A DNA stretch of 64,000 nt from a virus (taxonomy: Duplodnaviria; Heunggongvirae; Uroviricota; Caudoviricetes): the IMG/VR virus record IMGVR_UViG_3300036768_001066, one strand, 5' to 3'. Below are positions 1 through 64,000 of the stretch, piece by piece. Within the stretch, counting starts at the first letter, position 1, and each line of letters starts with the position of its first letter. The notes below the pieces were generated by a model. It was not told the origin of the DNA and did not search any database. It saw only the letters and a program-made list of their open reading frames with translations. A program made the translations under genes and the position numbers.

Positions 1-200
1 GATGGACATGCGCACGTCGGATTCCTCCTTGGTGTAGATCTCCTGCTTGAACTTGTTGAGACTTGCGTCGAGCGTGTCAACATCCTTGCGGATTTTGCTC
101 ACCTCCTTTGACGTGTTGCACCCGTTGCACCCGTTGATCATAGACATGACCGCAAGGACATAAATAGCGTAGACGACGTACTTGTTGAGTTTGTCAAACA
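1..200 (-). CDS. Partial CDS (C-terminus outside window), small membrane/lipoprotein-like protein; N-terminus MFDKLNKYVVYAIYVLAVMSMINGCNGC
   Basis: ATG at 200..198 on minus strand, open frame to window edge; hydrophobic segment followed by Cys. Confidence 0.35.
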
Positions 201-204
201 TAGC

Positions 205-468
205 TTATGATTTTAGTTGTTTAATATCCATTGCCTTCAACTCAAGCTCGTTCTCAAGGGTATTGCGCACGTGCGCGAGGAACGTGCCAACGAGCTCCTC
301 GAGCTTAGCCTGGTTGACGCTGGAGAGATAATCGAAATCGACCTCGCCGAGCACGGGCTCTAAGGCCCGTGCCGTGCTAACGTCGAACGAATCCTTGATG
401 ACGCCATTTATGACGTCCATCTCGCCCACTGTCTTCTTGAGCAGCTCGAATGTGGTCTTGTCAACCAT
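205..468 (-). CDS. Hypothetical protein (87 aa)
   Basis: ORF track; start immediately follows stop of upstream gene. Confidence 0.5.
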   Translation of the reverse strand: MVDKTTFELLKKTVGEMDVINGVIKDSFDVSTARALEPVLGEVDFDYLSSVNQAKLEELVGTFLAHVRNTLENELELKAMDIKQLKS

Positions 469-984
469 TTACTCTTCCTCTTCTTTTTTCTCCACGGGCG
501 CCGCGAGGTCTATGCCTTGTTCGGCAGCAGCGAGCTCGTGCTCGAGCTTTATCTGCTGGCGAGTGTCCGCCTGCCTCATCTTTAGTCCCTCGTTAACCGA
601 GCGAACCATGCGCAAATACTTAGCGCTCGATTCCCTGCCCTTGCCTTCCACCTTCGATAAGAAGTAGTGAAGTGCCTCGACTTCAAGACCGTTGAGGTAG
701 AACACCCCATTCTTTATCTCGCCAAGGTCGTTGAACCTATTGGTCAGTTCTTCCACTCCAAGGGCTTCCATGGCCTTCCACTGTGCCTCGTTCTCGATGA
801 ACCATTTGATCTCAGAGACTAAAGAATAGTCTCCAGGCAGAGCGTACAGCTTGTTCTTTATCTCCTTCTTGAACGACTCGAGTGCGTCGGCCGCGAGTTT
901 AACTTTGGCCTGGTCCACGACCGGAGCCTTGATGTCATCCTTTTGCTCCTCTGGAGCCACGATGTTTTCTTTTTTGTTTTCCAT
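469..984 (-). CDS. Hypothetical acidic protein (171 aa)
   Basis: ORF track; ATATATAA promoter-like motif upstream. Confidence 0.55.
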   Translation of the reverse strand: MENKKENIVAPEEQKDDIKAPVVDQAKVKLAADALESFKKEIKNKLYALPGDYSLVSEIKWFIENEAQWKAMEALGVEELTNRFNDLGEIKNGVFYLNGLEVEALHYFLSKVEGKGRESSAKYLRMVRSVNEGLKMRQADTRQQIKLEHELAAAEQGIDLAAPVEKKEEEE

Positions 985-1001
985 TGTTTTCTTGTTGCTT
1001 T

Positions 1002-1011
1002 TTATATATCT
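1002..1011 (-). promoter_or_regulatory. Promoter-like motif AGATATATAA upstream of gene 469..984
   Basis: Recurrent (A/G)ATATATAA(A/T) element 20-50 nt upstream of start codons; resembles the T4 late promoter TATAAATA. Confidence 0.4.
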
Positions 1012-1013
1012 GT

Positions 1014-1829
1014 TTAAACTGCCCGTTCCTTGGCTATCTTGGACTCAAAATCTATCCATTCTGGTGTCCGGTGGAACTGTTCCTTGTAGTACAGGAACTC
1101 TTTGAGATAGTGCTTCATGCCGGGTCCGTGTTCCGGGTCGTCGTTCAGAGGCACCACCACCTTCTGGATCTCGTTGTTGTCCTCGTTGGCTATGAGTATC
1201 TCGCCTCTCGACGGCACTACCTTGTACATCTCAGCGTACTTGAACATGTAGCAAGCTATCTGCATACGGTACGAGTCTATCTCGTCCGGGTCCTTCTTGA
1301 TCCTCGATGACTTAAAGTCAGCTATCACGTGATTACCATCGAAATCCTCGTACACGAAATCGGAAGCTCCGGCCCAGCCGCCCTTGAAGAACGTGTACAT
1401 GAACACCTCGTTGTGAAGTACATTCTTTATCGGATTTATCCACGTCTCGTTGTGGTAGAAATTGTAAAACAGCTCACGGCCTATCCTGACCGCGCGTGCC
1501 TTCTCCGTTATCAGGTCGTCGAACTCCTTGGTCTCTGATATGTACGTCTGCGTGTGCTTCAACGCAGCTGCCTTATCTTTGTGCACCCCATAGTGTCCAA
1601 GGAACTCCTCGAGCCACTTGTGCATCACGGTACCCCTGTCGGCCGCGCGCTGCATGGCCAACTTGTACTTCTCATCACCGAGCGACTCGCGTATCTCGTC
1701 GTACTTCGGCGTGGGTTTCATCTTGAGTATTGTGGTAACTGACGGCAGGAAATGAGACTCTCCACCACTGGTGACCTTGTAGCATCGCCCGAATGGCAAA
1801 CCGTCAATTCTATCTATTGTAACATTCAT
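1014..1829 (-). CDS. PD-(D/E)xK nuclease, Cas4/RecB-like exonuclease family
   Basis: GTVMHKWLE ... DFK ... YRMQIACY (QxxxY) motif pattern typical of RecB-like nuclease domains. Confidence 0.55.
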   Translation of the reverse strand: MNVTIDRIDGLPFGRCYKVTSGGESHFLPSVTTILKMKPTPKYDEIRESLGDEKYKLAMQRAADRGTVMHKWLEEFLGHYGVHKDKAAALKHTQTYISETKEFDDLITEKARAVRIGRELFYNFYHNETWINPIKNVLHNEVFMYTFFKGGWAGASDFVYEDFDGNHVIADFKSSRIKKDPDEIDSYRMQIACYMFKYAEMYKVVPSRGEILIANEDNNEIQKVVVPLNDDPEHGPGMKHYLKEFLYYKEQFHRTPEWIDFESKIAKERAV

Positions 1830-2105
1830 CCTTCTGGGTACGATTTTGTTTTTATACCCAGGATGAAGTGGTTTGTTTCAAAGTTGCCTCGAGTATCTCT
1901 GTGACCGGAGTCGTCAGCCGGTAGTCCTGGCTGGAGTAGCTGCGCGCCGTAGCCGAACCGACGAGCACCGAGCACCCAACTTAGGCTTGCTTCCCTCTAT
2001 ATCGGCATCTGTGTGTGTTGTGCAATTTGACTATGTCTCGGCGTACGTCTTCCGAAGTCTTCCACCTTGCCTCGAGGGAAAGATCCGTTGATTCTTCGAA
2101 ATTCG

Positions 2106-2591
2106 TCAGAACGCCCACTCGAAAAATTTCTTCACGTAATCGAACACGTCGAACACGTAACCGAGGCCCTTGGAGAACAACCCGAACCTGAGCTGTAGCC
2201 AGAGCACCAGCAACGCACCGAGAACCCGCCACATCACGTACCCTAACGATAGGTCCCTGAATAATGGAAGATACTTTACGCCGTACGCGTACTCGCCTTT
2301 CTCTTTATTTATTAGGTTCTCTACACGGGGTGTGACCACCTCCTGAAGATTGAGAGACGCCAGGTAGTTGTTTATAGGCATCATCATCTCCATGACGTAT
2401 ACCGAGTGGTACTGCTCTTCCGATTCAAATACTTCAGGAGGCAGGTTTATCACCGTGTATATGATGCCGAAGTATCCAACCGATAAGTTGTGTTTCTTCC
2501 ACTCCGGAGTGTTCTTATTCTTGCGTATAACACCCTTGATGTAATAGTAATTACGAATGTCCTTAATCGCTCCGCGTAATCTGTTGAACAT
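2106..2591 (-). CDS. Hypothetical membrane protein (161 aa)
   Basis: ORF track; hydrophobic C-terminal segments. Confidence 0.4.
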   Translation of the reverse strand: MFNRLRGAIKDIRNYYYIKGVIRKNKNTPEWKKHNLSVGYFGIIYTVINLPPEVFESEEQYHSVYVMEMMMPINNYLASLNLQEVVTPRVENLINKEKGEYAYGVKYLPLFRDLSLGYVMWRVLGALLVLWLQLRFGLFSKGLGYVFDVFDYVKKFFEWAF

Positions 2592-2596
2592 GTTAT

Positions 2597-3385
2597 TTAA
2601 AGTTCTTTTTGATACAGCACATAATTAACATAAGGCCTCACCGCGTTTGGCACCGCGTTCAAAGCTCGCGGAAGACTGTCACCCATCGCATAACCCGCAA
2701 GCGCCATCTCCCAGGCTCCCATCTCGTCGCGTCCTCGCCCGATCCAGTAATTGAACTTCTTGGCAAGCACCTCCGCCCCAATCGTCAGATTGTTCAACGC
2801 TGACTTACCACCCTTGAGCTTCATCGCCGAGTAGAAGTGGTCGAACGTAGTCGGCATAGTCTGACAATAGCCGAAAGCACCAGAGGACTTATTTACTGCA
2901 GACGAATCGAACCTCGATTCGTGGTATATAACCCTCAAGAAGATATTAAGCGGGATCTTCTTGTCCTCCGACAATTTTGCAATAGCCTTCAGATGATCCT
3001 CGCTCACCCTCTCCGGTACGATTATGCCGGTCTCCTTATACATCTTGTACCTCAGGTACTCATCAGATACACGGAACGAGTCCTCGACCTGATTGTACAC
3101 GTACCTGTAAGCATTGTCCAGCAGATAATCTACCTTATTATAGGCCGCATTCAGCTCCATGTTTCGCTCGTCGAGCTTGCCCCTCACATACATAACATCT
3201 ATGGCCATGGCGAATATGAAATAGGAGAGGAGCCCGTACATGCACCATTTAAGGTCGTAGCTCCTCTTCCTGAACTCTGGGAACAAAATGTAGTTAGCCA
3301 GGGCCAATATCTGACGGTCCACCCAGTTAGGTGATCCGGCCTGCATAAGAATCCTATTGTACTGATTTTCCACTAACTTTCTCAT
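2597..3385 (-). CDS. Lytic transglycosylase (SLT domain)
   Basis: ESRFDSSAVNKSSGAFGYCQTMPTTF matches the SLT catalytic-Glu plus G-[LY]-MQ motif. Confidence 0.75.
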   Translation of the reverse strand: MRKLVENQYNRILMQAGSPNWVDRQILALANYILFPEFRKRSYDLKWCMYGLLSYFIFAMAIDVMYVRGKLDERNMELNAAYNKVDYLLDNAYRYVYNQVEDSFRVSDEYLRYKMYKETGIIVPERVSEDHLKAIAKLSEDKKIPLNIFLRVIYHESRFDSSAVNKSSGAFGYCQTMPTTFDHFYSAMKLKGGKSALNNLTIGAEVLAKKFNYWIGRGRDEMGAWEMALAGYAMGDSLPRALNAVPNAVRPYVNYVLYQKEL

Positions 3386-3463
3386 AGCTCTGAAGATTTT
3401 TGTTTAATCAAAGATACTAAATAGATAACAGAAATAAAAGTAATTAGGAAAAGTTATCAGCTC

Positions 3464-4156
3464 TCAGATTCCTGCGTTCCAGGCCTTCTTCTTAGATTTC
3501 CTCTTGGACTTGCGGTCGCCGAGGTTGGCCATCTGCATTATTTTCTCCCTGGCACGAATAATCCTGGTCTTGACGGTGTTAAGCTCAAGACCGTATTTTG
3601 CGGCTATCTCCTCGTACTGCATCTCGTGGACCTCCCTGTCAATTATGATGTCCTTGTAGTGCGCGGGCAGTTTGTTCATCTGTTCCATCACGCTCTGGTA
3701 CAACGCGTCAGTAACGTCTTCTGGAGATAACATCGGGTCTATCTCGTCTGGCATTGAGATCAGTCCCTCATGATCGATACCGTTATCGATGAGCATGAAG
3801 TCCGGCGAATCCTCAAAGCTGCTGCCTATAAACTTCACGCAGTTCTCGAGCGATACTGTCGAGAGCTGCTTCTTCTTGCGTATGTACTGCATGGCCTCGT
3901 TGCGAGTGACGCGGTATGCCCACGTCGAAAAGCACCAGCACGGCTTGTACGTGTCTATTCTCGACCACATCTTTACGAATGCGTCGGCCACCACGTCGTT
4001 AGCGGCGTCGAGGTCTTTGAGAATGTTGTTTGCGTAGTTGGTCAGTCCAGGGCGTATCCTCTCGAATAAGTTTCTGAAGTCCCTCTCACTCCTCGTCTCG
4101 ATGTACTTAAGCGCGAGCTCATTTATCGAGACCAATCTGATCTCTAAATTCTCCAT
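3464..4156 (-). CDS. ECF-type (group 4) RNA polymerase sigma factor
   Basis: Region 2 FSTWAYRVTRNEAMQYIRK and region 4 HTH EIAAKYGLELNTVKTRIIRAREKI; basic C-terminal tail. Confidence 0.7.
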   Translation of the reverse strand: MENLEIRLVSINELALKYIETRSERDFRNLFERIRPGLTNYANNILKDLDAANDVVADAFVKMWSRIDTYKPCWCFSTWAYRVTRNEAMQYIRKKKQLSTVSLENCVKFIGSSFEDSPDFMLIDNGIDHEGLISMPDEIDPMLSPEDVTDALYQSVMEQMNKLPAHYKDIIIDREVHEMQYEEIAAKYGLELNTVKTRIIRAREKIMQMANLGDRKSKRKSKKKAWNAGI

Positions 4157-4168
4157 TGAAATTGTCTT

Positions 4169-4459
4169 TTAATTTTTGTACGAACCTAATGTTAAGCGCA
4201 CCAGTAGAATGAAACACAAAGATTGCCAGTAATCCAGCGGGTACTCTGGAACCACAACGCCGGCCAGTAACTTCACAACGAGAGCCTCTCCAAATAAGGA
4301 CAGCACCGCTACGAGCAAGCGAGTGAGCGCTTTCGCGATACCCTGTTTATGCTCTGCTATTGCCTGTTCCTTAATCTCCTTTGGCGTTGGTTGGTTTGAC
4401 TCCGAGCCATTGCCCTGTACGGCCTTAACCGAATTGAGTAAGTCATTAAATTGCTTCAT
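4169..4459 (-). CDS. Small membrane protein (96 aa)
   Basis: ORF track; C-terminal transmembrane stretches. Confidence 0.4.
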   Translation of the reverse strand: MKQFNDLLNSVKAVQGNGSESNQPTPKEIKEQAIAEHKQGIAKALTRLLVAVLSLFGEALVVKLLAGVVVPEYPLDYWQSLCFILLVRLTLGSYKN

Positions 4460-4461
4460 GA

Positions 4462-5040
4462 TTATATGTGTATGTTTGTTTTCTTAATAGTGTAAGTGTT
4501 CTCGATGTGTAGCTCAAGCTGGTCCACTCGCACACCGTTGTTTCTCAGGAAGTCGATCCCTGCGACATCGGAGTGCTCCTTATCATAAACCACACGTGAT
4601 ATTTTAGAACGGAGAATGAGCTTGCTGCAGTCCCGACACGGGGATAGTGTTATGTACAGGGTAGCGCCCTCGCACGAGTTTGGTGTGTTTGTGAGCTTGA
4701 GAATGGCGTTGGCTTCTGCGTGTATGACCTCCCACTTGGTCTCGCCTGCTGCATCCTCGCAGCAGTTGTCCATACCGGACGGAGTGCCGTTGAAACCGTC
4801 GGATATTATCATGTTATCCTTTACGATTAACGCGCCTACCTGCTTGCGCTTGCAGTGAGAGTTCTCGGCCCATACGTGGGCCATCCTCATATATGAGATG
4901 TCATATTTAGCTGATTTCATCAGAGTCTTCCTTGGGGATTTATTATACCGCACAGATACGAAATGTTTCGGCTCTGTTGTTTTGTGGGTTTCGGAAGGCC
5001 TCTGTGGGCCCGGAGTTGCAGACAGAATATCTACGCACAT
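4462..5040 (-). CDS. dCMP deaminase (cytidine/deoxycytidylate deaminase family)
   Basis: HAEANAI ... PCRDCSKLI zinc-binding H-A-E / P-C-x-x-C motifs. Confidence 0.85.
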   Translation of the reverse strand: MCVDILSATPGPQRPSETHKTTEPKHFVSVRYNKSPRKTLMKSAKYDISYMRMAHVWAENSHCKRKQVGALIVKDNMIISDGFNGTPSGMDNCCEDAAGETKWEVIHAEANAILKLTNTPNSCEGATLYITLSPCRDCSKLILRSKISRVVYDKEHSDVAGIDFLRNNGVRVDQLELHIENTYTIKKTNIHI

Positions 5041-5094
5041 CCGAACGATCTAATATAACAAGAAATGTTCCTCCGAAGATGGAAGTGGAATAAA

Positions 5095-8000
5095 TTATTT
5101 ATCGGTGACCTTAAGCGTGCCACTGAGTTTAGTATCTATGTCCTCGAGCATATTCAACTTATTCAATTTAGTTAAAATATCTTCGAGCAACTGCTCCATA
5201 CGGGCAGTCGAACCTGTAGCAATTGGTGCGGTGCCTGGATTGGCAGGAGTTTTAGTGTTGGTTACATTCTTAGTTCCACTTTGGTTCGTATTTGAAGTAG
5301 GTGCAGGCGTCGGTGGGGTAGGTGGCGTCTGCTTCTTCTCGCCGTTCTTCTCGTAAATGTACTGGATGAGCATCTTGCCCTTATCCGATAGCGCGTTGAG
5401 CGCGTTAGGATCGGCCTTCGCGAACGTGGTGAGCGACTGGATGAGCATGGTCGAGTTCTTCAGCGTCATCTGGTCCATCTTCTTGAACGTCGCGCCAAAC
5501 TTGTCCATGGTCTTAGCTATCTTGTCGAACGACTTGGCGAGCCTGTCCATAGGGTCGGCAGTTCCGGCCAGACGCTCTATGTACTCTACGGCCTTCTGGA
5601 AGTGTGAGTAATCGGTATCCGGCTTTATAGATGAGAACGCGCCGATGAGTTGCGTCACGGCGTTGCTTATTATCGCGCCTTCCTTGTCCGTTATCTTCTT
5701 CTCGGCAACCTTAGCGAGGGCATCTATGATGGAACCGATAGCGTCCATCATGTTGGAAATAGAGGCGCCGGTCTTCATTAGAGAAGCCCTGTTCTTGTCT
5801 ATTATCTCAGCCGCACCAAGCATGGCCTGCGGTATGAGAATGAGCGTGCGCTTGATGTTCTGCTCGACAACATCAAAGTTCTGTACGGTGGCCACGGATT
5901 GCACCATCTGTGCGATACCGTTGAGGTCGCCAGATACGCCCGCGATCGCTTGCTTGCCTTTCTCTATGTCGGAATCCACGAACCAGCCGGACTGTGCGGC
6001 TTCGCCGGAACCAATCTCTCCGAGAGCGCTTGTCACGGACCTGATCATCGCAACTATGTTACGATAAACCGAGCCGCCCTTCTCGAGCATCTTAGGGTCT
6101 ATGGTGGTCTTGCCAATTTCTTTGCCGTCCTTGTCGTAGATAGGGAACGTCAGGTTGGCGGCCTTCTGCACGAAGTCCGCGAGGCCGACGAGGTCTTGTC
6201 CTATCCCGCGGATAGCGTCGGCACCCTTCTCTCCGTCGCTCTTGCTGAACCATCCAACTTCGCCCTGTCCCTTTCCTATCTCGGTCAGCGTTCCCACGAC
6301 GGCGTTGATTATCTTCTTCATGTTGACGGACACCTGGTCGAATGTCTTGTCACCAATTGTTATGTACGAGGTAACGTTACCGTTTTTATCGTAAATAGGT
6401 ATCTTGAGCTCCGCCATCTTGGCGACGCCGTCCGCTATAGACGAAAGAACATTGCCGACATCCGACACGGCCTCTATGCCGTCCTCTACATCGTCCCAGT
6501 CAACGGACTCCCCGTTGCCAACGTTTATCAAGCACTCGGCAACTGTCGTCAACACGGTGGTGACCATGTCGCCAATCTTGTTGATGTCTATATTCTTCTC
6601 GACTATCTGGACAAACTTGGACAAGCCTGTACCTATTGTGATGAGCCCGATACCCGCCATTATCCACGCCGGCACCGCGGCGTAGAGCTCCATCAATCTG
6701 AATGGACCCATTACCATACCATCTATGATGGCGTCGAGCGTGTATTCAAAGTTGGATACGTCCGGGTCCGTAGCGCTCGGCTTGAACAGTCCTGAGTCCT
6801 TAGTCTTCTTCCATACGAGGTTGAACAATGCTATACCGCCAGCGAGCGTTACGAGGGACACGGACGCTACTATCAAAGCAACGGCGCCGAGCATCATGAA
6901 CACCGACTTCACTGGGTTGATGTAGAACGCCTCGACCACGCTTCCGACCACGAAGTCGAGGTTGGTCTGGTAATCCTCGTTGGTGCTCTTGGCGAGGACA
7001 CCGTCCATCGCCTTCTTGTAGAGCGCGTTCATTACGAATAAACCGCCAGCGAGTGTCACGAGAGCTATCGATGCGAACATCAAGGCGACGGCTCCTATCA
7101 TCATGAACACGGCCTTTACCGGGTTGATGAAGAACGCGTCCACAACGCTGCCTATGACAATGTCGAGGTTCGTCTGTTCCGGATCCGCCGTTGATGGAGC
7201 GAGTATTCCGTCCATGGCCTTAACGTACATAGTGTTCATGACAGCGAGACCGGCGGACAACGATATGAGAGCGACTCCGGCAACTATCAATGCGACGGCT
7301 CCGAGCAATATCAGTGGAGACAACAGTCCAGCGAGCATAAATGCACCTGCGGTGACCGCGACGGCTCCGCCCGCTGCGAGATAATCCGCAGTCTCTATTC
7401 CAAACAACCTGAACGCACCAATGCCGAGCGCGAGCGCTATGAGCGCGAGACCTGCCATCGCGAGAGGTATGACACCGGCTTCTATGAGAGAGCCGAATAT
7501 ACCGGCTATACCGAACGCAATACCGAGTATCGCGACGGCTCCGGCTGCCACGAGCACAGTGCCGAACGAAATATTGAACGCCTGGAATATAGCAAGACCT
7601 ATGCCCAATGCTATTATGGCGAGACCCATCCAAGCTACGGCTTTTGCACTCTTCTGTATCGGGTCGGCAAATTCGCTTATTATGTAAAATGTTATGCCGA
7701 ATAGTGCGAGTGCGCCTACGACTATCAAGCTGGCTACTGCGAGGTCCTTCCAGCTTCCGCCTACCAGCGTTTTTGTTATCCAGAGCGCGAGCCCGAACGA
7801 TGCGATGGCGAGGCCCATCCATGCTACAGCTTTGGCCCCCGCGTCGATCGCAGGTGCGGCCTTTCCTATTAGACTGAACACGTATGCGAACGCCGCTATT
7901 GTAGGTATGACTATGAGCGCGCCAAGCGCGGCTATTAAGTACACAGGCGCCGCGAGCGCGAGCGTCAATCCGAATATAGCAATAGCACCGGCCATCGATG

Positions 8001-8457
8001 ATAAGCCTTCTGCGCCCTCTTGTATTTTCTTTCCGTCTATCTTGGCGAGTTGTTCCGCAAGCTTGACTATAAGGTCGACCATCGAGGTCATAACCTTCTG
8101 CGGAACTATCATGAATTTTATACCAGCCTTGGCGAAGTCGAGCAACCCCTTCGAGAAAACGGTCAGACCCTCTCCCATGGCCTTCAGGTTGTCGCCGGTA
8201 TCTTTACTGATCTTGCCGAGCCCTCCGAGGGATGAGAGCATGCTTGATCCCTTACCACCGCCTCCTGCTTTTTCACCGCCGCCACCGCCGCCAGCCTTCT
8301 TTAGAAGTTGTTCGAGCTTGTCCACGAACGCGCCGAGTATGGTGTTCTGTGTGGATACGGCCGTCTCGAGGTTCTCGACGAGAGCCTCCATGGAACGTGC
8401 CGAATCCGCCATCATCTTGGCGGAGGACGCTATTATGTTCAGTGACTTGTTTGTCAT
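5095..8457 (-). CDS. Large multi-TM repeat protein (1120 aa), putative tail tape measure / membrane-interacting ejection protein
   Basis: Downstream of sheath, tube and small genes; N-terminal coiled region with poly-Gly; many hydrophobic helices; ~65-aa tandem repeats (INPVK..FMM..ALYKKAMDG) and ~90-aa repeats (PIYDK.GK..); C-terminal TPPTPPTPAPT linker. Confidence 0.45.
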   Translation of the reverse strand: MTNKSLNIIASSAKMMADSARSMEALVENLETAVSTQNTILGAFVDKLEQLLKKAGGGGGGEKAGGGGKGSSMLSSLGGLGKISKDTGDNLKAMGEGLTVFSKGLLDFAKAGIKFMIVPQKVMTSMVDLIVKLAEQLAKIDGKKIQEGAEGLSSMAGAIAIFGLTLALAAPVYLIAALGALIVIPTIAAFAYVFSLIGKAAPAIDAGAKAVAWMGLAIASFGLALWITKTLVGGSWKDLAVASLIVVGALALFGITFYIISEFADPIQKSAKAVAWMGLAIIALGIGLAIFQAFNISFGTVLVAAGAVAILGIAFGIAGIFGSLIEAGVIPLAMAGLALIALALGIGAFRLFGIETADYLAAGGAVAVTAGAFMLAGLLSPLILLGAVALIVAGVALISLSAGLAVMNTMYVKAMDGILAPSTADPEQTNLDIVIGSVVDAFFINPVKAVFMMIGAVALMFASIALVTLAGGLFVMNALYKKAMDGVLAKSTNEDYQTNLDFVVGSVVEAFYINPVKSVFMMLGAVALIVASVSLVTLAGGIALFNLVWKKTKDSGLFKPSATDPDVSNFEYTLDAIIDGMVMGPFRLMELYAAVPAWIMAGIGLITIGTGLSKFVQIVEKNIDINKIGDMVTTVLTTVAECLINVGNGESVDWDDVEDGIEAVSDVGNVLSSIADGVAKMAELKIPIYDKNGNVTSYITIGDKTFDQVSVNMKKIINAVVGTLTEIGKGQGEVGWFSKSDGEKGADAIRGIGQDLVGLADFVQKAANLTFPIYDKDGKEIGKTTIDPKMLEKGGSVYRNIVAMIRSVTSALGEIGSGEAAQSGWFVDSDIEKGKQAIAGVSGDLNGIAQMVQSVATVQNFDVVEQNIKRTLILIPQAMLGAAEIIDKNRASLMKTGASISNMMDAIGSIIDALAKVAEKKITDKEGAIISNAVTQLIGAFSSIKPDTDYSHFQKAVEYIERLAGTADPMDRLAKSFDKIAKTMDKFGATFKKMDQMTLKNSTMLIQSLTTFAKADPNALNALSDKGKMLIQYIYEKNGEKKQTPPTPPTPAPTSNTNQSGTKNVTNTKTPANPGTAPIATGSTARMEQLLEDILTKLNKLNMLEDIDTKLSGTLKVTDK

Positions 8458-8560
8458 CTAAATTATTCCTTGACTATTTCTGCGAGCGTTATTATGCTTG
8501 TAGTATCATCGTCATCACCGATATTAGTGTACAACATGAACTCACCCTTCTGCATATACA

Positions 8561-8950
8561 CTACTGAGTAACCACCAATGAACGTGCCGCAGTCTCTCTG
8601 GCAACTACTCTCCATCCCTTGGATTTAAGTTTGTCGACTATCTTCTCAGAAGGCACGTACGTCGTTGTCGTCTCGACCACTATGGATGGACCATTAGCGT
8701 AAAGGTTGAACTCGGCCTTGGAATTGCCTACAGTGTAATGCTGCGCCTTCTTGGCGTTTATATTGGCAAAGTCTATGTCGAGGCCCTCGAGGTCCTTGTG
8801 CAGTTCATCGGTGGACGGCTTGCTCTTCAGATAGAGCACCACATATTCCGGCTTCCCAGCGAGCGCGTGAATGCTCATCTGACGAACCTTGTCTTCAGCC
8901 TGTTCGTCCTTCTTTACGTCGAACGTTTCGAACAATTTTAAGTGCTTCAT
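8561..8950 (-). CDS. Hypothetical protein (129 aa)
   Basis: ORF track; promoter-like motif upstream and terminator further upstream. Confidence 0.45.
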   Translation of the reverse strand: MKHLKLFETFDVKKDEQAEDKVRQMSIHALAGKPEYVVLYLKSKPSTDELHKDLEGLDIDFANINAKKAQHYTVGNSKAEFNLYANGPSIVVETTTTYVPSEKIVDKLKSKGWRVVARETAARSLVVTQ

Positions 8951-8973
8951 CTGGTATACGGATACTATTTACT

Positions 8974-8983
8974 TATATATCCG
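8974..8983 (-). promoter_or_regulatory. Promoter-like motif GGATATATAA upstream of gene 8561..8950
   Basis: Same recurrent motif. Confidence 0.4.
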
Positions 8984-8993
8984 TGAAATAAAA

Positions 8994-9014
8994 AGCCCCG
9001 ACATAATCGGGGCT
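8994..9014 (-). terminator. Rho-independent terminator
   Basis: AGCCCCG-ATTATGT-CGGGGCT hairpin plus T-run on minus strand. Confidence 0.55.
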
Positions 9015-9018
9015 CTTA

Positions 9019-9366
9019 TCATTTAGGCATTCTGAAAGATGGCATTGAGACTTTAGGCGCAGCGCCCTGGGCTTTTTTGAGGAACCCATCGGCCGATTTC
9101 TGAGGATTGAACTGCTGGTTCATCATCTCCTTGCCTTGCTTGTCTTCGGCTTGCTGTTTCTTCTTGAGAACTTCGGCCAGCCTTTCCACATAAATCTCGT
9201 ACTCCCAATACGGCCAGTTGTTAACCTCGCTTGGCGAAACCCGGAGGTGATACATCAGGCCAAACTGCACGTTGACGAGATTCTCGATGTCGACCTGGAA
9301 CAACGAGAGCATGCTCTGTTGGTTCTCGGGGTCGTCCCACTGTCCCATCTGATTCTGGAATTCCAT
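9019..9366 (-). CDS. Hypothetical protein; start placed at MEFQNQMGQWDD
   Basis: ORF 9019..9525 upstream part looks non-coding and overlaps the preceding gene; terminator follows the stop. Confidence 0.4.
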   Translation of the reverse strand: MEFQNQMGQWDDPENQQSMLSLFQVDIENLVNVQFGLMYHLRVSPSEVNNWPYWEYEIYVERLAEVLKKKQQAEDKQGKEMMNQQFNPQKSADGFLKKAQGAAPKVSMPSFRMPK

Positions 9367-9439
9367 GATGTTCTCAATATCCCTCCTCGTGGAATACAGC
9401 AGACAGCGTATCGATTCCGTGCTCGGCTGGTCCGAGGTA

Positions 9440-10474
9440 TTAAAGAAGGTCGTCGAGCGGGTCAGCAGGGAGAAATAGCGACTTGATTCCTCCGGGAAAG
9501 GCCAGAGGTGCGGCGACCTCAGCACCGCACTTGTCGCATTGACGCTTCAACTCGGTCTTTGCTCCGAATCGAATTTTCTCCGCAATTTTTAAAATGGCAG
9601 ACAGCTTGTAAACGTTCCAGCTTAGGGACTCCTTCTGCATCTGTTGGAATTTTGCCTCGTTGAGAGTGCGCCAGTCGTCGAACAGGAACGGAGCGACTTT
9701 GATGAACGCCTTGTCGTAAAACTCCCTGCGCTGTATCCTCTCCCTGAGGTAATTCTTGATAAACGACGTAACGCCAAGCGATGGGACGTAAAGCTTTATA
9801 GTCCCAGCCTTCTCGCTGTTGATTACGAAACCGCGAGCGTTAGGATCGTAGTACTGCATGAGCTTCGGGTCTATCTTGTAGTACTCGAAGTTCTCCTTCT
9901 TCATCTCGACCTTCTCCTGGAACGATCCGTCACCGAGGCACGTAGCGCCACACCTCACGTTGATGAAAAGCTTATTCTCACCCTCCTTGAATGTGAGCTC
10001 GCGTATCGCGAAGATTATGTAGAAGCGGTCCTCCTCCTTCAAGTCGCGGTATGAAGCATTGCGGTCAGGGAACCTGAGCCTCATGCACTTCTCAACTATT
10101 AAGTTGAGCTTGTCGTCGAGGTCGAGCGGGTCCTGCTCGTCGATAGTAGAGAAGTGACGTATCTCTCCGACGGACGCGGCCTTGATCTCGAGTGTAGTAC
10201 CCTCGGGATAGAACAAACCGTTGCTCGGCAAGTTATCTACCGGCACAGGTTTCCAGCCTGCGTCACCGCCAGGTATCCCCTGTGTTCCCTGGTTCTCAAA
10301 GAAAGTAGACGCCTTGCCAAGGGAAGTCATCTGTTCTGGAACAGGTTCTTTTTTTGGCTTTGTCTCTTCGCTTTTATCGAATGTCATTCCGGATTGCTCC
10401 TCCTTCTCGCGGAGCAGGCGCTTTGCCCTCTCTTCCGGTGTCTCGTTCTGGTTCTGGTTGTGGTTGTTATCCAT
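9440..10474 (-). CDS. Hypothetical protein (344 aa)
   Basis: ORF track. Confidence 0.5.
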   Translation of the reverse strand: MDNNHNQNQNETPEERAKRLLREKEEQSGMTFDKSEETKPKKEPVPEQMTSLGKASTFFENQGTQGIPGGDAGWKPVPVDNLPSNGLFYPEGTTLEIKAASVGEIRHFSTIDEQDPLDLDDKLNLIVEKCMRLRFPDRNASYRDLKEEDRFYIIFAIRELTFKEGENKLFINVRCGATCLGDGSFQEKVEMKKENFEYYKIDPKLMQYYDPNARGFVINSEKAGTIKLYVPSLGVTSFIKNYLRERIQRREFYDKAFIKVAPFLFDDWRTLNEAKFQQMQKESLSWNVYKLSAILKIAEKIRFGAKTELKRQCDKCGAEVAAPLAFPGGIKSLFLPADPLDDLL

Positions 10475-10498
10475 TTCTATTGAAGTTTCTATTTACGA

Positions 10499-11329
10499 TT
10501 ATACCTCAGGCTGGGCATTTGTTCCAGGGTCTGGCCCTATTCTATCTCTTTTGAGCTGGTCGATACGGTCGCGTATCTCCGCGCTCTTCTCATAGTCCTC
10601 GTTTTTGACGGACTCTTCCAGCTCGGCCTCGAGCCTGGCTATCTCTTCCGTCTTTAGGTGCTCCATCTGGGCCACGGACATGTTGAAGTTCTCGCCCTGG
10701 CCTATGTTGGTTATCACCTCCTGAAGCATCGTGCCTGCGCGCATCTCGGGCGTACCGTAGTAGCTTATCTCGAACAGTAGAGCGTGCAGTAGCTCGTACA
10801 GCGTGAACTCCTTGCTTGTAGCGAAGAGCACCGTGTCTATTTGCTTGCCGTCTACCTCGTCTATCTTTGTCACTACGTACTCCTTGTTGAGCACTATGTT
10901 GAGATGCTTGTAAGATGAAATCGCAGCGAGCTCTACCGTGTAAGGCAGCTCATTGTCGGTACCGCCGGCTATGTCCTTGCCCATTGCGCCGAATCTCGGC
11001 GTGTGCACCAGCATCCCGTCTATGATGTTCGCCTCGTGGCAGAACTCGGCATAAAGTAAGTGATCTTCCTTTGGCAGGTCCTTCAGCAGTTCGTCAAGGA
11101 ACGGCTGAAGCGTGTAACCGCCAAGGCTCGACTCCATTGCGAAGCTTATGTCCTCCTGGTAATCTATGAGGTGCCTCAGCACGTCCTCGACCGTAACGTT
11201 ATCCTCTACCTGCACCGTCTCGGTGAGGAAGCGGACAAGGCTCACATCTGTGGAGGAGATATTTACTATCACCTTCATGCCGCCTTTAAAATACTCGTGG
11301 TATATTCTGTCTTTGGATATAATTATCAT
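10499..11329 (-). CDS. Protein with C-terminal UVR (UvrB/UvrC-type) motif
   Basis: LEAELEESVKNEDYEKSAEIRDRIDQL resembles the UVR helical hairpin. Confidence 0.45.
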   Translation of the reverse strand: MIIISKDRIYHEYFKGGMKVIVNISSTDVSLVRFLTETVQVEDNVTVEDVLRHLIDYQEDISFAMESSLGGYTLQPFLDELLKDLPKEDHLLYAEFCHEANIIDGMLVHTPRFGAMGKDIAGGTDNELPYTVELAAISSYKHLNIVLNKEYVVTKIDEVDGKQIDTVLFATSKEFTLYELLHALLFEISYYGTPEMRAGTMLQEVITNIGQGENFNMSVAQMEHLKTEEIARLEAELEESVKNEDYEKSAEIRDRIDQLKRDRIGPDPGTNAQPEV

Positions 11330-11372
11330 GGCCTTACATATTTTATCCGAGCCAAAAAGCGATGTTTCAAAT

Positions 11373-11382
11373 TATATATTCC
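11373..11382 (-). promoter_or_regulatory. Promoter-like motif GAATATATAA upstream of gene 10499..11329
   Basis: Same recurrent motif. Confidence 0.4.
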
Positions 11383-11390
11383 AAATAAAA

Positions 11391-11414
11391 AAGGGAGCCG
11401 TTTCGGGCTCCCTT
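11391..11414 (-). terminator. Rho-independent terminator after tail tube gene
   Basis: AAGGGAGCC-CGAAAC-GGCTCCCTT then TTTTATTT. Confidence 0.65.
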
Positions 11415-11436
11415 TGAATAGTTGCGAGTGGAAAAC

Positions 11437-12006
11437 TTAGATGAACACGTCTTCCCAGTAATCCGCTGCGAACGTAAGAGAAATCATGTATACCTCAGTG
11501 CTCTGGTAATCGAGCTCCATAGGGCTGATAGCAGAGATAGGCCAGATGACCGGCAGACGCACACGACGGTGGATGTCACCCTGACGGTTGAATATCGTGA
11601 TGAGACCGGAACCGATGTAGTCCTTCTTGAGTGCCATGGCGCCAGTCAACGGATTGTACACGAGGTCAGACCATGCACGCAGGGTCTTGAATATGTACAT
11701 CGAGTTAGCGTCATTGAGGTTCACCTCGAAATCGATGGTGATGTCCATCGTGGTCGTTTCTGGCTTAGCACCAGCGTAACGCCTCTTGGCGAACTTGTAG
11801 AACTGCTCAACAGTTCCAGGGTTCTTATCAAGCTCAAGACCTGTAATCTTTTTAACGTGCTCAAGCATCAAGTTCTGGTTGTTGTTACCAGTACCTGGAT
11901 CGATGCCCGTAGGAGGTGTCAGGGACACCTCGAAGAGGTTAAGGTACACAGGCTCGAAGTTAGCCATCGCAGCTTTCGAATTTTTATAGTGGGGCAAGCC
12001 GGCCAT
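11437..12006 (-). CDS. Tail tube protein (T4 gp19-like)
   Basis: N-terminal NLFEVSL and C-terminal TFAADYWE resemble T4 gp19 (NLFQVEIS / LALDYWE); directly downstream of sheath gene; terminator after stop. Confidence 0.75.
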   Translation of the reverse strand: MAGLPHYKNSKAAMANFEPVYLNLFEVSLTPPTGIDPGTGNNNQNLMLEHVKKITGLELDKNPGTVEQFYKFAKRRYAGAKPETTTMDITIDFEVNLNDANSMYIFKTLRAWSDLVYNPLTGAMALKKDYIGSGLITIFNRQGDIHRRVRLPVIWPISAISPMELDYQSTEVYMISLTFAADYWEDVFI

Positions 12007-12036
12007 GGTATTTAGTGTTTAATTTTAGTCCTTTTA

Positions 12037-12046
12037 TTATATATCT
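12037..12046 (-). promoter_or_regulatory. Promoter-like motif AGATATATAA upstream of tail tube gene
   Basis: Same recurrent motif. Confidence 0.45.
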
Positions 12047-12255
12047 GCGAGATTTTACAATCCCACTTCTATTTGTCCTCGTTTTGTTCTGTATCGCAGA
12101 ACTTCTGGTCGGCATGGCCCATGGCTTCGACTAAGTGATATAGGGCTCTCGTTTGCTTCGTGCCCTTCATTTTCGTCCATGCCAAGGCTCCGCCTTTACT
12201 GCGGATTTGTAAAAATCCGCTGCTGCTTAGTTCTTGTTTGCGAGATTCAGTAATC

Positions 12256-12474
12256 TTATCGCATATTTTTGAATCCTATGTGGTCCAGTTTCTGGTCGAT
12301 ATAGTCCGATATGTCGCTCAGTTCGAACCCCTCCTTTAACCATTCCTTTGTCAGGGATGTCAGAAGCTCGTTGAACTGCTTCAAATTCTTCTCGTGAGCC
12401 AGGCCCTCCATACGGTTTAGTGTTTCCTTGCTGATAGCCTCGTTTAGCTGGTCAAATCCTTTGAGATTCTTCAT
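12256..12474 (-). CDS. Hypothetical protein (72 aa)
   Basis: ORF track. Confidence 0.4.
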   Translation of the reverse strand: MKNLKGFDQLNEAISKETLNRMEGLAHEKNLKQFNELLTSLTKEWLKEGFELSDISDYIDQKLDHIGFKNMR

Positions 12475-12575
12475 CTTATTGCTTGTTTTTTTGTTTGGTT
12501 ACTTTTTTGTTTGGTCACTTATATCCGACTCTGGCGTGCCTTCCAGAACTGCTTGAGGTTCTTCATTTATATATA

Positions 12576-13040
12576 TCACGCGTACATTGATTTTATCTTG
12601 GTTATTGTCGCAGCAGTCAGCTCCTCTATCGTGTTGAACGTAGGGATGTTGTACTTGGCGCACGTTATGTCCACGTTGCCCTTGCGGTAGAAGCCTTCCG
12701 GGCAACACACGAGTAGCTTGCCGCTCTGCGCGTGCAGGCCGAGTTCGAGAAGAGTTATAGGAGACTTGGTGTTCGGGTCGAAGTACATTATGATGACGCT
12801 GGCCCTGTCGAGCGCGTTAAGCTCCCACTCCACCTGCTCGCGGAACTGCGGGTTCTCCATCTTCTGCTCCCACGAGGAGTCCCAGTCGTCGCGGCGCGGG
12901 TTGTACACGGCCACATTCTCGTCCTTTAGTAGGTCCTGCACCTTAGTCTGCCAGTCCTCGGCCTTCCCCATCTCTATCGAGCCTGCGAGGAATACGGACG
13001 GACGTCCATCCGTGGGCAATGTTCCCGGAGCTTTGGTCAC
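12576..13040 (-). CDS. Nucleoside 2-deoxyribosyltransferase / DNPH1(Rcl)-like N-glycosidase family protein
   Basis: SVFLAGSIEMG and ITLLELGLHAQSGK match the Rcl/DNPH1 FCGSIRGG and GVGYELG..K motifs; probable GTG start with AGGAG upstream. Confidence 0.6.
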   Translation of the reverse strand: MTKAPGTLPTDGRPSVFLAGSIEMGKAEDWQTKVQDLLKDENVAVYNPRRDDWDSSWEQKMENPQFREQVEWELNALDRASVIIMYFDPNTKSPITLLELGLHAQSGKLLVCCPEGFYRKGNVDITCAKYNIPTFNTIEELTAATITKIKSMYA

Positions 13041-13145
13041 GGAGAAACCTTTCTCCTTCTCTTCCTGGTTGAGATCCTAGAATGCGCGTTCCTCTGCCTC
13101 GGCAAATTTCTCGAACGAACTGAATAGCTTTATCTTCCTCATGAT

Positions 13146-13155
13146 TTATATATCT
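13146..13155 (-). promoter_or_regulatory. Promoter-like motif AGATATATAA upstream of gene 12576..13040
   Basis: Same recurrent motif. Confidence 0.4.
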
Positions 13156-13166
13156 CGTTAAATGAA

Positions 13167-13194
13167 AAAAGCCCGATATTTTCGGGCCTTTTTT
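13167..13194 (-). terminator. Rho-independent terminator after tail sheath gene
   Basis: AAAAGGCCCGA-AAAT-ATCGGGCTTTTTT on minus strand. Confidence 0.65.
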
Positions 13195-13206
13195 CTATGG
13201 CTTGTG

Positions 13207-15900
13207 TTATGCGAACACTGCGAATCCCCCTGAAGATACACCGCCGGTCTTAACAATAGTCACACGGTTGATGAACTTGTGGATACCACGAGCGGGCTCG
13301 ATAATCACGTCTATGATACCGATGTTCTGGTCGATGATCTCGTTCGTGTTGTTGGACGTGTCCATGATTACAGCGAAGTCGTAGATACCGCCTGCCGACT
13401 GAACACCTTCGAGGTAGTTGTCAACCTTGGTCTTGATTTCGAGACGCGTAGCGGGATCGTTGAACTCGAAGAGGTACCTCTCGAGGATAGCCTCGACGTC
13501 GGTCTCTATCGTAACGAGCAAGTCGCGTACGTGGAGATTGTTGAGCGCAGAGTTTACCCTCTGGAATCCGGTCTGGTTTCCGAAGATCTGCACGCCCTGT
13601 CCACGCTTGCGGATGATCGGGTTAAATCCGAACGGCTCCAGGTTCTCGCGGTCTTCGTCAGAGAACTCGTACTCAACACCGACCAGGTTAGGGTCGGAGA
13701 TGATACCGCGCCTTGAACCGGCGACGATAGCGTACGGAGTTCCGGCTATGAACTTCTGTATGAAGTTGTTCGATACGTGGGCCGAAGGCGGAACCGAAAG
13801 GTTCTTGCCGTTGATCCTGAGTATGAGGTTCGGCGAGAAGAATCCGCAGTACTTGTTACCAAGTTCTTCGTCCGGGAGCGAGTAAGTGAAGCTCGGGTTG
13901 AGGCTCAAGTTACCACCCTGTGCTATGTACAGCGTGTTGAGAACCGGTTTAGGGTTCGACGCAGTAGGAGCATCGGTGAACCTTGGGTCAGTGCTGTCGA
14001 GGAACTCCTTCATAGAAGGTGTGTTCAACAGCGCGATACACTTCTGGCGGTCCTTAGCGAGCTTAGACAGCCTCGACTTAGAGTTAGGCTCGAGACCGTG
14101 ATTGAACGTGTCTACGATGTAACGGAAGTCGATTGCGTCCTTGCTCTTGAGGGTCTTTGCAAGATTGGTGTTGTAAAGAACGTCAAGTATCTCGTTCATC
14201 CTCGAGCCAGAGCCGTTAGGCATGTGGGTCTCCTTGAGGGTGAATCCTTGTAGGTAGTAGTACTGAAGCTCCTTAACGTAATCCTGGATCCTCTGGAACC
14301 TCTGGATACGGTTTGAAGCGTAGAACTTGAGTGGCTGGTTTGCGGTGACGCGAACGTTGCCCGCTATGTCGTACTTGGCCATCTTCACGATCCTCGTGAG
14401 GCGCGTGCCAGACGAATCGACCAACAGGTCGCCGACCTTCATCTTAGCAGCGTCTGCAGCTGAGATGATTGCCTCGTTTGAGCCGAGTGCCGGCTTAGAT
14501 GGATCTGAACTTAGCGTGTCGAAGAACTCGTTGTAGTTGCCGTAAAGCGATACAATGTTGAGGTTGGTAGCGACGAGCGAGCCCGAAGTGTTGTACGAAG
14601 TACCGAACAGCGCGATGTTCTCCTGAGACAGGAATGTGTCGCTGTCGTATGCGCGAACTTCCACGTACGGATCGCCGAGGCTATCTGTACCTGCGAAGAA
14701 CTTGAGGAACTGCTTAGTTCCGAAAGCATCCTTAATGATATAGTCGCCATCAGTGATAGTTCCAGTCTTCCAGTCGTTGTAGATGTCGCTTCCTTCTGGA
14801 GCGATTATCACGTCGAATGGCGAGCTGTACACTATGTACGACGGAGAGTAGTCCGCGTATTCATAATCATTAACAAGCGGTGCCTTGTAAGAAAGGAACT
14901 CGAAGCTCCTCTGCAGAGATACCGCGGCATCGATGAGGTGGTGACCCACGAGATCAATCTGGCTTGAGTTGTTTTCTATATCGTCGAGTGCCTTCTTGTT
15001 GATAGACACGAAGAGTCCGCTGACTGCAGTCGTGTTGTTAACGAGGGTCTCGATGAACTGATTAACACCATTCTTATCCTTGAAGTCAGGAATCAAACAT
15101 CCAGTGATCTTAGCCACCAGAGAAATCTCCGGCAGAGATAGGAACTGGTCGAGGAACTCCTTCTTGAAGCCCTTAGCGTTGAAGTACTTGCTGTACACCG
15201 GGTCGATAGACAGGGCAGCAAAGTCAGTCCAGTTTCCTTCGATGGCGATAACGTCGACGAAGTAGTCGTTGATGTAATCGTTATCGTCGAGGAATGCTGG
15301 TCTCTCCTCGGTGGTACCTGCGTACCATTCTTTAACCGTAAGGTCATATCCCTTTATGTCGGATTTCTTGGTTATCACCGAAAGAGGTGTCTTACCGAGG
15401 TTAGTGATGTGGAAGAACTTAGGCTGATCCGCCACAGACACAGTCGCCTGGAAGTATTCAGTATCAGGGAACCAGAAGCGCTCCTTGTTGAAGAACGAAG
15501 AGTACAATCTCGGAGTAAGAACGCCGTTGATTTCTTCTGTATCGATAGAGAAAGACTTGTAGTTGATCTTGTCCGAGTTATCCGGAGAAGTCTCGGTATC
15601 GTCGTTGAGTGCAAGGAGGTTCAGGGCGAACACCGGGCCTGTTGCAAGGCAGGTGAACAATGCTCTGTGGAAGAACGAACCTTTACGCTCGAGCTGCGAA
15701 TCAATATCGCCGAACACTGTCCTGGCGGTCTTGATGTCCGGGCAGAATACCGGGCTGTTGAAGGGACCCTTCTTCGAGAAACCAACAACGAGACGGATAG
15801 TCTGCGGTGTTACGAAAATGTTCTCACTCGCGTCGAATTCAAGAGTGTAAACTCCACTTGCTTTGAATCTGCTGAGGTCCAGTTTAATCTTTTGTGCCAT
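13207..15900 (-). CDS. Tail sheath protein (gp18-like, 897 aa)
   Basis: N-terminal GVYTLEFDAS...GPVFALNL and C-terminal sheath-like domain; followed by tube gene; terminator after stop. Confidence 0.8.
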   Translation of the reverse strand: MAQKIKLDLSRFKASGVYTLEFDASENIFVTPQTIRLVVGFSKKGPFNSPVFCPDIKTARTVFGDIDSQLERKGSFFHRALFTCLATGPVFALNLLALNDDTETSPDNSDKINYKSFSIDTEEINGVLTPRLYSSFFNKERFWFPDTEYFQATVSVADQPKFFHITNLGKTPLSVITKKSDIKGYDLTVKEWYAGTTEERPAFLDDNDYINDYFVDVIAIEGNWTDFAALSIDPVYSKYFNAKGFKKEFLDQFLSLPEISLVAKITGCLIPDFKDKNGVNQFIETLVNNTTAVSGLFVSINKKALDDIENNSSQIDLVGHHLIDAAVSLQRSFEFLSYKAPLVNDYEYADYSPSYIVYSSPFDVIIAPEGSDIYNDWKTGTITDGDYIIKDAFGTKQFLKFFAGTDSLGDPYVEVRAYDSDTFLSQENIALFGTSYNTSGSLVATNLNIVSLYGNYNEFFDTLSSDPSKPALGSNEAIISAADAAKMKVGDLLVDSSGTRLTRIVKMAKYDIAGNVRVTANQPLKFYASNRIQRFQRIQDYVKELQYYYLQGFTLKETHMPNGSGSRMNEILDVLYNTNLAKTLKSKDAIDFRYIVDTFNHGLEPNSKSRLSKLAKDRQKCIALLNTPSMKEFLDSTDPRFTDAPTASNPKPVLNTLYIAQGGNLSLNPSFTYSLPDEELGNKYCGFFSPNLILRINGKNLSVPPSAHVSNNFIQKFIAGTPYAIVAGSRRGIISDPNLVGVEYEFSDEDRENLEPFGFNPIIRKRGQGVQIFGNQTGFQRVNSALNNLHVRDLLVTIETDVEAILERYLFEFNDPATRLEIKTKVDNYLEGVQSAGGIYDFAVIMDTSNNTNEIIDQNIGIIDVIIEPARGIHKFINRVTIVKTGGVSSGGFAVFA

Positions 15901-15935
15901 TCTCTTACGGAGGTTATTTTGGACTTTTATTTTCT

Positions 15936-15945
15936 TTATATATCT
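15936..15945 (-). promoter_or_regulatory. Promoter-like motif AGATATATAA upstream of tail sheath gene
   Basis: Same recurrent motif. Confidence 0.45.
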
Positions 15946-15978
15946 ATGAGCCTTACCGAAAAAGGGTTATTTTCCGGC

Positions 15979-18900
15979 TCAACTCATGAGCCCCGACAAG
16001 AAGTCTGAGTCGTAACTTTTCTGCGGCTCATCCCTCGTACTCGTCAGCTTGTTTGTGATAAGCGTCCTGTACTTCTCATCGAGTCCATCGTATATATTCT
16101 CCACAATCTCGTAATACTGGTCCGAAGAGAAAAAAGGTACGAGATTTACCATGGACATAGCAATGTCGTCATGCCCTATCTGGCTCGAATACGAGCCTTT
16201 CTTGTCCAATCCGAAAGACATCAGCTCGTTGAACGTGTTCTTCTCGCAAGGTATAATCCTTCCGGATCTCACCAAGCGCCTGAATTCCATGCAGTACTCG
16301 TACTTGTTCTTAGGGTTCAGCTTGATGCCAGGGAGCATCCTCTTGGCATTCTCCGAGTGCTTGGTGTGTATGAACATGTCCTCGTAGAACTTGGTGTGGT
16401 TGCTCATGCGCTCGTACAGGAGGTTGCCCTTGAAGTCCATCTCGAGCACTATCTTGACCGCGTCCTCTCCAAACACGTCGTACAGAAGAGTCTCCACAAT
16501 AGGCTGCAGGTCCTCTACGCCGGCCTTATTAGACCTGAACATTCCCACCTGGAGCAAAGACATGAAGTCGCCCTCATCATTTGCGGTGAGCTGCTGCTCT
16601 ATCATCTTCTCCGGCATCGGCACAAGCTTAAAGATGTTCAGTATGGTGTAGTCACCTCCCCCACCTCCGGCCGTATCTATTGTGAAAACGAACCTGTCCG
16701 TATCCTTTATCGTATCAAGATTGAACTTGGGGTGCCACTTGAGGTGCTCGTAGTTGATCTCCTTGTTGTGCAAATCGGTTATCTCGTGCCACACGAATTC
16801 TGTGGTGAGTCTCTTGACCTGACCAAGCGTCTTGTGGTCCAATAATAATTTGGATGACGCGAGGAACTGACAGTTGTGTACCGCACGACCCTCCACGAAA
16901 TAAGAGTTGTCCACCTCGACCTCCAGATTGTAAACCGTGCCGAAATATGGGTATTTTTTCGCAGCTTTGACCTGTCCGGACACGCTTAGTTTGTGGCACC
17001 TTATCCTGCTCTTCTTGTTATCGTTATTAGACGTGGCTTTGTTTATCCGCAATTGGTGGGCTTCATTGGCGAAAACATCTCGGCCGACCACTTTACGGAT
17101 GCCGGATTTATTACCAAACGTTATACTGCATGTATATCCGAGAGCATGCGATAACAATTGCAACTGATAAGCCAACGTGTATGAAACTGTAGTATACCCG
17201 TCGTGCGTCTTGTTCTTATAAAAACCGTCGCCATTTATCAATGTATCATACACGATTTGTTCGTGCCCGGCTATTAACTCAAAGGGTATTTTTTTTTCTA
17301 AAGCTCCAGCTCCGCAGTTTTTAACAAAAAACTCGACAAGGTCGGCATCGTTAACAATTATTTCGGTAGAATTATCCCTGACACGTACATGCACCTTACC
17401 CGAAGATACAGTAGCAAGGCACCGTAGGATCTGGTCCCTGAACCCCGTCTCTTCTTTATGTAAGCCGAAACTGACCTGCGATTTGCGGGCGCATCCCTTG
17501 GCTATGTACCAACCAATCAACAACGCCATATCTTCCGATATGACCTTGGATTTTTTTAGAAGTGGCTTGGCATAACACAGCCAATCTTCTGTACGTATCG
17601 AATCCGCGGAGGTCCACTCGTATCTACGACCTTCCAATACCGTCCGTATCGGGTGTTCGTTTGTGCATTTTATAGGCCGGTTATTCCCGTACGAATAGAG
17701 CTCGTGCAGTTCCCCGTCATACACGCGCTCCGACACCACCTTGACTTTATGGTAGCGATTTGAATGTGTGAGGACTAAATCGCCGGGGTGTATGTCTCTA
17801 ATTGGTTTCACTCCATCGATTGTAGTAACCAAGCTATCACCTGTAAAACATCCATATTCCTGATTGAAGTCCTCCTCCGAACCGAGGTTGCCTATCTCAC
17901 GCCTCATCCACGCCTCATCCCTTCCGGGCACCTGCCACCAGTCTATTCGTATAGGCTTGAACTCGTTCTTGCCCTCGAGCGCGGCGGTGTATATGTCGTA
18001 GAACTTATTCATACCGTTCGGCGTGGACGTTATGACCACCCTTGATATGTTAGACGACGAGAGCGTCGGGTATACGGACCGCCAGAACGGGTCTATGAAG
18101 TTCTGGTGTATGTGAGCAAACTCATCACAGTACAGGAAGTGAATGGCGAAACCGATGGCCGCTGTCTTGGTAGTGTTACGTCCAAAGAGCCTGCACCCAT
18201 TATCGAACTTCATGGTCATCTGGTTGTTCAGTATGATACCAGGCTTCAGGAAAAACGGAAGGTTCTGCAGTATGACCTTTATTTTATCTATGATCTCTAT
18301 GGTGGTAGCTCCCGTATTGGAGAGCACCATAAGGTTCTTGTCAGAGTGGAACAGCAAGTACCACGTAAGGAATATGCCTGTGGTTATAGTATTGTGGGTC
18401 GGAATAAAATGGTCGGTTAAGTACAGATGGTCTTGGTTGTCAACCATTATGCACTGAACGTCTTCATGCCCGTCTAATTCAACAGAAGCTATCCCGCGCC
18501 TGCGACCCCAATCATAATGCTTATCCCGTATAAGGCGTTGCTTTCTGTCCAGCCTGAATATAGGATATGCGAATCCATTCGGGAGCATCAGTTTCAACCT
18601 GTGTGCAGGCAGGCAAGCCACTCGCGTGCCATCCTCTTTGCGGTATCCAGTTTCCTTGACAGAGCGGCACACAACTATGCCGAGGGATTCACACAATTGT
18701 TGTACATCGTCGGCCAACCTCGGCGACGAAGTGGTAAACACTACATTGGACTTTTTAGTAACGTGTCCATTGGTATCCATCAGACCTTGTAATAATGATA
18801 GCCTCTGCTGTATAGAACCATATAAATATATTTCGGGTATGAATTTATGTTCGGACCTCTTGCCCATTAGCCCTAACGATTTTAGCTCCGTTATGACCTC

Positions 18901-19809
18901 ATTTGTGTATCCTGATTTTTTGGTAACAAAATACGCATATCTGTCATGACCATTTTGTTTAATGCACACATCATGTGCTTCGCATACTTCGTTGTTCAGG
19001 TATTCTACTATTTGTGAGTCGGCGCTGGCCACATTTAGATACTTATTTGACATGCAGCCATCTCCGAGCATAAGTCCGAGAAAATATGGGTCTATATTAA
19101 AATCTGCCTCGGGAAAATTTACCGGTTCAGATGTTCGGACAAACCACTTATAATCCCCGCGCTTTGACAGAAGTCCTTTAGATACTATCTCGCGTAGCTC
19201 CAGTGTTTTTTCGGTTCCATCTACGGTCTCTACTGTCCACAGGTGCTCGCCGCAAGACCTGACAGTGGACCCGTCTGAAAATGTTATATTGTATACATCT
19301 CGCTTACCTTGCGGGAATATGCCAACCACGCTGGTTAGGTTGCCAGAGGCATCGTATATTTTATCGCCTAAAAGAAGGTCGCCGAACCTTGCCTTGCCAG
19401 TAGATTTCCAGACAATTGCGTCCAAGGGCTGAGCTTTTCCCACCTGCCTTGGGGACAGGAACACGCAGAACCTCGAGTCCTGAAAATCCCTGAGTACGTC
19501 CTCCTGGTAGTCACGCAGCTTAATGTTCTTTACGCCTTCATCCGTCATGGAGAAGCAGTAGTTGTTGGCGAAATATATGACGTCCCTCGCGCAGCGCTGT
19601 ATCTCTTCCATCTCCTCCACTGTATACTCGTATACTATATTGGCAGAGCGCCACTCGGGCTTGCCGTCCCAGAATGGAGTAGACTTAACGTCGACACCCG
19701 CGTCTATGTTCTCGAGAAGCTCATTTACCTTCTCGGTGGTCCATACCTGCGACAGGTTCTTGACGTTCTGTTCCTCGTGCTGCTTCTTGTATCTGTTATT
19801 TTCTTCCAT
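15979..19809 (-). CDS. Terminase large subunit (T4 gp17-like) interrupted by two inteins; spliced product ~602 aa
   Basis: Exteins give Walker A SPRQVGK|TITTG, DNGCRLFG, Walker B FLYCDEFAHI, VVITSTPNGMNKFYDIYTAALEGK and a nuclease domain; closely resembles gp17. Confidence 0.9.
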   Translation of the reverse strand: MEENNRYKKQHEEQNVKNLSQVWTTEKVNELLENIDAGVDVKSTPFWDGKPEWRSANIVYEYTVEEMEEIQRCARDVIYFANNYCFSMTDEGVKNIKLRDYQEDVLRDFQDSRFCVFLSPRQVGKAQPLDAIVWKSTGKARFGDLLLGDKIYDASGNLTSVVGIFPQGKRDVYNITFSDGSTVRSCGEHLWTVETVDGTEKTLELREIVSKGLLSKRGDYKWFVRTSEPVNFPEADFNIDPYFLGLMLGDGCMSNKYLNVASADSQIVEYLNNEVCEAHDVCIKQNGHDRYAYFVTKKSGYTNEVITELKSLGLMGKRSEHKFIPEIYLYGSIQQRLSLLQGLMDTNGHVTKKSNVVFTTSSPRLADDVQQLCESLGIVVCRSVKETGYRKEDGTRVACLPAHRLKLMLPNGFAYPIFRLDRKQRLIRDKHYDWGRRRGIASVELDGHEDVQCIMVDNQDHLYLTDHFIPTHNTITTGIFLTWYLLFHSDKNLMVLSNTGATTIEIIDKIKVILQNLPFFLKPGIILNNQMTMKFDNGCRLFGRNTTKTAAIGFAIHFLYCDEFAHIHQNFIDPFWRSVYPTLSSSNISRVVITSTPNGMNKFYDIYTAALEGKNEFKPIRIDWWQVPGRDEAWMRREIGNLGSEEDFNQEYGCFTGDSLVTTIDGVKPIRDIHPGDLVLTHSNRYHKVKVVSERVYDGELHELYSYGNNRPIKCTNEHPIRTVLEGRRYEWTSADSIRTEDWLCYAKPLLKKSKVISEDMALLIGWYIAKGCARKSQVSFGLHKEETGFRDQILRCLATVSSGKVHVRVRDNSTEIIVNDADLVEFFVKNCGAGALEKKIPFELIAGHEQIVYDTLINGDGFYKNKTHDGYTTVSYTLAYQLQLLSHALGYTCSITFGNKSGIRKVVGRDVFANEAHQLRINKATSNNDNKKSRIRCHKLSVSGQVKAAKKYPYFGTVYNLEVEVDNSYFVEGRAVHNCQFLASSKLLLDHKTLGQVKRLTTEFVWHEITDLHNKEINYEHLKWHPKFNLDTIKDTDRFVFTIDTAGGGGGDYTILNIFKLVPMPEKMIEQQLTANDEGDFMSLLQVGMFRSNKAGVEDLQPIVETLLYDVFGEDAVKIVLEMDFKGNLLYERMSNHTKFYEDMFIHTKHSENAKRMLPGIKLNPKNKYEYCMEFRRLVRSGRIIPCEKNTFNELMSFGLDKKGSYSSQIGHDDIAMSMVNLVPFFSSDQYYEIVENIYDGLDEKYRTLITNKLTSTRDEPQKSYDSDFLSGLMS
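16873..17850 (-). other. Intein 2 in terminase (326 aa, LAGLIDADG homing endonuclease domain)
   Basis: Starts CFTGDSLVTTIDG, ends YFVEGRAVHN followed by extein C; LAGLIDADG motifs LLIGWYIAKGC and DTLINGDGFY. Confidence 0.8.
18391..19434 (-). other. Intein 1 in terminase (348 aa, LAGLIDADG homing endonuclease domain); inserted between Walker A Lys and Thr; first residue Ala
   Basis: Starts AQPLDAIVWK, ends HFIPTHN followed by extein T; LAGLIDADG motifs DPYFLGLMLGDGC and LSLLQGLMDTNGHV; removal restores GKT. Confidence 0.8.
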
Positions 19810-20806
19810 TGTACAAGTCTTCCAGTTTCTTTATCCTGGACTTCAGTTCTTTTATCTCGGACTCGAGCCACTCCTTGGTTGGTAGCTCCAGCATAGTGTC
19901 CACATCGTCCTCGGTTATCTTAGCTCCGACCGTGTTCTTTGCCGACCACTGCAGTCCGTACTCCATGTTGAACTTATCCTCCGAGCCGAGGTTGAGTATC
20001 TCATTGCGTTTCCAGGCCTCGTCCCTGCCCGGCACGAGGTTCCACAAATACCTCAGCGGCTTGAACTCGTTGGCCTCGTCTTCAGCTTTTACGAAGAGAT
20101 CGTAAAACCAGTTGTATCCGTTCGGCGTCGATACAACGATCACCCGGCAGTCCTTGCCCTTCGCCATGTGTGGTGCAATGCTCCTGAACACCTTATGCGC
20201 GTCCTTTATGAGTCCAGCCTCATCCATGAATATGAAATTTGTCTGACCACCAATCGGCACATCCGGAGTGGCGCCCTTTGCAACTATTCTGCACCCGTTG
20301 TCGAATTCTATCGACTTTGCGTTCCACGATATTATGCCGGGTTTCATGAAGAACGGCATACTTGCGTAGAGCGCTTTTACCTTGTCTATAAAAGCCGCAG
20401 CCCCCTCGTTATTGACAGTGAGGTACAGGAACATTTTGTCAGAATACGTGGTCGCATAATGCAATGCTATTATCGCCCCGAGCAAGGTCATGCCCATCTG
20501 CCGAGACTTGGCGACCACCACAAACTTATAGAACTCCGTGTGCTGTATGAAGTCTTTCTGGTAGTCGTAGAGTTTTATTTTACCAAGGGTAGGTGATAAT
20601 ACTGGCGAATTGAATCCGAGATATTCGACAAACATCATTGGGTCGCCTATGGAACCCATTATGTCACGCTCTTTATCAGTGAGATGAAAATCGAGATTAG
20701 CCTTTCTTAGGTTTACGTCGCCCCTGTAGTAGGGAGTCTCTTTGAACATGGAGTCATTACCATGCAGTTCCGACCTCAAAAAGTCGATAATTCTTGTGTT
20801 CCACAT
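19796..20806 (-). CDS. Intein-free paralog of the terminase ATPase domain (336 aa, no nuclease domain)
   Basis: AKSRQMGMT Walker A, NGCRIVAKGAT, FIFMDEAG Walker B, VIVVSTPNGYNWFYDLF...NEFKPLRYLWNLVPGRDEAWKRNE parallels the adjacent terminase exteins; overlaps terminase start by 14 nt. Confidence 0.7.
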   Translation of the reverse strand: MWNTRIIDFLRSELHGNDSMFKETPYYRGDVNLRKANLDFHLTDKERDIMGSIGDPMMFVEYLGFNSPVLSPTLGKIKLYDYQKDFIQHTEFYKFVVVAKSRQMGMTLLGAIIALHYATTYSDKMFLYLTVNNEGAAAFIDKVKALYASMPFFMKPGIISWNAKSIEFDNGCRIVAKGATPDVPIGGQTNFIFMDEAGLIKDAHKVFRSIAPHMAKGKDCRVIVVSTPNGYNWFYDLFVKAEDEANEFKPLRYLWNLVPGRDEAWKRNEILNLGSEDKFNMEYGLQWSAKNTVGAKITEDDVDTMLELPTKEWLESEIKELKSRIKKLEDLYNGRK

Positions 20807-20836
20807 GAACTATATATCGTCCAGAAATTATTTTTC

Positions 20837-21415
20837 CTATAGGGAAAAATTTTCGAGGAACATAAACGCGCACTGCCTGGCACTAAGACCGGCCGTTTCT
20901 ATGACCATGTCTGGGTCCTTTGGGACCTCGTACGGCGAGTCTATCCCGGTGAATCCCTTTATCTCACCCGCCCGGGCTTTTTTATACAGGCCTTTCGGGT
21001 CGCGGTCCTCGCACACGTCGAGCGAAGTGGACACGAATACCTCGAAGTAGTCCTTACCAATGATGCTGCGTACCATCTGACGGTCCGTCTCGTACGGGGA
21101 TATGAAGCAGGCGAATACTATTATGCCTGCGTCGTTGAACAATTTGCAAGTCTCGGCTATTCGCCGCAGGTTCTCCTTCCTGCCCTCGGGAGAGAACCCA
21201 AGCCCGGAGCACAGTCCCATTCTAACGTTGTCGCCGTCGAGTATGTACGTTGCGTAGCCACTCTCGTTAAGAGTCAACTCTATGTTGCTCGCTATTGTCG
21301 ATTTACCGGAACCGGAAAGTCCGGTAAACCAGATGGTCCTACCTCTCTGGTTGAGCACCATCTCCCGGTCCTCTCTCCTCACCAGGTGATTGTGTGGGTG
21401 AATGTTTTCTTTCAT
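20837..21415 (-). CDS. cysC: Adenylylsulfate (APS) kinase
   Basis: WFTGLSGSGKSTIA, LDGDNVRMGL, FISPY..DR, RDPKGLYKKARAGEIKGFTGIDSPYE match CysC nearly motif-for-motif. Confidence 0.85.
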   Translation of the reverse strand: MKENIHPHNHLVRREDREMVLNQRGRTIWFTGLSGSGKSTIASNIELTLNESGYATYILDGDNVRMGLCSGLGFSPEGRKENLRRIAETCKLFNDAGIIVFACFISPYETDRQMVRSIIGKDYFEVFVSTSLDVCEDRDPKGLYKKARAGEIKGFTGIDSPYEVPKDPDMVIETAGLSARQCAFMFLENFSL

Positions 21416-21679
21416 GTTTGATTCCCCAGTTTATTTTGTACCATACGCGCTCGTGCACATAGATAGTATTATTTTATAGTCTCGAACCCACTCACGAGCG
21501 CTCCGTACTTGAGCTCCTCCGTTATTATCCATGTCAGGAACAACATGTCGAGAGACCCGATATGCGTCACGTCACTGCCTTGGCGAAGTGGATCTACAAA
21601 TTCCCTCCCCATAGATGTTCTATGGTTAAATTATCATCAAAATCTATATCTCTTATCATGCCAATTATTATCTGCCATG

Positions 21680-22429
21680 TCACTTTATTATTTGTATTTG
21701 GGATGGGTCCCATACGACTATCTCGGACACCTCGTCTATCGGCGTCTTGTCTCCGTCCTTGCCGACGACGAAGATCCCGTCGTATCCGTTCTTCTGTAGT
21801 AATTCGTGAAAGTTCCAGCGGCCGAGCTTTTGGATAACCCAGTTGGCGAGGCCACCGTCAAATTCAACGTCGGCCCTCATATCGTTGAATCGCACCACAG
21901 CAAGCTCCTTGTACCCTTCAAGTATGTCCTTCTTGGCAGCATCTTCCTTTTTCAGATAGATGCTCGGACCGTACACCTCGTCGTCAGTGCCCCACAGTTC
22001 TTTTTTGGGAACAACTGCTATCTCGACCACTTCGTCGTGGTTTGTATCGCGTACGGTCAGTTCAAATCCTTCGGGAATCTCCTTGTTCGGCTTGAAGTAC
22101 GACGGCACGCCTTTGAGTTTGGATAGATCCTCTCTTAGGTAAATCTCCTCGTAGCTGCCAAGCATCGACCATGTGCGAAGATAGAACGGGTTTTTAACAT
22201 CGAGGTTTGCCTCGATGACGCGTGATCCGTACTCGCGGGCATAGTCCTTGTCAATGGTGAAATAGAACCCTCGTCCATAATAACCCTCGTCGGTCTGCCC
22301 CATATATGAGGCGTCGAACTTGTCGAACTTGGAATTGGTGCCGTGATACACGGTCAATAGTTGTCCGTTCTTCGATACCTTAGAATTATCGAAACTCCTG
22401 AACTCGTTTATGTCCCTCAGGTGCTTCAT
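21680..22429 (-). CDS. PARP-like ADP-ribosyltransferase (H-Y-[E] class catalytic core)
   Basis: VYHGTNSKF ... YGRGFYFTIDKDYAREYG parallels the PARP LLWHGSR ... FGKGIYFAD ... S..Y signature. Confidence 0.5.
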   Translation of the reverse strand: MKHLRDINEFRSFDNSKVSKNGQLLTVYHGTNSKFDKFDASYMGQTDEGYYGRGFYFTIDKDYAREYGSRVIEANLDVKNPFYLRTWSMLGSYEEIYLREDLSKLKGVPSYFKPNKEIPEGFELTVRDTNHDEVVEIAVVPKKELWGTDDEVYGPSIYLKKEDAAKKDILEGYKELAVVRFNDMRADVEFDGGLANWVIQKLGRWNFHELLQKNGYDGIFVVGKDGDKTPIDEVSEIVVWDPSQIQIIK

Positions 22430-22540
22430 TTTTTACAGTAATTACATATAGACATCTCAGGCACAAGTGCATGGCATCGTCTCCGTGGCTCTGGAAGGCG
22501 ATCCCGACATGCACGGTGGTTCCGCACTTCGCAAGGTATT

Positions 22541-23365
22541 TTATCCGAAGTATTCATCATCTAAATCAAAGTGGTCCTCGTCTTCGTTCTTATTTGCGTC
22601 CTTGTCCTTCGGTGTTACGTCAGCCAGAGGGTTGACTGGCCTTGCTCCAGGATCGGTCAGGCGCGGTTTCTCCTCCTTCTTGTATTCGAACTTGGCGTCC
22701 TCGATAAGCTTGGTCTGTATGGTCTCCATGAGGTTCTTCGTGCCCCTTACCTTCACCGGTCCGTCAAGCTTGTCTATAGTTTCCTCCTGTGGTTTGGCAT
22801 TGCGCATCTCCTCAACCACAGTATTGTCGTGCTGCTGCTTCTTGTAACCCTCCTCGAGAGTTACCATGTATGCGGCCTGGTGCTTGATTGTCGACATCAA
22901 CTGATTGTTGAGCGTGGCGAGCGCCTCGAAATTTCTCGGGTGCGTGTTGCCCATGTCTATGTCCTCGAGCAGCTTTATCATGGCCAGCTGCGTGAACTTC
23001 AGGGAGAACATTATCGACGACAGCGCCATCTCGTCTATCTTCTTCTTGGCGAGAACGTAGTCGTTCTTCTTTATGTACTTCTGGTCAACGTAGAACTTCA
23101 TGACCGAGTTGAGCACCTTCTTAGCCTCCTTCTCCAGCTGCACGCGCTCGGCATGTATGTTCATGGGCTCGGAGTTCGGGTGGTCAATCTTGTCGAGCGT
23201 ACCGTCCGGATCTCCGTCAAGGTCCATACCCTTGACCTGCTTGACCGCGACCGAGTTCGGGTTGGCATTCGCCGGCGACTTGGGCGTGGTGTTGACCCCC
23301 ATGTTGTTCATGATGGCCTCAAGGTTCGCCTTGATCTTCTCCTGAACATCTTTCTCTTTACTCAT
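22541..23365 (-). CDS. Hypothetical acidic protein (274 aa)
   Basis: ORF track. Confidence 0.5.
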   Translation of the reverse strand: MSKEKDVQEKIKANLEAIMNNMGVNTTPKSPANANPNSVAVKQVKGMDLDGDPDGTLDKIDHPNSEPMNIHAERVQLEKEAKKVLNSVMKFYVDQKYIKKNDYVLAKKKIDEMALSSIMFSLKFTQLAMIKLLEDIDMGNTHPRNFEALATLNNQLMSTIKHQAAYMVTLEEGYKKQQHDNTVVEEMRNAKPQEETIDKLDGPVKVRGTKNLMETIQTKLIEDAKFEYKKEEKPRLTDPGARPVNPLADVTPKDKDANKNEDEDHFDLDDEYFG

Positions 23366-23856
23366 GGCTTCAATTTTATTAGTGTTTCGTGACCGTCCGC
23401 ATTCGTGAACCGCATCAAATCTATAGTAATTTTAGGCATACTGAATGCAAGATTACTGTACTTCCATCCTGTGCCTTTATTTATATATGCTATCGTCATG
23501 TGAGGATTATACTCATGGTCGATTGTGCATGGGAACTTCTTCTTTATCTTGTCGTGGTACGTGTGCAAAACCTTACAGTTAACGCCGAACTTCAGCACGT
23601 CGAACCTCGGGTCCGAGTCGAACAAACTGACCGGCAAGAACTCTATTTCTGTCTGCCTGCATATAGTATCCAGATACAGCATCATGTCGAGCGGATTCTC
23701 CACTTGGTGCACGCCGTATAGGACTGTTATGTGAGGATATAAGCTAAGCCCATGGTCACCGTCCGGATCGTAAACATCGTCTTGATCTACGTGCATTAGT
23801 ACCTCGGACCATCCCCTCAAGGGGACGTTTAACATAACACATCCATATTGTCTCAT
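23362..23856 (-). CDS. 2H phosphoesterase (LigT / cyclic phosphodiesterase / Acb1-like)
   Basis: Two H-x-T-x motifs: PHITVLYG and PHMTIAY. Confidence 0.65.
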   Translation of the reverse strand: MRQYGCVMLNVPLRGWSEVLMHVDQDDVYDPDGDHGLSLYPHITVLYGVHQVENPLDMMLYLDTICRQTEIEFLPVSLFDSDPRFDVLKFGVNCKVLHTYHDKIKKKFPCTIDHEYNPHMTIAYINKGTGWKYSNLAFSMPKITIDLMRFTNADGHETLIKLKP

Positions 23857-23956
23857 TATGATATGTTCCTTGCATTTTCAAGTATGTTAACAAGTTTCAT
23901 CAGAGGATATATCAAGAATATGTTCTTGATCGTCTCGAAGAATACTTTGGGTTCCT

Positions 23957-24573
23957 TCAGATCCTCGAATCTTGTCTTTCAGCTCCTCCGGAGCGAAGCT
24001 CTGTGCCTCGTTCATTGAGAATATCTGGAAAGTCATCATCCGTTTTATTTATATATCCATCTATGACGCTATTATTCTTATTGATATAGGTCTGGTACGA
24101 GCTGCCGAAAATTAACTTGCACATGAGGTTGTGCGCTATCGCGCGCAGCATCTTATCGTCCATCCGGTTGTCGTGCAGCTTAGGTGGTGGTTTCTTCGCC
24201 CAGTAGAACCCTTGTAGTCGGATAGGACGTACAGCAGACCTGCGTACTCAGGAACCTCCTCTACCTTGACCAGGCCCTCTGGAACGAGGTACGTGAAGTA
24301 GTTGGGTATGAGCACGTACGTTTCTGTTTCGTCGGTCTTCTTCCCGCGAACACATTTGCTGTATGTCTTTGTGGCTTTGCGCGCCAGTAGCAATTTGTGC
24401 TTGTGTTCTTTCTCGAAATCCTTCCTGAAGTCAGACCTGCTTATCTTTCGCACTCGGACAAGCCCTGACACGTGAAATTCGCTACTATCGGCGAATACCC
24501 CTTGAGGTACAGGTCCATCATGATGCTGGCCTGGATGTTCTTTGACTCTGGGGTAATAAAAAGCCCAGATCAT
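23957..24573 (-). pseudogene. Frameshifted/decayed gene region (ORFs 24136..24573 and 23957..24163 join after a 1-nt shift; region 24574..24800 fragmented)
   Basis: Reading ...LSDYKG then FYWAKKPPPKLHDNRMDDKMLRAIAHNL continues in another frame; no intact long ORF. Confidence 0.35.
24049..24058 (-). promoter_or_regulatory. Promoter-like motif GGATATATAA inside the decayed region upstream of the 2H phosphoesterase gene
   Basis: Same recurrent motif. Confidence 0.3.
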
Positions 24574-24810
24574 CTGGACTTCTATTTATCGTACGTACGT
24601 TTATGATTTTTATGATGGAGACATCCACGCCTCATTTTCGCGCGTATCATTCCAATGGGAGAGCTTGAATATGTTCGAGCCCATCTTGTAGATGCCGCCC
24701 TTTAGTACCTCTTTCCGTGACCTTTAAGTCGATGTCACAAATAGTTCTTTCATTGTGGAGGTCGGCCTTGGCTCTCCTATGGTTTGTTTTTTCATTGGCG
24801 TATTAAAAAT

Positions 24811-24833
24811 GGAGGGGGACTTCCACCCCCTCC
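24811..24833 (-). terminator. Rho-independent terminator
   Basis: GGAGGGGG-TGGAAGT-CCCCCTCC hairpin then ATTTTTAA on minus strand. Confidence 0.6.
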
Positions 24834-24841
24834 GTTATTAC

Positions 24842-25723
24842 TTAGTTAAGGATTTCAAGGATCTTGTTGGTCTCGCGCTCGATCTCCCCTGCGTCCAAGC
24901 TTCTCCAAAGCTCGGTGTAGCAGTTGAATACCTTCCAGCTGTCCAATGGAGTGTCCAGCGTTTCTTTGGTCATTTCATTGAAAGGTACTTTGATGCCTGT
25001 GATGAGCGCGTCCTCCTTGGTGCCGATTCTGTCGGTCTTCGAAGAGGCCATCTTGTCGACAAGCAACTTCCAAATGGTATCGTTGCCCTTCTTGCCGATT
25101 TTGTTTACCAACGAGTCGGACAACTCGCGCACCGTGATGGTTTTGCCACCAATGCTTTTTAAGCGCTTGATTGTTTTTGTAACGTCAAGCTTAGGCAATT
25201 GCAGCATGAACGCCTTCAATTCCTCGTTAACGTTATTAGTCGTCAGGTGTTTCACCCGGAACGATGATCCCTTGTAAGTCATCACCGCACCGTTAGAGCA
25301 CCACTGGCGCATCAATCCATAACGGATTGAAAGACGCTTTGTACCGTCGGTGCTGTTTGTCAACCACACCATCTCGTGGAACACGTCCCCGTTGATCTTG
25401 TGCGACTTGCCGCGAAGCTTAAGCTCCTGGTACCCGGCTTTAACCGTGATGTTGTAGAACTCAGGGTTGAATATGCCGTCAATAACCGACAGCAAAGTTT
25501 TTACCGCATCATTGAAGTCTACGATTTCGTAGATCTTGCTCGGGCGGAACTTAGATACGATGTTGCCCTTGTCGCGGGTAACGATTACTCCGCCTTCCTT
25601 CTTAACAGAGATCATCGCTGTTCTGTCGAGGATTGCCTTCTTATTGTAAGGCTCGTTGGCTGCTAATTTGCCGACTACTTTTTCGTGCGCTGGTGTCAAC
25701 GCTATTTCCATTGTTCTTGTCAT
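24842..25723 (-). CDS. Hypothetical protein (293 aa)
   Basis: ORF track; strong terminator hairpin just after stop. Confidence 0.55.
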   Translation of the reverse strand: MTRTMEIALTPAHEKVVGKLAANEPYNKKAILDRTAMISVKKEGGVIVTRDKGNIVSKFRPSKIYEIVDFNDAVKTLLSVIDGIFNPEFYNITVKAGYQELKLRGKSHKINGDVFHEMVWLTNSTDGTKRLSIRYGLMRQWCSNGAVMTYKGSSFRVKHLTTNNVNEELKAFMLQLPKLDVTKTIKRLKSIGGKTITVRELSDSLVNKIGKKGNDTIWKLLVDKMASSKTDRIGTKEDALITGIKVPFNEMTKETLDTPLDSWKVFNCYTELWRSLDAGEIERETNKILEILN

Positions 25724-25786
25724 GTTTTAATTGTTTTAATTGATTAACATAACAAAGATAGCAACTTCCTGGGAACTATAATACAA

Positions 25787-25954
25787 CTACCCGAAGAAAT
25801 TTCCAACATTTCTCAGGCAATAGTGTCCTATTATATGGGCTATCTGCTTGTGGAACCAGCAGCGCTTTATATTGAGATCCTCAGCCATCTTGTGAAGGTT
25901 CTCTATGCTGTACGACAACACCAGGTGTCTCTTGTTATCGCAGTAGAACTCCAT
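25787..25954 (-). CDS. Small conserved phage protein (55 aa; MEFYCDNKRHLVLSYSIENLHKMAEDLNIKRCWFHKQ...)
   Basis: Internal ATG of ORF 25787..26215, whose upstream part is an RS-rich artefact overlapping the next gene. Confidence 0.35.
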   Translation of the reverse strand: MEFYCDNKRHLVLSYSIENLHKMAEDLNIKRCWFHKQIAHIIGHYCLRNVGNFFG

Positions 25955-26033
25955 ATTCTGAAAATAAAAACCCCGCGATAGTGCGGGGGCTGCCGGTCGA
26001 TTTATGCATGACCTAAGCATGGAGGCATATATC

Positions 26034-26549
26034 CTACCTGAGCAGCATGTCAGCTGCGCAAGTCGAGGCCCATGCCCAAGGCTTGGCCTTGACGATGTAA
26101 CCCGAACCGGAGAAGAATCCAGTGGCGGCGTTGTACACCAGGTGCGAGCCCTCGTGCGGGTCCGGGTTGATGTCGACGTGGGTTTCGACCAACTTGTACC
26201 CCGGCTTACGTGCATACTCGTACACGCCAGACTTCGTCAGCTCTGTCTCGAGGTACTCGGCCACTTCAAATATACGCTCCACCTCGCCCCAGATCTTCAT
26301 GAATATCTCGTCTGGAGTCTGCAGCTTCTTAGGCGAACTCTTCTTGACCGAATCCTTGTAAAACAAAAAGTGCGCTCCCTTGCCCTCGTGGCGCAATAGA
26401 ACGACAGTACAGTACCTCAGGTACCATCCAGAATCGGCCGCGTCACAGCCTACCATTATTGTTACATCCTTGTGGAGAGATACGTAGTCCTTGACGTATG
26501 CTGCCAGATCCGGCACTTGCTCCTCTCCAAACTTCTTAAACACTTTCAT
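26034..26549 (-). CDS. Hypothetical protein (171 aa)
   Basis: ORF track. Confidence 0.5.
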   Translation of the reverse strand: MKVFKKFGEEQVPDLAAYVKDYVSLHKDVTIMVGCDAADSGWYLRYCTVVLLRHEGKGAHFLFYKDSVKKSSPKKLQTPDEIFMKIWGEVERIFEVAEYLETELTKSGVYEYARKPGYKLVETHVDINPDPHEGSHLVYNAATGFFSGSGYIVKAKPWAWASTCAADMLLR

Positions 26550-26776
26550 ATTCCTATGCTTGTTTTGGAGAGAAATTCGAGGGTCTCTCCTACCCTCTTA
26601 TATTCCTATCGGGTGTGACCGATAGATCGTGCGCCGCCCCCAGTGAGCGATACGCAATACGAAGTCGCGCGCAAAAACGCAGTCTACGCCACTTTGATTT
26701 GATAGCGCGCTCATATTGTTTTTTCGTCAACGATTCCATCCTGTATTCAGGTTCAAAGTTCATAATCTATTTATCT

Positions 26777-27088
26777 TTAGAACAACGTCGCAGGTAAACC
26801 TTTTTCGAGTTTATCCACGTATTTTTTTAAAATATCCCCATGACAAGCCTTGGGTTTGCACCAGCACACCAGGGTCTTTCCCTTCAGTTCGTGCAGGGAT
26901 TCCATCAGCGAGGGATTCGATAATAGGTACTTCTCGTACTTCTCGAGCGCTTCCTTCCTTGACGCAACCCTGAACTCGGCGAGCGTTCCCTCCCTGTGCG
27001 AATACGGGTTGCCAAATTTTGTAGGTCTCCCGATATACACAAAATTTGATTCGTCACCTTTATCTTTTATATTTATTACTTTACACAT
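26777..27088 (-). CDS. DUF4326-like protein
   Basis: VYIGRPTKFGNPY ... CWCKPKACHGDIL resembles the DUF4326 signature. Confidence 0.5.
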   Translation of the reverse strand: MCKVINIKDKGDESNFVYIGRPTKFGNPYSHREGTLAEFRVASRKEALEKYEKYLLSNPSLMESLHELKGKTLVCWCKPKACHGDILKKYVDKLEKGLPATLF

Positions 27089-27112
27089 ACGTACACTTAA
27101 ATCCTTGTAGAT

Positions 27113-28192
27113 TTACGAAAATTCTTCGCCTGTCTCCTTGTATTTCGGGTTAATCACCTTAACTTTCAGCCATGTCCCGTCCTTGGCCCTGCGCACCTCG
27201 TAAGGAGTTATTACAATGCCCTCCTTAATGTGCAGCTCCTGGCCGGACACCTTCTCGTTACCGAGCGCAAGCTTCTTGAGCTCCGGCACGTTCTCGTAAG
27301 GTCCGTCGTACAGAACAGGAACCCAATTCTTTCTGAAGTACTCCGGAAGCTGATCGTAAGGATATGTCTTTCCGTTTATCGTCACACCGAATATCTTCAT
27401 AGTCGGGTTGACGAAACCATACTTCATGGCCTGACAAGGAATACCCTCACCGAACACCTGCACCACCATCTCATCGCCGGAGCTGAGCCCGGCGAGGGCG
27501 GACAGATTGGGCAGCAAGTCCAGTATGTTGGAGAATAACCCTATATCGTTAACCGCCATCCAGTAGAAGTTGGTATCGCTCTCCACAAGGCACAAGCCCT
27601 CGGCGTTGTAGTTCTTGGTAGACACCCACTTTGCCTTAACCTGGTTGTCGTTGTGCACAGAGATGTATGCCACGAGCTGCGACCCGTGCAGCTTCTCCGT
27701 TATCACGACACGCTCCCCGTCCACGAAGTCAGCAGCGTAAACACCGAACTGTTCGACGTCGTGCTTTATCGAGAAGTTGTCGTACTCGATAGGAACCGCC
27801 ACGCCCTCCATCTCGGAAGGAACCCTCGGCACGTACTTGGTTATACCAAGAATCTCCGACAGGTCCTCGTCGTTAGGCAGCTCGCTTATGTGCTTACCGC
27901 ACTGCGCGAACACAAGCTCGTTAGGTATGATGATACCACAAGATAGCTCACCTCTCAAACGAATAGAACCAACCCTGTTCTTATCAGGACCGTGCAGGTA
28001 GTTCTTGTACTCCTTCTCAAGCTCACCGTTCAGGATGGACTTCTCGGGAGCGAATACCACGTCCTCACCACCGTTGTACAGTCCCTTCTGCACAACTACC
28101 TGGTATGTGCCAATCTTTCCGATTTGCAGTTTCGCCGCATCCGGGTGATCGAACACCTCAATCTTTGTCTTTATTACTTTCCAATTGCTCAT
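27113..28192 (-). CDS. ATP-dependent RNA ligase (Rnl2-like nucleotidyltransferase) with N-terminal extension
   Basis: Motif I VITEKLHGSQLV (KxHG, compare T4 Rnl2 EKIHGTNFS). Confidence 0.55.
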   Translation of the reverse strand: MSNWKVIKTKIEVFDHPDAAKLQIGKIGTYQVVVQKGLYNGGEDVVFAPEKSILNGELEKEYKNYLHGPDKNRVGSIRLRGELSCGIIIPNELVFAQCGKHISELPNDEDLSEILGITKYVPRVPSEMEGVAVPIEYDNFSIKHDVEQFGVYAADFVDGERVVITEKLHGSQLVAYISVHNDNQVKAKWVSTKNYNAEGLCLVESDTNFYWMAVNDIGLFSNILDLLPNLSALAGLSSGDEMVVQVFGEGIPCQAMKYGFVNPTMKIFGVTINGKTYPYDQLPEYFRKNWVPVLYDGPYENVPELKKLALGNEKVSGQELHIKEGIVITPYEVRRAKDGTWLKVKVINPKYKETGEEFS

Positions 28193-28424
28193 TGTTTACC
28201 TCCTTTTTAATATTGTAAATACCGTATTCTTTTTTCTCAACTTCAAATTCTGCCCGGCACCAATCGCAGCAAAGCTCACCCTTGTGTTCCTTTTCGTACT
28301 CCTCGTAAAAGAAATCGTCGTACTCGATGTTGTGTCCTCCACAACTCGGGCAGTCCCACTCGGCAGTCCCGAGCGCGCACTCCGGCAGGTCGCAGTGCTG
28401 TATGTAAACCATCTCTATATCCAT
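28158..28424 (-). CDS. Small zinc-ribbon protein (88 aa)
   Basis: CDLPEC...CPSCGG...CCDWC cysteine pairs. Confidence 0.45.
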   Translation of the reverse strand: MDIEMVYIQHCDLPECALGTAEWDCPSCGGHNIEYDDFFYEEYEKEHKGELCCDWCRAEFEVEKKEYGIYNIKKEVNNEQLESNKDKD

Positions 28425-28431
28425 AATACTT

Positions 28432-28848
28432 TTACACGTGGAGACCTCCGATGTTCCCCTTATACAGGTCCTTCATCGTAATCCGTTTCCCTGTGACGTG
28501 GTCGATGACGTAGCCGTCCTGGTCCCGGTAGGTCCTGCGCTTGTCGTTGCGCTCTCCGGTGCCTATCTGCGAGTTGCGGATGCCCTGGATCTTGCGGCCC
28601 TCCCCGTTGTCGTGGATGGCCCGCAGCTTGTCCTCCAGGCGTTCCCAGGCCGCGGCCTCGTTCTTCTCGCGCGTCCTGTGCTCCTCCGACCTGACCTGCA
28701 TGCTGGACGGAATATGCGTGAGCACGACGCAAGTCTCGACCTTGTTCACCTTTTGCCCGCCCTTGCCGCCAGACCTGCAGTACTTGCGGTCGACGTCGTT
28801 GCGGTTTAGCACGAAGTTTTGTTGTGGTTTATCGTCCATGACTGCCAC
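28432..28848 (-). CDS. Release-factor-like GGQ-domain protein (ArfB/RF-family peptidyl-tRNA hydrolase)
   Basis: SGGKGGQKVNKVETCVVLTHIP GGQ motif; C-terminal RTYRDQDGYVIDHVTGKRI like RF1/RF2 RTYNF..RVTDHR. Confidence 0.65.
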   Translation of the reverse strand: MAVMDDKPQQNFVLNRNDVDRKYCRSGGKGGQKVNKVETCVVLTHIPSSMQVRSEEHRTREKNEAAAWERLEDKLRAIHDNGEGRKIQGIRNSQIGTGERNDKRRTYRDQDGYVIDHVTGKRITMKDLYKGNIGGLHV

Positions 28849-29181
28849 CGTGACGATGCTCGTCTGGACCCTGCCTCTCTTCTCCGTAGGGGGTATTCGA
28901 GTCCAACGGTGAGAGCCAGATGGCGGCTTTGCGATAAATAGACGTCATTTCTTCTACAAGAAGTTTTGCATCATCTCTACCGGCCGCCGCACGTATCTCA
29001 AGAACTACCGATTCTTTTTTCATGGCTTTTTGTTTTTGTTATTCAATCACGCTGCCACTCGGCAGCACTGTTATCTGCATTTCTATACCGAGCTCACCCT
29101 GGTCGGTGACGAAGAACCGATCCTCCGTCTCAATCTTTATTATCTCCAGCTCCTTGAACTCCATACCGTAATAATTTTTGG

Positions 29182-29254
29182 AGCCGATGACAGGATTCGA
29201 ACCTGCGACTTTCGGTTTACGATACCGACGTTCTACCAGCTGAACTACATCGGC
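29182..29254 (-). tRNA. tRNA-Thr (anticodon CGT)
   Basis: Canonical cloverleaf: GCCGATG/CATCGGC acceptor, TTCGAAT T-loop, loop ATCGTAA. Confidence 0.7.
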
Positions 29255-29363
29255 AAGTTGGTGACCAGCCCCTATTTACGGACTTAAGGCGAGGACGCGC
29301 TCGGATATTTGCCAGGGAAGCATGCTCCCCTTCGGTCACCTCTTAATCTATTTATCTGGATAT

Positions 29364-29753
29364 TTATTCCACCGAGGTCTCAACCCTGTAGTTGAGCAGG
29401 CGGTTAAAACGTTCGTCCATGGAACCACGGTCCGTTTCCGTCGGGGGTATAAAAAGGTGGTCACCGTCGCTAACAGCGTCCTTGCGGAACGGGTTGGTTC
29501 CGATCATTGGGGACGGGTCCGGCTTGAAATCGTTGGCCCTACATTCCTTCTCCTTTGCCTTCACGAAATTAAAGAACTTGTCTATGGCCGCCACCGCCAC
29601 CACATCGCTCGTCATGCTGTCATTGCCGTAATTCTCTGTCACGAACTGATCCTTCAGCTCGCGTAGTCTCTTCATGTTCATTGTGTTCCTGCCTTTCCTG
29701 TCAATTTGTCCTTGAGCGTTCTTCATGTCTATAAGGTTAATTTCTATTCTCAT
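29364..29753 (-). CDS. Hypothetical protein (129 aa)
   Basis: ORF track. Confidence 0.45.
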   Translation of the reverse strand: MRIEINLIDMKNAQGQIDRKGRNTMNMKRLRELKDQFVTENYGNDSMTSDVVAVAAIDKFFNFVKAKEKECRANDFKPDPSPMIGTNPFRKDAVSDGDHLFIPPTETDRGSMDERFNRLLNYRVETSVE

Positions 29754-29989
29754 TCCACCTCCTCATATTTATCAACCAGTTCAACAATTTCATTACCATC
29801 TGTCAAAACAACATCAGGCAATGCTTTACCGTCTTCATCTATTGCAGGCCAAAATACATATCTATGTGGTACTTTTGGCTCATCTGTATAAGGGTGTTTT
29901 GTTGCAAGTCCACGATATTGAATGTAGCCATGTTTTGAATGGTTTACACCATAACCACGTTTCAAATTTTTTACTTTTATATTTTCCAT
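29750..29989 (-). CDS. Hypothetical protein; start placed at MENIKVKNLKRGYG
   Basis: ORF 29750..30043 with the more plausible internal start. Confidence 0.4.
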   Translation of the reverse strand: MENIKVKNLKRGYGVNHSKHGYIQYRGLATKHPYTDEPKVPHRYVFWPAIDEDGKALPDVVLTDGNEIVELVDKYEEVE

Positions 29990-30248
29990 ACGACAAAGAT
30001 ACGTATAAATATCGTAACAACCAAATTTTTTTACAACTACCACGAACCGCTAACAAAATTAGGGCTTAGGGCTGATAACTAAGCACTCAGCCTTTGTGCT
30101 ACTATTTTACTTCGGTGGTTGTATGAACATTAGAGCCTTGAATGCCCCAACTTCATAAACACCCGACCGTTATATTCCAGTTGCGAAAAGCAACCGAAAA
30201 TATAACACGGGCTAAGAAGAAATAAAAACAACCCAGCTCACCTGTGTA

Positions 30249-30446
30249 CTAAATAACTTCCGTCAAAATTCTCCACTCCTTTAGCATATTGCCATCAAAA
30301 GTTGCTTCAATCGGCACACCTTTTAATTTATCAACACTATCAACTTTTGCCTCCTTTAATAATTTTGATAGGTAACGCATAATCTCAGCGTATTGCTTAT
30401 CTCTGTCGGCTTCTGTCCATTTGCAATTTTTGTCCCACTTAATCAT
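30249..30446 (-). CDS. Hypothetical protein (65 aa)
   Basis: ORF track. Confidence 0.35.
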   Translation of the reverse strand: MIKWDKNCKWTEADRDKQYAEIMRYLSKLLKEAKVDSVDKLKGVPIEATFDGNMLKEWRILTEVI

Positions 30447-30701
30447 TTCGGCATCCCAAGCACATTTCCTCCGTGTCCAAAGGTTACGCTTTCAATTTTC
30501 CCTAATTTCTTTTCCATTGTCATTTAGTTTTTAAATTATAAATTCAGAAGCCTTCCCTTCTGTTGTTTTTACTTACTGACAGTAGCTCTCGTAGCGGGGC
30601 AATACCTGAGAATCCTATTAAAAACATATTTTTTCCTTTTTAGTTTTAGTTATCTGTAATCAAACAGTTACTGGCAATATACAAAATTTAGAACTAACTT
30701 G

Positions 30702-30784
30702 TAGCGCTGGCCGGACTCGAACCGGCGATGCGTTTCCGCGCCTCCTTATGAGGGAGGTCCAATACCATCTCTGGTCACAGCGCT
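30702..30784 (-). tRNA. tRNA-like, anticodon CAT, long variable arm, possible 8-bp acceptor
   Basis: Stem CCTCC/GGAGG, loop CTCATAA; variable CGCGGAAACGCATC; T-arm GCCGG TTCGAGT CCGGC. Confidence 0.45.
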
Positions 30785-31041
30785 AAGTCTTCCCTCACAA
30801 TTCTCTCGATCAGGTCAACGTCCAGCTCCTTGAGCACGGTCTCGTTGCCGTTCTCGTCAGTGGTCTTCGTCCTGCGCCAGATGCGGTCGCCGAGTTTCTG
30901 CCTGGTGACTATCCGGTACTGAGAGTGCGGTTCCGCCGGGAAGAGCGTAACACACAGAGAGCCGAGGCGAGTGTAGTGCACCCAGATCCTCCTGAAATTC
31001 ACGAGCCGCTCTCTGAGCTCGCGTTCTACGTTACATTCCAT
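30775..31041 (-). CDS. Hypothetical protein (88 aa) between tRNA genes
   Basis: ORF track. Confidence 0.35.
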   Translation of the reverse strand: MECNVERELRERLVNFRRIWVHYTRLGSLCVTLFPAEPHSQYRIVTRQKLGDRIWRRTKTTDENGNETVLKELDVDLIERIVREDLAL

Positions 31042-31054
31042 CGTTCATACATTT

Positions 31055-31145
31055 TGGTTGCCCCGGTGGGATTCGAACCCACGTTGGAAGTTACCTTCTC
31101 CGGATTAAGAGTCCGGTACTTTCGGCCAGCTAAGCGAACGGGGCA
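31055..31145 (-). tRNA. tRNA-like, anticodon CTT by loop CTCTTAA, long variable arm, CCA encoded
   Basis: Acceptor TGCCCCG/CGGGGCA, T-arm GTGGG TTCGAAT CCCAC, variable AGAAGGTAACTTCCAAC. Confidence 0.45.
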
Positions 31146-31157
31146 GTTTAAATTTTG

Positions 31158-31245
31158 TGCGCCCGGCAGGATTCGAACCTGCGATGGTGGTTACCCCACT
31201 CCACATTAAAAGTGTGGTGCTCTCGGCCAACTGAGCAACAGACGC
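31158..31245 (-). tRNA. tRNA-like, anticodon TTT, long variable arm (88 nt)
   Basis: D-arm GCTCAGTTGGCCGAGAGC, stem CCACA/TGTGG, loop CTTTTAA, variable AGTGGGGTAACCACCATC, T-arm GCAGG TTCGAAT CCTGC. Confidence 0.5.
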
Positions 31246-31269
31246 AAAATTTTACTTCGTTCTTATTTG

Positions 31270-31342
31270 TGCGCCCGTCTGGAGTCGAACCAGACCTGAA
31301 TGGTTAAAAGCCATTTGCCTACAACCGGTTTGCTACGAGCGC
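31270..31342 (-). tRNA. tRNA-Lys (anticodon TTT), 73 nt, weak D-stem
   Basis: Stem AATGG/CCATT, loop CTTTTAA, T-arm TCTGG TTCGACT CCAGA. Confidence 0.55.
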
Positions 31343-31491
31343 ATGATTGATGCCTCGCAGTCAGCAAGGCGTTACCGTTTATATTTTCGTTTCTGCTTCA
31401 TTTTCGTTTCTTAAATTTTTTGGCTCCCATGATTAACGACCTTTGGGTATTAGTATCCGAAACGGTCATGCGGATCTGCCATTATTTTTTG

Positions 31492-31573
31492 AGCCTGAGG
31501 AGGGATTCGAACCCCCGTTGTTTGAGTTCCTGCTTACAAGGCAGGCGCAGTCGACCACTGATGCCACTCAGGC
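31492..31573 (-). tRNA. tRNA-Thr (anticodon TGT) with extended 12-nt variable region
   Basis: Acceptor GCCTGAG/CTCAGGC, stem CCTGC/GCAGG, loop CTTGTAA. Confidence 0.55.
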
Positions 31574-31761
31574 AATTTACATTCTTCTCTTAATGCCCGT
31601 ATGCTCAAGATAAGTTGTTATCGAGAACTGTACAGACGGTTTAAATTTTCCGCCCATTATCTTGCAATAATAATCGGACATAGCGTTCAATTTATATTCG
31701 ACAGGTTTATCTATCTCGTATAGTTCGACCTGCCTCGTTTTTATCTCTCTTGTCTTCATCG

Positions 31762-31834
31762 AGCTACCGGCGGGGATCGAACCCGCGACCTCGTCCTTAC
31801 CAAGGACGTGTTCCACCGACTGAACTACAGCAGC
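31762..31834 (-). tRNA. tRNA-Thr (anticodon GGT)
   Basis: D-arm GTTCAGTCGGTGGAAC, stem CGTCC/GGACG, loop TTGGTAA, T-arm GCGGG TTCGATC CCCGC. Confidence 0.65.
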
Positions 31835-31924
31835 ATAATGAACAGGTGAAATATCGATGCAGTGTGAGATTCTGCTTCTTCTTTCATAGGACGATTGGCA
31901 TAACCCCAATCATCTTGTTCACTG

Positions 31925-31998
31925 AGCATGTAGTCGGGATCGAACCGACTCTGTTCCAGCTTGGAAGGCTGGCGCACCACCACTTATGCGTTACATGC
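31925..31998 (-). tRNA. tRNA-Gly (anticodon TCC)
   Basis: Acceptor GCATGTA/TACATGC, stem CCAGC/GCTGG, loop CTTCCAA. Confidence 0.6.
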
Positions 31999-32091
31999 AA
32001 AATACGTTCTCTCCACTTGCTACCTCCAACTGGTCCCAGGTTCAGCGGTTAAGAGTCAGGTACATCTCATAGTCACCCAGAGAGAACGTGG

Positions 32092-32178
32092 AGCGGGTAG
32101 TGAGATTCGAACTCACGATCTGACCTTATCTGACCAGCTTGGAAGGCTGGTGCGATGGACCAACTACGCGACACCCGC
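32092..32178 (-). tRNA. tRNA-like, anticodon TCC, long variable arm; anticodon arm identical to the canonical tRNA-Gly(TCC) next to it
   Basis: CCAGCCTTCCAAGCTGG followed by TCAGATAAGGTCAGATC, then T-arm GTGAG TTCGAAT CTCAC. Confidence 0.45.
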
Positions 32179-32264
32179 AAATATTTTAGACAGGGACTGA
32201 AGGGAATTTTCACCTTGGCTCCGGCGGCCTTTCGGTCTCACGATCTACATCAGTTTGTCCTTTG

Positions 32265-32336
32265 TAACGGAGGGCAGAATCGAACTGCCGGGGTCCAGGC
32301 TTATGAGACCAGAAGGTTACCAACAACCTCTCCGCA
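32265..32336 (-). tRNA. tRNA-like, probable anticodon CAT, irregular acceptor and anticodon stems
   Basis: T-arm GGCAG TTCGATT CTGCC; loop CTCATAA with a T-T mismatch in the stem. Confidence 0.35.
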
Positions 32337-32529
32337 ATGTTCAGCGGTTCTCCTGGACCCTATTACCAGGATTTACTTTGGATTGTCGAGTTCTAAATTT
32401 CTCAATAATGAACGACGACAACAGAACCACTTAATGTGGCGGACAAGTGAGATAATGACCTTGTGCGAGATTCGAGGTCCTCTCTCATTGGGTGATCGGT
32501 ATCGCAACCCCGACCATTCTTGTCCACTG

Positions 32530-32602
32530 AGCGGGGGACGGGATTCGAACCCGCGACCTTCACCTTGGCAAGGTGACGCTCTACCAACTGAGCTACTCCC
32601 GC
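32530..32602 (-). tRNA. tRNA-Gly (anticodon GCC)
   Basis: GCGGGAG TA GCTCAGTTGGTAGAGC, stem TCACC/GGTGA, loop TTGCCAA. Confidence 0.7.
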
Positions 32603-32716
32603 ATGAACACCGATTCCTGTCTTCCTCACTGCCTCGGTGTACCACAGCAGTGTCATTCCCTAATTGGAGCCGAGGGGCAGCCCGCCGGCTGTGCGTTCCC
32701 TTTCAACTCGGCATTT

Positions 32717-32797
32717 GTGCGGGAGGAGGACTCGAACCTCCGAGGCTTGCGCATAGGATCATGAGTCCTACCTGATACCATCTTCAGTCACCCCGCA
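32717..32797 (-). tRNA. tRNA-like, anticodon CAT, extended 12-nt variable region
   Basis: Stem TAGGA/TCCTA, loop CTCATGA, T-arm GGAGG TTCGAGT CCTCC. Confidence 0.45.
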
Positions 32798-32821
32798 ATA
32801 TTTTGGTCGCCAGACCTTTTG

Positions 32822-32893
32822 TGCACCCGGAAGGACTCGAACCTTCAACCTACCGGTTAAGAGCCGGGAGCTCTACCATTGAGCTACGGATGC
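32822..32893 (-). tRNA. tRNA-Lys (anticodon CTT)
   Basis: GCATCCG TA GCTCAATGGTAGAGC, loop CTCTTAA, T-arm GAAGG TTCGAGT CCTTC. Confidence 0.6.
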
Positions 32894-33156
32894 GTATAAA
32901 AACAAAAAATCCCGGTTGTTTTAACCGGGATTTTAGGAATCTTGTATACTGTTCAGCACATCATGACTCGCAAATCCCGGAGAATACTTTACCATCCTTC
33001 TTCGTTGTGAAGGTGGTCCCTGTGTACATCCCTTTTGTTATTGTTGCGAACATTTTCTGCTGTATTAAAGTTTTACGTTATATCCTATATATCCTATTTG
33101 TTTCGGATTCTGAAGCAAAATTACGAAAATAATCTGTTCCGTTGTACACGCCCCGT

Positions 33157-33897
33157 CTAAAATTTTTCCACAGACAGTTTATTTATCTCAAAGAGGTGCC
33201 CGTTGTTATGTATGTTCTTGAATTTGACACCGTCAAAAACAGACTTACCGAAGCTGCACACCGCAGCATTTATGAATGTTGTGTCGCAATGCTGTATATT
33301 CAGAGCGCCGCTATTTGGGCAGTTCTCCTCTGGGTGTATGTGACCGAACACGTGGTACCTCGGTTTTTTCCTGGCTATCGCGCGCAACATATCTTTGCAC
33401 CCGCACTGGAAGAATGACTGACCATCCGCGCCAGCCCTCGTGTCGTACTGCGTAAGGTCGAGTATTCCCTTGGGAGGGCCGTGCGTTATCAGTATGTCGA
33501 GACCTTCTGGAATATCGTCCCAATACGAGGAGATGCACCCGCGCGGCACATTGAATGCCCAGTCCTTCCCAAATTGCGGGGTGTACGGGCTGCCGAATAT
33601 CTTGAGTCCGCCGACCTCTGCGTATTCGTGCTCGAGATAAGTTATGGACTCATGTATGTCCCCTCTCGTGACGAGTCCCTTCTCTATGGACGTATCATGG
33701 TTGCCGGCAATAAGCACCTTGTACTTGATATGCGTGAGTGACTTGTACCACTCGAGGAAATCGCGTACCTCGTTGTTGTTGACGGCCGGTTCCTTCGAGT
33801 TGGACATGTCCCCGGCATGTATGGCCATATCAACCCCGTCTGGTATATCCAGAAACATGTGCTTGCAATGTGTGTCGCTTATGAACCAGACTTTCAT
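33157..33897 (-). CDS. Calcineurin-like metallophosphoesterase
   Basis: ISDTHCKH, HAGDM, GNHD, ITHGPP, GHIH motifs. Confidence 0.75.
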   Translation of the reverse strand: MKVWFISDTHCKHMFLDIPDGVDMAIHAGDMSNSKEPAVNNNEVRDFLEWYKSLTHIKYKVLIAGNHDTSIEKGLVTRGDIHESITYLEHEYAEVGGLKIFGSPYTPQFGKDWAFNVPRGCISSYWDDIPEGLDILITHGPPKGILDLTQYDTRAGADGQSFFQCGCKDMLRAIARKKPRYHVFGHIHPEENCPNSGALNIQHCDTTFINAAVCSFGKSVFDGVKFKNIHNNGHLFEINKLSVEKF

Positions 33898-34236
33898 TTT
33901 ATTTTCTCCTCAATCAACTCGATGTAGCTACCATACTCCGCGATCTCCTCTGCGCTGTAACCTTTGCTCTTGAAGTTATTTTGCCATCGAGTATTTTATA
34001 ATGTTATGTTTTTTATTATGTGTGTGGGGTCCAGGTGCTGTGATAATTTTAACCCTGGCACCCTAAGCTCCAGTAGACACGCCACTCTATAAAGTTCCGG
34101 TTCGCGAGCATCCCATGTGTAGCATAGGTCTTGCGCCATCTCTATAGCAGCCGCCTCGTAAGTAGGTCACACAGAAGGAATCTTGTCCTCTATGCCAGCG
34201 TACTTATATAGTTTATTTGTTTCTCCGTTAATTCCA

Positions 34237-34539
34237 TCATCTCCAATCCGCATTAGGTTGGTTGAACTCCGGACGTTCGTCAGGATCTGGATGCGCTATA
34301 CGATCGCCGTATTCCTCGCGCCACTTGTCCTGGTTCTCCATGAGATACTTCCAGTTATACATAGTAGTACCAGGCCTCTCTTTGATGCCGACCATAGTGT
34401 AGTTGTAGTGGTCTTCTGGCAAATGCGTACTGTGTTCTATCTTGTTGATGGTGGCAAGGCCACCCTCGAAATCGTCCGCACCCCTGTAAACATACAGCGA
34501 GGTGGGCACGTAAATTTTCTGTCCTTCTTCCGGCTTCAT
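34237..34539 (-). CDS. Hypothetical protein (100 aa)
   Basis: ORF track. Confidence 0.45.
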   Translation of the reverse strand: MKPEEGQKIYVPTSLYVYRGADDFEGGLATINKIEHSTHLPEDHYNYTMVGIKERPGTTMYNWKYLMENQDKWREEYGDRIAHPDPDERPEFNQPNADWR

Positions 34540-34787
34540 GATTTAACGAATACCCCTGTTAATTTTGTCAGAGCGGTCCACAGTCCCCACAGGATAAGGA
34601 ATGTGTCTATTATAGGCCACCCTAACGAGAACGCAGTGTACGCCTGGACGTTGCCGTCCCAGTCGTCGCAATTAGAATAGTCCTTGGGGGCGCTGTAATC
34701 GAACCCCATCGCCTTGCCGAACGTGGCGAACAACGCGACATTCAAGACGAACCCTATTATGTATGTGATGATGATAATTAACACCAT
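34536..34787 (-). CDS. Small membrane protein (83 aa)
   Basis: ORF track; two hydrophobic helices. Confidence 0.4.
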   Translation of the reverse strand: MVLIIIITYIIGFVLNVALFATFGKAMGFDYSAPKDYSNCDDWDGNVQAYTAFSLGWPIIDTFLILWGLWTALTKLTGVFVKS

Positions 34788-34811
34788 AGTTTAATTTTAA
34801 TTTTTTATAGG

Positions 34812-35090
34812 TCATGGTAACATGGCCTTTTTTATTTGAAATCTGCTCGGATGACACCAGTGGACACTATCTCCGTTTGGGAGATGCGTATCACACTTGT
34901 AGCAACGGATCCAGTTGTAAACTGACTTGAGTCCCACATCGATGTGCGTTTGTCCGCACTCGCATACGTGCACGTTCTTTGCTTCGTAATCCTTGTCCAT
35001 CTCGAGCGGCGGTGCCACCTCATTCCCGGTAAGTGGCGCAGTGTTCTTGCACACCAGCGAATCGTTTATTTTTATTTCTGGCTGTTCCAT
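34812..35090 (-). CDS. Small zinc-finger protein (92 aa)
   Basis: CECGQTH ... CYKCDTHL cysteine motifs. Confidence 0.45.
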   Translation of the reverse strand: MEQPEIKINDSLVCKNTAPLTGNEVAPPLEMDKDYEAKNVHVCECGQTHIDVGLKSVYNWIRCYKCDTHLPNGDSVHWCHPSRFQIKKAMLP

Positions 35091-35100
35091 GTCTCATATT

Positions 35101-35607
35101 TTAAAATAAAGGTTTTATGTTTGCCACTGGTTTGCCGAGCAGCTCCGGGTACTTGGAACCCCAGTACGCCCTCACGCCCATGAGTACTATGCCCAGGTTA
35201 TTTTCTCCTTTGCCATTGCACACACCCCAATAGGTATCGTTCCAGTGGTTTGTCTCCTCGAGGTGGCGCTTGCCAGTTGCAAGCAACTCACGACGCAATT
35301 CGATATTACGGTAGAACTTTTCGAACACGATGACGCTCATCACGTCGAACTTTATCCTGGACCAGTCATCGCGAATGGTTACGATCCTGCCGTTCTTCTT
35401 TGCTTCACCAGCCGTACAGTTCAGGAACATAGTCATTCTGGTGGGCTGGTCCTCTGTCTTAGCGGCCTGATATGCGTGTTCGCTCGACGGGTACTTGATG
35501 CCCTCGAAATAAACCGGTGTCATGAAGAAATTGGACAGGAACCTGTACTTCCCGTCGAAGCCCTTTACGTTATAGTCGTCGTGCACTATGTAGCTCTTGT
35601 CGATCAT
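35101..35607 (-). CDS. NADAR (YbiA/DUF1768) domain protein
   Basis: FLSNFF, SSEHAYQAAK, DTYWGVCNGKGENNLGIVLMGVR match the YbiA FSNF / SEHYFQAQK / DxYWG..GKG.N.LG..LM..R signature. Confidence 0.7.
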   Translation of the reverse strand: MIDKSYIVHDDYNVKGFDGKYRFLSNFFMTPVYFEGIKYPSSEHAYQAAKTEDQPTRMTMFLNCTAGEAKKNGRIVTIRDDWSRIKFDVMSVIVFEKFYRNIELRRELLATGKRHLEETNHWNDTYWGVCNGKGENNLGIVLMGVRAYWGSKYPELLGKPVANIKPLF

Positions 35608-35716
35608 CCTGTCCGTCTGTCCTCCTTAATTTTTATTGACATTTTCTTCTTCGGTTTTAAAGTTATTCCTCCTCCGCTTGGTCTCGTTGCCGTTGTCAAG
35701 AATAATCACATAGGCA

Positions 35717-36349
35717 TTATCGATCGGTCTCGTCGTACAACCGTATCTTCTCGGTTAACGCCGGGTTTGTCACGTCAACGACCCTGGTGTCCTTCGGAAG
35801 GATGACATGTTTCTTCTTCGGAGCCAACCCGAGGTCACCGTGTATTTCCGGCGCAAACTCCACGTGCTCATCCTTGCCGTGTTTCTCCACAGTGAAGCAG
35901 TCATCCACCGTTATCTCGTGGTAGAAGTCTGCCATCTCTATGAGGGCCGTCGATGCGCTGTGCCTGAATGCGGCAATCTCGGTCCTACAACCACGAGCGC
36001 TCAAATACTTGACGAGTTCCATGTAATCGGAATCACCCGATAGGATTATTATGGTGTCAACCTTGTCAACGAGCTGGACCGCCTCTATAGTTAGCGGCAC
36101 ATCTGCACTCTTGTAGCATGGCTTGACTATTCCGTAAAAATTCTTGTGTAATCTCTCGGCGAGCTTCTTCGAGATCTTCTTTCCCTCCCTGAGGTAGAAG
36201 AACTTTGACAGACTGCGCCTACCTATAAGACGCGGTATCAACCGGTCGTAATCCATCATCATGAACTCACCAAAGGTGTTAGCGCTCTTGTCCATGTTGT
36301 TGCCGTCCACCAGGACCGCAACAGTCTGCTGTATCTTTATTTCTTCCAT
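35717..36349 (-). CDS. NYN-domain (LabA-like, PIN-fold) putative RNase
   Basis: VAVLVDGNNM and IIILSGDSDY motifs. Confidence 0.6.
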   Translation of the reverse strand: MEEIKIQQTVAVLVDGNNMDKSANTFGEFMMMDYDRLIPRLIGRRSLSKFFYLREGKKISKKLAERLHKNFYGIVKPCYKSADVPLTIEAVQLVDKVDTIIILSGDSDYMELVKYLSARGCRTEIAAFRHSASTALIEMADFYHEITVDDCFTVEKHGKDEHVEFAPEIHGDLGLAPKKKHVILPKDTRVVDVTNPALTEKIRLYDETDR

Positions 36350-36409
36350 CGCTTACCTGTTAGTTTTTCTATTCAGGTAAGTATACTATTTTTTACGAGA
36401 TGAAAAACA

Positions 36410-36730
36410 TCAGGGCGCAATTCCTTCCTCGTAGCTGTACGTGTCCGGTCCGTCCTCCCCGTTCTTGCATTCGGCGACCCAATTGAGGTAACGCGAAGAA
36501 TCGCCGACGCGGAATCTGTACTCCTCTTGCCCGTTATCCCATTTTGCCAGGAATATGGTCACCGGAGAATCGTTGAGTATCCTCGCGACCTGGTCGAGGA
36601 CCCAGTCCTTGTGGTGCGCTCCGTCTATCCCGCCGTATTTCATGATGAACAGTAGGGCAAACTCAGCCTTGGCATAATCCTTGTATGGAGTGTCCTTCTG
36701 CTCCACAAGCGTCTCTCCTAAGTATTTCAT
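36410..36730 (-). CDS. Hypothetical protein (106 aa)
   Basis: ORF track. Confidence 0.45.
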   Translation of the reverse strand: MKYLGETLVEQKDTPYKDYAKAEFALLFIMKYGGIDGAHHKDWVLDQVARILNDSPVTIFLAKWDNGQEEYRFRVGDSSRYLNWVAECKNGEDGPDTYSYEEGIAP

Positions 36731-36758
36731 ATCTGAGTGGGGTGTATTGTCTGGTGAT

Positions 36759-37732
36759 TTAATTTCCTCGCATTGTACGTCTTAATGAGCCACGTGGCGA
36801 AACCGTTATCCTTGAGTAGCTTGGAATGTTTTTGCGCATGGGTTTTGGAGGGCGATCCATCATGATGGTATTGATCCAGTTTGGATTAACGGTGATGCCG
36901 TTCTGTTCCATGAGTTCAACGATAAAAGCCTTCCACTCTTTGTCGAGTTCATCTGCAGTCTTGCGGTATCGACCTCGTAAATGCTGTCCACCCACTTGTG
37001 GTAGTCCTCCCATTGCTCCCCGTTGTCTCCCTCTATCACAACTATAGTTCTCGATCTAACCAGCGGATCGAATCCACTGGAGTTGATGAGGATCTGACGG
37101 GTTGTGTTTAGTACCTGCCTGAGCGATATATTCGTGTTAATGCCCATCTTGTACCCGAGTAGCAGCAAGTGGAACTGCGCAACCCAGTCCTTGCCGAAAT
37201 CTTCTATGGGTATTGGATAATTGCGACGCCATTCGGCTTCCGCCTCTGGCGTCAGGTCGGGCGGAATCTGCGGGTCAGACTTATACTTATCGTAGATGCA
37301 TTTTGCCTCCTCGAGCTTGACCATCTGCGATTCATGAATTATTGCTGCTGCATCCTCGAACGATACCCACTTAAAGTCATCGACCTCCGGTTGCTGCACG
37401 CCCTTCGGGTTGGTGAACATGGACGTGCACTCGCATTTGATGTCATCACCGGATTCTTCGATGACCGCGAGGAACGGCACGAGGGTCTTCTTGCCGTTCA
37501 TAGATTTTGAGAAGTACGGAGAATTCTCGAGGAATATGACATCGAGAGGATCTATCCTTATCCCGGTCTCCTCCAGGGCTTCTCTACATGCAGCTTCTGG
37601 ATACGACTCACCGTCATCCGGCAGCCCCTTCGGAATGGACCACGTCCGTCCCTCCATCGGCTGGTTGGTGATGTGGCACACAAGAACCCGGTCTCTTGTG
37701 TCTATTATGAATATTCCGCAAGTATAAATCAT
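36759..37732 (-). CDS. Nudix hydrolase with apparent frameshift joining ORFs 36860..37732 and 36759..37013
   Basis: Nudix box GLPDDGESYPEAACREALEETGI; protein-like translation switches frame near 36990. Confidence 0.55.
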
Positions 37733-37929
37733 TTTATCAGGTCTGGCAGTAACGCGTATTTTTTATTCAGCATGGTACCGCGCATGTCGGATACCGTATA
37801 GAACTCGCCGTCGATTTCGTAGCTCCATCTGTCGAATTTAATCAGTTCCATCCTAACTGTGTCGATGTGAGGGCATTTATATTCCAATCCCTCACCCGGT
37901 GGAATGGACACTATTGACTCGAACTTCAC
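37729..37929 (-). CDS. Hypothetical protein (66 aa)
   Basis: ORF track. Confidence 0.4.
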   Translation of the reverse strand: MKFESIVSIPPGEGLEYKCPHIDTVRMELIKFDRWSYEIDGEFYTVSDMRGTMLNKKYALLPDLIK

Positions 37930-37960
37930 GTAGAACTCGCGCCGGCCATCTGACAGGTTC

Positions 37961-38233
37961 CTAACCGACAGTATCGCATGAACTATTGGGTACCGCTTCT
38001 CGTCGTCTTGGTTCGCCGACAGGTTCCGCCCTGCTGGCCGTGACTATGATTGGGAAATCGTCGTTGATGAATAAGAACACCCCTTCGCTGTCGAGCGACG
38101 ATAAGCTGTGACCCTTCAAGTCACGGCCGAAGCTTTCGATAGCCTCGTCCAATTTCTTCCTGCGCATTTCATCAGTCTCTTCGACCTTGATGTGTCTCAG
38201 GTTGCCTGGGTATGGGTTTATCTGGCATCGCAA
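37961..38233 (-). CDS. Hypothetical protein (90 aa)
   Basis: ORF track. Confidence 0.35.
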   Translation of the reverse strand: MRCQINPYPGNLRHIKVEETDEMRRKKLDEAIESFGRDLKGHSLSSLDSEGVFLFINDDFPIIVTASRAEPVGEPRRREAVPNSSCDTVG

Positions 38234-38305
38234 TCTTTATTGAAACAAAATCCCGGAACCTGCATAAAAAAATTATGGGTTGTTCCGGGTTTTGATTTAT
38301 TTAGG

Positions 38306-39994
38306 TTAGGCTGTTATCTCAACATCCATCTCGATTTCAGCGTTCTTACGAACCTGGTCGAACGTGTACTCCACAAGGATCTCTCCATCTCGGAATACCG
38401 GCACCAATACGTCCTCGTATTTGTCGAAATCTGGATCTGTTGACTGCACCGTCTTGAATGCTTCCCACGCCTGCATTCCAGGCTTTCTTTCGGCACGAAC
38501 AAGTTTACAGTATCCAGTTTTTGATTTCTTAACCGCATCGGTCACAGGGTTCTTCTCGATGTTCACGCCGACTCCGTTGATAATTACATGCGTAGCCTTG
38601 ATAGCGTACTTCTGCTCGTCGCGGTCGTGTGCCTGTAGATATTTTCCACCGGAACCGAACACCAGATTCATGATGTCGATTTTCACGGAGATCATACGTT
38701 CGTAAAGTAGGGACATCAATTTGTAATTCACACCATCTCCTTGGAGCACACCGATCTGAGGGTGGAATACTCTGAAACCTTTCGAGTTTGTGGTGAATCC
38801 AAAGTGGTCGAACAGGATATTGAAAATTCCTTTATCCACGAGGCTCTGCGCTTCGACAATGTCAATGTCCATGTGTTTAGACACCTTCATCACAACTTGC
38901 GACACGTAGTGCGGGTCCACCTTTGAATCGTTGAACAATCCGAATAGAACCATCTCGGCATCTCCGGAATCAGGACGTACGACAATCTTGATAGGGATAC
39001 CATGATTATTGGTCCATCCGATGAACTCGTCTTTAAGGCCAGGAAGGATTCTGTGACACACGTTATAGATATTCTTGGTATCCGATACGAGAGATAAGAT
39101 GATCACCCCACTTGCAGGGTTGGCATTTAGCACCAATGGGTCGGTCTTGACCTTGTTGATGATGGTGCGGTATCCCTCAGGATCGCTCGCATCGCCATCG
39201 TATGAACAATGCACTGAGTGTTCCGACGCGATAACAGAGAAACCGGCCATTGGACAACCGTAGTACTTCTCGGCAAGAACACAAGCACCTAATGTGTCGG
39301 TTCCTTTGAACGAGATAAGCGCCGCGGTACCAAGGATGCGAGCGGACTCTTCCGAGCTAACTCCACGGTATCCGAAGTCGTGGTGCATGAAGTCGATCAG
39401 CCACTGTGGCGCGTCGGACGACAATGCGTGATACTTAACGATAAGTTCCTTCACCAGGCGAGCGTACGTCGCGACAGTGTTAGGCGCCCACAATTTCATC
39501 AACGTGGTTTCGCTGATGTTGGTGAGTGGTGAGCACTTCTTATCTGTATTGCGGATAGTCATGATGATGTTCTTCACCGCAACCGGAGTACCTTCCGGAA
39601 CTGCCTTGATCTCGAGAGGTAATCTTCCTCCGTGATTCTCCCAGATGTGGTACCACATCTTGTCGTTAAAACAGTCGAAGCCGAAGTGTGCGATGTTCTT
39701 CTTACGAGCTTCCTCGATTTTTGCTGGGGTAATGCGAACACCGGCAAAGTATTTTTTCAGATAGTACTGCAATAAGCAAAGGATAGTGTAAGGCATATCC
39801 CCGCCGCGCGACTCAAGACCCGAATAGGTCTCCTCGATTCCATCAGGTACGAGAAGGTGGTGCGTCATTTTGTAACTGTCCGACATGATGATGAAATTGT
39901 CTTCATCTTGTAAATTTTGGATGATGGCTACGAGCTCTGTCACACTCATGTTTTGCAGCTCGGCATCCGTGTAATCGCCATGATGTTTCTTCAT
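38306..39994 (-). CDS. nadV: Nicotinamide phosphoribosyltransferase (NAMPT)
   Basis: DSYKMTHH, LPLEIKAVPEG, HDFGYRGVSS, FKGTDT, VRPDSG, LQGDGV, VFGSGG align with the eukaryotic and KVP40 NAMPT signature. Confidence 0.9.
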   Translation of the reverse strand: MKKHHGDYTDAELQNMSVTELVAIIQNLQDEDNFIIMSDSYKMTHHLLVPDGIEETYSGLESRGGDMPYTILCLLQYYLKKYFAGVRITPAKIEEARKKNIAHFGFDCFNDKMWYHIWENHGGRLPLEIKAVPEGTPVAVKNIIMTIRNTDKKCSPLTNISETTLMKLWAPNTVATYARLVKELIVKYHALSSDAPQWLIDFMHHDFGYRGVSSEESARILGTAALISFKGTDTLGACVLAEKYYGCPMAGFSVIASEHSVHCSYDGDASDPEGYRTIINKVKTDPLVLNANPASGVIILSLVSDTKNIYNVCHRILPGLKDEFIGWTNNHGIPIKIVVRPDSGDAEMVLFGLFNDSKVDPHYVSQVVMKVSKHMDIDIVEAQSLVDKGIFNILFDHFGFTTNSKGFRVFHPQIGVLQGDGVNYKLMSLLYERMISVKIDIMNLVFGSGGKYLQAHDRDEQKYAIKATHVIINGVGVNIEKNPVTDAVKKSKTGYCKLVRAERKPGMQAWEAFKTVQSTDPDFDKYEDVLVPVFRDGEILVEYTFDQVRKNAEIEMDVEITA

Positions 39995-40017
39995 TTTGGT
40001 TTTTATTTAGGTTTATA

Positions 40018-40638
40018 TTATTGATTTTGGTCTACCAACTCTTTGAACATAGCGAACAGAGGCGCGTGTGTAGGGTTGATCTTAAACTCAGGCGAGTAAA
40101 GTTCCTTAACGTCGAACCACTTTGTCACCGCCACGTCATCGAATCCTTGTCCAGCCTCTCCGTCCTTATGGATGGCATAAAAGAATGATGTTATGATTCC
40201 GTGTGGTGTATCCCTGTACCTCGGGTCGTCGATGTTGGAAGATCCGATGTAGTTCATTTCGAACACGTCCATGCCGGTCTCCTCCTTGACCTCACGTGCA
40301 CCAGCTTCCTCCGCACTCTTGTCGGTCGGGTCGATGAATCCACCAGGGAATCTCCAGATGCCGAGCGATACCTCGTGTGGTTTCTGGATGAGCAATACGT
40401 GTGTTATATTGTGGTCGTGGTCCGTCTTAACCACTGCGACATCCACGGTGTGGAATGCAATGGGGTACCGCACCGTGTATTCGGTTGTTTTTTTCTGGAA
40501 CAGCAATTGCTCGATCTCTGTTGCGGCGCTTGCGGCATCCATAGCATCACCCTCGACGTTTTTTCGAGGTATCTTGTTAACAACCTCGTGGATCTGTTTC
40601 CAAATCTGGCTTCTTTCAATTTCGGTGGTTTGTTCCAT
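40018..40638 (-). CDS. Nudix hydrolase (ADP-ribose / NAD-related pyrophosphatase family)
   Basis: Nudix box GGFIDPTDKSAEEAGAREVKEETG. Confidence 0.7.
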   Translation of the reverse strand: MEQTTEIERSQIWKQIHEVVNKIPRKNVEGDAMDAASAATEIEQLLFQKKTTEYTVRYPIAFHTVDVAVVKTDHDHNITHVLLIQKPHEVSLGIWRFPGGFIDPTDKSAEEAGAREVKEETGMDVFEMNYIGSSNIDDPRYRDTPHGIITSFFYAIHKDGEAGQGFDDVAVTKWFDVKELYSPEFKINPTHAPLFAMFKELVDQNQ

Positions 40639-40916
40639 TATTTCCTTTTATTTAGTTCGTCTCTTATTGCCGCGGCCAGTTCGTAGTCCTCATCTCTCAC
40701 TGCCTTGTCGAGTAAATCTTCCAGATCTGTTGTCTCGTCGTAGGACTTCAACTTGAAAGCCGCCGGTTTTTGCTCGTGTGATTTTAATAAAGTTTTTGCA
40801 CTCGCTCTCGGCTCGAACCTCTGCCTGCTCCGATAGGCGTCTCTCCGTAACGACAGATAGAAGCCTATTCCCAATGCCAAGAACGCCAAAGCTGTTATCA
40901 CTATAGTTATAGACAT
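40638..40916 (-). CDS. Small membrane protein with C-terminal UVR-like motif
   Basis: N-terminal TM helix; DEDYELAAAIRDELNKRK. Confidence 0.4.
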   Translation of the reverse strand: MSITIVITALAFLALGIGFYLSLRRDAYRSRQRFEPRASAKTLLKSHEQKPAAFKLKSYDETTDLEDLLDKAVRDEDYELAAAIRDELNKRK

Positions 40917-40928
40917 GCGCGTAATACA

Positions 40929-41240
40929 TCACTTCTTATATTTGTCCCTCAGAACCTCGGGTATGTGTTCGACAGCGCCGGCCCTCACCTGCGTGGAACT
41001 GACGTTGCTGTGCTCTATGCTTCTCACCTCAATGTGCGACATCACCGATTCGAGCTGCGTCAGTACATAGGGTATCTCGAACCCGTCCCTCTTCACAACA
41101 AAAAGTTTCACATTGTCGAAGTCCTTGTCGAACGTCTCCACCTCCCTGTGATACGGGTGATTAGGCGTTCCGTCGTCCTTCAGTACCGGGTACGAGCTCT
41201 GGAATATACGCACAAGCGTATCTACGCCAACCGCGAACAC
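40929..41240 (-). CDS. Hypothetical protein (103 aa)
   Basis: ORF track. Confidence 0.45.
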   Translation of the reverse strand: MFAVGVDTLVRIFQSSYPVLKDDGTPNHPYHREVETFDKDFDNVKLFVVKRDGFEIPYVLTQLESVMSHIEVRSIEHSNVSSTQVRAGAVEHIPEVLRDKYKK

Positions 41241-41272
41241 GATGGGTTGGCTGAACTTCTGACGAAGGTACT

Positions 41273-42112
41273 TTATGTGAAAAATCCACTGCGTGATACG
41301 ACCACATCGTAGCCGAGCTTGTTGAGGTCTTCTATTCTGCTCTTGAGCTCCTGTGAAGACAGCGTGCCCTTGCCGTATATCTCGGCACTTATCATGAGTT
41401 TTGGCTTGCTGTTGTATTCGGATTTAACAGCCTCTGCTATTTCCACGTGCCCGTTGTGTATAGGGTTGAAGCTTCCCTTGAATAACAGGATGGACCTCTC
41501 CTCCCTGAAAAAATCCTCCAGACGGTAGAACTTGCCGTCTCTGATGCACAGGAAGTCGTCTTGTCTCGTGTGTCTCACCATGTCGAACATTTCGGCCTGA
41601 TTGTCATCGAATCCGTCGACGATGTCCACGCACGCACCGGTCGGAACGTATTCGTTCCTGGCGGCTATGATGAGCAGACCGCACAGTGCTATCCTCTCGA
41701 GGTACTGCTTTCTTGTGAGGCTCTCGTGTATTGATATATGGTAGTATCTCGTCTTCGACTTGTATGCGTACGCGATCCAGCCGTGTGTCGACTTGCCGTC
41801 TCCACCAAGTTGGAATGATGCGATGTAAGCGGCATTCACGCCGTTGAGACCGATCATATCCTTCCATCTCCACTCCAAAATTTTAGACACGCTCTCTTTG
41901 GACACCGCCCTGGTTCCTTCGTTATGGTAGTTGTCGTGCTGGTACTCGCGAGAATATGGACACTCGGACACGTAAACTGTCGCGGTCGCACCGGCAATGC
42001 TCATCAGTGCGTTGACTACGGCAACGCCGCATCCCATCTCCACGAAGCACCCGTAAATGTCGCTGAGGTGAATGTCTTCGGCGAGCTTATCTATTTGCTT
42101 TGATATTTCCAT
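41273..42112 (-). CDS. NMN adenylyltransferase-like nucleotidyltransferase with N-terminal CinA-like(?) domain
   Basis: C-terminal LLFKGSFNPIHNGHVEIAEAV has the GxFxPxHxxH cytidylyltransferase/NMNAT motif. Confidence 0.5.
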   Translation of the reverse strand: MEISKQIDKLAEDIHLSDIYGCFVEMGCGVAVVNALMSIAGATATVYVSECPYSREYQHDNYHNEGTRAVSKESVSKILEWRWKDMIGLNGVNAAYIASFQLGGDGKSTHGWIAYAYKSKTRYYHISIHESLTRKQYLERIALCGLLIIAARNEYVPTGACVDIVDGFDDNQAEMFDMVRHTRQDDFLCIRDGKFYRLEDFFREERSILLFKGSFNPIHNGHVEIAEAVKSEYNSKPKLMISAEIYGKGTLSSQELKSRIEDLNKLGYDVVVSRSGFFT

Positions 42113-42245
42113 AGTTCAAACTGTCTTGTGTGACCTTTGTCATGTGTCGTTTCTCGTTATTGCGCGAGCACCGTCACGATGTCCGCAATCATGAAGCCCA
42201 CCAATAATATGGCGATGAACAAAAGTATTGGTCCTATTCTGAATC

Positions 42246-43523
42246 TCATTTATCTCTCACTACCCTGTCACATTGCTGCAGCAGTTGGTTAAACTTTATA
42301 GCTTCGCGGCGTCTCTGCTCTTCGCCCATCTCCGGTCCTTCCTTCATACCTTCATCTAACAAAGATTGTCCGGTCACACTGAGTTTGTAAACGCTAAGTG
42401 CCAACGCGTTCGCATTACGGCGCTTCTCCTCTTTGGACATTACCCAATGTAAAAACACGGTAAGATCCGCGTCCGCCAGCTCGAGGCGTTCTCTGCGTTT
42501 AGCTATCGTAAACGCGAACGTATGAAGCTCGTCGGTAGCATGCTCAACATACTTGGCAGCATCGAGCAATAGCTCCACACCGTCCACAAACTTATTCGGT
42601 AATTTTATCTCCTCCTTCAGTTTACGGGTGAGCATCTGTCGGCTTGTATCAGATGCGTGGAACAGCGAAGCTACAAGTACCTCCGGAGTTCTTGTGTTAA
42701 TCCATTGCTCCGGATAGTAATACCCGGGCATGACTTGATAGAGTAGACCATATTCCTGCAACAATGTGAAGTACATCAACGGTGAGTTGAGTTGTTCGAA
42801 CGCCTTGAACATTTCTTCATTTATGCGCTCGCGAACAATAGGCACTGTATTACCATCTTTGTCTGGTCCTTCGAGTACCCGGCATTTCATAATGGCTTCG
42901 GCGGTATCCTCGTGTATCTTCATACCAAAGCGAAGCGCAAATCTGATGGCTCTCAGCACGCGCAATCTATCCTCGTTGAACCGGTCCACCGGGTTGCCTA
43001 CACAGCGCAATACTCTGTTCTCTACGTCTTCAACGCCGCCAACAAGGTCGATTATCTCGCACTTGTCGAGGTCGTAAAACAAAGCATTGATGGTGAAGTC
43101 GCGCCGCAGCACGTTCTCTTCGATTGTTGCGCCGAGCCTTACCTCTGGTTGACGCCCGACGGAGACGTCCTCGCGGAAAGTCGCTATCTCGTATCCCTTT
43201 GGACAGTCCTTGGTATAAACTCGTATCACCCCGAAACTCTTGCCCGTGTAATCCAAGCGGTAGTTGTCTTTGAGAAGTTCGGATATTTTTTCTGGCATGG
43301 CGTCTGTGGCCATGTCGTAGTCCTTGATGTTGGACCCGAGCAGGTGGTCACGGACACATCCCCCAACAACAAAGAGCTGGTGACCAGCGGCAGTCATAAT
43401 TTGGTGGATGTCCTTGATGTCCTGTGGAATATTCATAATGTAAAGATACGAATTTTTTATTGATATTGAACCCAGGAGATGCCTGTATCTCTCGATTAGC
43501 TCTTGCTCTTTATCTACATTCAA
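42246..43523 (-). CDS. cca: tRNA nucleotidyltransferase (CCA-adding enzyme)
   Basis: LFVVGGCVRDHLLG ... DYDMAT ... EIATFRED ... RRDFTINAL polymerase-beta head-domain motifs. Confidence 0.8.
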   Translation of the reverse strand: MNVDKEQELIERYRHLLGSISIKNSYLYIMNIPQDIKDIHQIMTAAGHQLFVVGGCVRDHLLGSNIKDYDMATDAMPEKISELLKDNYRLDYTGKSFGVIRVYTKDCPKGYEIATFREDVSVGRQPEVRLGATIEENVLRRDFTINALFYDLDKCEIIDLVGGVEDVENRVLRCVGNPVDRFNEDRLRVLRAIRFALRFGMKIHEDTAEAIMKCRVLEGPDKDGNTVPIVRERINEEMFKAFEQLNSPLMYFTLLQEYGLLYQVMPGYYYPEQWINTRTPEVLVASLFHASDTSRQMLTRKLKEEIKLPNKFVDGVELLLDAAKYVEHATDELHTFAFTIAKRRERLELADADLTVFLHWVMSKEEKRRNANALALSVYKLSVTGQSLLDEGMKEGPEMGEEQRRREAIKFNQLLQQCDRVVRDK

Positions 43524-43532
43524 ATATAAATG

Positions 43533-43560
43533 AAAAGGGGACCCAAAATCGGGTCCCTTT
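43533..43560 (-). terminator. Rho-independent terminator after lipoprotein gene
   Basis: AAAGGGACCC-GATTTT-GGGTCCCCTTTTCATTT on minus strand. Confidence 0.6.
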
Positions 43561-43581
43561 CCTCAGTGAGGATTTCGTCAA

Positions 43582-43752
43582 TTACTTGACGGTGTCACAT
43601 GCAGTGCTGTCTGCACAGCAAGTTGGTGCTACGCAAGCTGTGGTGTCGACCACGCCGGCAGTGCTGTCTGTGGTCGATGGAGCCTCTTCCGCTCCTCCGC
43701 TGCACGAGGCAAACCCTAATGCAATTGCGGCTACGATGATAAATTTCTTCAT
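43582..43752 (-). CDS. Small secreted lipoprotein (56 aa)
   Basis: MKKFIIVAAIALGFASC signal peptide and lipobox; Cys/Thr-rich mature part; terminator hairpin after stop. Confidence 0.45.
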   Translation of the reverse strand: MKKFIIVAAIALGFASCSGGAEEAPSTTDSTAGVVDTTACVAPTCCADSTACDTVK

Positions 43753-43931
43753 TGGTTAGTTGTGTTTTTATTTCAACATATTTATCCGTAAATGGGTGGA
43801 AAGTTGCGGCCTTTTACAAATTTTATTTGTATGTGTGACAGCCGGTTCGGGCCGTTTACCTGACGGAAAAATACGGCATGCCACCACATGGTTGGATAAT
43901 CCTCGCCTTCGTTGAAGACCGGTTAGCTCCA

Positions 43932-45215
43932 TTAGTCTCGTATTTCTACCAGGTACTGAATCGTGCTCTGGTTGGTGTTGTAGACAATGTATTCGTTATT
44001 GCGGAGGTCAGCGCCGCCCTTGGCGAACACAGAGTCGTATCCGTCACGCTTCATCTTAGCTTCATCGAGAGAGCTGTGCTCGGATTTCCAGTTAAGGATC
44101 TCCTTCTGCTTGCCCTGGTGGATTTCGTAAAGCGCAAGGATGGCAGTTTTGGAACCGCCTCGTGCCCAATACGAGCCGCTCAGAGATGTGTATCCGATAG
44201 ACTTCTGCGCCTTGTCTGCGAAGTACACACCGTAGCCGAACATCGAACCGGTAAGCACCGCGTTTGACGGACGGATCTTCAGCCCCTGCTGGAAAATGCT
44301 CCACCAGTTCTCGTTACGTGAGCCGTGCCACAACAGCGCAGTTTTCTTGTTTTTCGCTTTCTTAAGGAAGTTGTCGTACCCGGCTTGCGTTTGGTTGTTA
44401 ACCGCCCGGAAGGCGCGTACAAATTGTTTCGCGTTAGGGCCAAGCATCCTTTTGATCATTTCGATTTCCGCGGGACGACAGTTCATGAGCTCCAATCCAA
44501 GAGTGTGCAACAGATCGTGTTCCTTCTGCTCCGGCGTCGCGTCTTTCTCCTTCACGTTCATGGCAACCTGACCGGCCATGGCATCGAGGGCATCTTGCTC
44601 AACAAGGAGGATTTGATTCATATACTCCTGCAGTTGTTTTTTGTCCTTAATACTTGTTCCTTCGGGTAGCAAGTGGTCCTGCACCTTCTTCATCTTTCTC
44701 GGGATGATCTGGTAGAGCTCGATAAGTTTCTCGTTGATTTCGTCCGCCTTGTTGCCGACCTTGAATAATCCGGTGATAGCATCGAGTACCTGCTGCGCGT
44801 GATCAACCTGTGCCTTTGTAACTTTAGACGCAGACACTGTATAGTTGGCCTCAACCGATTGGTTGGCGAACTTCATCAGCATCTCCACGAATTTCTTGAC
44901 CTCGGCACTGCGGTCCTTGTTGAATATGGACTTGGTCGTGCCGGCGCTCTCGTTAACGGATTCCTCCGCATACAGGTGGGTCACATCCGTGTACGGCTTG
45001 GGTTTCTTGCTCGCCTTCGTTTTGTCGCGGTAGATGCTGTCCCAGTCGCTCATTGGGTAGTTCTTGCGTGTCTCGGTAGAGTCTACGCGCCCCCAGTGTG
45101 CCTCGAACTCATCGGGCGAGATCTGAGTCATGTTGTAAAACTTGTTGTTGTTCGCTCCGGTCACGCAGATTAAGCGTACGACCTTGAATCCTTTTTCGGT
45201 AGTAACTGCTGCCAT
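43932..45215 (-). CDS. WGR-domain poly(ADP-ribose) polymerase-like protein
   Basis: N-terminal WGRVDS; C-terminal LLWHGSRNENWWSIFQQGL ... GSMFGYGVYFAD ... NNEYIVYN matches the PARP catalytic signature including the catalytic Glu. Confidence 0.8.
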   Translation of the reverse strand: MAAVTTEKGFKVVRLICVTGANNNKFYNMTQISPDEFEAHWGRVDSTETRKNYPMSDWDSIYRDKTKASKKPKPYTDVTHLYAEESVNESAGTTKSIFNKDRSAEVKKFVEMLMKFANQSVEANYTVSASKVTKAQVDHAQQVLDAITGLFKVGNKADEINEKLIELYQIIPRKMKKVQDHLLPEGTSIKDKKQLQEYMNQILLVEQDALDAMAGQVAMNVKEKDATPEQKEHDLLHTLGLELMNCRPAEIEMIKRMLGPNAKQFVRAFRAVNNQTQAGYDNFLKKAKNKKTALLWHGSRNENWWSIFQQGLKIRPSNAVLTGSMFGYGVYFADKAQKSIGYTSLSGSYWARGGSKTAILALYEIHQGKQKEILNWKSEHSSLDEAKMKRDGYDSVFAKGGADLRNNEYIVYNTNQSTIQYLVEIRD

Positions 45216-45220
45216 GATAT

Positions 45221-45766
45221 TTAAGCGTTGATTGCGTTTACGATGTCCTGAACCGTCTTGCAGTCCTTGATGTCTTTACCGAACACCTGACCGATGGTCG
45301 AGTAGTCACGGTCGATGAACCCGAGGTCCTCCTGAAGGTTCGAGTTCTTGTTGATAGCCTGCTTGTAGATTCCGAGCTTGCTCGCGATGGCCGTGATTAC
45401 GTCCTCGAGTGCTTTGTCCGCGCTTGCCGGGTTGGCCGTGACGATGACATTGGTTGTATCTCCTGAGTCATTGCTGTCATCTGTGGTAGCGGGAGCCGGG
45501 ATTGACCAGGTGTTGTATGTACCGTTCCATGTGCGGTCCCAATTTTCCTCGCTCGCGATGGTGCTCATCGTTTGGCTAACCTCGTTTTGCGATACCCAGA
45601 AATCCTTAGCGCGTAAGTAATTTTTGATGTCAAGGTTTGTTGTTGTTCCGTTCTGCTTCATCAGTTCGATGGCAGCGTCTTTGATGTCCTGCTTGCTCGC
45701 AGTTTTTTGAGTTGTTTGAGTTGTTGTCATATTGCTTGCTTTGATATTCGTACCTTTCGCCTCCAC
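45221..45766 (-). CDS. Hypothetical protein (181 aa)
   Basis: ORF track. Confidence 0.5.
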   Translation of the reverse strand: MEAKGTNIKASNMTTTQTTQKTASKQDIKDAAIELMKQNGTTTNLDIKNYLRAKDFWVSQNEVSQTMSTIASEENWDRTWNGTYNTWSIPAPATTDDSNDSGDTTNVIVTANPASADKALEDVITAIASKLGIYKQAINKNSNLQEDLGFIDRDYSTIGQVFGKDIKDCKTVQDIVNAINA

Positions 45767-45773
45767 GATGGTA

Positions 45774-46463
45774 TTAAAATTGATAGTTTTTAGTCGGTTT
45801 TCTGAACTTCAATTGGCCGGCACTGTTGTTGCGTTCTGTGACGCCATTCTCGAGTATAGCGTCGAGACGCTTGAGGACAAGACCTTCCATCATGTCAATT
45901 TTTACAAGGTCCTTCCATAACGGCTCGAAGCAGTTGAAGAATGTCTTCACCCTGAACGCATTCTCGACGTTTGTGTTATACATGAACTTCATCGTGTCAA
46001 CTCCGTCAGGGGTTAGCACCATGTCGTCCTTGCCGTAGAGGCGGTCCAATAACTCGATGCGCTCCCTGAACGTTGTGCCTATTAGCTGGAACCCATCGTA
46101 AACGATGATGTCGAATATGACGAACTTGTCGTTCCACACTTTGTCCATGTGGTTGCGTTTGGACTTCGCCATGTACTCGCCTACGAGGACCATCCATTTG
46201 TTTGTCTGCGCGCCCTTCACGTCAGATACGGTCTCGCGATGCAGTTTGGTCAGGTCGATCTTGCACTTGGTGAACTTCTCTTTGTGGCGGTTCCACACGT
46301 GCGACTCGATGCCGTTGGTGAATAACAGGGTACAATCGCCATCGAGCTTAGGCTGAGCGCCGTACTCCTCGGTATCGTATTCCTTTAGTCGCCCGAAATC
46401 GAGTGCGTTCTCGGGTCTCGGCGGATAAATGTATCTGAACTTGTTGTATGGTATCCTGATCAT
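45774..46463 (-). CDS. Small ATP-dependent polynucleotide ligase (nucleotidyltransferase superfamily)
   Basis: Motif I PKLDGDC (KxDG), motif IV EGLVLKRLD, motif V LKFRKPTK. Confidence 0.55.
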   Translation of the reverse strand: MIRIPYNKFRYIYPPRPENALDFGRLKEYDTEEYGAQPKLDGDCTLLFTNGIESHVWNRHKEKFTKCKIDLTKLHRETVSDVKGAQTNKWMVLVGEYMAKSKRNHMDKVWNDKFVIFDIIVYDGFQLIGTTFRERIELLDRLYGKDDMVLTPDGVDTMKFMYNTNVENAFRVKTFFNCFEPLWKDLVKIDMMEGLVLKRLDAILENGVTERNNSAGQLKFRKPTKNYQF

Positions 46464-46480
46464 GGCTTTAATGAGAAAAG

Positions 46481-46497
46481 GAGGGCCTTCGGCCCTC
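46481..46497 (-). terminator. Rho-independent terminator
   Basis: GAGGGCC-GAA-GGCCCTC then CTTTTCTCATT on minus strand. Confidence 0.5.
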
Positions 46498-46502
46498 GTA
46501 AA

Positions 46503-47138
46503 TTATTTGTCTCCGCGAACTTTGATTTGAGTTGTAGGAACGATCTCGCTGAACAATGTCTCAGGAGTTGTGTTGTTGTCGGCAGCGATTTTTGTTAAGT
46601 TCTCGATGGTACCCTTGGCAACCTTGAAGCTTGTGCGTTTTGTGAACATGCTCAATTTTACTTCATCAGGGATAGACTTGATTTTCATGATGGCCTCGGA
46701 AATCTCCTCGGCATATTTTTCGATAGCCTCGTTGTTGATGATGAATTCGTCAGCAGTCTCAACGATGTCCTCGCCGTAAGTTTCTTTAAGGTATGTTGCG
46801 CGATCCTCGTCAATTTTTTTGTATGAGTCCATAACGATGTAAAGAACTCCGTTATTTTGGTTGGCCATGATGAATGACCCAGGACGCTTGTTGCTTTTCT
46901 TGTATTCGTTCATCCACTCGGTCTGAGCAGCAGGTTTAAGGATGCTCTCAGCTTTGGCCTGCATAGCTTTACCGGCCTTCTCCATCTCGCGACCCTTAAC
47001 AAGGTCATCAATTGCGTTTACTACTTCGGGCTCAGTAACCGTAACCATCTTTTTGTCTTCATTAGACTTGGCGGTAACTTCGGTTTTAGCTGTAGCGAAC
47101 AAGTTTGTTTTCGGAGTGGTTGATTTCTTTGTTGACAT
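46503..47138 (-). CDS. Hypothetical protein (211 aa)
   Basis: ORF track; terminator hairpin after stop. Confidence 0.5.
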   Translation of the reverse strand: MSTKKSTTPKTNLFATAKTEVTAKSNEDKKMVTVTEPEVVNAIDDLVKGREMEKAGKAMQAKAESILKPAAQTEWMNEYKKSNKRPGSFIMANQNNGVLYIVMDSYKKIDEDRATYLKETYGEDIVETADEFIINNEAIEKYAEEISEAIMKIKSIPDEVKLSMFTKRTSFKVAKGTIENLTKIAADNNTTPETLFSEIVPTTQIKVRGDK

Positions 47139-47360
47139 GACTTTTAGTTTTTAGGTTTGTAAATTTGTTTCGTTTAATTTGATATAGTAAAGATACGAGC
47201 TTTTTGGATAATAAAAAAATTTGTGGAAAATTTTGCTGGAAATTTACAACCTCTTGGTTGTAAAGATTTCATAATATAAATTATTGATAATCAAGTAGTT
47301 ATATAAGCATCGCCGAGAGGCTTGATTATCATAGACTTCCAGTGGAGTAACGCGAAGTTG

Positions 47361-47370
47361 ATATATAACT
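47361..47370 (+). promoter_or_regulatory. Promoter-like motif GATATATAAC in plus orientation just upstream of the plus-strand PrsW-like gene
   Basis: Motif orientation follows gene orientation. Confidence 0.4.
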
Positions 47371-47371
47371 T

Positions 47372-48070
47372 ATGTTAGAGGACAACAGACTTTTGCCCTT
47401 CATATTCACCTTCCTGCCCGCGCTCGTCTACGCTGCGATGATATATTTCAGCGCGCCGTACCAGACTATAGGTAGGAGGATGTCTCAGTTGTATTTCCAG
47501 ATGGGCATGATCTCCGCCACAATAACCGGGTGGTTCCTGTGGATATTTCCGGAGTGGCAAACTACTCCCCTGTCGTCGCAGCCGATGAATGCGATGCTTG
47601 CGCTCGCATTCTTCCAGATAGCGGTGCTCGAGGAGGGCATGAAATTTTTCATGTTCAAGGCAACCGAGCAGTATAGGATAAAGCACGCACACCCGTGTGC
47701 GATAATGTTTTACGGGATGTGCATATCCGCTGGGTTTGCCGTGATGGAAAATGTAATGTACCTGCAAATGTATGGGAACGACGTGTTGCTCGTCCGTGCG
47801 TTCTCTGCGATAGTGCTGCACGTAGTCACTGGATTGATGATGGGGTACTTCATCGCATTGTCAAAGATGGATAGTACATTGAACTACCTTTACCAGATAC
47901 TCGCAATGCTGGTGCCCGTATTCTTACACGGCCTGTATGATTTCAACGTGATGGCACCGAGCGCCGGTTTACCGGGTCACCCGATATGGATGGTGCTCGG
48001 ACCTGGCGTTCTCGTTACGCTCGTTATGTGGTGGCAGCTTGTCCGATTTAACGGGCAGCGTGTGGGGTAA
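47372..48070 (+). CDS. PrsW-like intramembrane metalloprotease (polytopic)
   Basis: VLEEGMKFF (EExxK), FSAIVLHVV and FLHGLYDF (HxxxD) in a multi-TM protein; the only clear plus-strand gene in this region. Confidence 0.5.
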   Translation: MLEDNRLLPFIFTFLPALVYAAMIYFSAPYQTIGRRMSQLYFQMGMISATITGWFLWIFPEWQTTPLSSQPMNAMLALAFFQIAVLEEGMKFFMFKATEQYRIKHAHPCAIMFYGMCISAGFAVMENVMYLQMYGNDVLLVRAFSAIVLHVVTGLMMGYFIALSKMDSTLNYLYQILAMLVPVFLHGLYDFNVMAPSAGLPGHPIWMVLGPGVLVTLVMWWQLVRFNGQRVG

Positions 48071-48239
48071 ATTTGGAGAAGAATGTCTTCTTGTCCATCG
48101 AGTAAGTCTTCCCATTCTCCTTGTTGAACGTGATCATCGCATCCGTTATTGCGGTTACGGTTACTATGTCACCCTTCTTCGCCAGGTCGTTGATGTCGAA
48201 CTTGGCTTTGTATTTTCCTTTCATGTCAGCGTGGGTCAT
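48048..48239 (-). CDS. Hypothetical protein (63 aa)
   Basis: ORF track. Confidence 0.35.
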   Translation of the reverse strand: MTHADMKGKYKAKFDINDLAKKGDIVTVTAITDAMITFNKENGKTYSMDKKTFFSKFTPHAAR

Positions 48240-48522
48240 TTAAAAACAGTTCCCACCGGTGCTCAGCCTCTTCCTTGCTGCATCCCCTCTCGTTCATTGC
48301 GTAGTAGACGAAGCTCTTCTTGAAGTTGGACCGGTATTCATACATATATATCGGCTTGAACCACTTCGGGTGCTCCGTAACGAAGTACGCCGGGAACTGG
48401 ATGGGTCCGTTAAATATGTACTCGCCGGAGTCGTTGCTCACGTACGTGAACGAGGATCCGGCCGGACATCCTGGCAGGTCTTGCAACAGCTCAAAATATG
48501 CTATGTCGTTATCGTCCTTCAT
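48226..48522 (-). CDS. Hypothetical protein (98 aa)
   Basis: ORF track. Confidence 0.45.
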   Translation of the reverse strand: MKDDNDIAYFELLQDLPGCPAGSSFTYVSNDSGEYIFNGPIQFPAYFVTEHPKWFKPIYMYEYRSNFKKSFVYYAMNERGCSKEEAEHRWELFLNDPR

Positions 48523-48667
48523 CTTTCAGAAATTTTAGTTTGAGCTTGGCCCTGCCGTACTTCTTCTTTGTCTCGGCATACCTCCCGGGTCGTTCTGCTT
48601 GTCGCTCGCGAGGGCCTTCCTCAGGAACTCCACGGTCTGCTGGAGACGATCGGACTTCTTGGGCTTC

Positions 48668-48904
48668 TTACTCTTGGCCATTTATCCTCTTTAGTGTGTC
48701 GACGCTTTCCTCGTAGAACTGGTCTTTTCCGACCATCCTCTCGTTAGGTGCCTCGCCTATCATCTGCGTCTGCGATATGTTCATGTTCTGAAGGATCTGG
48801 TGGAACCTCAGTTCGGGATGTGCTTCGACCTGTGCGCTTATGGCGCGAAGTATCTCTCTGTTGGCCTCTTGCCTCTTCGATATTTTCCTTTGTATGTCCA
48901 TCAC
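48668..48904 (-). CDS. Hypothetical protein (78 aa)
   Basis: ORF track. Confidence 0.4.
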   Translation of the reverse strand: MMDIQRKISKRQEANREILRAISAQVEAHPELRFHQILQNMNISQTQMIGEAPNERMVGKDQFYEESVDTLKRINGQE

Positions 48905-49085
48905 TTGTCCGTTAAAATCATTAGTATGTACGACAGCTTCTTCTCGAGGTCCTCATCGTCCTCGTACTGCATGCAGGTCTATCTCGTCGCAGGTCTCGCC
49001 TGTTATGAACACAAGACCGGACTTCTCGTCTTCGAACTTCTCCCGGAGGTAGTAGCCTGTCAGGCCCTTGTTCTCTATCTTCAGT

Positions 49086-49328
49086 TTATTCATCCGAATA
49101 ATAAATGATAAATTCCAATACCGAGCCATACAATACCGAGTGCGATGCTGAAAAACCAGGTAACCGCAACCCCATTCCCTGCCCGTCGCCCTCGAAGAGG
49201 CAGTCTTTGAATCGCCTGTACCTCTTGTAAGGCTGGCAGGTGAACACGCTGAATGCTGTGAATATGGCGTAGAGAGCCAAGCACAGAACTGTTGCTGTCA
49301 CGAGGATTCTAAATAATTCTACTGGCAT
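49086..49328 (-). CDS. Small membrane protein (80 aa)
   Basis: ORF track; N-terminal TM helix. Confidence 0.35.
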   Translation of the reverse strand: MPVELFRILVTATVLCLALYAIFTAFSVFTCQPYKRYRRFKDCLFEGDGQGMGLRLPGFSASHSVLYGSVLEFIIYYSDE

Positions 49329-49344
49329 AACTTTTGTTTTTTAG

Positions 49345-49416
49345 TAGCCTCGACAGGACTCGAACCTGTATTTAAAGTTTAGGAAACTTCCGTTCTATCC
49401 CTTGAACTACGAGGCC
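49345..49416 (-). tRNA. tRNA-Arg (anticodon CCT)
   Basis: GGCCTCG TA GTTCAAGGGATAGAAC, stem GAAGT/ACTTT, loop TTCCTAA, T-arm ACAGG TTCGAGT CCTGT. Confidence 0.65.
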
Positions 49417-49519
49417 ATGGTTTTAAGTAAATGCGTCTATGAGTTCGAACATAAATCCTGCGCCGACCACAGTCACACCAAATACGAATATGGACACCAG
49501 TCCAAAAAAAAAAAGAAAA

Positions 49520-49801
49520 TCACATAGGTACCGGTCGATCTGAGGTACTCCACCTTGACGTCGCCCACGTTCGCAGTCTCGTACGTCCCTGGTCCACGAG
49601 AACCGTGCGAGGGTCGCCGACCCCCTTGAGCTCCCTGTATATCAGGAACGCACCCTTGAACCGACCATCCTGCGCAGTGCTCGCTTTGGCCGACACGACC
49701 ATCACCTTCTCCTCGCGCGCCCACTCGTACAGATCGTACGTGAAGAACAGTAGCATGCACGCAGCACCTACCACGAATGATATTATCCTTGTCAACAGCA
49801 T
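49520..49801 (-). CDS. Hypothetical protein; start placed at MLLTRIISFVVGAAC
   Basis: Inner portion of ORF 49520..49993; outer parts are RG-rich and look non-coding. Confidence 0.35.
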   Translation of the reverse strand: MLLTRIISFVVGAACMLLFFTYDLYEWAREEKVMVVSAKASTAQDGRFKGAFLIYRELKGVGDPRTVLVDQGRTRLRTWATSRWSTSDRPVPM

Positions 49802-49815
49802 CGGAACGAATATAG

Positions 49816-50292
49816 CTAAAACATCGTAAACACCCTGTGATAGTACATGGATATTTCCTTGTGGAGCGGTATCGGATTTCCGATGGTCAGGTGCAAACCC
49901 ATGTGACCGCCGTCCTCGAACGGCTTGCCGTGCCGGTACAGGCCAAGTTCCTCTCGTATGTCTTTGAGCTCCTCGCTTGTCGCTCTGAGCCACCAGTGTT
50001 CACCGTTGGTCCTGACGTCGACCTCGAGCGTGACTTCCACCACCTTGCCCTGGTGTTTGTTCCAGGCGTCCTGATTCAGAGGTACCTCACCTCTCACTAC
50101 GGAAACGTGTGCGCCCCAGGCCGGCTCCTGTAATACGATGCCGGTACGCTTCCGGAGGAACCAGGCGTAGTACTCTGACACGTCGCAGTCGGTAGACCCT
50201 ATCAGCCACCATGGCTTGAACATCTTCTCGAATTTTCCCTTCTTAGGTGCCGGGTTATAATGTAGTGTTATGGGCATCTTTGCGGTATTCAT
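49816..50292 (-). CDS. Hypothetical protein (158 aa)
   Basis: ORF track. Confidence 0.5.
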   Translation of the reverse strand: MNTAKMPITLHYNPAPKKGKFEKMFKPWWLIGSTDCDVSEYYAWFLRKRTGIVLQEPAWGAHVSVVRGEVPLNQDAWNKHQGKVVEVTLEVDVRTNGEHWWLRATSEELKDIREELGLYRHGKPFEDGGHMGLHLTIGNPIPLHKEISMYYHRVFTMF

Positions 50293-50295
50293 GGA

Positions 50296-50306
50296 GAATA
50301 TATATT
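50296..50306 (+). promoter_or_regulatory. Promoter-like motif GAATATATATT in plus orientation upstream of plus-strand gene 50332..50757
   Basis: Motif orientation follows gene orientation. Confidence 0.35.
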
Positions 50307-50331
50307 GAAACGAATATAACCGTCATATAAC

Positions 50332-50757
50332 ATGATTAAAATATCCAGATTCGAAAACTTCCAAGTAAACGAGAGCAAACTCGGCAGGACTAACGAAGAA
50401 GAGAACAAGGAGGACCAAGAGGACGAGTGGCGCCAGCTGACCAAGGACGAGAAGATCGAGAAGATAAACGCGAAGCTCGAGAAGGCGATAAAGAGCAAGA
50501 AGCTCAGCGACAAAGACGCGGAGGAGCTGCGCAAGCGCATGGACAAGGAGCTCGAGAAGAGCGGCCCCGATAAGATCCGCAAGGAGCTCATGAAAAGATC
50601 CAAGGAGGAGGAAGCGATAAGGAGCGGCGAGGAAGATGGTGACGCAAGCAAGTTGGACAAAGTAAAGGAGCTCGTCAAGCAGGAAGTTTGGAAAGGATAC
50701 AAACAGCCGATAGCCAAGTTCTGGGACAACGTGTATGATCTGATGGCCGGGGAATAA
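50332..50757 (+). CDS. Highly charged K/E-rich protein (141 aa)
   Basis: Plus-strand ORF followed by a canonical rho-independent terminator; overlapping minus-strand ORFs are S/L-rich low complexity. Confidence 0.5.
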   Translation: MIKISRFENFQVNESKLGRTNEEENKEDQEDEWRQLTKDEKIEKINAKLEKAIKSKKLSDKDAEELRKRMDKELEKSGPDKIRKELMKRSKEEEAIRSGEEDGDASKLDKVKELVKQEVWKGYKQPIAKFWDNVYDLMAGE

Positions 50758-50771
50758 TGAAACAAAACAAA

Positions 50772-50802
50772 GAAGCCCGGATAAATTCCGGGCTTCTTTT
50801 TT
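50772..50802 (+). terminator. Rho-independent terminator
   Basis: GAAGCCCGG-ATAAATT-CCGGGCTTC hairpin followed by TTTTTT. Confidence 0.7.
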
Positions 50803-50803
50803 G

Positions 50804-50890
50804 CGGAGAGGGTGGGGTTCGAACCCACGGGCCAACTATGTCGACCACGGCTTTCCAGGCCGTTCCTTTGGACTGCTCAGGCACCTCTCC
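50804..50890 (-). tRNA. tRNA-Ser (anticodon GGA), type II
   Basis: Acceptor GGAGAGG/CCTCTCC, discriminator G, loop CTGGAAA, long variable arm, T-arm GTGGG TTCGAAC CCCAC. Confidence 0.65.
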
Positions 50891-50894
50891 TTGT

Positions 50895-50977
50895 TGGTAC
50901 TCCCGCAGGGATTCGAACCCTGACAAGCATGGGGTTTAGGCCCATCCGCTGTACCGATTTGCGTTAGCCACGGGAGC
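50895..50977 (-). tRNA. tRNA-like with encoded CCA; anticodon loop region CCTAAAC (possibly TAA with C33), oversized D-arm
   Basis: Acceptor GCTCCCG/CGGGAGT, T-arm CAGGG TTCGAAT CCCTG, stem ATGGG/CCCAT. Confidence 0.4.
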
Positions 50978-51188
50978 ATGTCCCGTACATAATCGTGTTT
51001 TCATGTTACGTTATTTTAGTTTAGCGAGTTCTGCCCTCGCCTCGGCAATCTTTATTGTGTGCCTGGCAACGTCGATCTCCTTACCTTAGTGTTCGAGGCC
51101 TTCTTAGTCAGGGCATCCCTGAGCTCGGCCTGAGCTGTGCTATCCTCTCGTTTAGCTTCTTCTTCTCTAAACTCAGGTACAAAATGTC

Positions 51189-51272
51189 TGGTACCGAGTG
51201 TGGGACTCGAACCCACACGCCTTGTGGCACTGGGTTTTGAATCCAGCGCGTCTACCATTCCGCCAACTCGGC
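51189..51272 (-). tRNA. tRNA-Leu (anticodon CAA), type II, CCA encoded
   Basis: GCCGAGT TG GCG GAATGGTAGA CGC, loop TTCAAAA, variable TGCCACAAGGCGT, T-arm GTGGG TTCGAGT CCCAC. Confidence 0.65.
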
Positions 51273-51281
51273 ATTTAATCG

Positions 51282-51362
51282 TACCCCGAGCCGGATTCGA
51301 ACCGGCACATCTTTCGACATTAGTTCCTAAGACTAACGCGGCTACCTTTACGCCACCGGGGC
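51282..51362 (-). tRNA. tRNA-Leu (anticodon TAG), type II
   Basis: D-arm GCG TAAAGGTAGC CGC, stem TTAGT/ACTAA, loop CTTAGGA, variable TGTCGAAAGATGT, T-arm GCCGG TTCGAAT CCGGC. Confidence 0.65.
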
Positions 51363-51460
51363 ATTTACAACAGTGCGCAAGAAGGGAGTCGACCCATACA
51401 CCACTTGCGCATATTCGGGCTGCTATCCTTTCGTCTGCATCGCCCGACCATGCAGATTTG

Positions 51461-51526
51461 TACCCGGGAGGCGTCGTTAGACACTGCGCTCTGAACGCAG
51501 CGCGTCTGCCATTCCGCCACCCGGGC
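51461..51526 (-). tRNA. tRNA-Leu(CAG)-like element with intact 5' half but no recognisable T-arm (probable decayed tRNA)
   Basis: GCCCGGG TG GCG GAATGGCAGA CGC G CTGCG TTCAGAG CGCAG, then 15 nt, then CCCGGGT. Confidence 0.35.
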
Positions 51527-51531
51527 AATTA

Positions 51532-51616
51532 GTGACCTCGGGGGATTCGAACCCCCACGTCCTTTCGGACACACGGCCCTCAACCGTGCGCGTCTACCAA
51601 TTCCGCCACGCCTCAG
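51532..51616 (-). tRNA. tRNA-Leu(GAG)-like; D, anticodon, variable and T arms canonical, acceptor strands not complementary
   Basis: GCG GAATTGGTAGA CGC, loop TTGAGGG, variable TGTCCGAAAGGACGT, T-arm GGGGG TTCGAAT CCCCC; 5' TGAGGCG versus 3' GAGGTCA. Confidence 0.4.
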
Positions 51617-51702
51617 CGGAGACGGAGGGACTCGAACCCCCAAGCCGCTTTCGCGACCTACTCGCTTTCGAGGCGAGCCCCTGATCCAGCCGGATCGTCT
51701 CC
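51617..51702 (-). tRNA. tRNA-Ser (anticodon CGA), type II
   Basis: Acceptor GGAGACG/CGTCTCC, discriminator G, loop CTCGAAA, variable arm GTCGC GAAA GCGGC, T-loop TTCGAGT. Confidence 0.6.
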
Positions 51703-51704
51703 GG

Positions 51705-51914
51705 TTACTTAGCCACTGTTGCCATCTTGGACACAGCCTCAAACTGTATGTTCAGGCCCTTGAGATAGGTCTCCACCTCCTCCTTGGTCTTGAACGATAC
51801 TGTTCTGTATATCGCTGTTCCATTGCTTCCAAGCCCTATGCTCGATAGCTTCTTTGCCTTCTTCATCAGGTCGACGTTCCCCATCAACTTGATCTTGTAA
51901 AAACTTTGTTCCAT
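51705..51914 (-). CDS. Hypothetical protein (69 aa)
   Basis: ORF track. Confidence 0.35.
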   Translation of the reverse strand: MEQSFYKIKLMGNVDLMKKAKKLSSIGLGSNGTAIYRTVSFKTKEEVETYLKGLNIQFEAVSKMATVAK

Positions 51915-51994
51915 AGTACACTAAATTTAGTTCGATACCAATTACGCTTTACCCTTCCAATTGTGCGTACGTGCCTTTTACTGACGTATTCATG

Positions 51995-52081
51995 TGGAGG
52001 GCAGTGGACTCGAACCACGGCCGGTTTTCACCGACCAGTCTGCTTAGCAGGCAGCCCCCAAACCTCATGGGTCTACCCTCC
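51995..52081 (-). tRNA. tRNA-Ser (anticodon GCT), type II
   Basis: Acceptor GGAGGGT/GCCCTCC, loop CTGCTAA, long variable arm, T-loop TTCGAGT. Confidence 0.55.
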
Positions 52082-52141
52082 AGTTGTAAAATAAGAAAGC
52101 CCGACGTTTCGGTCGGGCTTTCTCAAATATCTTTGAAAGAA

Positions 52142-52408
52142 TTATGACATGGCCCAACTATCTCTCTTGCCGGAGAGCAGTGACAGTGACAATAGTGAGC
52201 TGAGTGATAAATTCTTTTTCATTGTTCTTGTTGTTATCTTATATACGGGCTCATCGCCCATTTGTTTCACAAAATTAAGAAATTTATTCGGACCTGCGAA
52301 ATAATCTGACAAATTTTTCCTGGATGAGTAGGACTTGTCGGTCGTCGCTGCATCCACTATGCCGCATGTGACGAAACCGCGTTCCACGAGGACCCTCTGC
52401 AATCGCAA
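52142..52408 (-). CDS. Hypothetical protein (88 aa); region 52409..52560 upstream looks fragmented
   Basis: ORF track. Confidence 0.3.
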   Translation of the reverse strand: MRLQRVLVERGFVTCGIVDAATTDKSYSSRKNLSDYFAGPNKFLNFVKQMGDEPVYKITTRTMKKNLSLSSLLSLSLLSGKRDSWAMS

Positions 52409-52562
52409 GCTCTCATCCTTGTGATGATCCCTGTACAGCTTGGCACTCCTTCATGGACGCCGCCGAGTAGAGCCTGGGATGAGTCTGTTTGAACTCGCCA
52501 AGGTTCCACTGGACCATGGTCTTCTTCGCGTTCTCGTCGAATGCACCCTGAGATGTTCAGTT

Positions 52563-52826
52563 CTACGGGTTGCTTCTTATTTTGTTTAATATCTTGTTCT
52601 TGAATTCCTTCAGGTACTCTCCGAACTGGTCCGACGTAAGCTCGCCTGTGTGCCAGTAGTGGGAGTATTCAACATTCAGCTCTCTGCCAGCATCATTATC
52701 GACGTACTGCTTTATCGACAGGTTGTAAATTGCCCACGCGCGGTGCTGGTTGCGGTCGCGCCTGCACATCACCTGGTTTATGAAAGCGTCCAGGTTGTGT
52801 TCGAGTATTTTAATTTCACTCCTCAT
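52563..52826 (-). CDS. Hypothetical protein; start placed at MRSEIKILEH, overlapping the clamp-loader stop (ATGA)
   Basis: Inner part of ORF 52563..52982. Confidence 0.35.
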   Translation of the reverse strand: MRSEIKILEHNLDAFINQVMCRRDRNQHRAWAIYNLSIKQYVDNDAGRELNVEYSHYWHTGELTSDQFGEYLKEFKNKILNKIRSNP

Positions 52827-53797
52827 CAAGACGCGTGTATCTTCATTTGTATGGTGAATACGAGAGACACCAGACACCCAACCTGGTCTATAACCACATT
52901 GCGCTTGGACTGATGATCTATGTTCGCGATGATTATGTGAGGAATGACTGGCAGTTTTTCCGGGTGTTCCTTCTCGAGCCACAGTATGAACTCGTTACCG
53001 AGTGCCTCCATGGTCTCGTCTACCTTCTGAGACAGTTCGCTCACAACGTACTTGTAGACTTCGAGCGGGTTGGGCTTTTTCATTATCACCTTGTACAAAT
53101 CAAGGAAGTCCCAGTTGAGCTCCTTGACTTTGTCTGCGGTTAAGACCTTCAACCCCTGTATGTGGAAGTTCTGGATCTTATTTAGCGCGGAGCGCATGTC
53201 CGGGAAGTTCCTGTCGACGAACTCCTTCAGCGCGCCCTCTGTTGCCTCGATACCGAGCTTGCCCATAAGCATGCCCATCCTCTTCATCCACTCGGCGCGC
53301 ACTTGGTTTTCCTCCTCCTTGTTCACGAAGTCGAAGTTTATGCACTCGAACCTCGACTGCACCGGCTCTGGCACTTTGTTTATGTGGTTGCAGGTCGCTA
53401 TGAACCTTGTGTTCTTCGCAAACTTCTCTATGGTGGCACGGAGCGCCTTGTAGAACTGGTCGGAACCGCCGTCGATCTCGTCGAGTATCACGTACTTGGT
53501 TGGCACTGTAGCTGGCCCGTCGTCAAGCCCGTCCATCACGGATATTGTCGAGCAGAAGTTGGTTATCTTCGTGCGCAACGTGTCGACGTTACCCTCGTCG
53601 GATGCGTTGATGTAGAGGAATGGTGCGCCGTTAACGAGAACCTTCGCTGCCGATGTCTTGCCTGTGCCAGGCGAACTATACAGCAGTACGTTCTGGTGCA
53701 GCTTGCCGTTGCCGAGCGCGTTCCTCACCCTGTCACAGAGGATCAGGTGCTCGAATTTCTGTGGTCTGAGTTTCTCAGTTAAGAGTTCTTGTATCAT
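52826..53797 (-). CDS. Sliding-clamp loader ATPase (AAA+, T4 gp44 / RFC small-subunit-like)
   Basis: LLYSSPGTGKTSAAKVL Walker A, VILDEIDG Walker B, FIATCN sensor 1, SRF. Confidence 0.75.
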   Translation of the reverse strand: MIQELLTEKLRPQKFEHLILCDRVRNALGNGKLHQNVLLYSSPGTGKTSAAKVLVNGAPFLYINASDEGNVDTLRTKITNFCSTISVMDGLDDGPATVPTKYVILDEIDGGSDQFYKALRATIEKFAKNTRFIATCNHINKVPEPVQSRFECINFDFVNKEEENQVRAEWMKRMGMLMGKLGIEATEGALKEFVDRNFPDMRSALNKIQNFHIQGLKVLTADKVKELNWDFLDLYKVIMKKPNPLEVYKYVVSELSQKVDETMEALGNEFILWLEKEHPEKLPVIPHIIIANIDHQSKRNVVIDQVGCLVSLVFTIQMKIHAS

Positions 53798-53993
53798 TGT
53801 TCAAATTTATATTAGGATTAACCTTGTACTTGGCGTAGACTTCGGCTTCAGACATCCGCGCGTAAACACTCTGGTTTATGTCGCCGAGTTCGCGTATGAC
53901 GTGAAAGTCGCCCCACCCAGTCTTCGTTATGTAGACCGCCTCCGCATCAAAATACAGACAGATGGTCTTGTTCATCCGTATATCAGATTTCAC
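53775..53993 (-). CDS. Hypothetical protein (72 aa)
   Basis: ORF track. Confidence 0.3.
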   Translation of the reverse strand: MKSDIRMNKTICLYFDAEAVYITKTGWGDFHVIRELGDINQSVYARMSEAEVYAKYKVNPNINLNNDTRTLN

Positions 53994-53994
53994 G

Positions 53995-54357
53995 TTAGTA
54001 AGTATTAGCGGGTTTGTCTGTTATGATTATCCGCAACATCTTGTACTCCCTAATATAGCCGCTCTCGTCAACATGTCCCTCGCCAGATGCTACAAATTTG
54101 AAACCGTTTCCGATCTTCTCCTTTGCGAAGTCGAGGTGCGCGCCGCCGCCGAGTGTTATCTCCGCCTCGACGGTCTCCGCCCCGTTCTTGGTCAGCACCG
54201 CGGTACCAACCTGCTCTAATAAGGGCATGCCCATGTTGTTAGGCTTGGATATTACTACCGGGACCTGTGAAGGCATCTGGAAGTCGTTTGCGTCGTACAC
54301 CTTGCCGTTGGCGTTAGGTTTTCCGAAGTGCAGTATTGTTTCTTTGATCTTCTCCAT
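53995..54357 (-). CDS. Hypothetical protein (120 aa)
   Basis: ORF track. Confidence 0.45.
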   Translation of the reverse strand: MEKIKETILHFGKPNANGKVYDANDFQMPSQVPVVISKPNNMGMPLLEQVGTAVLTKNGAETVEAEITLGGGAHLDFAKEKIGNGFKFVASGEGHVDESGYIREYKMLRIIITDKPANTY

Positions 54358-54370
54358 TTGTATTGTTGTT

Positions 54371-55477
54371 TTATATTGCTACGTCAGCCTTGATTGACGG
54401 ATGCGCCTTGTAGTTCTCGAACGTAATGTCCTCGAACTTGAAGTCGTATATCGACTTGACATCCGGGTTGAGTTTTATCTTCGGAAGGTCGTAAGGTTCC
54501 CTCGTCAACTGTTCATTAACCTGCTCAAGATGGTTGAGGTAGATGTGAGTGTCTCCAGAGGTAACCAACAGCTCATCCGCTACCATACCGGACACTTGCG
54601 CTATCATCTCAAGGAGTATCCCGTAGGATGCGATGTCGAACGGCATCCCGAGGAAACAGTCCACGCTGCGCATCTGGAACATTAGGGATACAGCACGCTT
54701 TGGTAATCCGACCTCGTCAAATGTTTTATGGTTCCATTCATCATGTTGATCCGGAAGTTGGTTGCGCTCGCGTCCTATTGATTCTCTCTCGTCTTTGCTC
54801 AGCTCCCTCGTCCACAACTGGAACGCCCAGTGGCACGGCGGCAATTTCATCTCCGGCACTTGCGACACGTTCCACGCACTCACCATAATCCTGCGTGAGT
54901 CTGGATTTGCCGCCAGATCCTTGAGCATGAGGTCGATCTGATTGACGGTTATGTGCTTGTTGTTCTTGCCCATGGTGCCTTCCCACGACACCCACTGCTT
55001 ACCGTAAACTGGGCCAAGGTCTCCCCACTTATCCGCGAATTCGTTGTCCTCACGAACCTTTAGGACGAACTCGGAAAGCGTGAGCGGTGGATGGTTGGAA
55101 AGCATCCTCTTTAAATTATCAACCTCCTCAGCGGAGCTTGTCGTGTCCGCGTTACGAGTAGCCTCGTCGAGCTTCGACTTAAGCTTGTCGTGCGCCTTCA
55201 TATAAGCCTGCCAGGGCCATTCGTTCCATATACCGACACCATTGTCGACGAGGTACTTTATATTGTCACCACCTTTCAAAAACCACAAAAGCTCATGCAC
55301 TATAGCCTTGGTGAAGAGCTTCTTGGTAGTGAGCAAAGGGAAACCCTCGCGCATATCGAAGCGCATCTGGTACCCGAACATGCTCATCGTGCCCACGCCG
55401 GTGCGGTCTGCCTTCTTGCGGCCTTTCTTGAGGACTGTTCTCAACAGGTCAAGATATTGTCTGTCTACGTTATTCAT
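54371..55477 (-). CDS. thyA: Thymidylate synthase (ThyA family) with two insertions
   Basis: RTGVGTMSMFGYQMRFDM..GFPLLTTKK, DLGPVYGKQW, NPDSRRIMVSAWN, LPPCH, DCFLGMPFDIASYGILLEMIAQ, SGDTHIYLNH. Confidence 0.8.
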   Translation of the reverse strand: MNNVDRQYLDLLRTVLKKGRKKADRTGVGTMSMFGYQMRFDMREGFPLLTTKKLFTKAIVHELLWFLKGGDNIKYLVDNGVGIWNEWPWQAYMKAHDKLKSKLDEATRNADTTSSAEEVDNLKRMLSNHPPLTLSEFVLKVREDNEFADKWGDLGPVYGKQWVSWEGTMGKNNKHITVNQIDLMLKDLAANPDSRRIMVSAWNVSQVPEMKLPPCHWAFQLWTRELSKDERESIGRERNQLPDQHDEWNHKTFDEVGLPKRAVSLMFQMRSVDCFLGMPFDIASYGILLEMIAQVSGMVADELLVTSGDTHIYLNHLEQVNEQLTREPYDLPKIKLNPDVKSIYDFKFEDITFENYKAHPSIKADVAI

Positions 55478-56222
55478 TGTTATTTTCTATCTCCTCGGTT
55501 GTTTTTGTTTCGCCTTCCTCGTCCCCCCTTTCCTTCAACACCTTCTTGTCGAACTTGTACGCAAGGTGCTTGTAAAGGTCCTGCTCGCCGGTCCACCAGT
55601 ACTTGCGTATGAGTTCGGACAGGTCGTTGTGATCGAACACGATGAACTGCAGCATGTTCCTGTAGTTCCCGTTAGGCTTGGTGAGCTCCTCCCACTTCTG
55701 ATCGCGCTTCTTGAATTCCTCGTACGGTATGTCGTCAGGCGGGTCGGTCTGGTTCTGGTAGTGGAAGTCCTCCAGTTCCGGGCATGCCTCCAGCACGGCG
55801 TTCATCATCTTCCGGTTGAACCCACACCAATTGACGAAGAACTTTATGTACCAGTGTTCCTCGTCAGGCCACAGGGACATCGAGAACTCTATGGCCATCA
55901 GGTTCTGCTGGTGGCTCATGGCCGCTTCCTTGCAGCAGTGCTCGAGCCAGAACAATGAGGTGAACCCAAACTTGTTCTCTTCGTTCTCCTTTAGTATATC
56001 CTTCGCCCTGTAGTCGCTGGAACCGGACTCCACCTCCTGCGCCGCCTTGGCGACAGACAGTGCGTGTAGCAGGTACAAATAATCATGGTCCTTGGCGAGC
56101 GCTTCGGTGCTCGCGCTTTTCATCCTGTTTAGCAGATCTCGCAGGTCCACCGACTTCGGCACCCTGTATGCGTCGTAAATTTTTGTGCTCATTTCCCTGT
56201 TTTGACGTTGGACTTCTTCCAC
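55470..56222 (-). CDS. Hypothetical protein (250 aa, acidic C-terminus)
   Basis: ORF track. Confidence 0.5.
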   Translation of the reverse strand: MEEVQRQNREMSTKIYDAYRVPKSVDLRDLLNRMKSASTEALAKDHDYLYLLHALSVAKAAQEVESGSSDYRAKDILKENEENKFGFTSLFWLEHCCKEAAMSHQQNLMAIEFSMSLWPDEEHWYIKFFVNWCGFNRKMMNAVLEACPELEDFHYQNQTDPPDDIPYEEFKKRDQKWEELTKPNGNYRNMLQFIVFDHNDLSELIRKYWWTGEQDLYKHLAYKFDKKVLKERGDEEGETKTTEEIENNNE

Positions 56223-56463
56223 CCGGACTTCTTCAGTTCCTTCATAACCAGGCTCGTCAGCACCCTTAGTGATGTCTTCTTGCTCTTTATGGTGATATAT
56301 TCGATGCCGTTGTCGTTCAGGAACTTCTTCACCCTCTGTGGTGCTGCTTGTCGAAGACGTCGGCGTTGACTCCCTTCCACTTCAGCTCCCAGTAAAGGCC
56401 CGCCTGGAACATCGATTTGCCGGCGCCCGGCCCTGAGAATAGGTTAACCACGATTGTCCTCAT
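56189..56463 (-). pseudogene. Small P-loop NTPase gene with apparent frameshift
   Basis: MRTIVVNLFSGPGAGKSMF... ends at an in-frame stop while ...VKKFLNDNGIEYITIKSKK... continues in another frame (ORF 56189..56380). Confidence 0.35.
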
Positions 56464-56836
56464 TATATCTTTGTTTTATTTGATTCACAAAATCCGAATC
56501 GGTCCAACACACGAACCCCTGGGACGATTCTATTTTAGTTATTAGGTCCATTGACTCCTTCTGCCCTATTTGTACGTATATCTCCAGCGTCTCGGCGCCT
56601 ACACCGCCGTCGAGCTCGTTCCACGAGTCTCGCCTGGCCTTGTTGTACGCTTCCTGTGGGTCAGTTGGTCCGTTGGCATTCATGCCGTAAGTTGAGTTCA
56701 TGAGGAACGCTCGCATCCTCTCACCGGTCATCTTGCTCACGTACGCTTGCTTTTCGTCCTCACTCATGGTGTTGCGCTTGTAGAACAACTTGCCTATGGA
56801 ACCTGGCGCAAGCTCGTAAAAATTCGAGTCAAACAT
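56444..56836 (-). CDS. Hypothetical protein (130 aa)
   Basis: ORF track. Confidence 0.45.
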   Translation of the reverse strand: MFDSNFYELAPGSIGKLFYKRNTMSEDEKQAYVSKMTGERMRAFLMNSTYGMNANGPTDPQEAYNKARRDSWNELDGGVGAETLEIYVQIGQKESMDLITKIESSQGFVCWTDSDFVNQIKQRYNEDNRG

Positions 56837-57458
56837 TGAACGAATCCTCCGTTATGTTTATAGCGTGCACACCCAAGAATTTTTTGATGCGCGCATAATC
56901 CGTCTCGCCTATCCTCTCAACAGAGCCTTCCACTACGGGCCTGAACACCACGAGATTCCTGTCGAGAAGTCCCTGTAGGATTTTACCAGGCGGCGTGTCG
57001 AGTACTTTGACGTTCGCCCACAAAATTCCGTCCTCTATAGAAAAGCTGTTAACAATGTGCGAAGCATTCTTTAGGTTGACAGGTTCGAGTCTGTTATCGT
57101 CTATGGGGTAACCAATCTGACCGATAAATCTGCCGTTCTCGCAGGCCTTGTTCAAGTCCTCCTCAAAATACTCGTCGACCGACTTGCGGTTCAAAATGTC
57201 GTCGAGCTCTTCCATAAACTGGTCATAGCGCATCTCCATCTGCTCGCGCGCGCCGTCGGACGGCGGGTATATCAGCTCTATGCTCGTGCCCTCGTCACGA
57301 ACCGGCAGGACGAACCACTTCTCGAAGTACTGGTCGTCGGGCTTCTGTTTGCTGCTAATCATCTGGTTCACGGCGGCCGCACATTCTCTCGCCTGCTGCT
57401 CACTGGCATTGCCAACATCAATCTTGAACATGAAATATAGGGTGTCTTTCTTCTCCAT
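56829..57458 (-). CDS. Hypothetical protein (209 aa); position downstream of portal suggests a head-morphogenesis role
   Basis: ORF track; synteny only. Confidence 0.4.
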   Translation of the reverse strand: MEKKDTLYFMFKIDVGNASEQQARECAAAVNQMISSKQKPDDQYFEKWFVLPVRDEGTSIELIYPPSDGAREQMEMRYDQFMEELDDILNRKSVDEYFEEDLNKACENGRFIGQIGYPIDDNRLEPVNLKNASHIVNSFSIEDGILWANVKVLDTPPGKILQGLLDRNLVVFRPVVEGSVERIGETDYARIKKFLGVHAINITEDSFNV

Positions 57459-57517
57459 AACCTTTTTATATTCCGGATGCGCCTATGTTCCTACTCACGG
57501 GAAATAAGAAGGCCCTC

Positions 57518-57838
57518 TTATTTGGAGGGCCTTGCTATTGTCGGTGTTTCGAGTATCTTTATCAGATTCTGCATGAATTCGAGGAGTTTATCACCGAGGA
57601 CGGTGCCTTGGTACTGCTCGTCGGGTGTGTCTACCTTTATGTGCAGCTTGGACTTGCTGCTTATGGTAACGTGAAGGTCCGTTCCTTCTATGACGAACCC
57701 GTCGTCGTCGAGCGACACTATGGTGACCTTGCATGCTCTGTCCTCTTCTTTTATGTCTTCGATTTTTATGATCTCCGGCTGACATTCGCCCCGTTGTACG
57801 AGTGCGGTTCCGTCATTGAATCGCTTTATTATTTTCAT
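57518..57838 (-). CDS. Hypothetical protein (106 aa)
   Basis: ORF track. Confidence 0.4.
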   Translation of the reverse strand: MKIIKRFNDGTALVQRGECQPEIIKIEDIKEEDRACKVTIVSLDDDGFVIEGTDLHVTISSKSKLHIKVDTPDEQYQGTVLGDKLLEFMQNLIKILETPTIARPSK

Positions 57839-58050
57839 CTATTGTCCGTTACTTTGTTAGCGTTTATCTTGCCGGTGAACTCCCCGTTTATTATCACCTT
57901 ATCGGCGTTTATCGATCCGGCAAATTGTCCCTCGACTATCACTTTAGAATCACAGAACAGGTTGCCATCACCGGATATGGAGACGTACTCGGTGTCCTGC
58001 CTAAAATCGGCAACGGCATTCTCGTCAACGTACAGAACTCCGCCCCTCAC
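57835..58050 (-). CDS. Hypothetical protein (71 aa)
   Basis: ORF track. Confidence 0.4.
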   Translation of the reverse strand: MRGGVLYVDENAVADFRQDTEYVSISGDGNLFCDSKVIVEGQFAGSINADKVIINGEFTGKINANKVTDNR

Positions 58051-58127
58051 TTCGAACTTGTCACCGGTGTATTCTATACCGTTGAATGAATGCGTATTTT
58101 TACATTTAGATTAGATTATGTTCCGGA

Positions 58128-59735
58128 TTATAGGCTGAATCCCCCTCCGCCACCGCCTTCTTCTTTCTCACCACCGCCTTCTTCACCTTCTTTACCACCG
58201 CCAGGCGCATTGCCAGCGTCCTTGTCTTCCTTCCAGTATCTCTCGTTCAGGTCAAGGTCGGCCTGAGGCAAGAACATGTAGCGCTCGATCAAGAACTTCG
58301 GATGGAAGTATGACGTCTCTTCTCCGCCCCTTATTGTCTGTATCTCCTTCATCGCACCAAGGAACTCGGCGGTCTTAGTGAGCACGTCCATCTCGCGCTG
58401 GCGTTCGAACACGTTGTCCTTGTTGAACCTTATGCCTATCTGCGACTTGAATATCTCGTCGTCCTCGAGCTCAGGGAAGTCCTTCACCATCTGCAGGTAC
58501 AGCGGCTTAACTATTATCTCCTGGAATATAGACCTGAGCCTGTTCACGAATTTCGCGAAGCGGACCTCCTCACGGTCCATGCCCTCCGAACCTATAACGA
58601 ACTGACCCCCGCCGTTTGCGCGGTCGAAACGAGCGAACGGAACTTTGGAGTCAAGCTTTAATTTGTTGTAGAAGTAATCGAGCTGCGCAGTGTCGGATAG
58701 TTCCGGACCGGTGCCGCCAATGGTCTCAATGTCCACCTGCTCACCGTTCTTATTAGGGAACATGTAGTTCTTGTAGAAAGGTATGTTCGGCCTTCCGTTT
58801 ATGAACAGCTCACCCGAATCCTGGTCGAGCCTAACGTCCTCCTTGTATATTGTCAACAACTCTCCGAGCGATTCTTTAGCCTTCTGCGGCGACTTGGAAC
58901 CGATAGGCACAACCATCTTCATACGGAACGACGCGTTCATCACGGACCATATAACGCGGGTGTGCTCCATTATACGGAGCAAGTTGAACGAGCGTATAAG
59001 TCGCTCCACGTACGATACCCTCGATATTGAGTTGCCCTTGGCGTACGCGATGTATATGACCTGCGAGTCGTACAGTTTGCGCTTGAGGTGTATGTCGTTC
59101 TCGTTCTGGTACCACACGTTCTTGAACGTGCCGTCCGGTTGCTTCTCGACGCCAGGGCGCAGCGTGATGGCATCGAGCTCTTTAAAACCTATTATCTTTT
59201 CCGCATTGTCGTCCCATATTATCTCGAATGCGAGGAACCCGTCGACCATCAGCTGGTAGAAGTACTGCCAGGCCGTGATGTCGTCGTTGAAGTGGAAGTA
59301 CGTGTACAGCTTCTTGAAATTCTCTTCGTACGCCTCCTTCACCTCGTCGTTGACGTCGAGAGAGAGCGGTGTCGTATAGCAGAAAAACTGACGCTCGTCC
59401 TGCACAACAGCCTCGTCGGTTATAGTATCGAGTATCCACTGGATCTCTCCGTTCATGGAGAACTTGCGCAAGAACTCCCTGCGCGCGGCGTAGTCCTTAT
59501 CAAAGAACGCCACGTACTTCTTTGCGCCAACGTCGGCCATCGATAACGAATACATGAGCGCCTCGTCGCCGAGAACACCCTGCTTAAGGAACTTGCCCTC
59601 GGTTGCGCCGATGGCCATGGAGTTCTTTATGACCTTGTCGTCATAGCGAATACCAAGGTTCGCGAGATTTTTGACCCTCGCCTGTATGTTTGATATTAGT
59701 GACCCTCCTGAGATCCTGTCCAAAAATCCTGCCAT
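58128..59735 (-). CDS. Portal protein (T4 gp20-like)
   Basis: EEVRFAKFVNRLRSIFQEIIVKPL and QIGIRFNKDNVFER parallel T4 gp20 [23 protein letters not shown] and NIKIEFHRDSYFAE; Gly-rich acidic C-terminus. Confidence 0.8.
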   Translation of the reverse strand: MAGFLDRISGGSLISNIQARVKNLANLGIRYDDKVIKNSMAIGATEGKFLKQGVLGDEALMYSLSMADVGAKKYVAFFDKDYAARREFLRKFSMNGEIQWILDTITDEAVVQDERQFFCYTTPLSLDVNDEVKEAYEENFKKLYTYFHFNDDITAWQYFYQLMVDGFLAFEIIWDDNAEKIIGFKELDAITLRPGVEKQPDGTFKNVWYQNENDIHLKRKLYDSQVIYIAYAKGNSISRVSYVERLIRSFNLLRIMEHTRVIWSVMNASFRMKMVVPIGSKSPQKAKESLGELLTIYKEDVRLDQDSGELFINGRPNIPFYKNYMFPNKNGEQVDIETIGGTGPELSDTAQLDYFYNKLKLDSKVPFARFDRANGGGQFVIGSEGMDREEVRFAKFVNRLRSIFQEIIVKPLYLQMVKDFPELEDDEIFKSQIGIRFNKDNVFERQREMDVLTKTAEFLGAMKEIQTIRGGEETSYFHPKFLIERYMFLPQADLDLNERYWKEDKDAGNAPGGGKEGEEGGGEKEEGGGGGGFSL

Positions 59736-59737
59736 TG

Positions 59738-60388
59738 TTAGTTATCGTTTAGGTTGTCCACCTGCGGGTTTGCCATCCTTTTTATATATTCAGACCAGAT
59801 GTCTTTGATTTGCTTGCCACGGATTGCCTTAGTGTAAACGGCGCACATGGCGGTCCAGTCCGCATAATCAATTATCTCAAGCTTCTGCATGCTCTTTCTG
59901 TCGAAGACCTGGTAGCCCATCTCCCAGCCCGTCCCGACCAGTATCTTCTTGGCTATGGCATAGTTTATCTTCATAGGCTTCTTCCCAGCCTTGCCGTTGT
60001 CCAGGTTGTTCCAGTTCTGCTCTATGGTCGACGCGTAGAACTTGTGGATGCGGTCGAGTATCATCAGTCTCGGCTTGAACGGTATGACGTTGAAGTTTAT
60101 ACCCGACTCGAACTCCTTGCCGCCTCGCGTAACCTTGCCCATGCTGAACAGAACCGGTCTGTGGTCCACGTACTGCGTATTCTCGTTTATCTTCTCCCTA
60201 CTCATGTACGCAAACGTGTACATCTTCCCGGTTATCAGATCCTTGTCGGACACCTTCTCCTGCGGTTGCTCATCCTTCTTCTTTACGTACTTAGACAACC
60301 ACAAGGAATACGAATTCTTAACGGACAAGTCGAACGAGCGGTTCTCCGTTATGTAGTCCTTGAATTGCTGCGACGGTTTCTTCTCCAT
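59738..60388 (-). CDS. Hypothetical protein (216 aa)
   Basis: ORF track. Confidence 0.5.
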   Translation of the reverse strand: MEKKPSQQFKDYITENRSFDLSVKNSYSLWLSKYVKKKDEQPQEKVSDKDLITGKMYTFAYMSREKINENTQYVDHRPVLFSMGKVTRGGKEFESGINFNVIPFKPRLMILDRIHKFYASTIEQNWNNLDNGKAGKKPMKINYAIAKKILVGTGWEMGYQVFDRKSMQKLEIIDYADWTAMCAVYTKAIRGKQIKDIWSEYIKRMANPQVDNLNDN

Positions 60389-60404
60389 TGTCCTTTATAC
60401 GTGG

Positions 60405-60914
60405 TTAAAACAAAAAGTTCTCGTCGGCTATCTTGAATAGCATGCCGCGAGATGCCGCGTACTGCTTAGCCGCAGCCCATTTTGCCTGATTTATGAGATA
60501 AGTCTTTAGCTCTTGATTATAGCGCGATAGGCGCTTAGCCGTGCAGTTCTCGTTCAGCTTGGACGGGTCAGGCGGGTACTTCTGCTTCTCCGGTTTGACC
60601 TCGACAAGGTACGCCTGCTGCTTGCCATCTTTCTCGGCAACCATGTAGAAGTCGATGTAGTAGTTATTTATAACTTGTGTTTTTTTCTCAGCACTTCGTA
60701 CGGGATTTATGTATGGGATTGGTACCGGCTCACTTCCCCATTTAACTATTTTAGGATGTATATCACACCATTGCATGAATCTATACTCCCACGATGATCT
60801 GAATATCACTTTGTTAGGGTCCCCTACATATTTCTGGGGATTTTTTAATTGGAAATATCCTTGCTTATACTTACCGTTAGGACCCTGGTTTGGCTTTAAA
60901 TTTTTTATACTCAT
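60405..60914 (-). CDS. Hypothetical protein (169 aa), possible PD-(D/E)xK-like motif
   Basis: IDFYMVAEKDGKQQAYLVEVKPEK (D...E-V-K). Confidence 0.4.
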   Translation of the reverse strand: MSIKNLKPNQGPNGKYKQGYFQLKNPQKYVGDPNKVIFRSSWEYRFMQWCDIHPKIVKWGSEPVPIPYINPVRSAEKKTQVINNYYIDFYMVAEKDGKQQAYLVEVKPEKQKYPPDPSKLNENCTAKRLSRYNQELKTYLINQAKWAAAKQYAASRGMLFKIADENFLF

Positions 60915-61001
60915 AACAGCAGCCCGTTTATTTAAATTTCAATTTCCCAATAATAATAATGAAGGGCCTTCGTCAGGCCCCTCAAGTTTGTTTGTTCGTG
61001 C

Positions 61002-61352
61002 TTAGCAGAAGTTGTTGTGAACATTGTCCTGCGAGAGCGAAAGCATATTATCAAATCCCTCGGGGTGTAGCTTCTTCCATACCTTGCCGTACCCATTCTT
61101 CGCAATCTGCGTATAGAACGCGAAAGGGTTGTTTGACTTTGCCGGATCGAACCTGTCCCAGTACTTCAGAAGGTCCTCGATGGCCGAGGAGATGCAATCC
61201 TCCTTGTCGAGCGGGTTTTTGTACCTCAGCTTCTTGTTGCTCTCATTCGCGATTTTCATCAACATCTCGAACGCACGTGGTGTTAGCTTCTTCTGCTCCT
61301 TCGACACTATTATCTCCTCGAGCAGGTCGCTATTCTTTACATAAATTGCCAT
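61002..61352 (-). CDS. Hypothetical protein (116 aa)
   Basis: ORF track. Confidence 0.45.
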   Translation of the reverse strand: MAIYVKNSDLLEEIIVSKEQKKLTPRAFEMLMKIANESNKKLRYKNPLDKEDCISSAIEDLLKYWDRFDPAKSNNPFAFYTQIAKNGYGKVWKKLHPEGFDNMLSLSQDNVHNNFC

Positions 61353-61380
61353 GTACGGGAAACTTGTTTTTTTTTAAAAA

Positions 61381-61405
61381 GGAACGGGGCACTAAGTCCC
61401 CGTTC
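61381..61405. terminator. Hairpin terminator between convergent/tandem genes
   Basis: GGAACGGGG-CACTAAGT-CCCCGTTC flanked by T9 and A5 runs. Confidence 0.45.
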
Positions 61406-61410
61406 AGTCT

Positions 61411-64000
61411 TTACTTACTCTCTTTAGAAAGTGCTCCCGAAAGTGCTCCCGAATATGATTTAAGCTTTTCGAGCGCTTCTTCTATCAACTTACTTTCTAT
61501 TTTATCATTTCCCTTGATAAATGTTCCGATTTCCTCGAGATTTTTTACAACACTTTCGAGCTTAGTTTGCAACTCACTCATCTCCTCTTTTGGTGTCTCT
61601 TCGACAATCTTTACGTACTTCTTAGGAAGCGTTCCGATGTCCTCCTTAGGCTCCTTGATCTTAACTGGATCGTCGTCACCGGCTGCCGTGTAATCGGCCG
61701 CGTTTATCTCGACCTGCTCGCCCTCTTTGTAAGGACCGAAGTTGATGGTAATCGTGCCCTTTACGTACACATCGAGATTCTCAGGCGCGTTAGCATCGGA
61801 TCCCTCTGGTGCCTGCTCGTTCTCAGCTACTTCTTTAGCGGCGTCCTTAGCTGCGGCAGCATTGGCCGCTTGGTTGTCTGCCGATTTAGGCTTTATCTCT
61901 TCGAGTTGGTCCTCGTTGTAGTTTCCGGACCCGCCGTCATCCCATAGAATCGTGAACGTATGTTCCGTTGTGTTAGATGCCGTGATTTTTCCCATTCTGT
62001 CGGAACCCTTGAGCTTAACCTGGACATTAGTGTTGAGCGCCTCGTTAGACTTCTCCTCACCCTGGTCCTGTGCCGCCGGTTCTACTACCGCGCCTTCTCT
62101 GCCTTCAGCATTGGCCGCATCAGCGGTTGGTTCCTGTGCAGGTTCCTCGCCAGGTGCATTTGCCGGGTTAGGATCTACCGAAGGTGCTGAATCAACTGCA
62201 GGAGCATCCTGCGCGTTAGGCGCGAGGTTATCTGGTATTGTTATCTCGGCGTTTGTAGATGTAGGTTGTACCGCAGTAACGTCTGCGAGGTTGCTGCCAT
62301 CAGCTACCGGTGTCTGGCTGCCTTCAGCTCCCGCAAATCCCGCGTCGACAACTGCAGCTCCAGGCGCTGCTGGTTCTGCCGCAGCTGCGTTGGCATCTAT
62401 GTGGTCGTTACCTTGTATAGCTTGTGTCTGTACTTGCGCTCCTTCCGCCCCAGCAAGTCCCACGTTAACTACTTCGGCTGACGATGCAGCTGGCGCACCG
62501 TCTGTAGAAGGAATGTCTGTGGGAGTTGGTTCTGCAGGAACTCCAGGCTCCTCGGCTGGCTTATCGCCCTCCGGTTCCTCATCCTTAATCTCTACAGGCT
62601 CGCCCTCTTCCTCTTCATCAGCGTTCTCGAACTTCTTAAGTTCGGTGTTCAGCTCTTGCCAAGATGATCTTGCGTTGTTGAGCTCGGCGGATACGAGTTC
62701 TTTAGCGGCCAATATTTCTGGAACATCGGCTATCTCAGGGTTTGCCGATATTGCGTTCTCAATCTTGTTGAGTTCGCCCTCGAGCAAGTTGATGTTATTC
62801 ATAACAACGCCGAGATTCTTCTCCATATCGGACTTCTTCTTGGCGTCACCAGTCAGAAGGTCTGCGAGAGATTCAGATACGTTGTAGCTCAAGAAGTTCT
62901 TAACGAATTTTACGGCTTGCATACCGTTAGCCTCGAAGAACTTATTCTCGTTCATAGAAGGATTGACCTTGTTGAGGTAAACCTTGTCTGCGCAACGGAA
63001 CATATAAACACCAGTACCTTCGTACAGGTTAGAGAATATGGCCTTACCGAAGTCAATCTCCATGATGGATGCTGCGCTCTCAGCGAGCTTTACGGCCACC
63101 TTAATCATAGGGCTCGTAGAACCGAAGATGGTTCCCTGTGAGTAGTTCATCAGCGTGCTGCCGAGGGTATTGAGGGTAACTTCCTGCTCGTTTACCTTGA
63201 TAGAATCGCCGATTGTAACCTTGTGCTTGCCTACGTAAACTACGATATTATCGTTTGCTACTTTAACGGACTCGTTAAAGAATGCCTCGCAAAGTTCGAG
63301 GTATTCCTTAGGGAGTGCGTTTACCTGCGCCTCTGACATCTTGTTGATGCCAGCGCTGTTCGCAGCGTAGAAGTTGTTGCCGGCCTTGAAAATCCGGAAG
63401 CCAGACTTCATGATAACAGGCGAGTAGATGTTGGATATTGTGCAGTTGGATCCACTCACTGGCACGTTGAACTGTGTGCCCTTGGAGTTCTCCATGAGCA
63501 TAAGCTTGTTGGTGAGGTTCCTAACGATTGAGTTGAACTGGTACGACTTCATCTCCTTGATGAGCGTCGGCACGTTGCGTTTTTCGTTGTTGACCCAGTT
63601 TGTGAGCTTCTCGACTACCGAGGAAAAGAACCCCCTGGTGTCGGTGTTCCTTATGTCGAATATCGCGTTCTGCACCTCAACTATGGCAGCTTTGCCCTCG
63701 AGGTTGGATTTAACCTTGTTGTACGACTCGGAAACTTCCTTGTCCCACGTGAACGGAGATATGCTCGACACGTAGTCGGTCACTATCTTCGACTCAGATA
63801 TGTTGCTGTTCACGTATCCCTCGAACTTCTCGAGGATGTACTTGAACTGCGGGTGCTTGGACATGTTTGTCTTCTTGAGCGCCTCTATGGACTCAGACAC
63901 TCCGTACGAAGCGAGCTCGAGCTTGCTGACCATCTGCTGGGCAGACAGGTCCTTGTCGCCGATCTTTTTGAGACCCTCGAGTATCGCTTTTTCGTTCTCA
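61411..64000 (-). CDS. Large protein (more than 860 aa; N-terminus probably outside window) with long Ala/Pro/Glu-rich low-complexity linker
   Basis: ORF 61411..63933 stays open in-frame to the window edge. Confidence 0.55.
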   Translation of the reverse strand, partial: ENEKAILEGLKKIGDKDLSAQQMVSKLELASYGVSESIEALKKTNMSKHPQFKYILEKFEGYVNSNISESKIVTDYVSSISPFTWDKEVSESYNKVKSNLEGKAAIVEVQNAIFDIRNTDTRGFFSSVVEKLTNWVNNEKRNVPTLIKEMKSYQFNSIVRNLTNKLMLMENSKGTQFNVPVSGSNCTISNIYSPVIMKSGFRIFKAGNNFYAANSAGINKMSEAQVNALPKEYLELCEAFFNESVKVANDNIVVYVGKHKVTIGDSIKVNEQEVTLNTLGSTLMNYSQGTIFGSTSPMIKVAVKLAESAASIMEIDFGKAIFSNLYEGTGVYMFRCADKVYLNKVNPSMNENKFFEANGMQAVKFVKNFLSYNVSESLADLLTGDAKKKSDMEKNLGVVMNNINLLEGELNKIENAISANPEIADVPEILAAKELVSAELNNARSSWQELNTELKKFENADEEEEGEPVEIKDEEPEGDKPAEEPGVPAEPTPTDIPSTDGAPAASSAEVVNVGLAGAEGAQVQTQAIQGNDHIDANAAAAEPAAPGAAVVDAGFAGAEGSQTPVADGSNLADVTAVQPTSTNAEITIPDNLAPNAQDAPAVDSAPSVDPNPANAPGEEPAQEPTADAANAEGREGAVVEPAAQDQGEEKSNEALNTNVQVKLKGSDRMGKITASNTTEHTFTILWDDGGSGNYNEDQLEEIKPKSADNQAANAAAAKDAAKEVAENEQAPEGSDANAPENLDVYVKGTITINFGPYKEGEQVEINAADYTAAGDDDPVKIKEPKEDIGTLPKKYVKIVEETPKEEMSELQTKLESVVKNLEEIGTFIKGNDKIESKLIEEALEKLKSYSGALSGALSKESK

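Follow-up and report, generated by a model that had tools for sequence, protein, structure and literature searches.

Two inteins of different splicing class in the large terminase precursor of a tailed phage, with substituted endonuclease motifs

The large terminase (TerL) of this phage is encoded as a precursor that is interrupted twice, and the two insertions are very probably inteins which splice the 146-kDa precursor to a 70-kDa terminase, one as a class 3 and the other as a class 1 element, while homing has probably been lost. The gene lies in a window of 64,000 nucleotides, the whole stretch of DNA that we analysed, and the features discussed here are collected in Table 1. The sequence-only reading had proposed two LAGLIDADG inteins at residues 126-473 and 654-979, and both the coordinates and the junctions proved to be as it had given them.

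Table 1. Features of the terminase locus (positions in the window; aa, residues of the precursor; "/" marks a splice junction)
Feature	Position	Strand	Details
Large terminase (gp17-type TerL) precursor gene	15979..19809	-	1276 aa, 146 kDa; Pfam Terminase_6N
C-extein, aa 980-1276 + stop	15979..16872	-	Putative RNase H-like nuclease domain; IDTAGG, LEMD, GHDD motifs
Intein 2, aa 654-979 (326 aa)	16873..17850	-	Assigned to class 1, with LAGLIDADG domain; Hint_2, conserved blocks
Intein 2 LAGLIDADG motif 2, DTLINGDG	17224..17247	-	Catalytic Asp861 retained
Intein 2 LAGLIDADG motif 1, LIGWYIAKG	17494..17520	-	Lys771 at catalytic position, codon AAG
Middle extein, aa 474-653	17851..18390	-	Remainder of ATPase domain; T4 gp17 alignment
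C-motif TSTPNG	18013-18030	-	In middle extein
Walker B FLYCDEF	18118-18138	-	In middle extein
T471-H472-N473/T474	18388..18399	-	Block G position 5 Thr, terminal His-Asn, extein +1 Thr
Intein 1, aa 126-473 (348 aa)	18391..19434	-	Assigned to class 3, with LAGLIDADG domain; homology, conserved residues, AF2 model
Cys453, block F position 4	18451..18453	-	Predicted initiating nucleophile of class 3 splicing
Intein 1 LAGLIDADG motif 2, LQGLMDTNG	18766..18792	-	Asn347 at catalytic position, codon AAT
Intein 1 LAGLIDADG motif 1, LGLMLGDGC	19054..19080	-	Catalytic Asp250 retained
Intein 1 block B, CGEHLW	19237..19254	-	C186 position 7, H189 position 10, W191 position 12
N-extein, aa 1-125	19435..19809	-	Ends in Walker A first half SPRQVGK; T4 gp17 alignment
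Upstream paralogue, 336 aa	19796..20806	-	Intein-free; TerL ATPase domain only

The reading frame is open over all 1276 codons, with neither a stop nor a frameshift, and the predicted mature TerL has 602 aa. As claimed before, excision restores a contiguous gp17-like terminase: the spliced protein matches T4 gp17 (PDB 3ezk, E=3.3e-52) in a single alignment that spans both junctions, and its ATPase part aligns with T4 residues 87-361. In this contiguous domain, the motifs SPRQVGKT (Walker A), FLYCDEF (Walker B with the catalytic Glu) and TSTPNG (C-motif) are all present. For the nuclease region, phmmer returned only one weak stretch (extein 487-548 to T4 488-549) and Pfam Terminase_6C had no match in TerL; the IDTAGG, LEMD and GHDD motifs resemble, as judged by eye, the pattern of ECD7 gp17. 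A protein identical to the precursor (P0001) is encoded on a 373,759-bp contig. The gene is also found base for base in a second assembly, Logan SRR11728137, which was possibly built from the same reads and so does not count as independent biological evidence. When the locus was compared with phage genomes by Megablast, no match was obtained, indicating that no cultured phage is closely related to this one.

The start of the TerL gene overlaps by 14 nt with an upstream paralogue that is 38% identical to the TerL extein and has the Walker A sequence SRQMGMT, which lacks the Lys. This Lys-less ATPase paralogue is conserved, and we rate it as more unusual than the inteins; the same holds for tRNAs (Lys, Gly, Thr and Met) whose variable arms are long. 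RaK2_00110 was considered as an orthologue of the paralogue based on its position and its PRQTGTT motif, and was dropped since BLASTP detected no similarity (E=0.96).

Intein 1 is inserted inside the Walker A motif at the position corresponding to T4 gp17 K166/T167. Its junctions read ...SPRQVGK/AQPLDAIVW...HFIPTHN/TITTG where intein-free homologues show SRQVGKTISS, in agreement with the idea that this intein splits GK/T, begins with Ala and ends in HN before a +1 Thr. Three lines of evidence place it in class 3. First, Ala1, W191, C453, T471, H472, N473 and the Thr at +1 correspond to the definition of this class (PMC2807308; PMC5050341), and the Ala at the start is explained by this assignment. 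W191, the Trp of the WCT triplet, is kept in 42/42 aligned relatives, and the block B around it aligns with the HQW motif of the structures 6bs8 and 6rix. Similarly, Cys453 (in DVQCIMVD) is a Cys in all 42 relatives and is aligned with the catalytic Cys at the WCT block F position of 6bs8 and 6rix (PVRCVEVD), and the Thr, His and Asn of block G do not vary across the 42 sequences; residue 1 (Ala126) is variously A, D, V or R in the relatives. Second, phmmer matched intein 1 to the solved class 3 DnaB inteins 6rix (9e-7) and 6bs8 (3e-6), and these matches cover both the N- and the C-terminal splicing half. Finally, an AF2 model of residues 100-500 (pLDDT 87.9, pTM 0.85) has a PI-SceI-like HINT fold plus LAGLIDADG domain, with PI-SceI (E=2e-18) and 6bs8 (target TM 0.78) as the best PDB matches in Foldseek. 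The sequence-only reading had suggested a non-canonical mechanism of class 2 or 3; the WCT triplet, Thr+1 and the homology to class 3 inteins settle this in favour of class 3.

Intein 2 interrupts the ATPase domain at its C-terminal edge; the insertion point corresponds to T4 gp17 T353/A354, seven residues ahead of residue 361, where the nuclease domain of T4 starts. Here, the junctions are ...FNQEYG/CFTGDSLV...GRAVHN/CQFLAS and intein-free homologues show FNQEYGLRF, so the earlier description as a C...HN/C type of intein was accurate. The residues C654, T716-N-E-H719 (block B TNEH) and H978-N979/C980 are those of class 1, to which we assign intein 2 on sequence grounds; they are kept in 28 relatives, which also show conservation of blocks A, B, F and G. 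The expectation that HMM searches would recover Hint and LAGLIDADG domains held only in part: LAGLIDADG_3 matched intein 1 (4.5e-16), Hom_end also matched the TerL precursor, and Hint_2 scored above its cut-off on intein 2 (30.6 bits vs 28.4), whereas none of the Hint-type models of Pfam was significant on the splicing domain of intein 1. Intein_splicing remained below its cut-off on intein 2 (29.9 vs 35.8), a threshold that the close relatives P0241-P0247 do exceed.

We infer from these sequence features that two independent protein splicing reactions would mature TerL into the packaging ATPase-nuclease. In intein 1, Cys453 of block F is expected to attack the K125-A126 peptide bond because residue 1 is an Ala, and this would yield a thioester branch; the N-extein would then be handed to the hydroxyl group of Thr474, cyclisation of Asn473 would free the intein, and an O-to-N shift would re-form the GK-T sequence. 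Intein 2 would use the canonical class 1 route with Cys654, Cys980 and Asn979. As the host gene is essential, selection would keep splicing in place.

The double LAGLIDADG motifs noted earlier are present in both inteins, yet one catalytic position is substituted in each, so that the catalytic Asp or Glu closing every motif is missing once in intein 1 (N347) and once in intein 2 (K771). The position of Asn347 is occupied by the catalytic Asp in 33 of the 42 relatives of intein 1, and that of Lys771 by Glu or Asp in all 28 relatives of intein 2. Since each endonuclease has one of its two catalytic carboxylates replaced, both enzymes are probably inactive and homing is probably extinct, even if nicking of DNA might still be within reach of a LAGLIDADG enzyme with one active site. 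The splicing residues are complete in both inteins despite these substitutions.

Both elements seem to have come in as mobile LAGLIDADG homing elements. In favour of a mobile origin are the contrast in GC3 (0.71 in the exteins vs 0.49 in the inteins; Fisher p=2e-15), which has the same direction in five relatives, and the fact that the identities of inteins do not agree with those of exteins from clade to clade. We rejected the low GC3 as a sign of recent arrival: with the same drop in these five relatives, it characterises the intein family as a whole and does not prove a recent event. Cultured phages (RaK2, ECD7, Synechococcus B23) and 26/26 of the nearest metagenomic relatives have the allele of intein 1 at the same TerL site; this intein is probably old and has become fixed in the clade of this terminase. 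The nearest relatives lack intein 2, which is probably a sporadic later gain from a family specialised on the QEY/CxF site of terminases. A word-indexed protein search with intein 2 alone gave no match, so an exhaustive representative protein search was needed, and this yielded 6528 relatives. The TerL junction QEY./C..HN/C.F was found in all 28 relatives whose junctions were read, all of them drawn from the best-scoring matches, and in 54 of the best 150. Among the 30 tblastn matches listed for intein 2 in cultured phages, none was in a terminase; they were inteins of DNA methyltransferases and NrdD with 24-27% identity. Judged by its sequence relatives, intein 2 belongs to a large family targeting the QEY/CxF site in diverse terminases. 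TerLs with two or three inteins are present in metagenomes (P0044, P0107, P0241, P0253, P0259, P0279 and P0284), and P0044 has a class 3 P-loop intein and a second intein at the site of intein 2. None of the 150 best relatives of intein 2 is accompanied by a class 3 intein, and in this sense the exact pairing was not seen elsewhere.

Both inteins are new members of known and widespread families, and the view that two inteins, one of them with Ala1, are unusual in a packaging ATPase was overstated. Class 3 inteins have already been listed in phage large terminases, mostly in the ATPase P-loops (Tori et al. 2010, PMC2807308). The prototype of this class, the DnaB intein of mycobacteriophage Bethlehem, resembles intein 1 in the non-nucleophilic residue 1, the WCT positions (B12, F4, G5), the His-Asn end, Thr+1, the length of about 340 aa with a LAGLIDADG domain, and the phage origin (PMC2807308). 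Intein 1 differs from it by Ala1 rather than Pro1, Cys rather than Ser at block B position 7, Asn for the catalytic Asp in motif 2, and by its host TerL instead of DnaB. The pairing also has a precedent: DnaB of M. smegmatis, a cellular helicase, likewise combines a class 3 intein within Walker A with a class 1 intein downstream (Kelley et al. 2018, PMC6195587). Its DnaBi1 (PDB 6BS8) is among the top sequence matches to intein 1 (E=3e-6) and aligns with it in block B (HxW) and in blocks F and G (...C..VDN..HLYL....PTHN), but it is a mini-intein without endonuclease, its +1 residue is Ser, and block B position 7 is Asp.

The closest parallels are found in terminases themselves. In the gp17-type terminases of Klebsiella RaK2 and K64-1, Escherichia ECD7, and Synechococcus B3 and B23, the insertion is at the same Lys/Thr, and the inteins share with intein 1 the Ala1, HxW, ...C(I/L)xV....PTHN/T, the double LAGLIDADG motif and a length of 330-342 aa. 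In contrast to the protein studied here, these terminases contain one intein only, identity is about 30-33% over the aligned region, and the catalytic Asp of motif 2 is kept. The Hint and LAGLIDADG domains of RaK2 and K64-1 TerL had been noted (PMC5259590); a class 3 label for the inteins of these five phages was not found in the accessible literature. In mycobacteriophages, TerL is the chief intein host and insertions cluster in the ATPase domain, where both the K/T P-loop site and a site close to the boundary with the following domain are occupied, the Pham3880-g site being a candidate equivalent of that of intein 2; class 1 and class 3 inteins both occur, and splicing and endonuclease activity have been shown for representatives (Kelley et al.). 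Those terminases differ in that they are mostly of the Terminase_1 family with one intein per protein in the survey, and the class 3 examples named occupy sites c, d and e rather than K/T. Two in-frame inteins are also present in the TerL of Delta-group crAss-like phages (Yutin et al. 2021, PMC7886860); this published case and the multi-intein TerLs that are easily found in metagenomes belong to other terminase lineages and intein families. Finally, both inteins have the HINT plus two-motif LAGLIDADG architecture of PI-SceI and PI-PkoII, the latter being the sole PDB sequence match to intein 2 (E=6e-5), yet identity to these enzymes is 13-18% and the inteins studied here each lack one catalytic carboxylate.

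The crippled endonucleases and the preserved splicing residues can also be seen in another light: the inteins might have ceased to be mere parasites and instead control DNA packaging post-translationally, as gates. Intein 1 would keep the P-loop blocked until Cys453 is reduced; a partner for this residue might be Cys186 (block B position 7), in analogy to M. smegmatis DnaBi1, for which redox control through Cys48-Cys118 has been demonstrated (PMC6195587). We regard such gating as unlikely. If it were true, the state of the infected cell would set the timing or the conditions of terminase activity, possibly with the participation of the Lys-less upstream paralogue.

Even less probable is that the decay seen in both endonuclease domains has its counterpart in a disabled TerL, in which at least one of the inteins has lost splicing and packaging depends on another terminase gene elsewhere in the genome or on help from the paralogue. 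A second terminase-like gene does adjoin, and the 64 kb inspected are part of a genome of at least 374 kb. However, the paralogue cannot replace TerL because it is devoid of the Walker A Lys and of the whole nuclease domain. Moreover, all known splicing residues are intact in both inteins, as are Walker A and B, the C-motif and the putative nuclease Asp/Glu/Asp of the exteins, the 1276 codons are uninterrupted, and the GC3 of the TerL extein equals that of the adjoining genes.

There is very little room for a KlbA-like class 2 reading of intein 1, with direct attack of the +1 residue on the N-terminal junction and no block F thioester. An Ala start is indeed typical of KlbA inteins (PMC2807308), but class 2 is characterised by the lack of the WCT triplet, an Asp at block F position 4, and Cys+1, whereas intein 1 has a complete triplet that is invariant in its family, Cys at this block F position, and Thr+1; among solved structures, class 3 inteins are nearest to it. 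Group I introns often contain LAGLIDADG genes, and in the related phage LR756500.1 a free-standing endonuclease ORF splits TerL at the same P-loop site, but self-splicing introns or in-frame free-standing homing endonuclease genes can practically be dismissed given the open frame across all four boundaries, the Hint blocks A, B, F and G that flank each endonuclease domain, the canonical boundaries ...HN/T and ...HN/C, the HINT fold of the intein 1 model, and the lack of Rfam group I or II introns in the 64-kb window.

Splicing of a class 3 and a class 1 intein hence remains our preferred reading. While it leaves the current understanding of inteins unchanged, its main value is in annotation: a 1276-aa ORF that would be labelled "intein/homing endonuclease" encodes the large terminase, with a predicted mature form of 602 aa, of a phage whose genome measures at least 374 kb. 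In related phages, the same intein-bearing gp17 carries GenBank labels such as "DnaB helicase" and "HNH endonuclease domain protein". The terminase also provides an example of probable endonuclease decay with preserved splicing residues. Moreover, class 3 inteins appear to be entrenched in the P-loop of T4-type terminases of enterobacterial, cyanobacterial and jumbo phages, and the QEY/CxF junction, where the terminase ATPase domain ends, seems to be another site that inteins use heavily, although cultured phages hardly show it.

The large terminase (TerL) gene is one unbroken frame of 1276 codons, and translation with coordinate mapping reproduced exactly both pairs of intein junctions proposed in the sequence-only reading (see the table). 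Removal of both inteins leaves 602 aa, and this fused extein aligns to T4 gp17 (PDB 3ezk, E=3.3e-52) in a single alignment spanning both junctions, as claimed for a contiguous terminase. In this alignment, in which 3ezk numbering is T4 numbering, intein 1 separates K166 from T167, and intein 2 separates T353 from A354, a few positions ahead of the nuclease domain; we take the boundary between the ATPase and nuclease domains to lie at about residue 360. Intein-free metagenomic homologues have the empty sites SRQVGKTISS (intein 1) and FNQEYGLRF (intein 2). The gene is identical in a second assembly (Logan SRR11728137, match over 23.8 kb), and the exact TerL protein was found on a 373,759-bp contig. 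A search for intron RNA families detected none.

Coordinates of the TerL precursor, its inteins and neighbouring features (arrows mark splice junctions)
Feature	Nucleotides	Strand	Residues	Details
TerL precursor	15979..19809	(-)		
Intein 1	18391-19434	(-)	126-473	...SPRQVGK↓AQPLDAIVW and HFIPTHN↓TITTG
Intein 2	16873-17850	(-)	654-979	FNQEYG↓CFTGDSLV and GRAVHN↓CQFLAS
TerL paralogue, ATPase domain only	19796..20806	(-)	336 aa	intein-free; 38% identity to extein, E=9e-59
Auxiliary genes around the packaging module	20837-21415, 21680-22429, 38306-39994, about 28432-28839	(-)		
Long tRNAs (examples)	31157-31245, 31055-31145, 32089-32178, 31491-31573, 32717-32797	(-)		

[quoted passage not shown] In intein 1, the corresponding positions are A126, W191, C453, T471 and T474 (+1), with H472-N473 as the terminus. 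All 42 aligned terminase relatives share the Cys, Thr, His and Asn, and the Trp is likewise found in each of them; residue 1 is A, D, V or R. The best phmmer matches among PDB sequences are class 3 DnaB inteins (6rix, 9e-7; 6bs8, 3e-6), and the alignments take in both halves of the splicing domain: SCGEHLW aligns with ADA(A/Q)HQW in the N-half, and DVQCIMVDNQDHLYLTDHFIPTHN with PVRCVEVDNPxHLYLAG.GMVPTHN in the C-half. An AlphaFold model of residues 100-500, computed with 31 homologues as input (pLDDT 87.9, pTM 0.85), has PI-SceI as its closest PDB neighbour (E=2e-18, TM about 0.65) and, for the splicing domain, 6bs8 and 6riy (target TM 0.78). The Ala at position 1 had been read as a sign of class 2 or class 3 splicing; the WCT triplet together with Thr+1 excludes class 2, and intein 1 is therefore assigned to class 3. 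The observation is confirmed, and its interpretation is supported and narrowed to class 3. Hint and LAGLIDADG domains had been predicted at both loci: intein 1 matches LAGLIDADG_3 and Hom_end in Pfam but no Pfam Hint model, and intein 2 matches Hint_2 above and Intein_splicing below the cut-off.

The intein 1 allele (GK↓A...HxW...C(I/L)xV...PTHN↓T, 330-342 aa, double LAGLIDADG) occupies the same site in several groups, i. e. in Klebsiella phage RaK2 (AFA44384), Escherichia phage ECD7 gp17 (ASJ80244), Synechococcus phage B23 gp267 and all 26 nearest metagenomic relatives (P0002-P0027), and an Ala1 P-loop intein can thus no longer be regarded as unusual. The tblastn table suggests its presence in many Krischvirus and Rak2-like phages, and in K64-1 and B3, too. 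That TerL of RaK2 and K64-1 contains Hint and LAGLIDADG domains had already been noted (PMC5259590), and class 3 inteins in phage large terminases, mostly in P-loops, were described by Tori et al. in 2010 (PMC2807308). Class 3 inteins close to intein 1 are also found singly, doubly or triply in metagenomic ATPases of the PhoH, Snf2, FtsH and Clp types; among the proteins P0028-P0050 and P0084-P0120, such ATPases carry two or three, with every intein ending in ...C(I/L)x(V/I)...(V/P)THN↓(T/S). In GenBank, the intein-bearing gp17 genes of FL04, FL15, vB_EcoM_PTE-Eco09 and Slicko01 are labelled "replicative DNA helicase DnaB" or "HNH endonuclease domain protein", apparently a result of the likeness of the terminase intein to DnaB inteins. 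The P-loop site is also interrupted in the 462-kb uncultured phage LR756500.1 (locus L001), whose TerL is about 54% identical to that studied here: its gene (4001-7589) is broken into two ORFs, ...ARQTGK↓CF... and ...NGILSSQ↓TICSS..., with a free-standing 366-aa endonuclease-like ORF between them that has weak DUF559 and MTES_1575 matches. This insertion resembles a natural split intein with Gln as its last residue; contiguous mini-intein versions of it are present in P0034 and P0053.

Intein 2 belongs to a different family. Its only match among PDB sequences is PI-PkoII, via the endonuclease domain, and a word-indexed protein search returned no match; phmmer, run exhaustively over 1.84 billion representatives, gave 6528 relatives at E<=1e-3, of which 90 reached E<=1e-30. 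The 28 high-scoring relatives with junctions read, hosted by very diverse Terminase_6-type proteins, share the site ...QE(Y/F)x↓CF(P/T)...GRxVHN↓CxF..., and 54 of the best 150 of the 6528 match this pattern. Conservation extends to blocks A, B (TPEHP), F (VYNL) and G. For cultured phages, the tblastn matches listed are inteins of only 24-27% identity in DNA methyltransferases and NrdD. Intein 2 is absent from all 26 nearest TerL relatives, and the empty site has Asn, Leu or Cys at +1 in the nine closest (P0002-P0010); the Cys is that of P0005 and P0009, whose sites are empty yet competent. This absence, together with a family found at the same terminase junction, indicates that intein 2 was acquired sporadically from an intein family specific to terminases.

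Both inteins contain the double LAGLIDADG motifs ascribed to them, but each has lost the catalytic residue in one motif. The second motif of intein 1 is LMDTNG; the catalytic Asp is present at the Asn position in 33 of 42 relatives, and a few others have Asn or Ala as well. The first motif of intein 2 is WYIAKG, where all 28 relatives have Glu or Asp, and PI-PkoII has Glu in place of the Lys. Since LAGLIDADG enzymes use one catalytic carboxylate per motif, we infer that both endonucleases have probably lost their activity or, at best, still nick DNA. In both inteins, every residue needed for splicing is intact, as expected because the host gene is essential.

The exteins have a G+C content at third codon positions (GC3) of 0.71, near the 0.67 of the sheath gene and the 0.63 of the paralogue, but intein 1 has 0.47 and intein 2 has 0.51 (extein versus intein, Fisher p 2e-15; the gap is reached by only 11/1276 circular shifts of the mask). 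Intein GC3 is likewise below extein GC3 in the terminase genes of five relatives, and the low value is thus a family trait rather than a clock. For the P-loop intein, this holds in 6/6 terminase genes (15979-19809 and those of loci L007, L008, L002, L003 and L004), and the gap is widest in GC-richer hosts (0.71 versus 0.47 here, 0.59 versus 0.23 in L007). Some inteins share 45-51% identity with intein 1 while their exteins match at only 33-37%, and P0002 has the closest extein (74.5%), yet its intein (56.9%) is less similar than those of more distant relatives. These discordant identities suggest that inteins were exchanged between terminase lineages in the past.

The TerL paralogue lies upstream of TerL, overlaps its start by 14 nt, and occupies the position of the T4 small terminase gene. 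PHROGs classes it as "terminase large subunit". Its Walker A motif is SRQMGMT, and the P-loop Lys is replaced by M, L, F, I or T in 10/10 orthologues (P0122-P0128, P0141, P0142 and P0148; 294-336 aa); GK(T/S) is kept in every full-length TerL match with a recognisable Walker A. The Walker B Glu is also gone in some orthologues (DN in L007, IIDN in L001). The protein has the appearance of a conserved pseudo-ATPase and might be a partner or regulator of the terminase. LR756500.1 has a Lys-less paralogue as well (7681-8493, downstream of its split TerL). Rak2-like and phiM12-type phages have an analogous truncated terminase, which has been called unusual (PMC5259590); RaK2_00110 was rejected as a counterpart, having no similarity to ORF 19796..20806.

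The tail sheath gene is downstream of TerL, and the window also encodes a T4-type portal, an RNA ligase, nicotinamide phosphoribosyltransferase (NAMPT) and 20 tRNAs. Besides NAMPT, the auxiliary genes encode an ART-PolyVal ADP-ribosyltransferase, an APS (adenylylsulfate) kinase whose gene lies immediately upstream of the terminase pair, and, adjoining the tRNA cluster, a small protein with an RF-1 domain. Bacterial long variable arms are normally restricted to Leu, Ser and Tyr tRNAs. Here, 81-91 nt tRNAs at 30701-32893 (-) are Lys(UUU), Lys(CUU), Gly(UCC), Thr(UGU) and Met; in the Rfam alignment of the first four, 9-15 nt inserted at the variable-arm position account for the extra length, and in two tRNAs the insert is a 4-bp stem closed by a GUAA loop. 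Each long Lys, Gly and Met tRNA has a normal-length counterpart of the same anticodon nearby.

Two inteins in a packaging ATPase had also been thought unusual, but this architecture has precedents: P0044 has a mini-intein exactly at the intein 2 site as well as a class 3 intein in its P-loop, P0107 has three inteins, two or three are present in each of P0253, P0259, P0279 and P0284, and a crAss-like TerL with two has been published (PMC7886860). P0241, which harbours the closest relative of intein 2 (51%), begins inside a P-loop mini-intein, without N-extein or Walker A, and thus represents a two-intein TerL. As in the TerL studied here, a P-loop intein of class 3 and an intein of class 1 occur together in M. 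smegmatis DnaB (PMC6195587). The exact pairing of inteins 1 and 2 was not found among the best 150 of the 6528 intein 2 relatives. Inteins 1 and 2 each add a new member to an abundant family that was already known; the Lys-less paralogue and the tRNAs with long variable arms are possibly more unusual than the inteins themselves.

What the first reader, a model, noticed from the sequence alone, without database searches (positions are those of the whole stretch)
19796..20806. Intein-free paralog of the terminase ATPase domain immediately upstream of the intein-containing terminase
The 336-aa protein has its own Walker A (AKSRQMGMT) and Walker B (FIFMDEAG) and the VIVVSTPNGYNWFYDLF...EFKPLRYLWNLVPGRDEAWKRNE block. 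It parallels the terminase exteins at roughly 35-40% identity but lacks the nuclease domain, and overlaps the terminase start by 14 nt. This could be a divergent tandem duplication, a decoy or auxiliary packaging ATPase, or a relic linked to intein homing. Tandem terminase ATPase paralogs are not a standard T4-like feature.
Basis: seen in the sequence. Interest (0 to 1): 0.6.

Follow-up and report, generated by a model that had tools for sequence, protein, structure and literature searches.

The report
Catalytically dead terminase ATPase paralog
Just upstream of this jumbo phage's DNA-packaging enzyme lies a real, conserved gene for a shortened copy of that enzyme's motor domain; the copy has lost the lysine needed to use ATP, so it probably works by binding rather than by pumping DNA.

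Summary
The ORF is real: 19796..20806 (-), 336 aa. It overlaps the TerL start by 14 nt and resembles the TerL ATPase domain (42% identity over 184 aa, E 5e-45). It has no nuclease domain.

- **Walker A is degenerate.** The motif is SRQMGMT, where T4 gp17 has SRQLGKT. All nine orthologues (36-100% identity) lack the lysine, and five of the nine also lack a canonical Walker B.
- **It is not linked to inteins.** The same paralog-TerL pair, with a 14-nt overlap, occurs in three relatives whose TerL has no intein.

The gene belongs to a wider metagenomic family of short TerL-N-like proteins. Of 267 collected sequences, 51 lack the lysine. A few members keep GKT/DE, one is a tandem fusion, and several stand alone.

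A gp16-type TerS candidate lies upstream at 22541..23365, so the paralog does not replace TerS.

The gene evolves about 3-12 times faster than TerL. Two genomes with 99-100% identical flanks carry alleles only 66% identical, yet pN stays well below pS.

Best reading: a non-catalytic accessory protein of the packaging module. An immune-decoy role remains possible. Function is untested.

The parts
19796..20806 (-). CDS of the 336-aa paralog: a TerL ATPase-domain copy with no nuclease domain and a degenerate P-loop
   Evidence: ORF list. Pfam Terminase_6N E 2e-11. Family profile vs T4 gp17 2o0h/3cpe, E about 1e-55. AF2 model pLDDT 87.5; Foldseek top hit T4 gp17 ATPase, TM 0.73, rmsd 2.5 A.
20669..20806 (-). 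Residues 1-46 (MWNTRIIDF...FKETPYYRGD..LRKANL..LT..E), the most conserved block of the orthologue set
   Evidence: 16 invariant columns among 9 orthologues. The first ~75-100 nt of the ORF (within 20700..20806) stay near-identical between the swapped alleles of L009 and L002.
20558..20569 (-). YDYQ. Y82 and Q83 are invariant and align with the YQ of T4 gp17 (LRDYQ)
   Evidence: That this is the adenine-contact motif in gp17 is my recollection of the gp17 literature, not tested here.
20486..20506 (-). Degenerate Walker A, SRQMGMT: Met in place of the P-loop Lys; Arg and Gly are kept
   Evidence: Aligned to T4 gp17 SRQLGKT. The Lys is absent in all 9 orthologues and in 51 of 267 collected TerL-N-like proteins.
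20213..20236 (-). Walker B-like FIFMDEAG. D-E is present here but not conserved among orthologues
   Evidence: DE in 4 of 9 orthologues, DQ or DN in 4, FE in 1.
20117..20134 (-). VSTPNG, the TerL motif III (coupling motif) region, conserved
   Evidence: S226, N229 and G230 are invariant.
19955..19966 (-). MEYG, the last residues homologous to TerL. This is the ATPase/nuclease domain boundary, which in this TerL is also the insertion site of intein 2
   Evidence: The BLASTP alignment ends at EYG|L versus EYG|C. The intein-free relatives read NQEYGCQFLASS.
19886..19954 (-). Variable, low-confidence linker (residues 285-307)
   Evidence: pLDDT below 50 for residues 291-298. Poorly conserved.
19799..19882 (-). 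C-terminal amphipathic helix PTKEWLESEIKELKSRIKKLEDLYNGRK. It has a heptad-like L/I spacing and no counterpart in TerL
   Evidence: Helix 311-332, pLDDT 85-91. Conserved in P0001-P0009, L015, P0126/P0128 and at the end of the tandem fusion P0121.
19796..19809 (-). 14-nt overlap between the paralog stop and the TerL start (ATGGAAGAAAATAA), suggesting translational coupling
   Evidence: The same 14-nt overlap occurs in L002, L003 and L009; it is 11 nt in L008.
15979..19809 (-). TerL, 1276 aa with two inteins; 602 aa once spliced, with intact SPRQVGK|T, LYCDEFA and TSTPNG
18391..19434 (-). Intein 1 (348 aa, LAGLIDADG type), inserted in the P-loop between GK and T. It begins with Ala
   Evidence: Absent from L002, L003 and L009; present in L008, L097 and L098.
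16873..17850 (-). Intein 2 (326 aa), inserted between EYG and CQF
   Evidence: Pfam Hint_2 / Intein_splicing. Boundaries from comparison with intein-free TerLs.
22541..23365 (-). 274-aa gp16-type small terminase (TerS) candidate of the same packaging module
   Evidence: A profile of its clade hits an ORF at E below 1e-10 in 96 loci; in the dozens of T4-like loci inspected, that ORF ends just upstream of TerL. Members hit PHROG 735 'terminase small subunit', E 5e-6 to 8e-5. hhalign vs T4 gp16 gives E 0.003 over the HPRxFE..L segment.
20837..21415 (-). APS kinase gene. Variable cargo between TerS and the paralog
   Evidence: Pfam APS_kinase E 6.5e-66. Same position in L002, L003 and L009.
21680..22429 (-). 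ART-PolyVal-type ADP-ribosyltransferase-like gene. Variable cargo between TerS and the paralog
   Evidence: Pfam label on the orthologues in L002, L003 and L009. Mosaic identity pattern.
13207..15900 (-). Tail sheath gene following TerL (gp18 position)
   Evidence: Orthologues carry PF17482 Phage_sheath_1C.

Best explanation
The ORF is a functional gene for a TerL-derived pseudo-ATPase. It consists of a complete T4-type TerL N-terminal (ATPase) fold, a short linker and a C-terminal amphipathic helix. It has no nuclease domain, and its catalytic P-loop lysine has been lost.

**What is shown**
- It belongs to an old family of nuclease-less TerL-N paralogs found in metagenomic contigs that include several of 150-720 kb.
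- In this clade it sits inside the packaging module: TerS candidate, variable cargo genes, paralog, TerL, sheath.
- Its stop codon overlaps the TerL start.
- The gene is under purifying selection but behaves as a fast-evolving, recombining accessory gene.

**What is inferred**
- It is probably made together with TerL late in infection.
- It most likely acts by binding rather than by hydrolysing ATP. The helix may let it self-associate, and its retained TerL-like surfaces may let it contact a partner that TerL's ATPase domain also contacts (TerS, portal, TerL itself or DNA). In that way it would modulate terminase assembly or activity.
- It is not an intein-homing relic, not a second motor ATPase and not a TerS substitute.

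The confidence value applies to the whole statement. The identity claims are strong (about 0.85). The binding or regulator mechanism is weak (about 0.35).
For: **Identity and fold**
- Pfam Terminase_6N only.
- The family profile matches T4 gp17 at E about 1e-55, with SRQLGKT aligned to SRQMG(M/L/F/I/T)T.
- AF2 model pLDDT 87.5, pTM 0.80, with helix 311-332. Foldseek top hits are T4 gp17 ATPase structures (TM 0.73, rmsd 2.5 A).

**Catalytic degeneracy is conserved**
- 0 of 9 orthologues have the Walker A Lys. Walker B is DE in 4, DQ/DN in 4 and FE in 1.
- 51 of 267 collected TerL-N-like proteins lack the Lys; most are 284-339 aa.

**A real, selected gene**
- The frame is intact and the start (MWNT...) conserved down to 36% identity.
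- pN is 0.13-0.38 against pS 0.71-0.86 in all pairs. dN/dS is about 0.11 for L009-L002, with dS near saturation.

**Independent of inteins**
- Same gene and overlap next to intein-free TerLs in L009, L002 and L003, and next to a one-intein TerL in L008.

**Part of the packaging module**
- The overlap with TerL is 14 nt in 4 genomes and 11 nt in 1.
- A TerS candidate lies upstream. In L008 the order is TerS, paralog, TerL.
- A T4-type late-promoter string, TATAAATA, lies 113 nt upstream of the TerS candidate. This is weak evidence.

**Self-association hint**
- The helix has heptad-like spacing.
- P0121 is a natural tandem fusion of two Lys-less domains ending in the same kind of helix.

**Old family**
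- The paralog never pairs with its own TerL; the smallest clade holding both averages 147 of 244 sequences.
- 50 of 51 Lys-less proteins fall in one NJ clade. At least 45 of them grouped in 49 of 100 bootstrap replicates, and at least 40 in 71 of 100.
Against: - No interaction, expression or activity was measured. The binding-partner idea is inference.
- More distant family members stand alone, kilobases from any TerL: P0008, P0009, P0022, L015 and apparently P0006. Adjacency to TerL is therefore not a family trait.
- L009 and L002 have identical TerL proteins (99.3% nt), but their paralogs are only 66% identical. There is no sign of co-evolution with TerL.
- The gene's dN is 2.7-12 times that of TerL. 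This is unlike a core subunit and similar to the neighbouring cargo genes.
- Most T4-like TerL loci lack any such gene, so it is dispensable for packaging in general.
- The window protein still has D-E in Walker B, plus the invariant YQ and Arg. Nucleotide binding or residual activity cannot be excluded.
- Some family members keep GKT and DE (L015, P0126, P0128).
- The monophyly of the Lys-less set may owe something to long-branch attraction. The core of P0009 is 50% identical to a bona fide TerL of a 640-kb phage.
Confidence: 0.55

Rival explanations
1. The paralog is a conflict protein. It would be a TerL ATPase-domain mimic that interferes with host sensors of the large terminase (Avs1-3, Upx), as a decoy or inhibitor. 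Alternatively it acts in competition between phages. Its rapid turnover would reflect an arms race.
For: - The allele was replaced between otherwise 99-100% identical genomes (66% aa identity).
- Its dN is 2.7-12 times that of TerL.
- It sits in a variable cargo stretch next to an ART-PolyVal gene.
- Family members are scattered in non-packaging contexts.
- Loss of catalysis fits a pure binding role.
Against: - No sensor or host is known for this phage.
- EcAvs2 contacts the ATP bound in the terminase active site (PMC13601566). A Lys-less pocket may bind such sensors poorly.
- There is no gross signal of positive selection: pN stays well below pS.
- The neighbouring cargo genes (APS kinase, ART) show similar divergence to L003. 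Fast divergence may simply mark accessory status.
- I found no published example of a terminase decoy.
Confidence: 0.2
2. The paralog replaces the small terminase (TerS). It occupies the gene slot directly upstream of TerL and would use its coiled coil to oligomerise and regulate TerL.
For: - It is immediately upstream of TerL and overlaps it, as gene 16 does with gene 17 in T4.
- It has a C-terminal helix with heptad-like spacing.
- Pfam and PHROGs did not recognise a TerS among the near neighbours at first.
Against: - A gp16-type TerS candidate exists at 22541..23365 and in all relatives. In more distant relatives it is the gene directly upstream of TerL.
- In L008 the order is TerS, paralog, TerL.
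- The paralog has no similarity to any TerS family.
Confidence: 0.05
3. The paralog is a second, active packaging ATPase that works with or beside TerL.
For: - The TerL ATPase fold is complete, with YQ, Arg, D-E and motif III present in the window protein.
- A few family members keep GKT and DE.
Against: - The P-loop Lys is absent in all 9 orthologues, and no relocated Lys is conserved. K99 is present only in P0001-P0004.
- Walker B decays in 5 of 9 orthologues.
- From my recollection of the T4 literature, not tested here: substitutions of gp17 K166 abolish function.
Confidence: 0.05
4. The paralog is a decaying relic: a by-product of intein homing, a dead partial duplication of TerL, or an assembly artefact.
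For: - The homology to TerL stops exactly at the insertion site of intein 2.
- The catalytic residues are degenerate.
Against: - The gene is present with the same length and overlap next to intein-free TerLs.
- The frame is intact across orthologues down to 36% identity, and pN stays well below pS.
- It was assembled independently in at least 6 samples.
- The two copies share only about 40% amino-acid identity, so they cannot be a collapsed or duplicated assembly.
Confidence: 0.02

Closest known systems
T4-type large terminase (gp17) N-terminal ATPase domain (Pfam Terminase_6N; PDB 2O0H, 3CPE)
   Same: Same fold and clear homology (profile E about 1e-55; Foldseek TM 0.73). It shares the N-terminal segment, the YQ motif, the SRQ Arg, LPFF.KPG..WN....DNGC, motif III (STPNG) and the VPGRDE.W block.
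   Different: No nuclease domain. The P-loop Lys is replaced by Met. Walker B is not conserved across orthologues. It has an extra C-terminal helix. It evolves several times faster than the cognate TerL.
[quoted passage not shown]
   Same: A TerL-ATPase-like protein without a nuclease domain, encoded in addition to TerL in a T4-type phage. Its function is unknown.
   Different: No detectable pairwise or profile similarity to this family (BLASTP nothing below E 0.9; hhalign E 0.24). vs.8 is 219 aa, keeps GKS and IIDE, and is not in the packaging module.
Sinorhizobium phage phiM7 gp82 (and the same place in phiM19), annotated 'terminase large subunit'
   Same: A short TerL-N-like ORF lies between TerS (gp83) and TerL (gp81) and overlaps TerL by 4 nt. 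This is an analogous tandem arrangement in a cultured T4-superfamily phage.
   Different: It is 196 aa, truncated before motif III, and keeps GKT and IDE. It is 34% identical to its own TerL but only 26% to this paralog, so it is an independent event. It has no coiled-coil tail.
T4 gp16-type small terminase
   Same: The gene position directly upstream of TerL and overlapping it. A predicted helix that could oligomerise.
   Different: No homology. A separate gp16-type candidate is present at 22541..23365.
Lys-retaining members of the same short family (IMG/VR locus L015 5998..7008; P0126; P0128)
   Same: The same N-terminal signature (MIY.TKI.DFI...F.ETPFY), the same length class, and the same helix-rich C-terminal tail with no nuclease domain.
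   Different: They keep SRQVGKT and IDEAA and so may be active ATPases. L015 stands alone, away from any TerL.

Membership tests
Large terminase TerL (T4 type) | Terminase_6N ATPase fold | tested here: met
   Pfam E 2e-11. PDB profile search gives gp17 at E about 1e-55. Foldseek TM 0.73 to 2O0J/2O0H.
Large terminase TerL (T4 type) | Walker A with the invariant Lys (SRQxGK[T/S]) | tested here: not met
   The motif is SRQMGMT. The Lys is absent in all 9 orthologues.
Large terminase TerL (T4 type) | Walker B hhhhDE with a conserved catalytic Glu | tested here: inconclusive
   FMDE is present in the window protein. Among orthologues it is DE in 4, DQ/DN in 4 and FE in 1.
Large terminase TerL (T4 type) | C-terminal RNase H-like nuclease domain (Terminase_6C) | tested here: not met
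   No Pfam hit. Only 52 residues follow the ATPase domain, predicted as a linker plus one helix.
Small terminase TerS (gp16 type) | Homology to a TerS family | tested here: not met
   Pfam and PHROG hits are TerL families only. The gp16-type candidate is a different gene, at 22541..23365.
Small terminase TerS (gp16 type) | Gene immediately upstream of TerL | tested here: met
   14-nt overlap with TerL. However, in L008 the TerS candidate lies upstream of the paralog.
T4 vs.8-like proteins | Sequence homology to vs.8 and conserved Walker A/B | tested here: not met
   BLASTP best E 0.92. hhalign E 0.24. No Lys.
Intein-homing relic or pseudogene | Present only where the inteins are; disrupted frame or neutral evolution | tested here: not met
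   Present next to intein-free TerLs. Frame intact and pN well below pS.
Short Lys-less TerL-N paralog family (defined here) | About 280-410 aa; TerL-N fold; no nuclease domain; SRQxG followed by a non-Lys residue | tested here: met
   P0001 groups with P0002-P0008 and with the larger Lys-less set: 51 of 267 sequences, 50 of them in one NJ clade with moderate bootstrap support.
Immune decoy or anti-defence protein | Binds or blocks a host sensor of TerL | not testable with these tools
   No host or sensor is known, and no complex prediction tool was available. Only circumstantial evidence exists: allele turnover and the literature.

The most novel reading that the evidence does not exclude
The gene is a non-catalytic mimic of the terminase motor domain that the phage deploys against host immune sensors of the large terminase (Avs1-3 or Upx type). 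It would soak up or block those sensors while the real TerL works. That role would explain why the catalytic lysine is dispensable, why alleles are swapped between otherwise identical genomes, and why family members are scattered through accessory regions of jumbo and huge phages.
Probability: 0.17. Interest if true: 0.85.

Novelty: new variant of a known kind. Interest (0 to 1): 0.55.

Why it matters
TerL is the universal packaging motor of tailed phages and a prime target of bacterial pattern-recognition immunity. This finding is a conserved, widespread copy of its ATPase domain that has shed both the nuclease and the catalytic lysine. In one clade it is translationally coupled to the real TerL.

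I found no description of such a family in the library searched. It could be one of two things:
- a third, non-catalytic component of the packaging module, which would bear on how jumbo phages regulate terminase;
- a molecular mimic used in phage-host conflict.

Either would be new biology. The natural series makes the question directly testable: members that keep GKT/DE, Lys-less members, and a tandem-fused member.

The result also has a practical side. These proteins score as Terminase_6N or 'terminase large subunit', so they can be mis-annotated as TerL or distort TerL-based phylogenies of huge phages.

Tried and rejected
- **Intein-homing relic.** Rejected. Intein-free relatives have the same gene.
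- **Recent tandem duplication.** Rejected. The paralog is no closer to its own TerL than to other TerLs (33-38% to other TerLs; 42% and 26% for the two segments) and never pairs with it in NJ trees.
- **TerS substitute.** Rejected once the 274-aa ORF at 22541..23365 proved to belong to the family that occupies the gp16 slot in the T4-like TerL loci inspected, out of 96 loci with a profile hit.
- **Orthology with T4 vs.8.** Rejected.
- **A member in cultured or deposited phages.** tblastn of P0001, P0009, P0022, P0195 and P0141 against 50,697 phage records returned only TerL genes, all below 51% identity. The 'two TerL genes' of phiM7 are an independent, shorter, Lys-retaining case.
- **IMG/VR scan with the family alignment.** No close relatives, at most 36% identity. 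It did yield one Lys-retaining member, L015.
- **Metagenome scan with the TerL N-extein.** It found TerLs at 38-67% identity. None has a paralog within 5 kb.
- **Fused domains in longer Lys-less proteins.** Pfam found nothing beyond Terminase_6N.
- **Literature.** Searches for a terminase paralog, decoy or pseudoenzyme found no description of this family.
- **dN/dS.** Synonymous sites are saturated in nearly all pairs, so only pN versus pS and one rough ratio could be given.
- **Structure in PDB or Pfam for the TerS candidate.** No significant hit.


Full report
**1. The observation**

- The minus strand carries an ATG ORF at 19796..20806 encoding 336 aa. Its last 14 nt (ATGGAAGAAAATAA) are the first 14 nt of a 1276-aa ORF at 15979..19809.
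- The long ORF is a T4-type large terminase (TerL) interrupted by two inteins.
  - Intein 1 is 348 aa, of LAGLIDADG type, at window 18391..19434, inserted between GK and T of the P-loop.
  - Intein 2 is 326 aa, at window 16873..17850, inserted between EYG and CQF.
  - Removing both gives a 602-aa TerL with intact SPRQVGKT, LYCDEFA and TSTPNG.
- BLASTP of the 336-aa protein against this TerL gives 42% identity over 184 aa (E 5e-45) and 26% over the N-terminal 105 aa (E 3e-6). Intein 1 sits in the gap between the two segments.
- Pfam finds only Terminase_6N.
- The coordinates, the quoted peptide strings, the missing nuclease domain and the 14-nt overlap are therefore all correct.
- One point is not. 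The 'Walker A' is SRQMGMT, with Met where the P-loop lysine should be. In a profile alignment it lies column for column on T4 gp17 SRQLGKT.

**2. It is a conserved gene, not a relic or artefact**

A search of 5.8 billion proteins found the identical protein on record from two sources (JGI and Logan), the longest contig being 373,759 bp. It also found eight full-length orthologues of 320-339 aa at 78% down to 36% identity. All start MWNT.../IFNT... and have intact frames.

The contexts are as follows.

| Locus (orthologue, identity to the query) | Arrangement | TerL |
|---|---|---|
| L009 (P0002, 78%) | APS kinase, paralog, 14-nt overlap, TerL, sheath | intein-free, 602 aa |
| L002 (P0003, 64%) | same | intein-free, 602 aa |
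| L003/L004 (P0004, 59%) | same | intein-free, 601 aa |
| L008 (P0007, 49%) | paralog, 11-nt overlap, TerL | intein 1 only |

- The gene therefore predates the inteins in the window and does not depend on them.
- The similarity stops at EYG because that is the ATPase/nuclease domain boundary. Intein 2 happens to target the same spot.
- In all orthologue pairs pN (0.13-0.38) is far below pS (0.71-0.86). The one pair with a computable ratio gives dN/dS of about 0.11, with dS near saturation.

**3. It is a pseudo-ATPase**

- None of the nine orthologues has the Walker A lysine. The position holds M, L, F, F, I, F, T, L or I.
- Walker B is DE in four, DQ or DN in four, and FE in one.
- No alternative lysine is conserved nearby. 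K99 occurs only in P0001-P0004.
- Several residues stay invariant: Y82 and Q83 (aligned with the YQ of gp17), R102 and G105 of SRQxG, LPFFMKPG..WN.KS..F.NGC, S.PNG.N.FY, and an N-terminal block covering residues 1-46.
- The AF2 model is confident (pLDDT 87.5, pTM 0.80). Its best structural matches are the T4 gp17 ATPase domain structures (TM 0.73, rmsd 2.5 A). After a disordered linker it ends in one long helix, residues 311-332, with L/I at heptad-like spacing.

**4. The wider family**

- A profile of the nine orthologues was searched against 1.84 billion representative proteins. The top hits mix ordinary TerLs with many short proteins.
- Of 267 sequences collected, 51 lack the lysine. Most of these are 284-339 aa, Walker B is often decayed, and motif III is kept.
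- In NJ trees of the ATPase domain, with the lysine column masked for the bootstrap, 50 of the 51 fall into one clade with three short Lys-retaining proteins. At least 45 Lys-less proteins grouped together in 49 of 100 bootstrap replicates, and at least 40 in 71 of 100.
- The window paralog never pairs with its own TerL. The smallest clade containing both averages 147 of 244 sequences.
- Caveats apply. Long-branch attraction is possible. The core of P0009 is 50% identical to a genuine 712-aa, GKT-bearing TerL of a 640-kb uncultured phage. A single origin is therefore likely but not secure.
- Instructive members:
  - L015, P0126 and P0128 have the same N-terminal signature and helix-rich C-terminal tail but keep GKT and DE.
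  - P0121 is a tandem fusion of two Lys-less domains ending in the same kind of helix.
  - P0141 is on record from a 723-kb contig and P0125 from a 154-kb contig.
- Distant members stand alone, far from any TerL: P0008, P0009, P0022, L015 and probably P0006.

**5. Place in the packaging module**

- I first suspected a TerS substitute, because the gene occupies the gene-16 slot and no TerS was recognised among its neighbours.
- That idea fell. The 274-aa ORF at 22541..23365 belongs to a family that lies directly upstream of TerL in more distant relatives (L101, L102, L120).
- A profile of that family hits an ORF at E below 1e-10 in 96 loci. In the dozens of T4-like loci inspected (E 1e-34 to 1e-42), that ORF ends just upstream of TerL.
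- Members of the family hit PHROG 735 'terminase small subunit' at E 5e-6 to 8e-5. hhalign places the HPRNFEALATL segment on the SPRHMEVFATL segment of T4 gp16, E 0.003.
- The module therefore reads: TerS candidate, variable cargo, paralog, TerL, sheath. The cargo is ART-PolyVal and APS kinase, plus a CTP-transferase-like gene and DUF2061 in relatives. In L008 the order is TerS, paralog, TerL.
- A T4-type late-promoter string (TATAAATA) lies 113 nt upstream of the TerS candidate. There are 5 such strings in the window against 1.3 expected, so this is weak evidence.
- One independent analogue exists. Sinorhizobium phage phiM7 gp82 is 196 aa, keeps GKT and IDE, and is truncated before motif III. 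It lies between TerS gp83 and TerL gp81 and is 34% identical to its own TerL but only 26% to this paralog.

**6. Evolutionary behaviour**

| Comparison | Paralog | TerL | Sheath | TerS candidate | APS kinase | ART |
|---|---|---|---|---|---|---|
| Window vs L002 / L009, aa identity | 64% / 78.5% | 97% | 97% | 97% (L002 only) | not cited | not cited |
| Window vs L003, aa identity | 60% | 92.5% | 93% | 89% | 62% | 70% |

- The paralog's dN is 2.7-12 times that of TerL.
- Against L003 the paralog tracks the cargo genes rather than the core genes.
- The most striking case is L009 versus L002. They are 99.4% nt identical in APS kinase, 99.3% in TerL (protein identical) and 98.6% in sheath.
- Between those genes the paralog body is only 55-77% nt identical (66% aa), and synonymous sites are saturated.
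- Identity drops about 75-100 nt into the ORF and returns to 100% at the TerL start.
- This is replacement of one old allele by another through recombination, not rapid mutation in place.

**7. Mechanism**

*Shown*
- TerL ATPase fold.
- No nuclease domain.
- Conserved loss of the catalytic lysine.
- Purifying selection.
- Overlap with TerL.
- Membership of an old family.
- Accessory-like turnover.

*Inferred*
- The protein acts by binding rather than by ATP-driven work.
- Its C-terminal helix, and the natural tandem fusion, suggest self-association.
- Its retained TerL-like surfaces suggest it contacts something that TerL's N-domain also contacts.
- Its coupling to TerL suggests co-expression.

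My preferred reading is a non-catalytic accessory or regulator of terminase, at about 0.35 for that mechanism. The main rival, at about 0.2, is a conflict role such as a mimic against TerL-sensing immunity.
[quoted passage not shown] The allele turnover fits this.
- Against the rival: a Lys-less pocket may bind poorly to sensors that read the bound ATP, and nothing was tested.
- vs.8 itself is not related in sequence to this family.

**8. Novelty**

No phage record in the 50,697-genome collection holds a member of this family. I found no description of it in the literature searched. It is best filed as a new variant of a known kind: a TerL-derived, nuclease-less pseudo-ATPase. Its function is still to be established.

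Noticed in passing
window 18391..19434 (-): TerL intein 1 (348 aa, LAGLIDADG) sits inside the P-loop between GK and T. It begins with Ala (AQPLDAIV...) instead of Cys, Ser or Thr, which implies a non-canonical splicing class. The same Ala-start intein at the same site occurs in L008, L097 and L098. It is absent from the 97%-identical TerLs of L002 and L009, which suggests recent gain.
   Followed up: partly
window 16873..17850 (-): TerL intein 2 (326 aa; Hint_2 / Intein_splicing) sits at EYG|CQF and is found only in the window genome among the relatives examined. Pfam scored no endonuclease family for it. A LAGLIDADG-like string (LIGWYIAKG) is visible by eye.
   Followed up: partly
window 22541..23365 (-): This 274-aa ORF has no significant Pfam or PHROG hit of its own. 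By transitive profile evidence and synteny it is a gp16-type small terminase. It is separated from TerL by about 2.7 kb of inserted genes.
   Followed up: yes
window 20837..22429 (-); L002 7436..9970; L003 7543..9934; L009 292..2281: The stretch between TerS and the paralog is a variable cargo region holding an ART-PolyVal-like gene and an APS kinase. The relatives add a CTP-transferase-like gene and DUF2061, which the window lacks. Identities are mosaic: for ART, window-L002 is 95% nt but window-L009 is 78%.
   Followed up: partly
window 23478..23485 (-): A T4-type late-promoter string, TATAAATA, lies 113 nt upstream of the TerS candidate. There are 5 matches in the window against 1.3 expected.
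   Followed up: no
protein P0121 (612 aa; JGI contig of 2.4 kb): A natural tandem fusion of two Lys-less TerL-N domains (SSRQTGIS and VSRETGLT), ending in a coiled-coil-like tail.
   Followed up: partly
L015 5998..7008 (+) (IMG/VR 3300032753_002656, 61 kb); P0126; P0128: Members of the same short family that keep SRQVGKT and IDEAA. L015 stands alone among a GIY-YIG endonuclease, an RNA-ligase-like gene and other accessory genes, with no TerL within 5 kb.
   Followed up: partly
L014 4432..5022 (+) (Sinorhizobium phage phiM7 gp82): A 196-aa truncated TerL-N-like ORF (GKT and IDE kept) lies between TerS gp83 and TerL gp81 and is annotated as a second 'terminase large subunit'. It is an independent partial duplication. 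phiM19 shows the same two-place pattern.
   Followed up: partly
L123 2303..2920 (-) and 2965..5103 (+) (LR756502, 642-kb uncultured phage): The TerL of this huge phage (712 aa, GKT) is 50% identical to the Lys-less P0009. A TerS-like 205-aa ORF (…ARMHEVVNQ…) is encoded divergently next to it rather than co-directionally.
   Followed up: no
L005 11186..11785, L006 8511..9110, L007 3150..3749: In the P0009 loci the stand-alone paralog is followed by a sigma-70-like factor (Sigma70_r2 / r4_2). An NAD-dependent DNA ligase lies upstream in L005 and L006, and the cut gene at the start of L007 may be the same one.
   Followed up: no

Follow-up and report, generated by a model that had tools for sequence, protein, structure and literature searches.

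An intact APS kinase gene in a jumbo-phage genome

The DNA analysed here is a stretch of 64,000 nucleotides (the window), in which nearly all genes lie on the minus strand. Its phage genes encode a tail sheath, a T4-type portal, gp2- and gp15-like proteins and an intein-laden large terminase, and the window further contains a sigma factor, RNA-repair genes, an NAD-salvage cluster and 20 tRNA genes. We assign the source to the T4-like jumbo phages. The cysC gene described below is on a bona fide viral genome, with viral genes on both sides, and an identical kinase protein is on record in a 373,759-bp JGI contig and in Logan assemblies. Megablast of the locus gave no match among deposited phages, and tblastn returned five records only, mostly dubious or bacterial.

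The interval 20837-21415 (minus strand) is exactly one open reading frame, from ATG to stop, for a protein of 192 aa. An earlier note, made from the letters of the sequence, had called it a near-textbook CysC with three motifs and had proposed a search with the APS_kinase profile. All three motifs are present (GLSGSGKST at residues 32-40, LDGDNVR at 59-65 and KGFTGIDSPYE at 153-163), and the product matched Pfam APS_kinase PF01583 end to end, over profile positions 1-152 of 152 (221.5 bits, cut-off 21.1; E 6.5e-66), as well as NCBIfam NF003013, adenylyl-sulfate kinase (252.2 bits, cut-off 163), and TIGR00455 (235.6 bits, cut-off 138.7). Among solved structures the best match is to the kinase domain of human PAPS synthetase 1 (PDB 2ofw, E 6.8e-55), and the best matches together comprise kinase domains of human PAPS synthetases and the APS kinases of plants, cyanobacteria and mycobacteria (E 1e-47 to 7e-55).

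Catalytic residues missing on alignment, which the earlier note had named as evidence against its assignment, were not what we observed. In an alignment of the product with viral and bacterial homologues (A1), the Walker-A P-loop GxxGxGKS/T is present with G32, S36, G37, K38, S39 and T40 invariant, as are L59, D60, G61 and D62, which align with LDGDN of PAPSS1. We take the aspartates of the LDGD motif to be the counterparts of Asp61 and Asp63 of the Penicillium enzyme, the Mg-binding and catalytic aspartates. The APS-binding residues and the lid are also invariant: R65, F74, R79, N82, S106-P107 (FISP) and F155, T156, G157 and I158 (KGFTGID). Both termini agree with those of the homologues, indicating that the product is full length; it is covered by the kinase domain alone, with no sulfate-adenylylating domain in the same polypeptide. 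At the level of sequence, 20837-21415 is thereby confirmed as the gene of a genuine, phage-encoded CysC-type APS kinase.

The nearest cellular kinases are CysC proteins of Bacteroidota (Chitinophagales, Ekhidna, Flavobacteriales) with 57-62% identity, suggesting that the host phylum is probably Bacteroidota. Viral and Bacteroidota sequences interleave in a neighbour-joining tree of kinases that is unbootstrapped and poorly resolved. Like bacterial CysC (EC 2.7.1.25; PF01583, TIGR00455), the phage product is a single-domain P-loop kinase of ~200 aa with all motifs; unlike the bacterial gene, that of the window is found outside any cellular sulfur operon, in a jumbo phage between an ADP-ribosyltransferase-like gene and a terminase. 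APS kinases have no family of their own in PHROGs v4. In the PHROG phrog_10255, labelled only 'kinase', the APS kinase matches positions 4-84 and the nucleotidyltransferase discussed below matches positions 130-226, and this is probably a kinase-nucleotidyltransferase fusion family of isolated phages.

The neighbours are those that had been noted before, terminase genes on one side and an ADP-ribosyltransferase on the other. The upstream boundary of the locus is an ART-PolyVal ADP-ribosyltransferase-like gene (21680..22429, minus strand; Pfam PF18760, E 8.9e-17), found in the same position in the related loci L013, L019 and L020. Downstream are two Terminase_6N reading frames on the minus strand, one of 336 aa that forms the boundary (19796..20806; PF03237, E 2.1e-11) and is syntenic in all relatives, and the large terminase of 1276 aa (15979-19809), whose start the 336-aa frame overlaps. 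Two inteins interrupt the large terminase, neither of which occurs in the 601-602-aa orthologues of the relatives: intein 1 (aa 126-473, nt 19434-18391) lies inside the Walker-A loop (SPRQVGK|...THN|T), and intein 2 (aa 654-979, nt 17850-16873; CFTGDS...VHN|C) contains LAGLIDADG/Hint domains. The exteins share 97% identity with TerL of L019.

These flanks bear on the idea that the kinase has been repurposed to 3'-phosphorylate another adenosine-5'-phospho compound, such as an ADP-ribose-derived or signalling nucleotide, and acts with ART-PolyVal and a 2H phosphoesterase in host takeover or counter-defence. All four relatives have ART-PolyVal, an Acb1-like 2H esterase and the kinase as neighbours, and NAD/ADP-ribose genes (PARP, NAMPT, NUDIX, NADAR) are numerous in the window. 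However, the product is 57-62% identical to housekeeping bacterial CysC and keeps every APS-binding residue, and the ART linkage is specific to the window lineage: ART-PolyVal did not recur as a general cysC partner across 80 viral cysC loci (49 lineages). We regard repurposing as the least probable of the readings considered here, and as very improbable.

Remnants of two lost genes upstream of cysC

In the syntenic relatives L013-L015, L019 and L020, whose kinases are 61% (L013-L015) or 94% (L019 and L020) identical to the window copy, the gene order is ART-PolyVal, CTP_transf_like nucleotidyltransferase, DUF2061, APS kinase, terminase. The CTP_transf_like gene at this position encodes 139 to 321 aa in all five loci, and DUF2061 is a small membrane-protein gene preceding cysC. 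In the window, the gap between the ART gene and cysC is only 264 nt and holds remnants of both lost genes. A DUF2061 pseudogene (21342..21590, minus strand) was found by tblastn with the L019 DUF2061 protein (E 2e-25), the match being split over two frames with in-frame stops. DNA alignment revealed a TGG to TGA change and deletions of 1, 4 and 1 nt; the first ~15 codons are missing, start included, and the 3' end overlaps the start of cysC, as it does in the relatives. Next to it lies an 18-codon scrap ('FDDNLTIEHLW') of the nucleotidyltransferase gene (21609..21662, minus strand), with 14/18 residues identical to the 321-aa protein of L019 (tblastn, E 2e-4) and 86% identity over 56 nt (blastn). 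This scrap derives from the HNH-like N-terminal extension of an L019-type gene, the nucleotidyltransferase domain itself having been deleted, and the HNH-like element in L019 suggests a rearrangement associated with a homing endonuclease. The junction between the ART gene and cysC is 100% identical in the independent Logan assembly L001 and is therefore not an assembly artefact.

The window kinase thus has no nucleotidyltransferase fused to it or within ~0.8 kb, and no intact DUF2061 gene next to it. Of the 120 best nucleotidyltransferase relatives (63% identity or more), none is carried on the 373,759-bp contig, which argues that no close copy has moved elsewhere, a statement that concerns close copies only. 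We also considered as a relocated partner g55 (41273-42112), which has a weak CTP_transf_like match; it was rejected, as it sits in the NAD-salvage cluster and matches the family profile with E 0.49, and it is most likely the NMNAT of the NAD-salvage pathway. Because the same flanks enclose an intact module in L013-L015, L019 and L020, we interpret the window cysC as the lone intact survivor of a virus-borne nucleotidyltransferase-DUF2061-kinase module.

Retention of the kinase

The destruction of both the nucleotidyltransferase and the DUF2061 gene raises the question of whether cysC is itself a functionless relic, left by piecemeal loss of the module and not yet struck. The locus is also a recombination mosaic, with dS against L019 of 0.17 for the ART gene but 1.3 for cysC. 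Against such a relic, the catalytic motifs are all invariant, the same sequence was recovered in independent assemblies, and cysC has a dN/dS of only 0.025-0.028 against L019 and L020 at dS 1.3-1.6, a ratio that is by itself no proof of selection after the loss, since most of the divergence from these two kinases may predate it. Moreover, the DUF2061 remnant has 4 disabling lesions in ~175 nt (which could partly come from one messy recombination event) and the 579-nt cysC has none, compared with roughly 13 expected under neutrality at the lesion density of the remnant. In our view, the low dN/dS together with this deficit of lesions speaks for selection having kept the kinase since its partners were lost, and we consider a relic highly unlikely. 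A kinase kept while its partners were lost amounts to a natural dissection of the module, and suggests that the host supplies the kinase step inadequately.

Viral cysC genes and their neighbours

We surveyed 10 and then 80 IMG/VR loci with relatives of the kinase, which were dereplicated to 49 lineages; the loci examined were L002-L011, L013-L020 and L023-L092 (viral) and L093-L172 (cellular). At least one of the two partners, nucleotidyltransferase or DUF2061, is fused or adjacent to the kinase in 35/49 viral lineages. The nucleotidyltransferase occurs in 27 of the 49, always within 794 bp of the kinase (median gap 5 bp), and is fused to it in seven lineages, in both domain orders. L063 and L070 were left out of these counts, since the proteins matched there by the HMM are ordinary NadM-Nudix proteins. 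DUF2061, a two-helix membrane protein, is present in 29/49 lineages at a median gap of 14.5 bp and is fused to the kinase in eight loci; the same profile gave no match in any of the 80 cellular nucleotidyltransferase loci, although 13 of these have cysC. DUF2061 may anchor PAPS synthesis at the membrane. Examples of DUF2061 beside viral APS kinases are L004 9776-10948, L005 11033-11470 and L016 9519-10001, and the fusions are N-terminal. Many viral kinases carry a C-terminal HAD-hydrolase domain.

Sulfotransferases (Sulfotransfer_2 or Sulfotransfer_3/_1) were found in 18/49 lineages, at a median gap of ~800 bp from the kinase, and NAD-dependent epimerase/dehydratases in 14. Other recurrent neighbours are UDP-glucose dehydrogenase, GT2, GT10, GT1 and GT4 glycosyltransferases, FkbM methyltransferases, UDP-GlcNAc 2-epimerase, KdsA, KdsB and WbqC. 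On one large contig, DUF2061, a kinase-HAD protein and the nucleotidyltransferase close a complete glycan cluster with a sulfotransferase and the Kdo pathway. No PAPS_reduct, CysD/N, Sat or ATP-sulfurylase family appeared among the 25 of 92 neighbour Pfam families listed, so that such genes may still occur among the rarer families, and motif screens for CysH and Sat detected none in 2005 neighbouring proteins. With sulfotransferase and glycan genes recurring and assimilation genes undetected, the usual setting of viral cysC looks like a PAPS-supply-plus-sulfation cassette and not an assimilation operon.

Phage cysC as such is already documented. Chen and Banfield (the COBRA paper, PMC10914622) described 62 such genes in freshwater phages, with a bias to larger and huge genomes, and showed that they are transcribed in situ, phage transcripts exceeding bacterial ones in some lake samples; a 2026 mudflat survey (PMC13172472) listed cysC as one of the auxiliary genes that large phages and giant viruses carry most often. 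Both studies read the gene as part of assimilatory sulfate reduction. The window gene is likewise an APS kinase on a large phage genome; in contrast to those studies, in which the gene is treated in isolation and sulfotransferases are not discussed (a word search for sulfotransferases in PMC13172472 and in a third paper gave no mention), here it is the remnant of a linked module. What is new is this linkage of nucleotidyltransferase, DUF2061 and kinase.

A nucleotidyltransferase family as candidate ATP sulfurylase

The partner nucleotidyltransferase is a protein of ~130 aa with the signature GRxQPxHxGH ... NPFTTxQT ... IPDIESVNYGRGVGY ... ISATxIR (alignment A4). It scores 35-56 bits against NMNAT profiles (cut-offs 127-181), and over the N-terminal half only. 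The archaeal NMNAT 1f9a (48 bits) is its nearest solved relative. Between the DIE and GYE motifs of the nucleotidyltransferase ~25 residues are missing, the stretch at which, as we understand it, the nicotinamide-riboside half of the substrate binds in NMNAT structures. The family has ~3000 relatives, many of them in marine metagenomes, that are annotated only as 'cytidyltransferase-like' or 'NMNAT', and members were found in 195 representative cellular genomes. Fusions to cysC occur in Saprospiraceae, Chitinophagales and one Acidobacteria MAG; in Flavobacteriales the nucleotidyltransferase follows cysC, and L133 also has a CysQ-like phosphatase in the vicinity. Two Nitrospiraceae MAGs have the nucleotidyltransferase as the completing member of an operon with an Rrf2 regulator, a sulfite reductase-TusA and a CysH bearing the CC...CxxC...ECGLH signature of the Fe-S APS reductase, in which sulfate adenylylation is the only missing step.

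These contexts raise the possibility that the lost nucleotidyltransferase is an unrecognised minimal ATP sulfurylase. Counting against it, most cellular matches (Thermodesulfobacteriota/Dadabacteria) have no sulfur genes nearby. Literature searches found no description of a cytidylyltransferase-type ATP sulfurylase, which may nevertheless exist elsewhere, and nothing relevant on DUF2061 and phage sulfotransferases or PAPS. The family offers a concrete candidate third type of ATP sulfurylase; if true, this would fill sulfur-pathway gaps in reconstructions of Bacteroidota and Nitrospirota.

The viral fusions resemble bifunctional PAPS synthases (human PAPSS1/2, bacterial CysNC, fungal and Aquifex Sat-CysC), with which the window protein shares a homologous kinase domain. 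In either domain order they would follow the same two-step logic, adenylylation and then 3'-phosphorylation. However, the domain joined to the kinase in the viral fusions is of the NMNAT-like HxGH type (~130 aa) and is neither a PF01747 ATP-sulfurylase nor a CysN GTPase, and the window protein has no second domain. A broader reading is that viral cysC is half of a compact, non-assimilatory PAPS synthase whose other half is the HxGH minimal ATP sulfurylase, shared with Bacteroidota and Nitrospiraceae; anchored by DUF2061, this synthase would feed phage sulfotransferases that sulfate glycans during infection. We put this forward tentatively, at somewhat less than even odds.

Possible fate of PAPS

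In the interpretation that we favour for the window, with a probability of about 0.5, cysC encodes an orphaned but active APS kinase from the three-gene module, and its PAPS probably serves sulfation. The phage kinase would catalyse the reaction ATP + adenosine 5'-phosphosulfate -> ADP + PAPS; the phage would rely on the ATP sulfurylase of the host for APS, and the kinase would raise the PAPS level in the infected cell. We infer the catalytic activity, the reliance on host APS and the fate of PAPS from sequence comparison. A sulfotransferase, encoded by the host or in another part of the 374-kb phage genome, is the most likely consumer of PAPS, since 18 of the 49 viral lineages have one and the context is rich in glycan genes; it would sulfate a glycan or another macromolecule.

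Dedicated PAPS supply adjoining a sulfotransferase is a feature of the rhizobial NodPQ and NodH sulfation cassettes. The related viral loci likewise place a private PAPS supply beside sulfotransferases and glycan-building enzymes. They differ from the rhizobial cassettes in that the candidate viral partner would be a different type of ATP sulfurylase, and the window retains neither sulfotransferase nor adenylyltransferase.

That no sulfotransferase was recognised in the window had been stated before, and our searches agree. A six-frame scan with profiles built from the sulfotransferases of related viral loci was empty, and none was present among the Pfam labels of the window genes. With the 9.0 kb that precede the window (L012) and the 5.7 kb that follow it (L022) included, ~79 kb of the 374-kb genome are without a sulfotransferase, and there is none within ±10 kb in the syntenic relatives of the window phage.

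This result is in accordance with the published reading of phage cysC as a classical auxiliary metabolic gene of assimilatory sulfate reduction (PMC10914622, PMC13172472), the former paper reporting in-situ transcription. According to this reading, the kinase would pull the unfavourable ATP-sulfurylase reaction forward, and host PAPS reductase (CysH) and sulfite reductase would carry the sulfur on to sulfide and to cysteine and methionine for virion production. The cellular contexts of the nucleotidyltransferase also point in this direction: in Flavobacteriia, cysC and the nucleotidyltransferase gene lie directly beside metK and ahcY (by Pfam) and metH/metF-like genes (by sequence only), a Bacteroidota context that would fit sulfur assimilation at least as well as sulfation, and the Nitrospiraceae operon combines the nucleotidyltransferase with an Rrf2 regulator, sulfite reductase and APS reductase. 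On the other hand, cysH, cysD, cysN and sat were undetected beside the kinase in the 80 viral cysC loci, where sulfotransferases and glycan genes recur, and the HAD-phosphatase and DUF2061 membrane-anchor fusions of viral kinases are alien to assimilation operons. We therefore consider the assimilatory reading unlikely, though a serious rival, and the feeding of cysteine synthesis less likely than sulfation. Of the two uses of PAPS that the earlier note had put forward, an assimilatory auxiliary function and the supply of a sulfotransferase, both are still live, and the comparative context leans to the latter.

If viral cysC is normally part of a PAPS-supply module for sulfotransferases, inferences of virus-driven assimilatory sulfate reduction need revision, and phage-directed sulfation of cell-surface or virion glycans would become a testable phenomenon.

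Other features of the window

A second difference in gene content lies within the same 5-kb stretch as the cysC locus. Between the DUF932 and 2H-esterase genes, L013 (5120-6700) and L019 (4856-6445) have a gene of 526-529 aa; at that place the window has only a 145-aa open reading frame (24136-24573). The 526-aa gene could not be called a sulfotransferase, as it has no Pfam, NCBIfam or PHROG match. In the window, 23362-29023 (minus strand) holds an RNA-repair/translation-rescue set: a 2H phosphoesterase with weak similarity to Acb1 (23362-23856), an RNaseH_like protein (26034-26549), DUF4326 (26777-27088), an RNA ligase (27113-28192) and an RF-1/ArfB-like GGQ protein (28432-28839), all on the minus strand.

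The NAD/ADP-ribose cluster occupies 35101-45215, again on the minus strand throughout, and comprises a PARP-domain protein (43932-45215), a CCA-adding/PolyA_pol enzyme (42246-43436), the NMNAT-like g55 (coordinates above; minus strand), a NUDIX protein (40018-40638), NAMPT (38306-39994), a second NUDIX protein (36860-37732), an NYN RNase (35717-36349) and NADAR (35101-35607). It looks like a cluster for NAD salvage and ADP-ribose processing, possibly acting in counter-defence.

The 20 tRNA genes form two minus-strand clusters, at 29179-32893 and 49344-52081 (Thr, Met, Lys, Gly; Arg, Ser, Leu). Several of the tRNAs outside class II are of unusual length (Lys 91 and 89 nt, Gly 90 nt, Met 84 nt, Thr 83 nt), suggesting introns or insertions. 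Directly past the window start lies a gene with a GmrSD_N domain (L012 16411-17406). The minus strand also encodes a long thymidylate-synthase-family protein (368 aa; 54371-55477) and a dCMP-deaminase-family protein (4462-5040), which could point to modified pyrimidines in the phage DNA.
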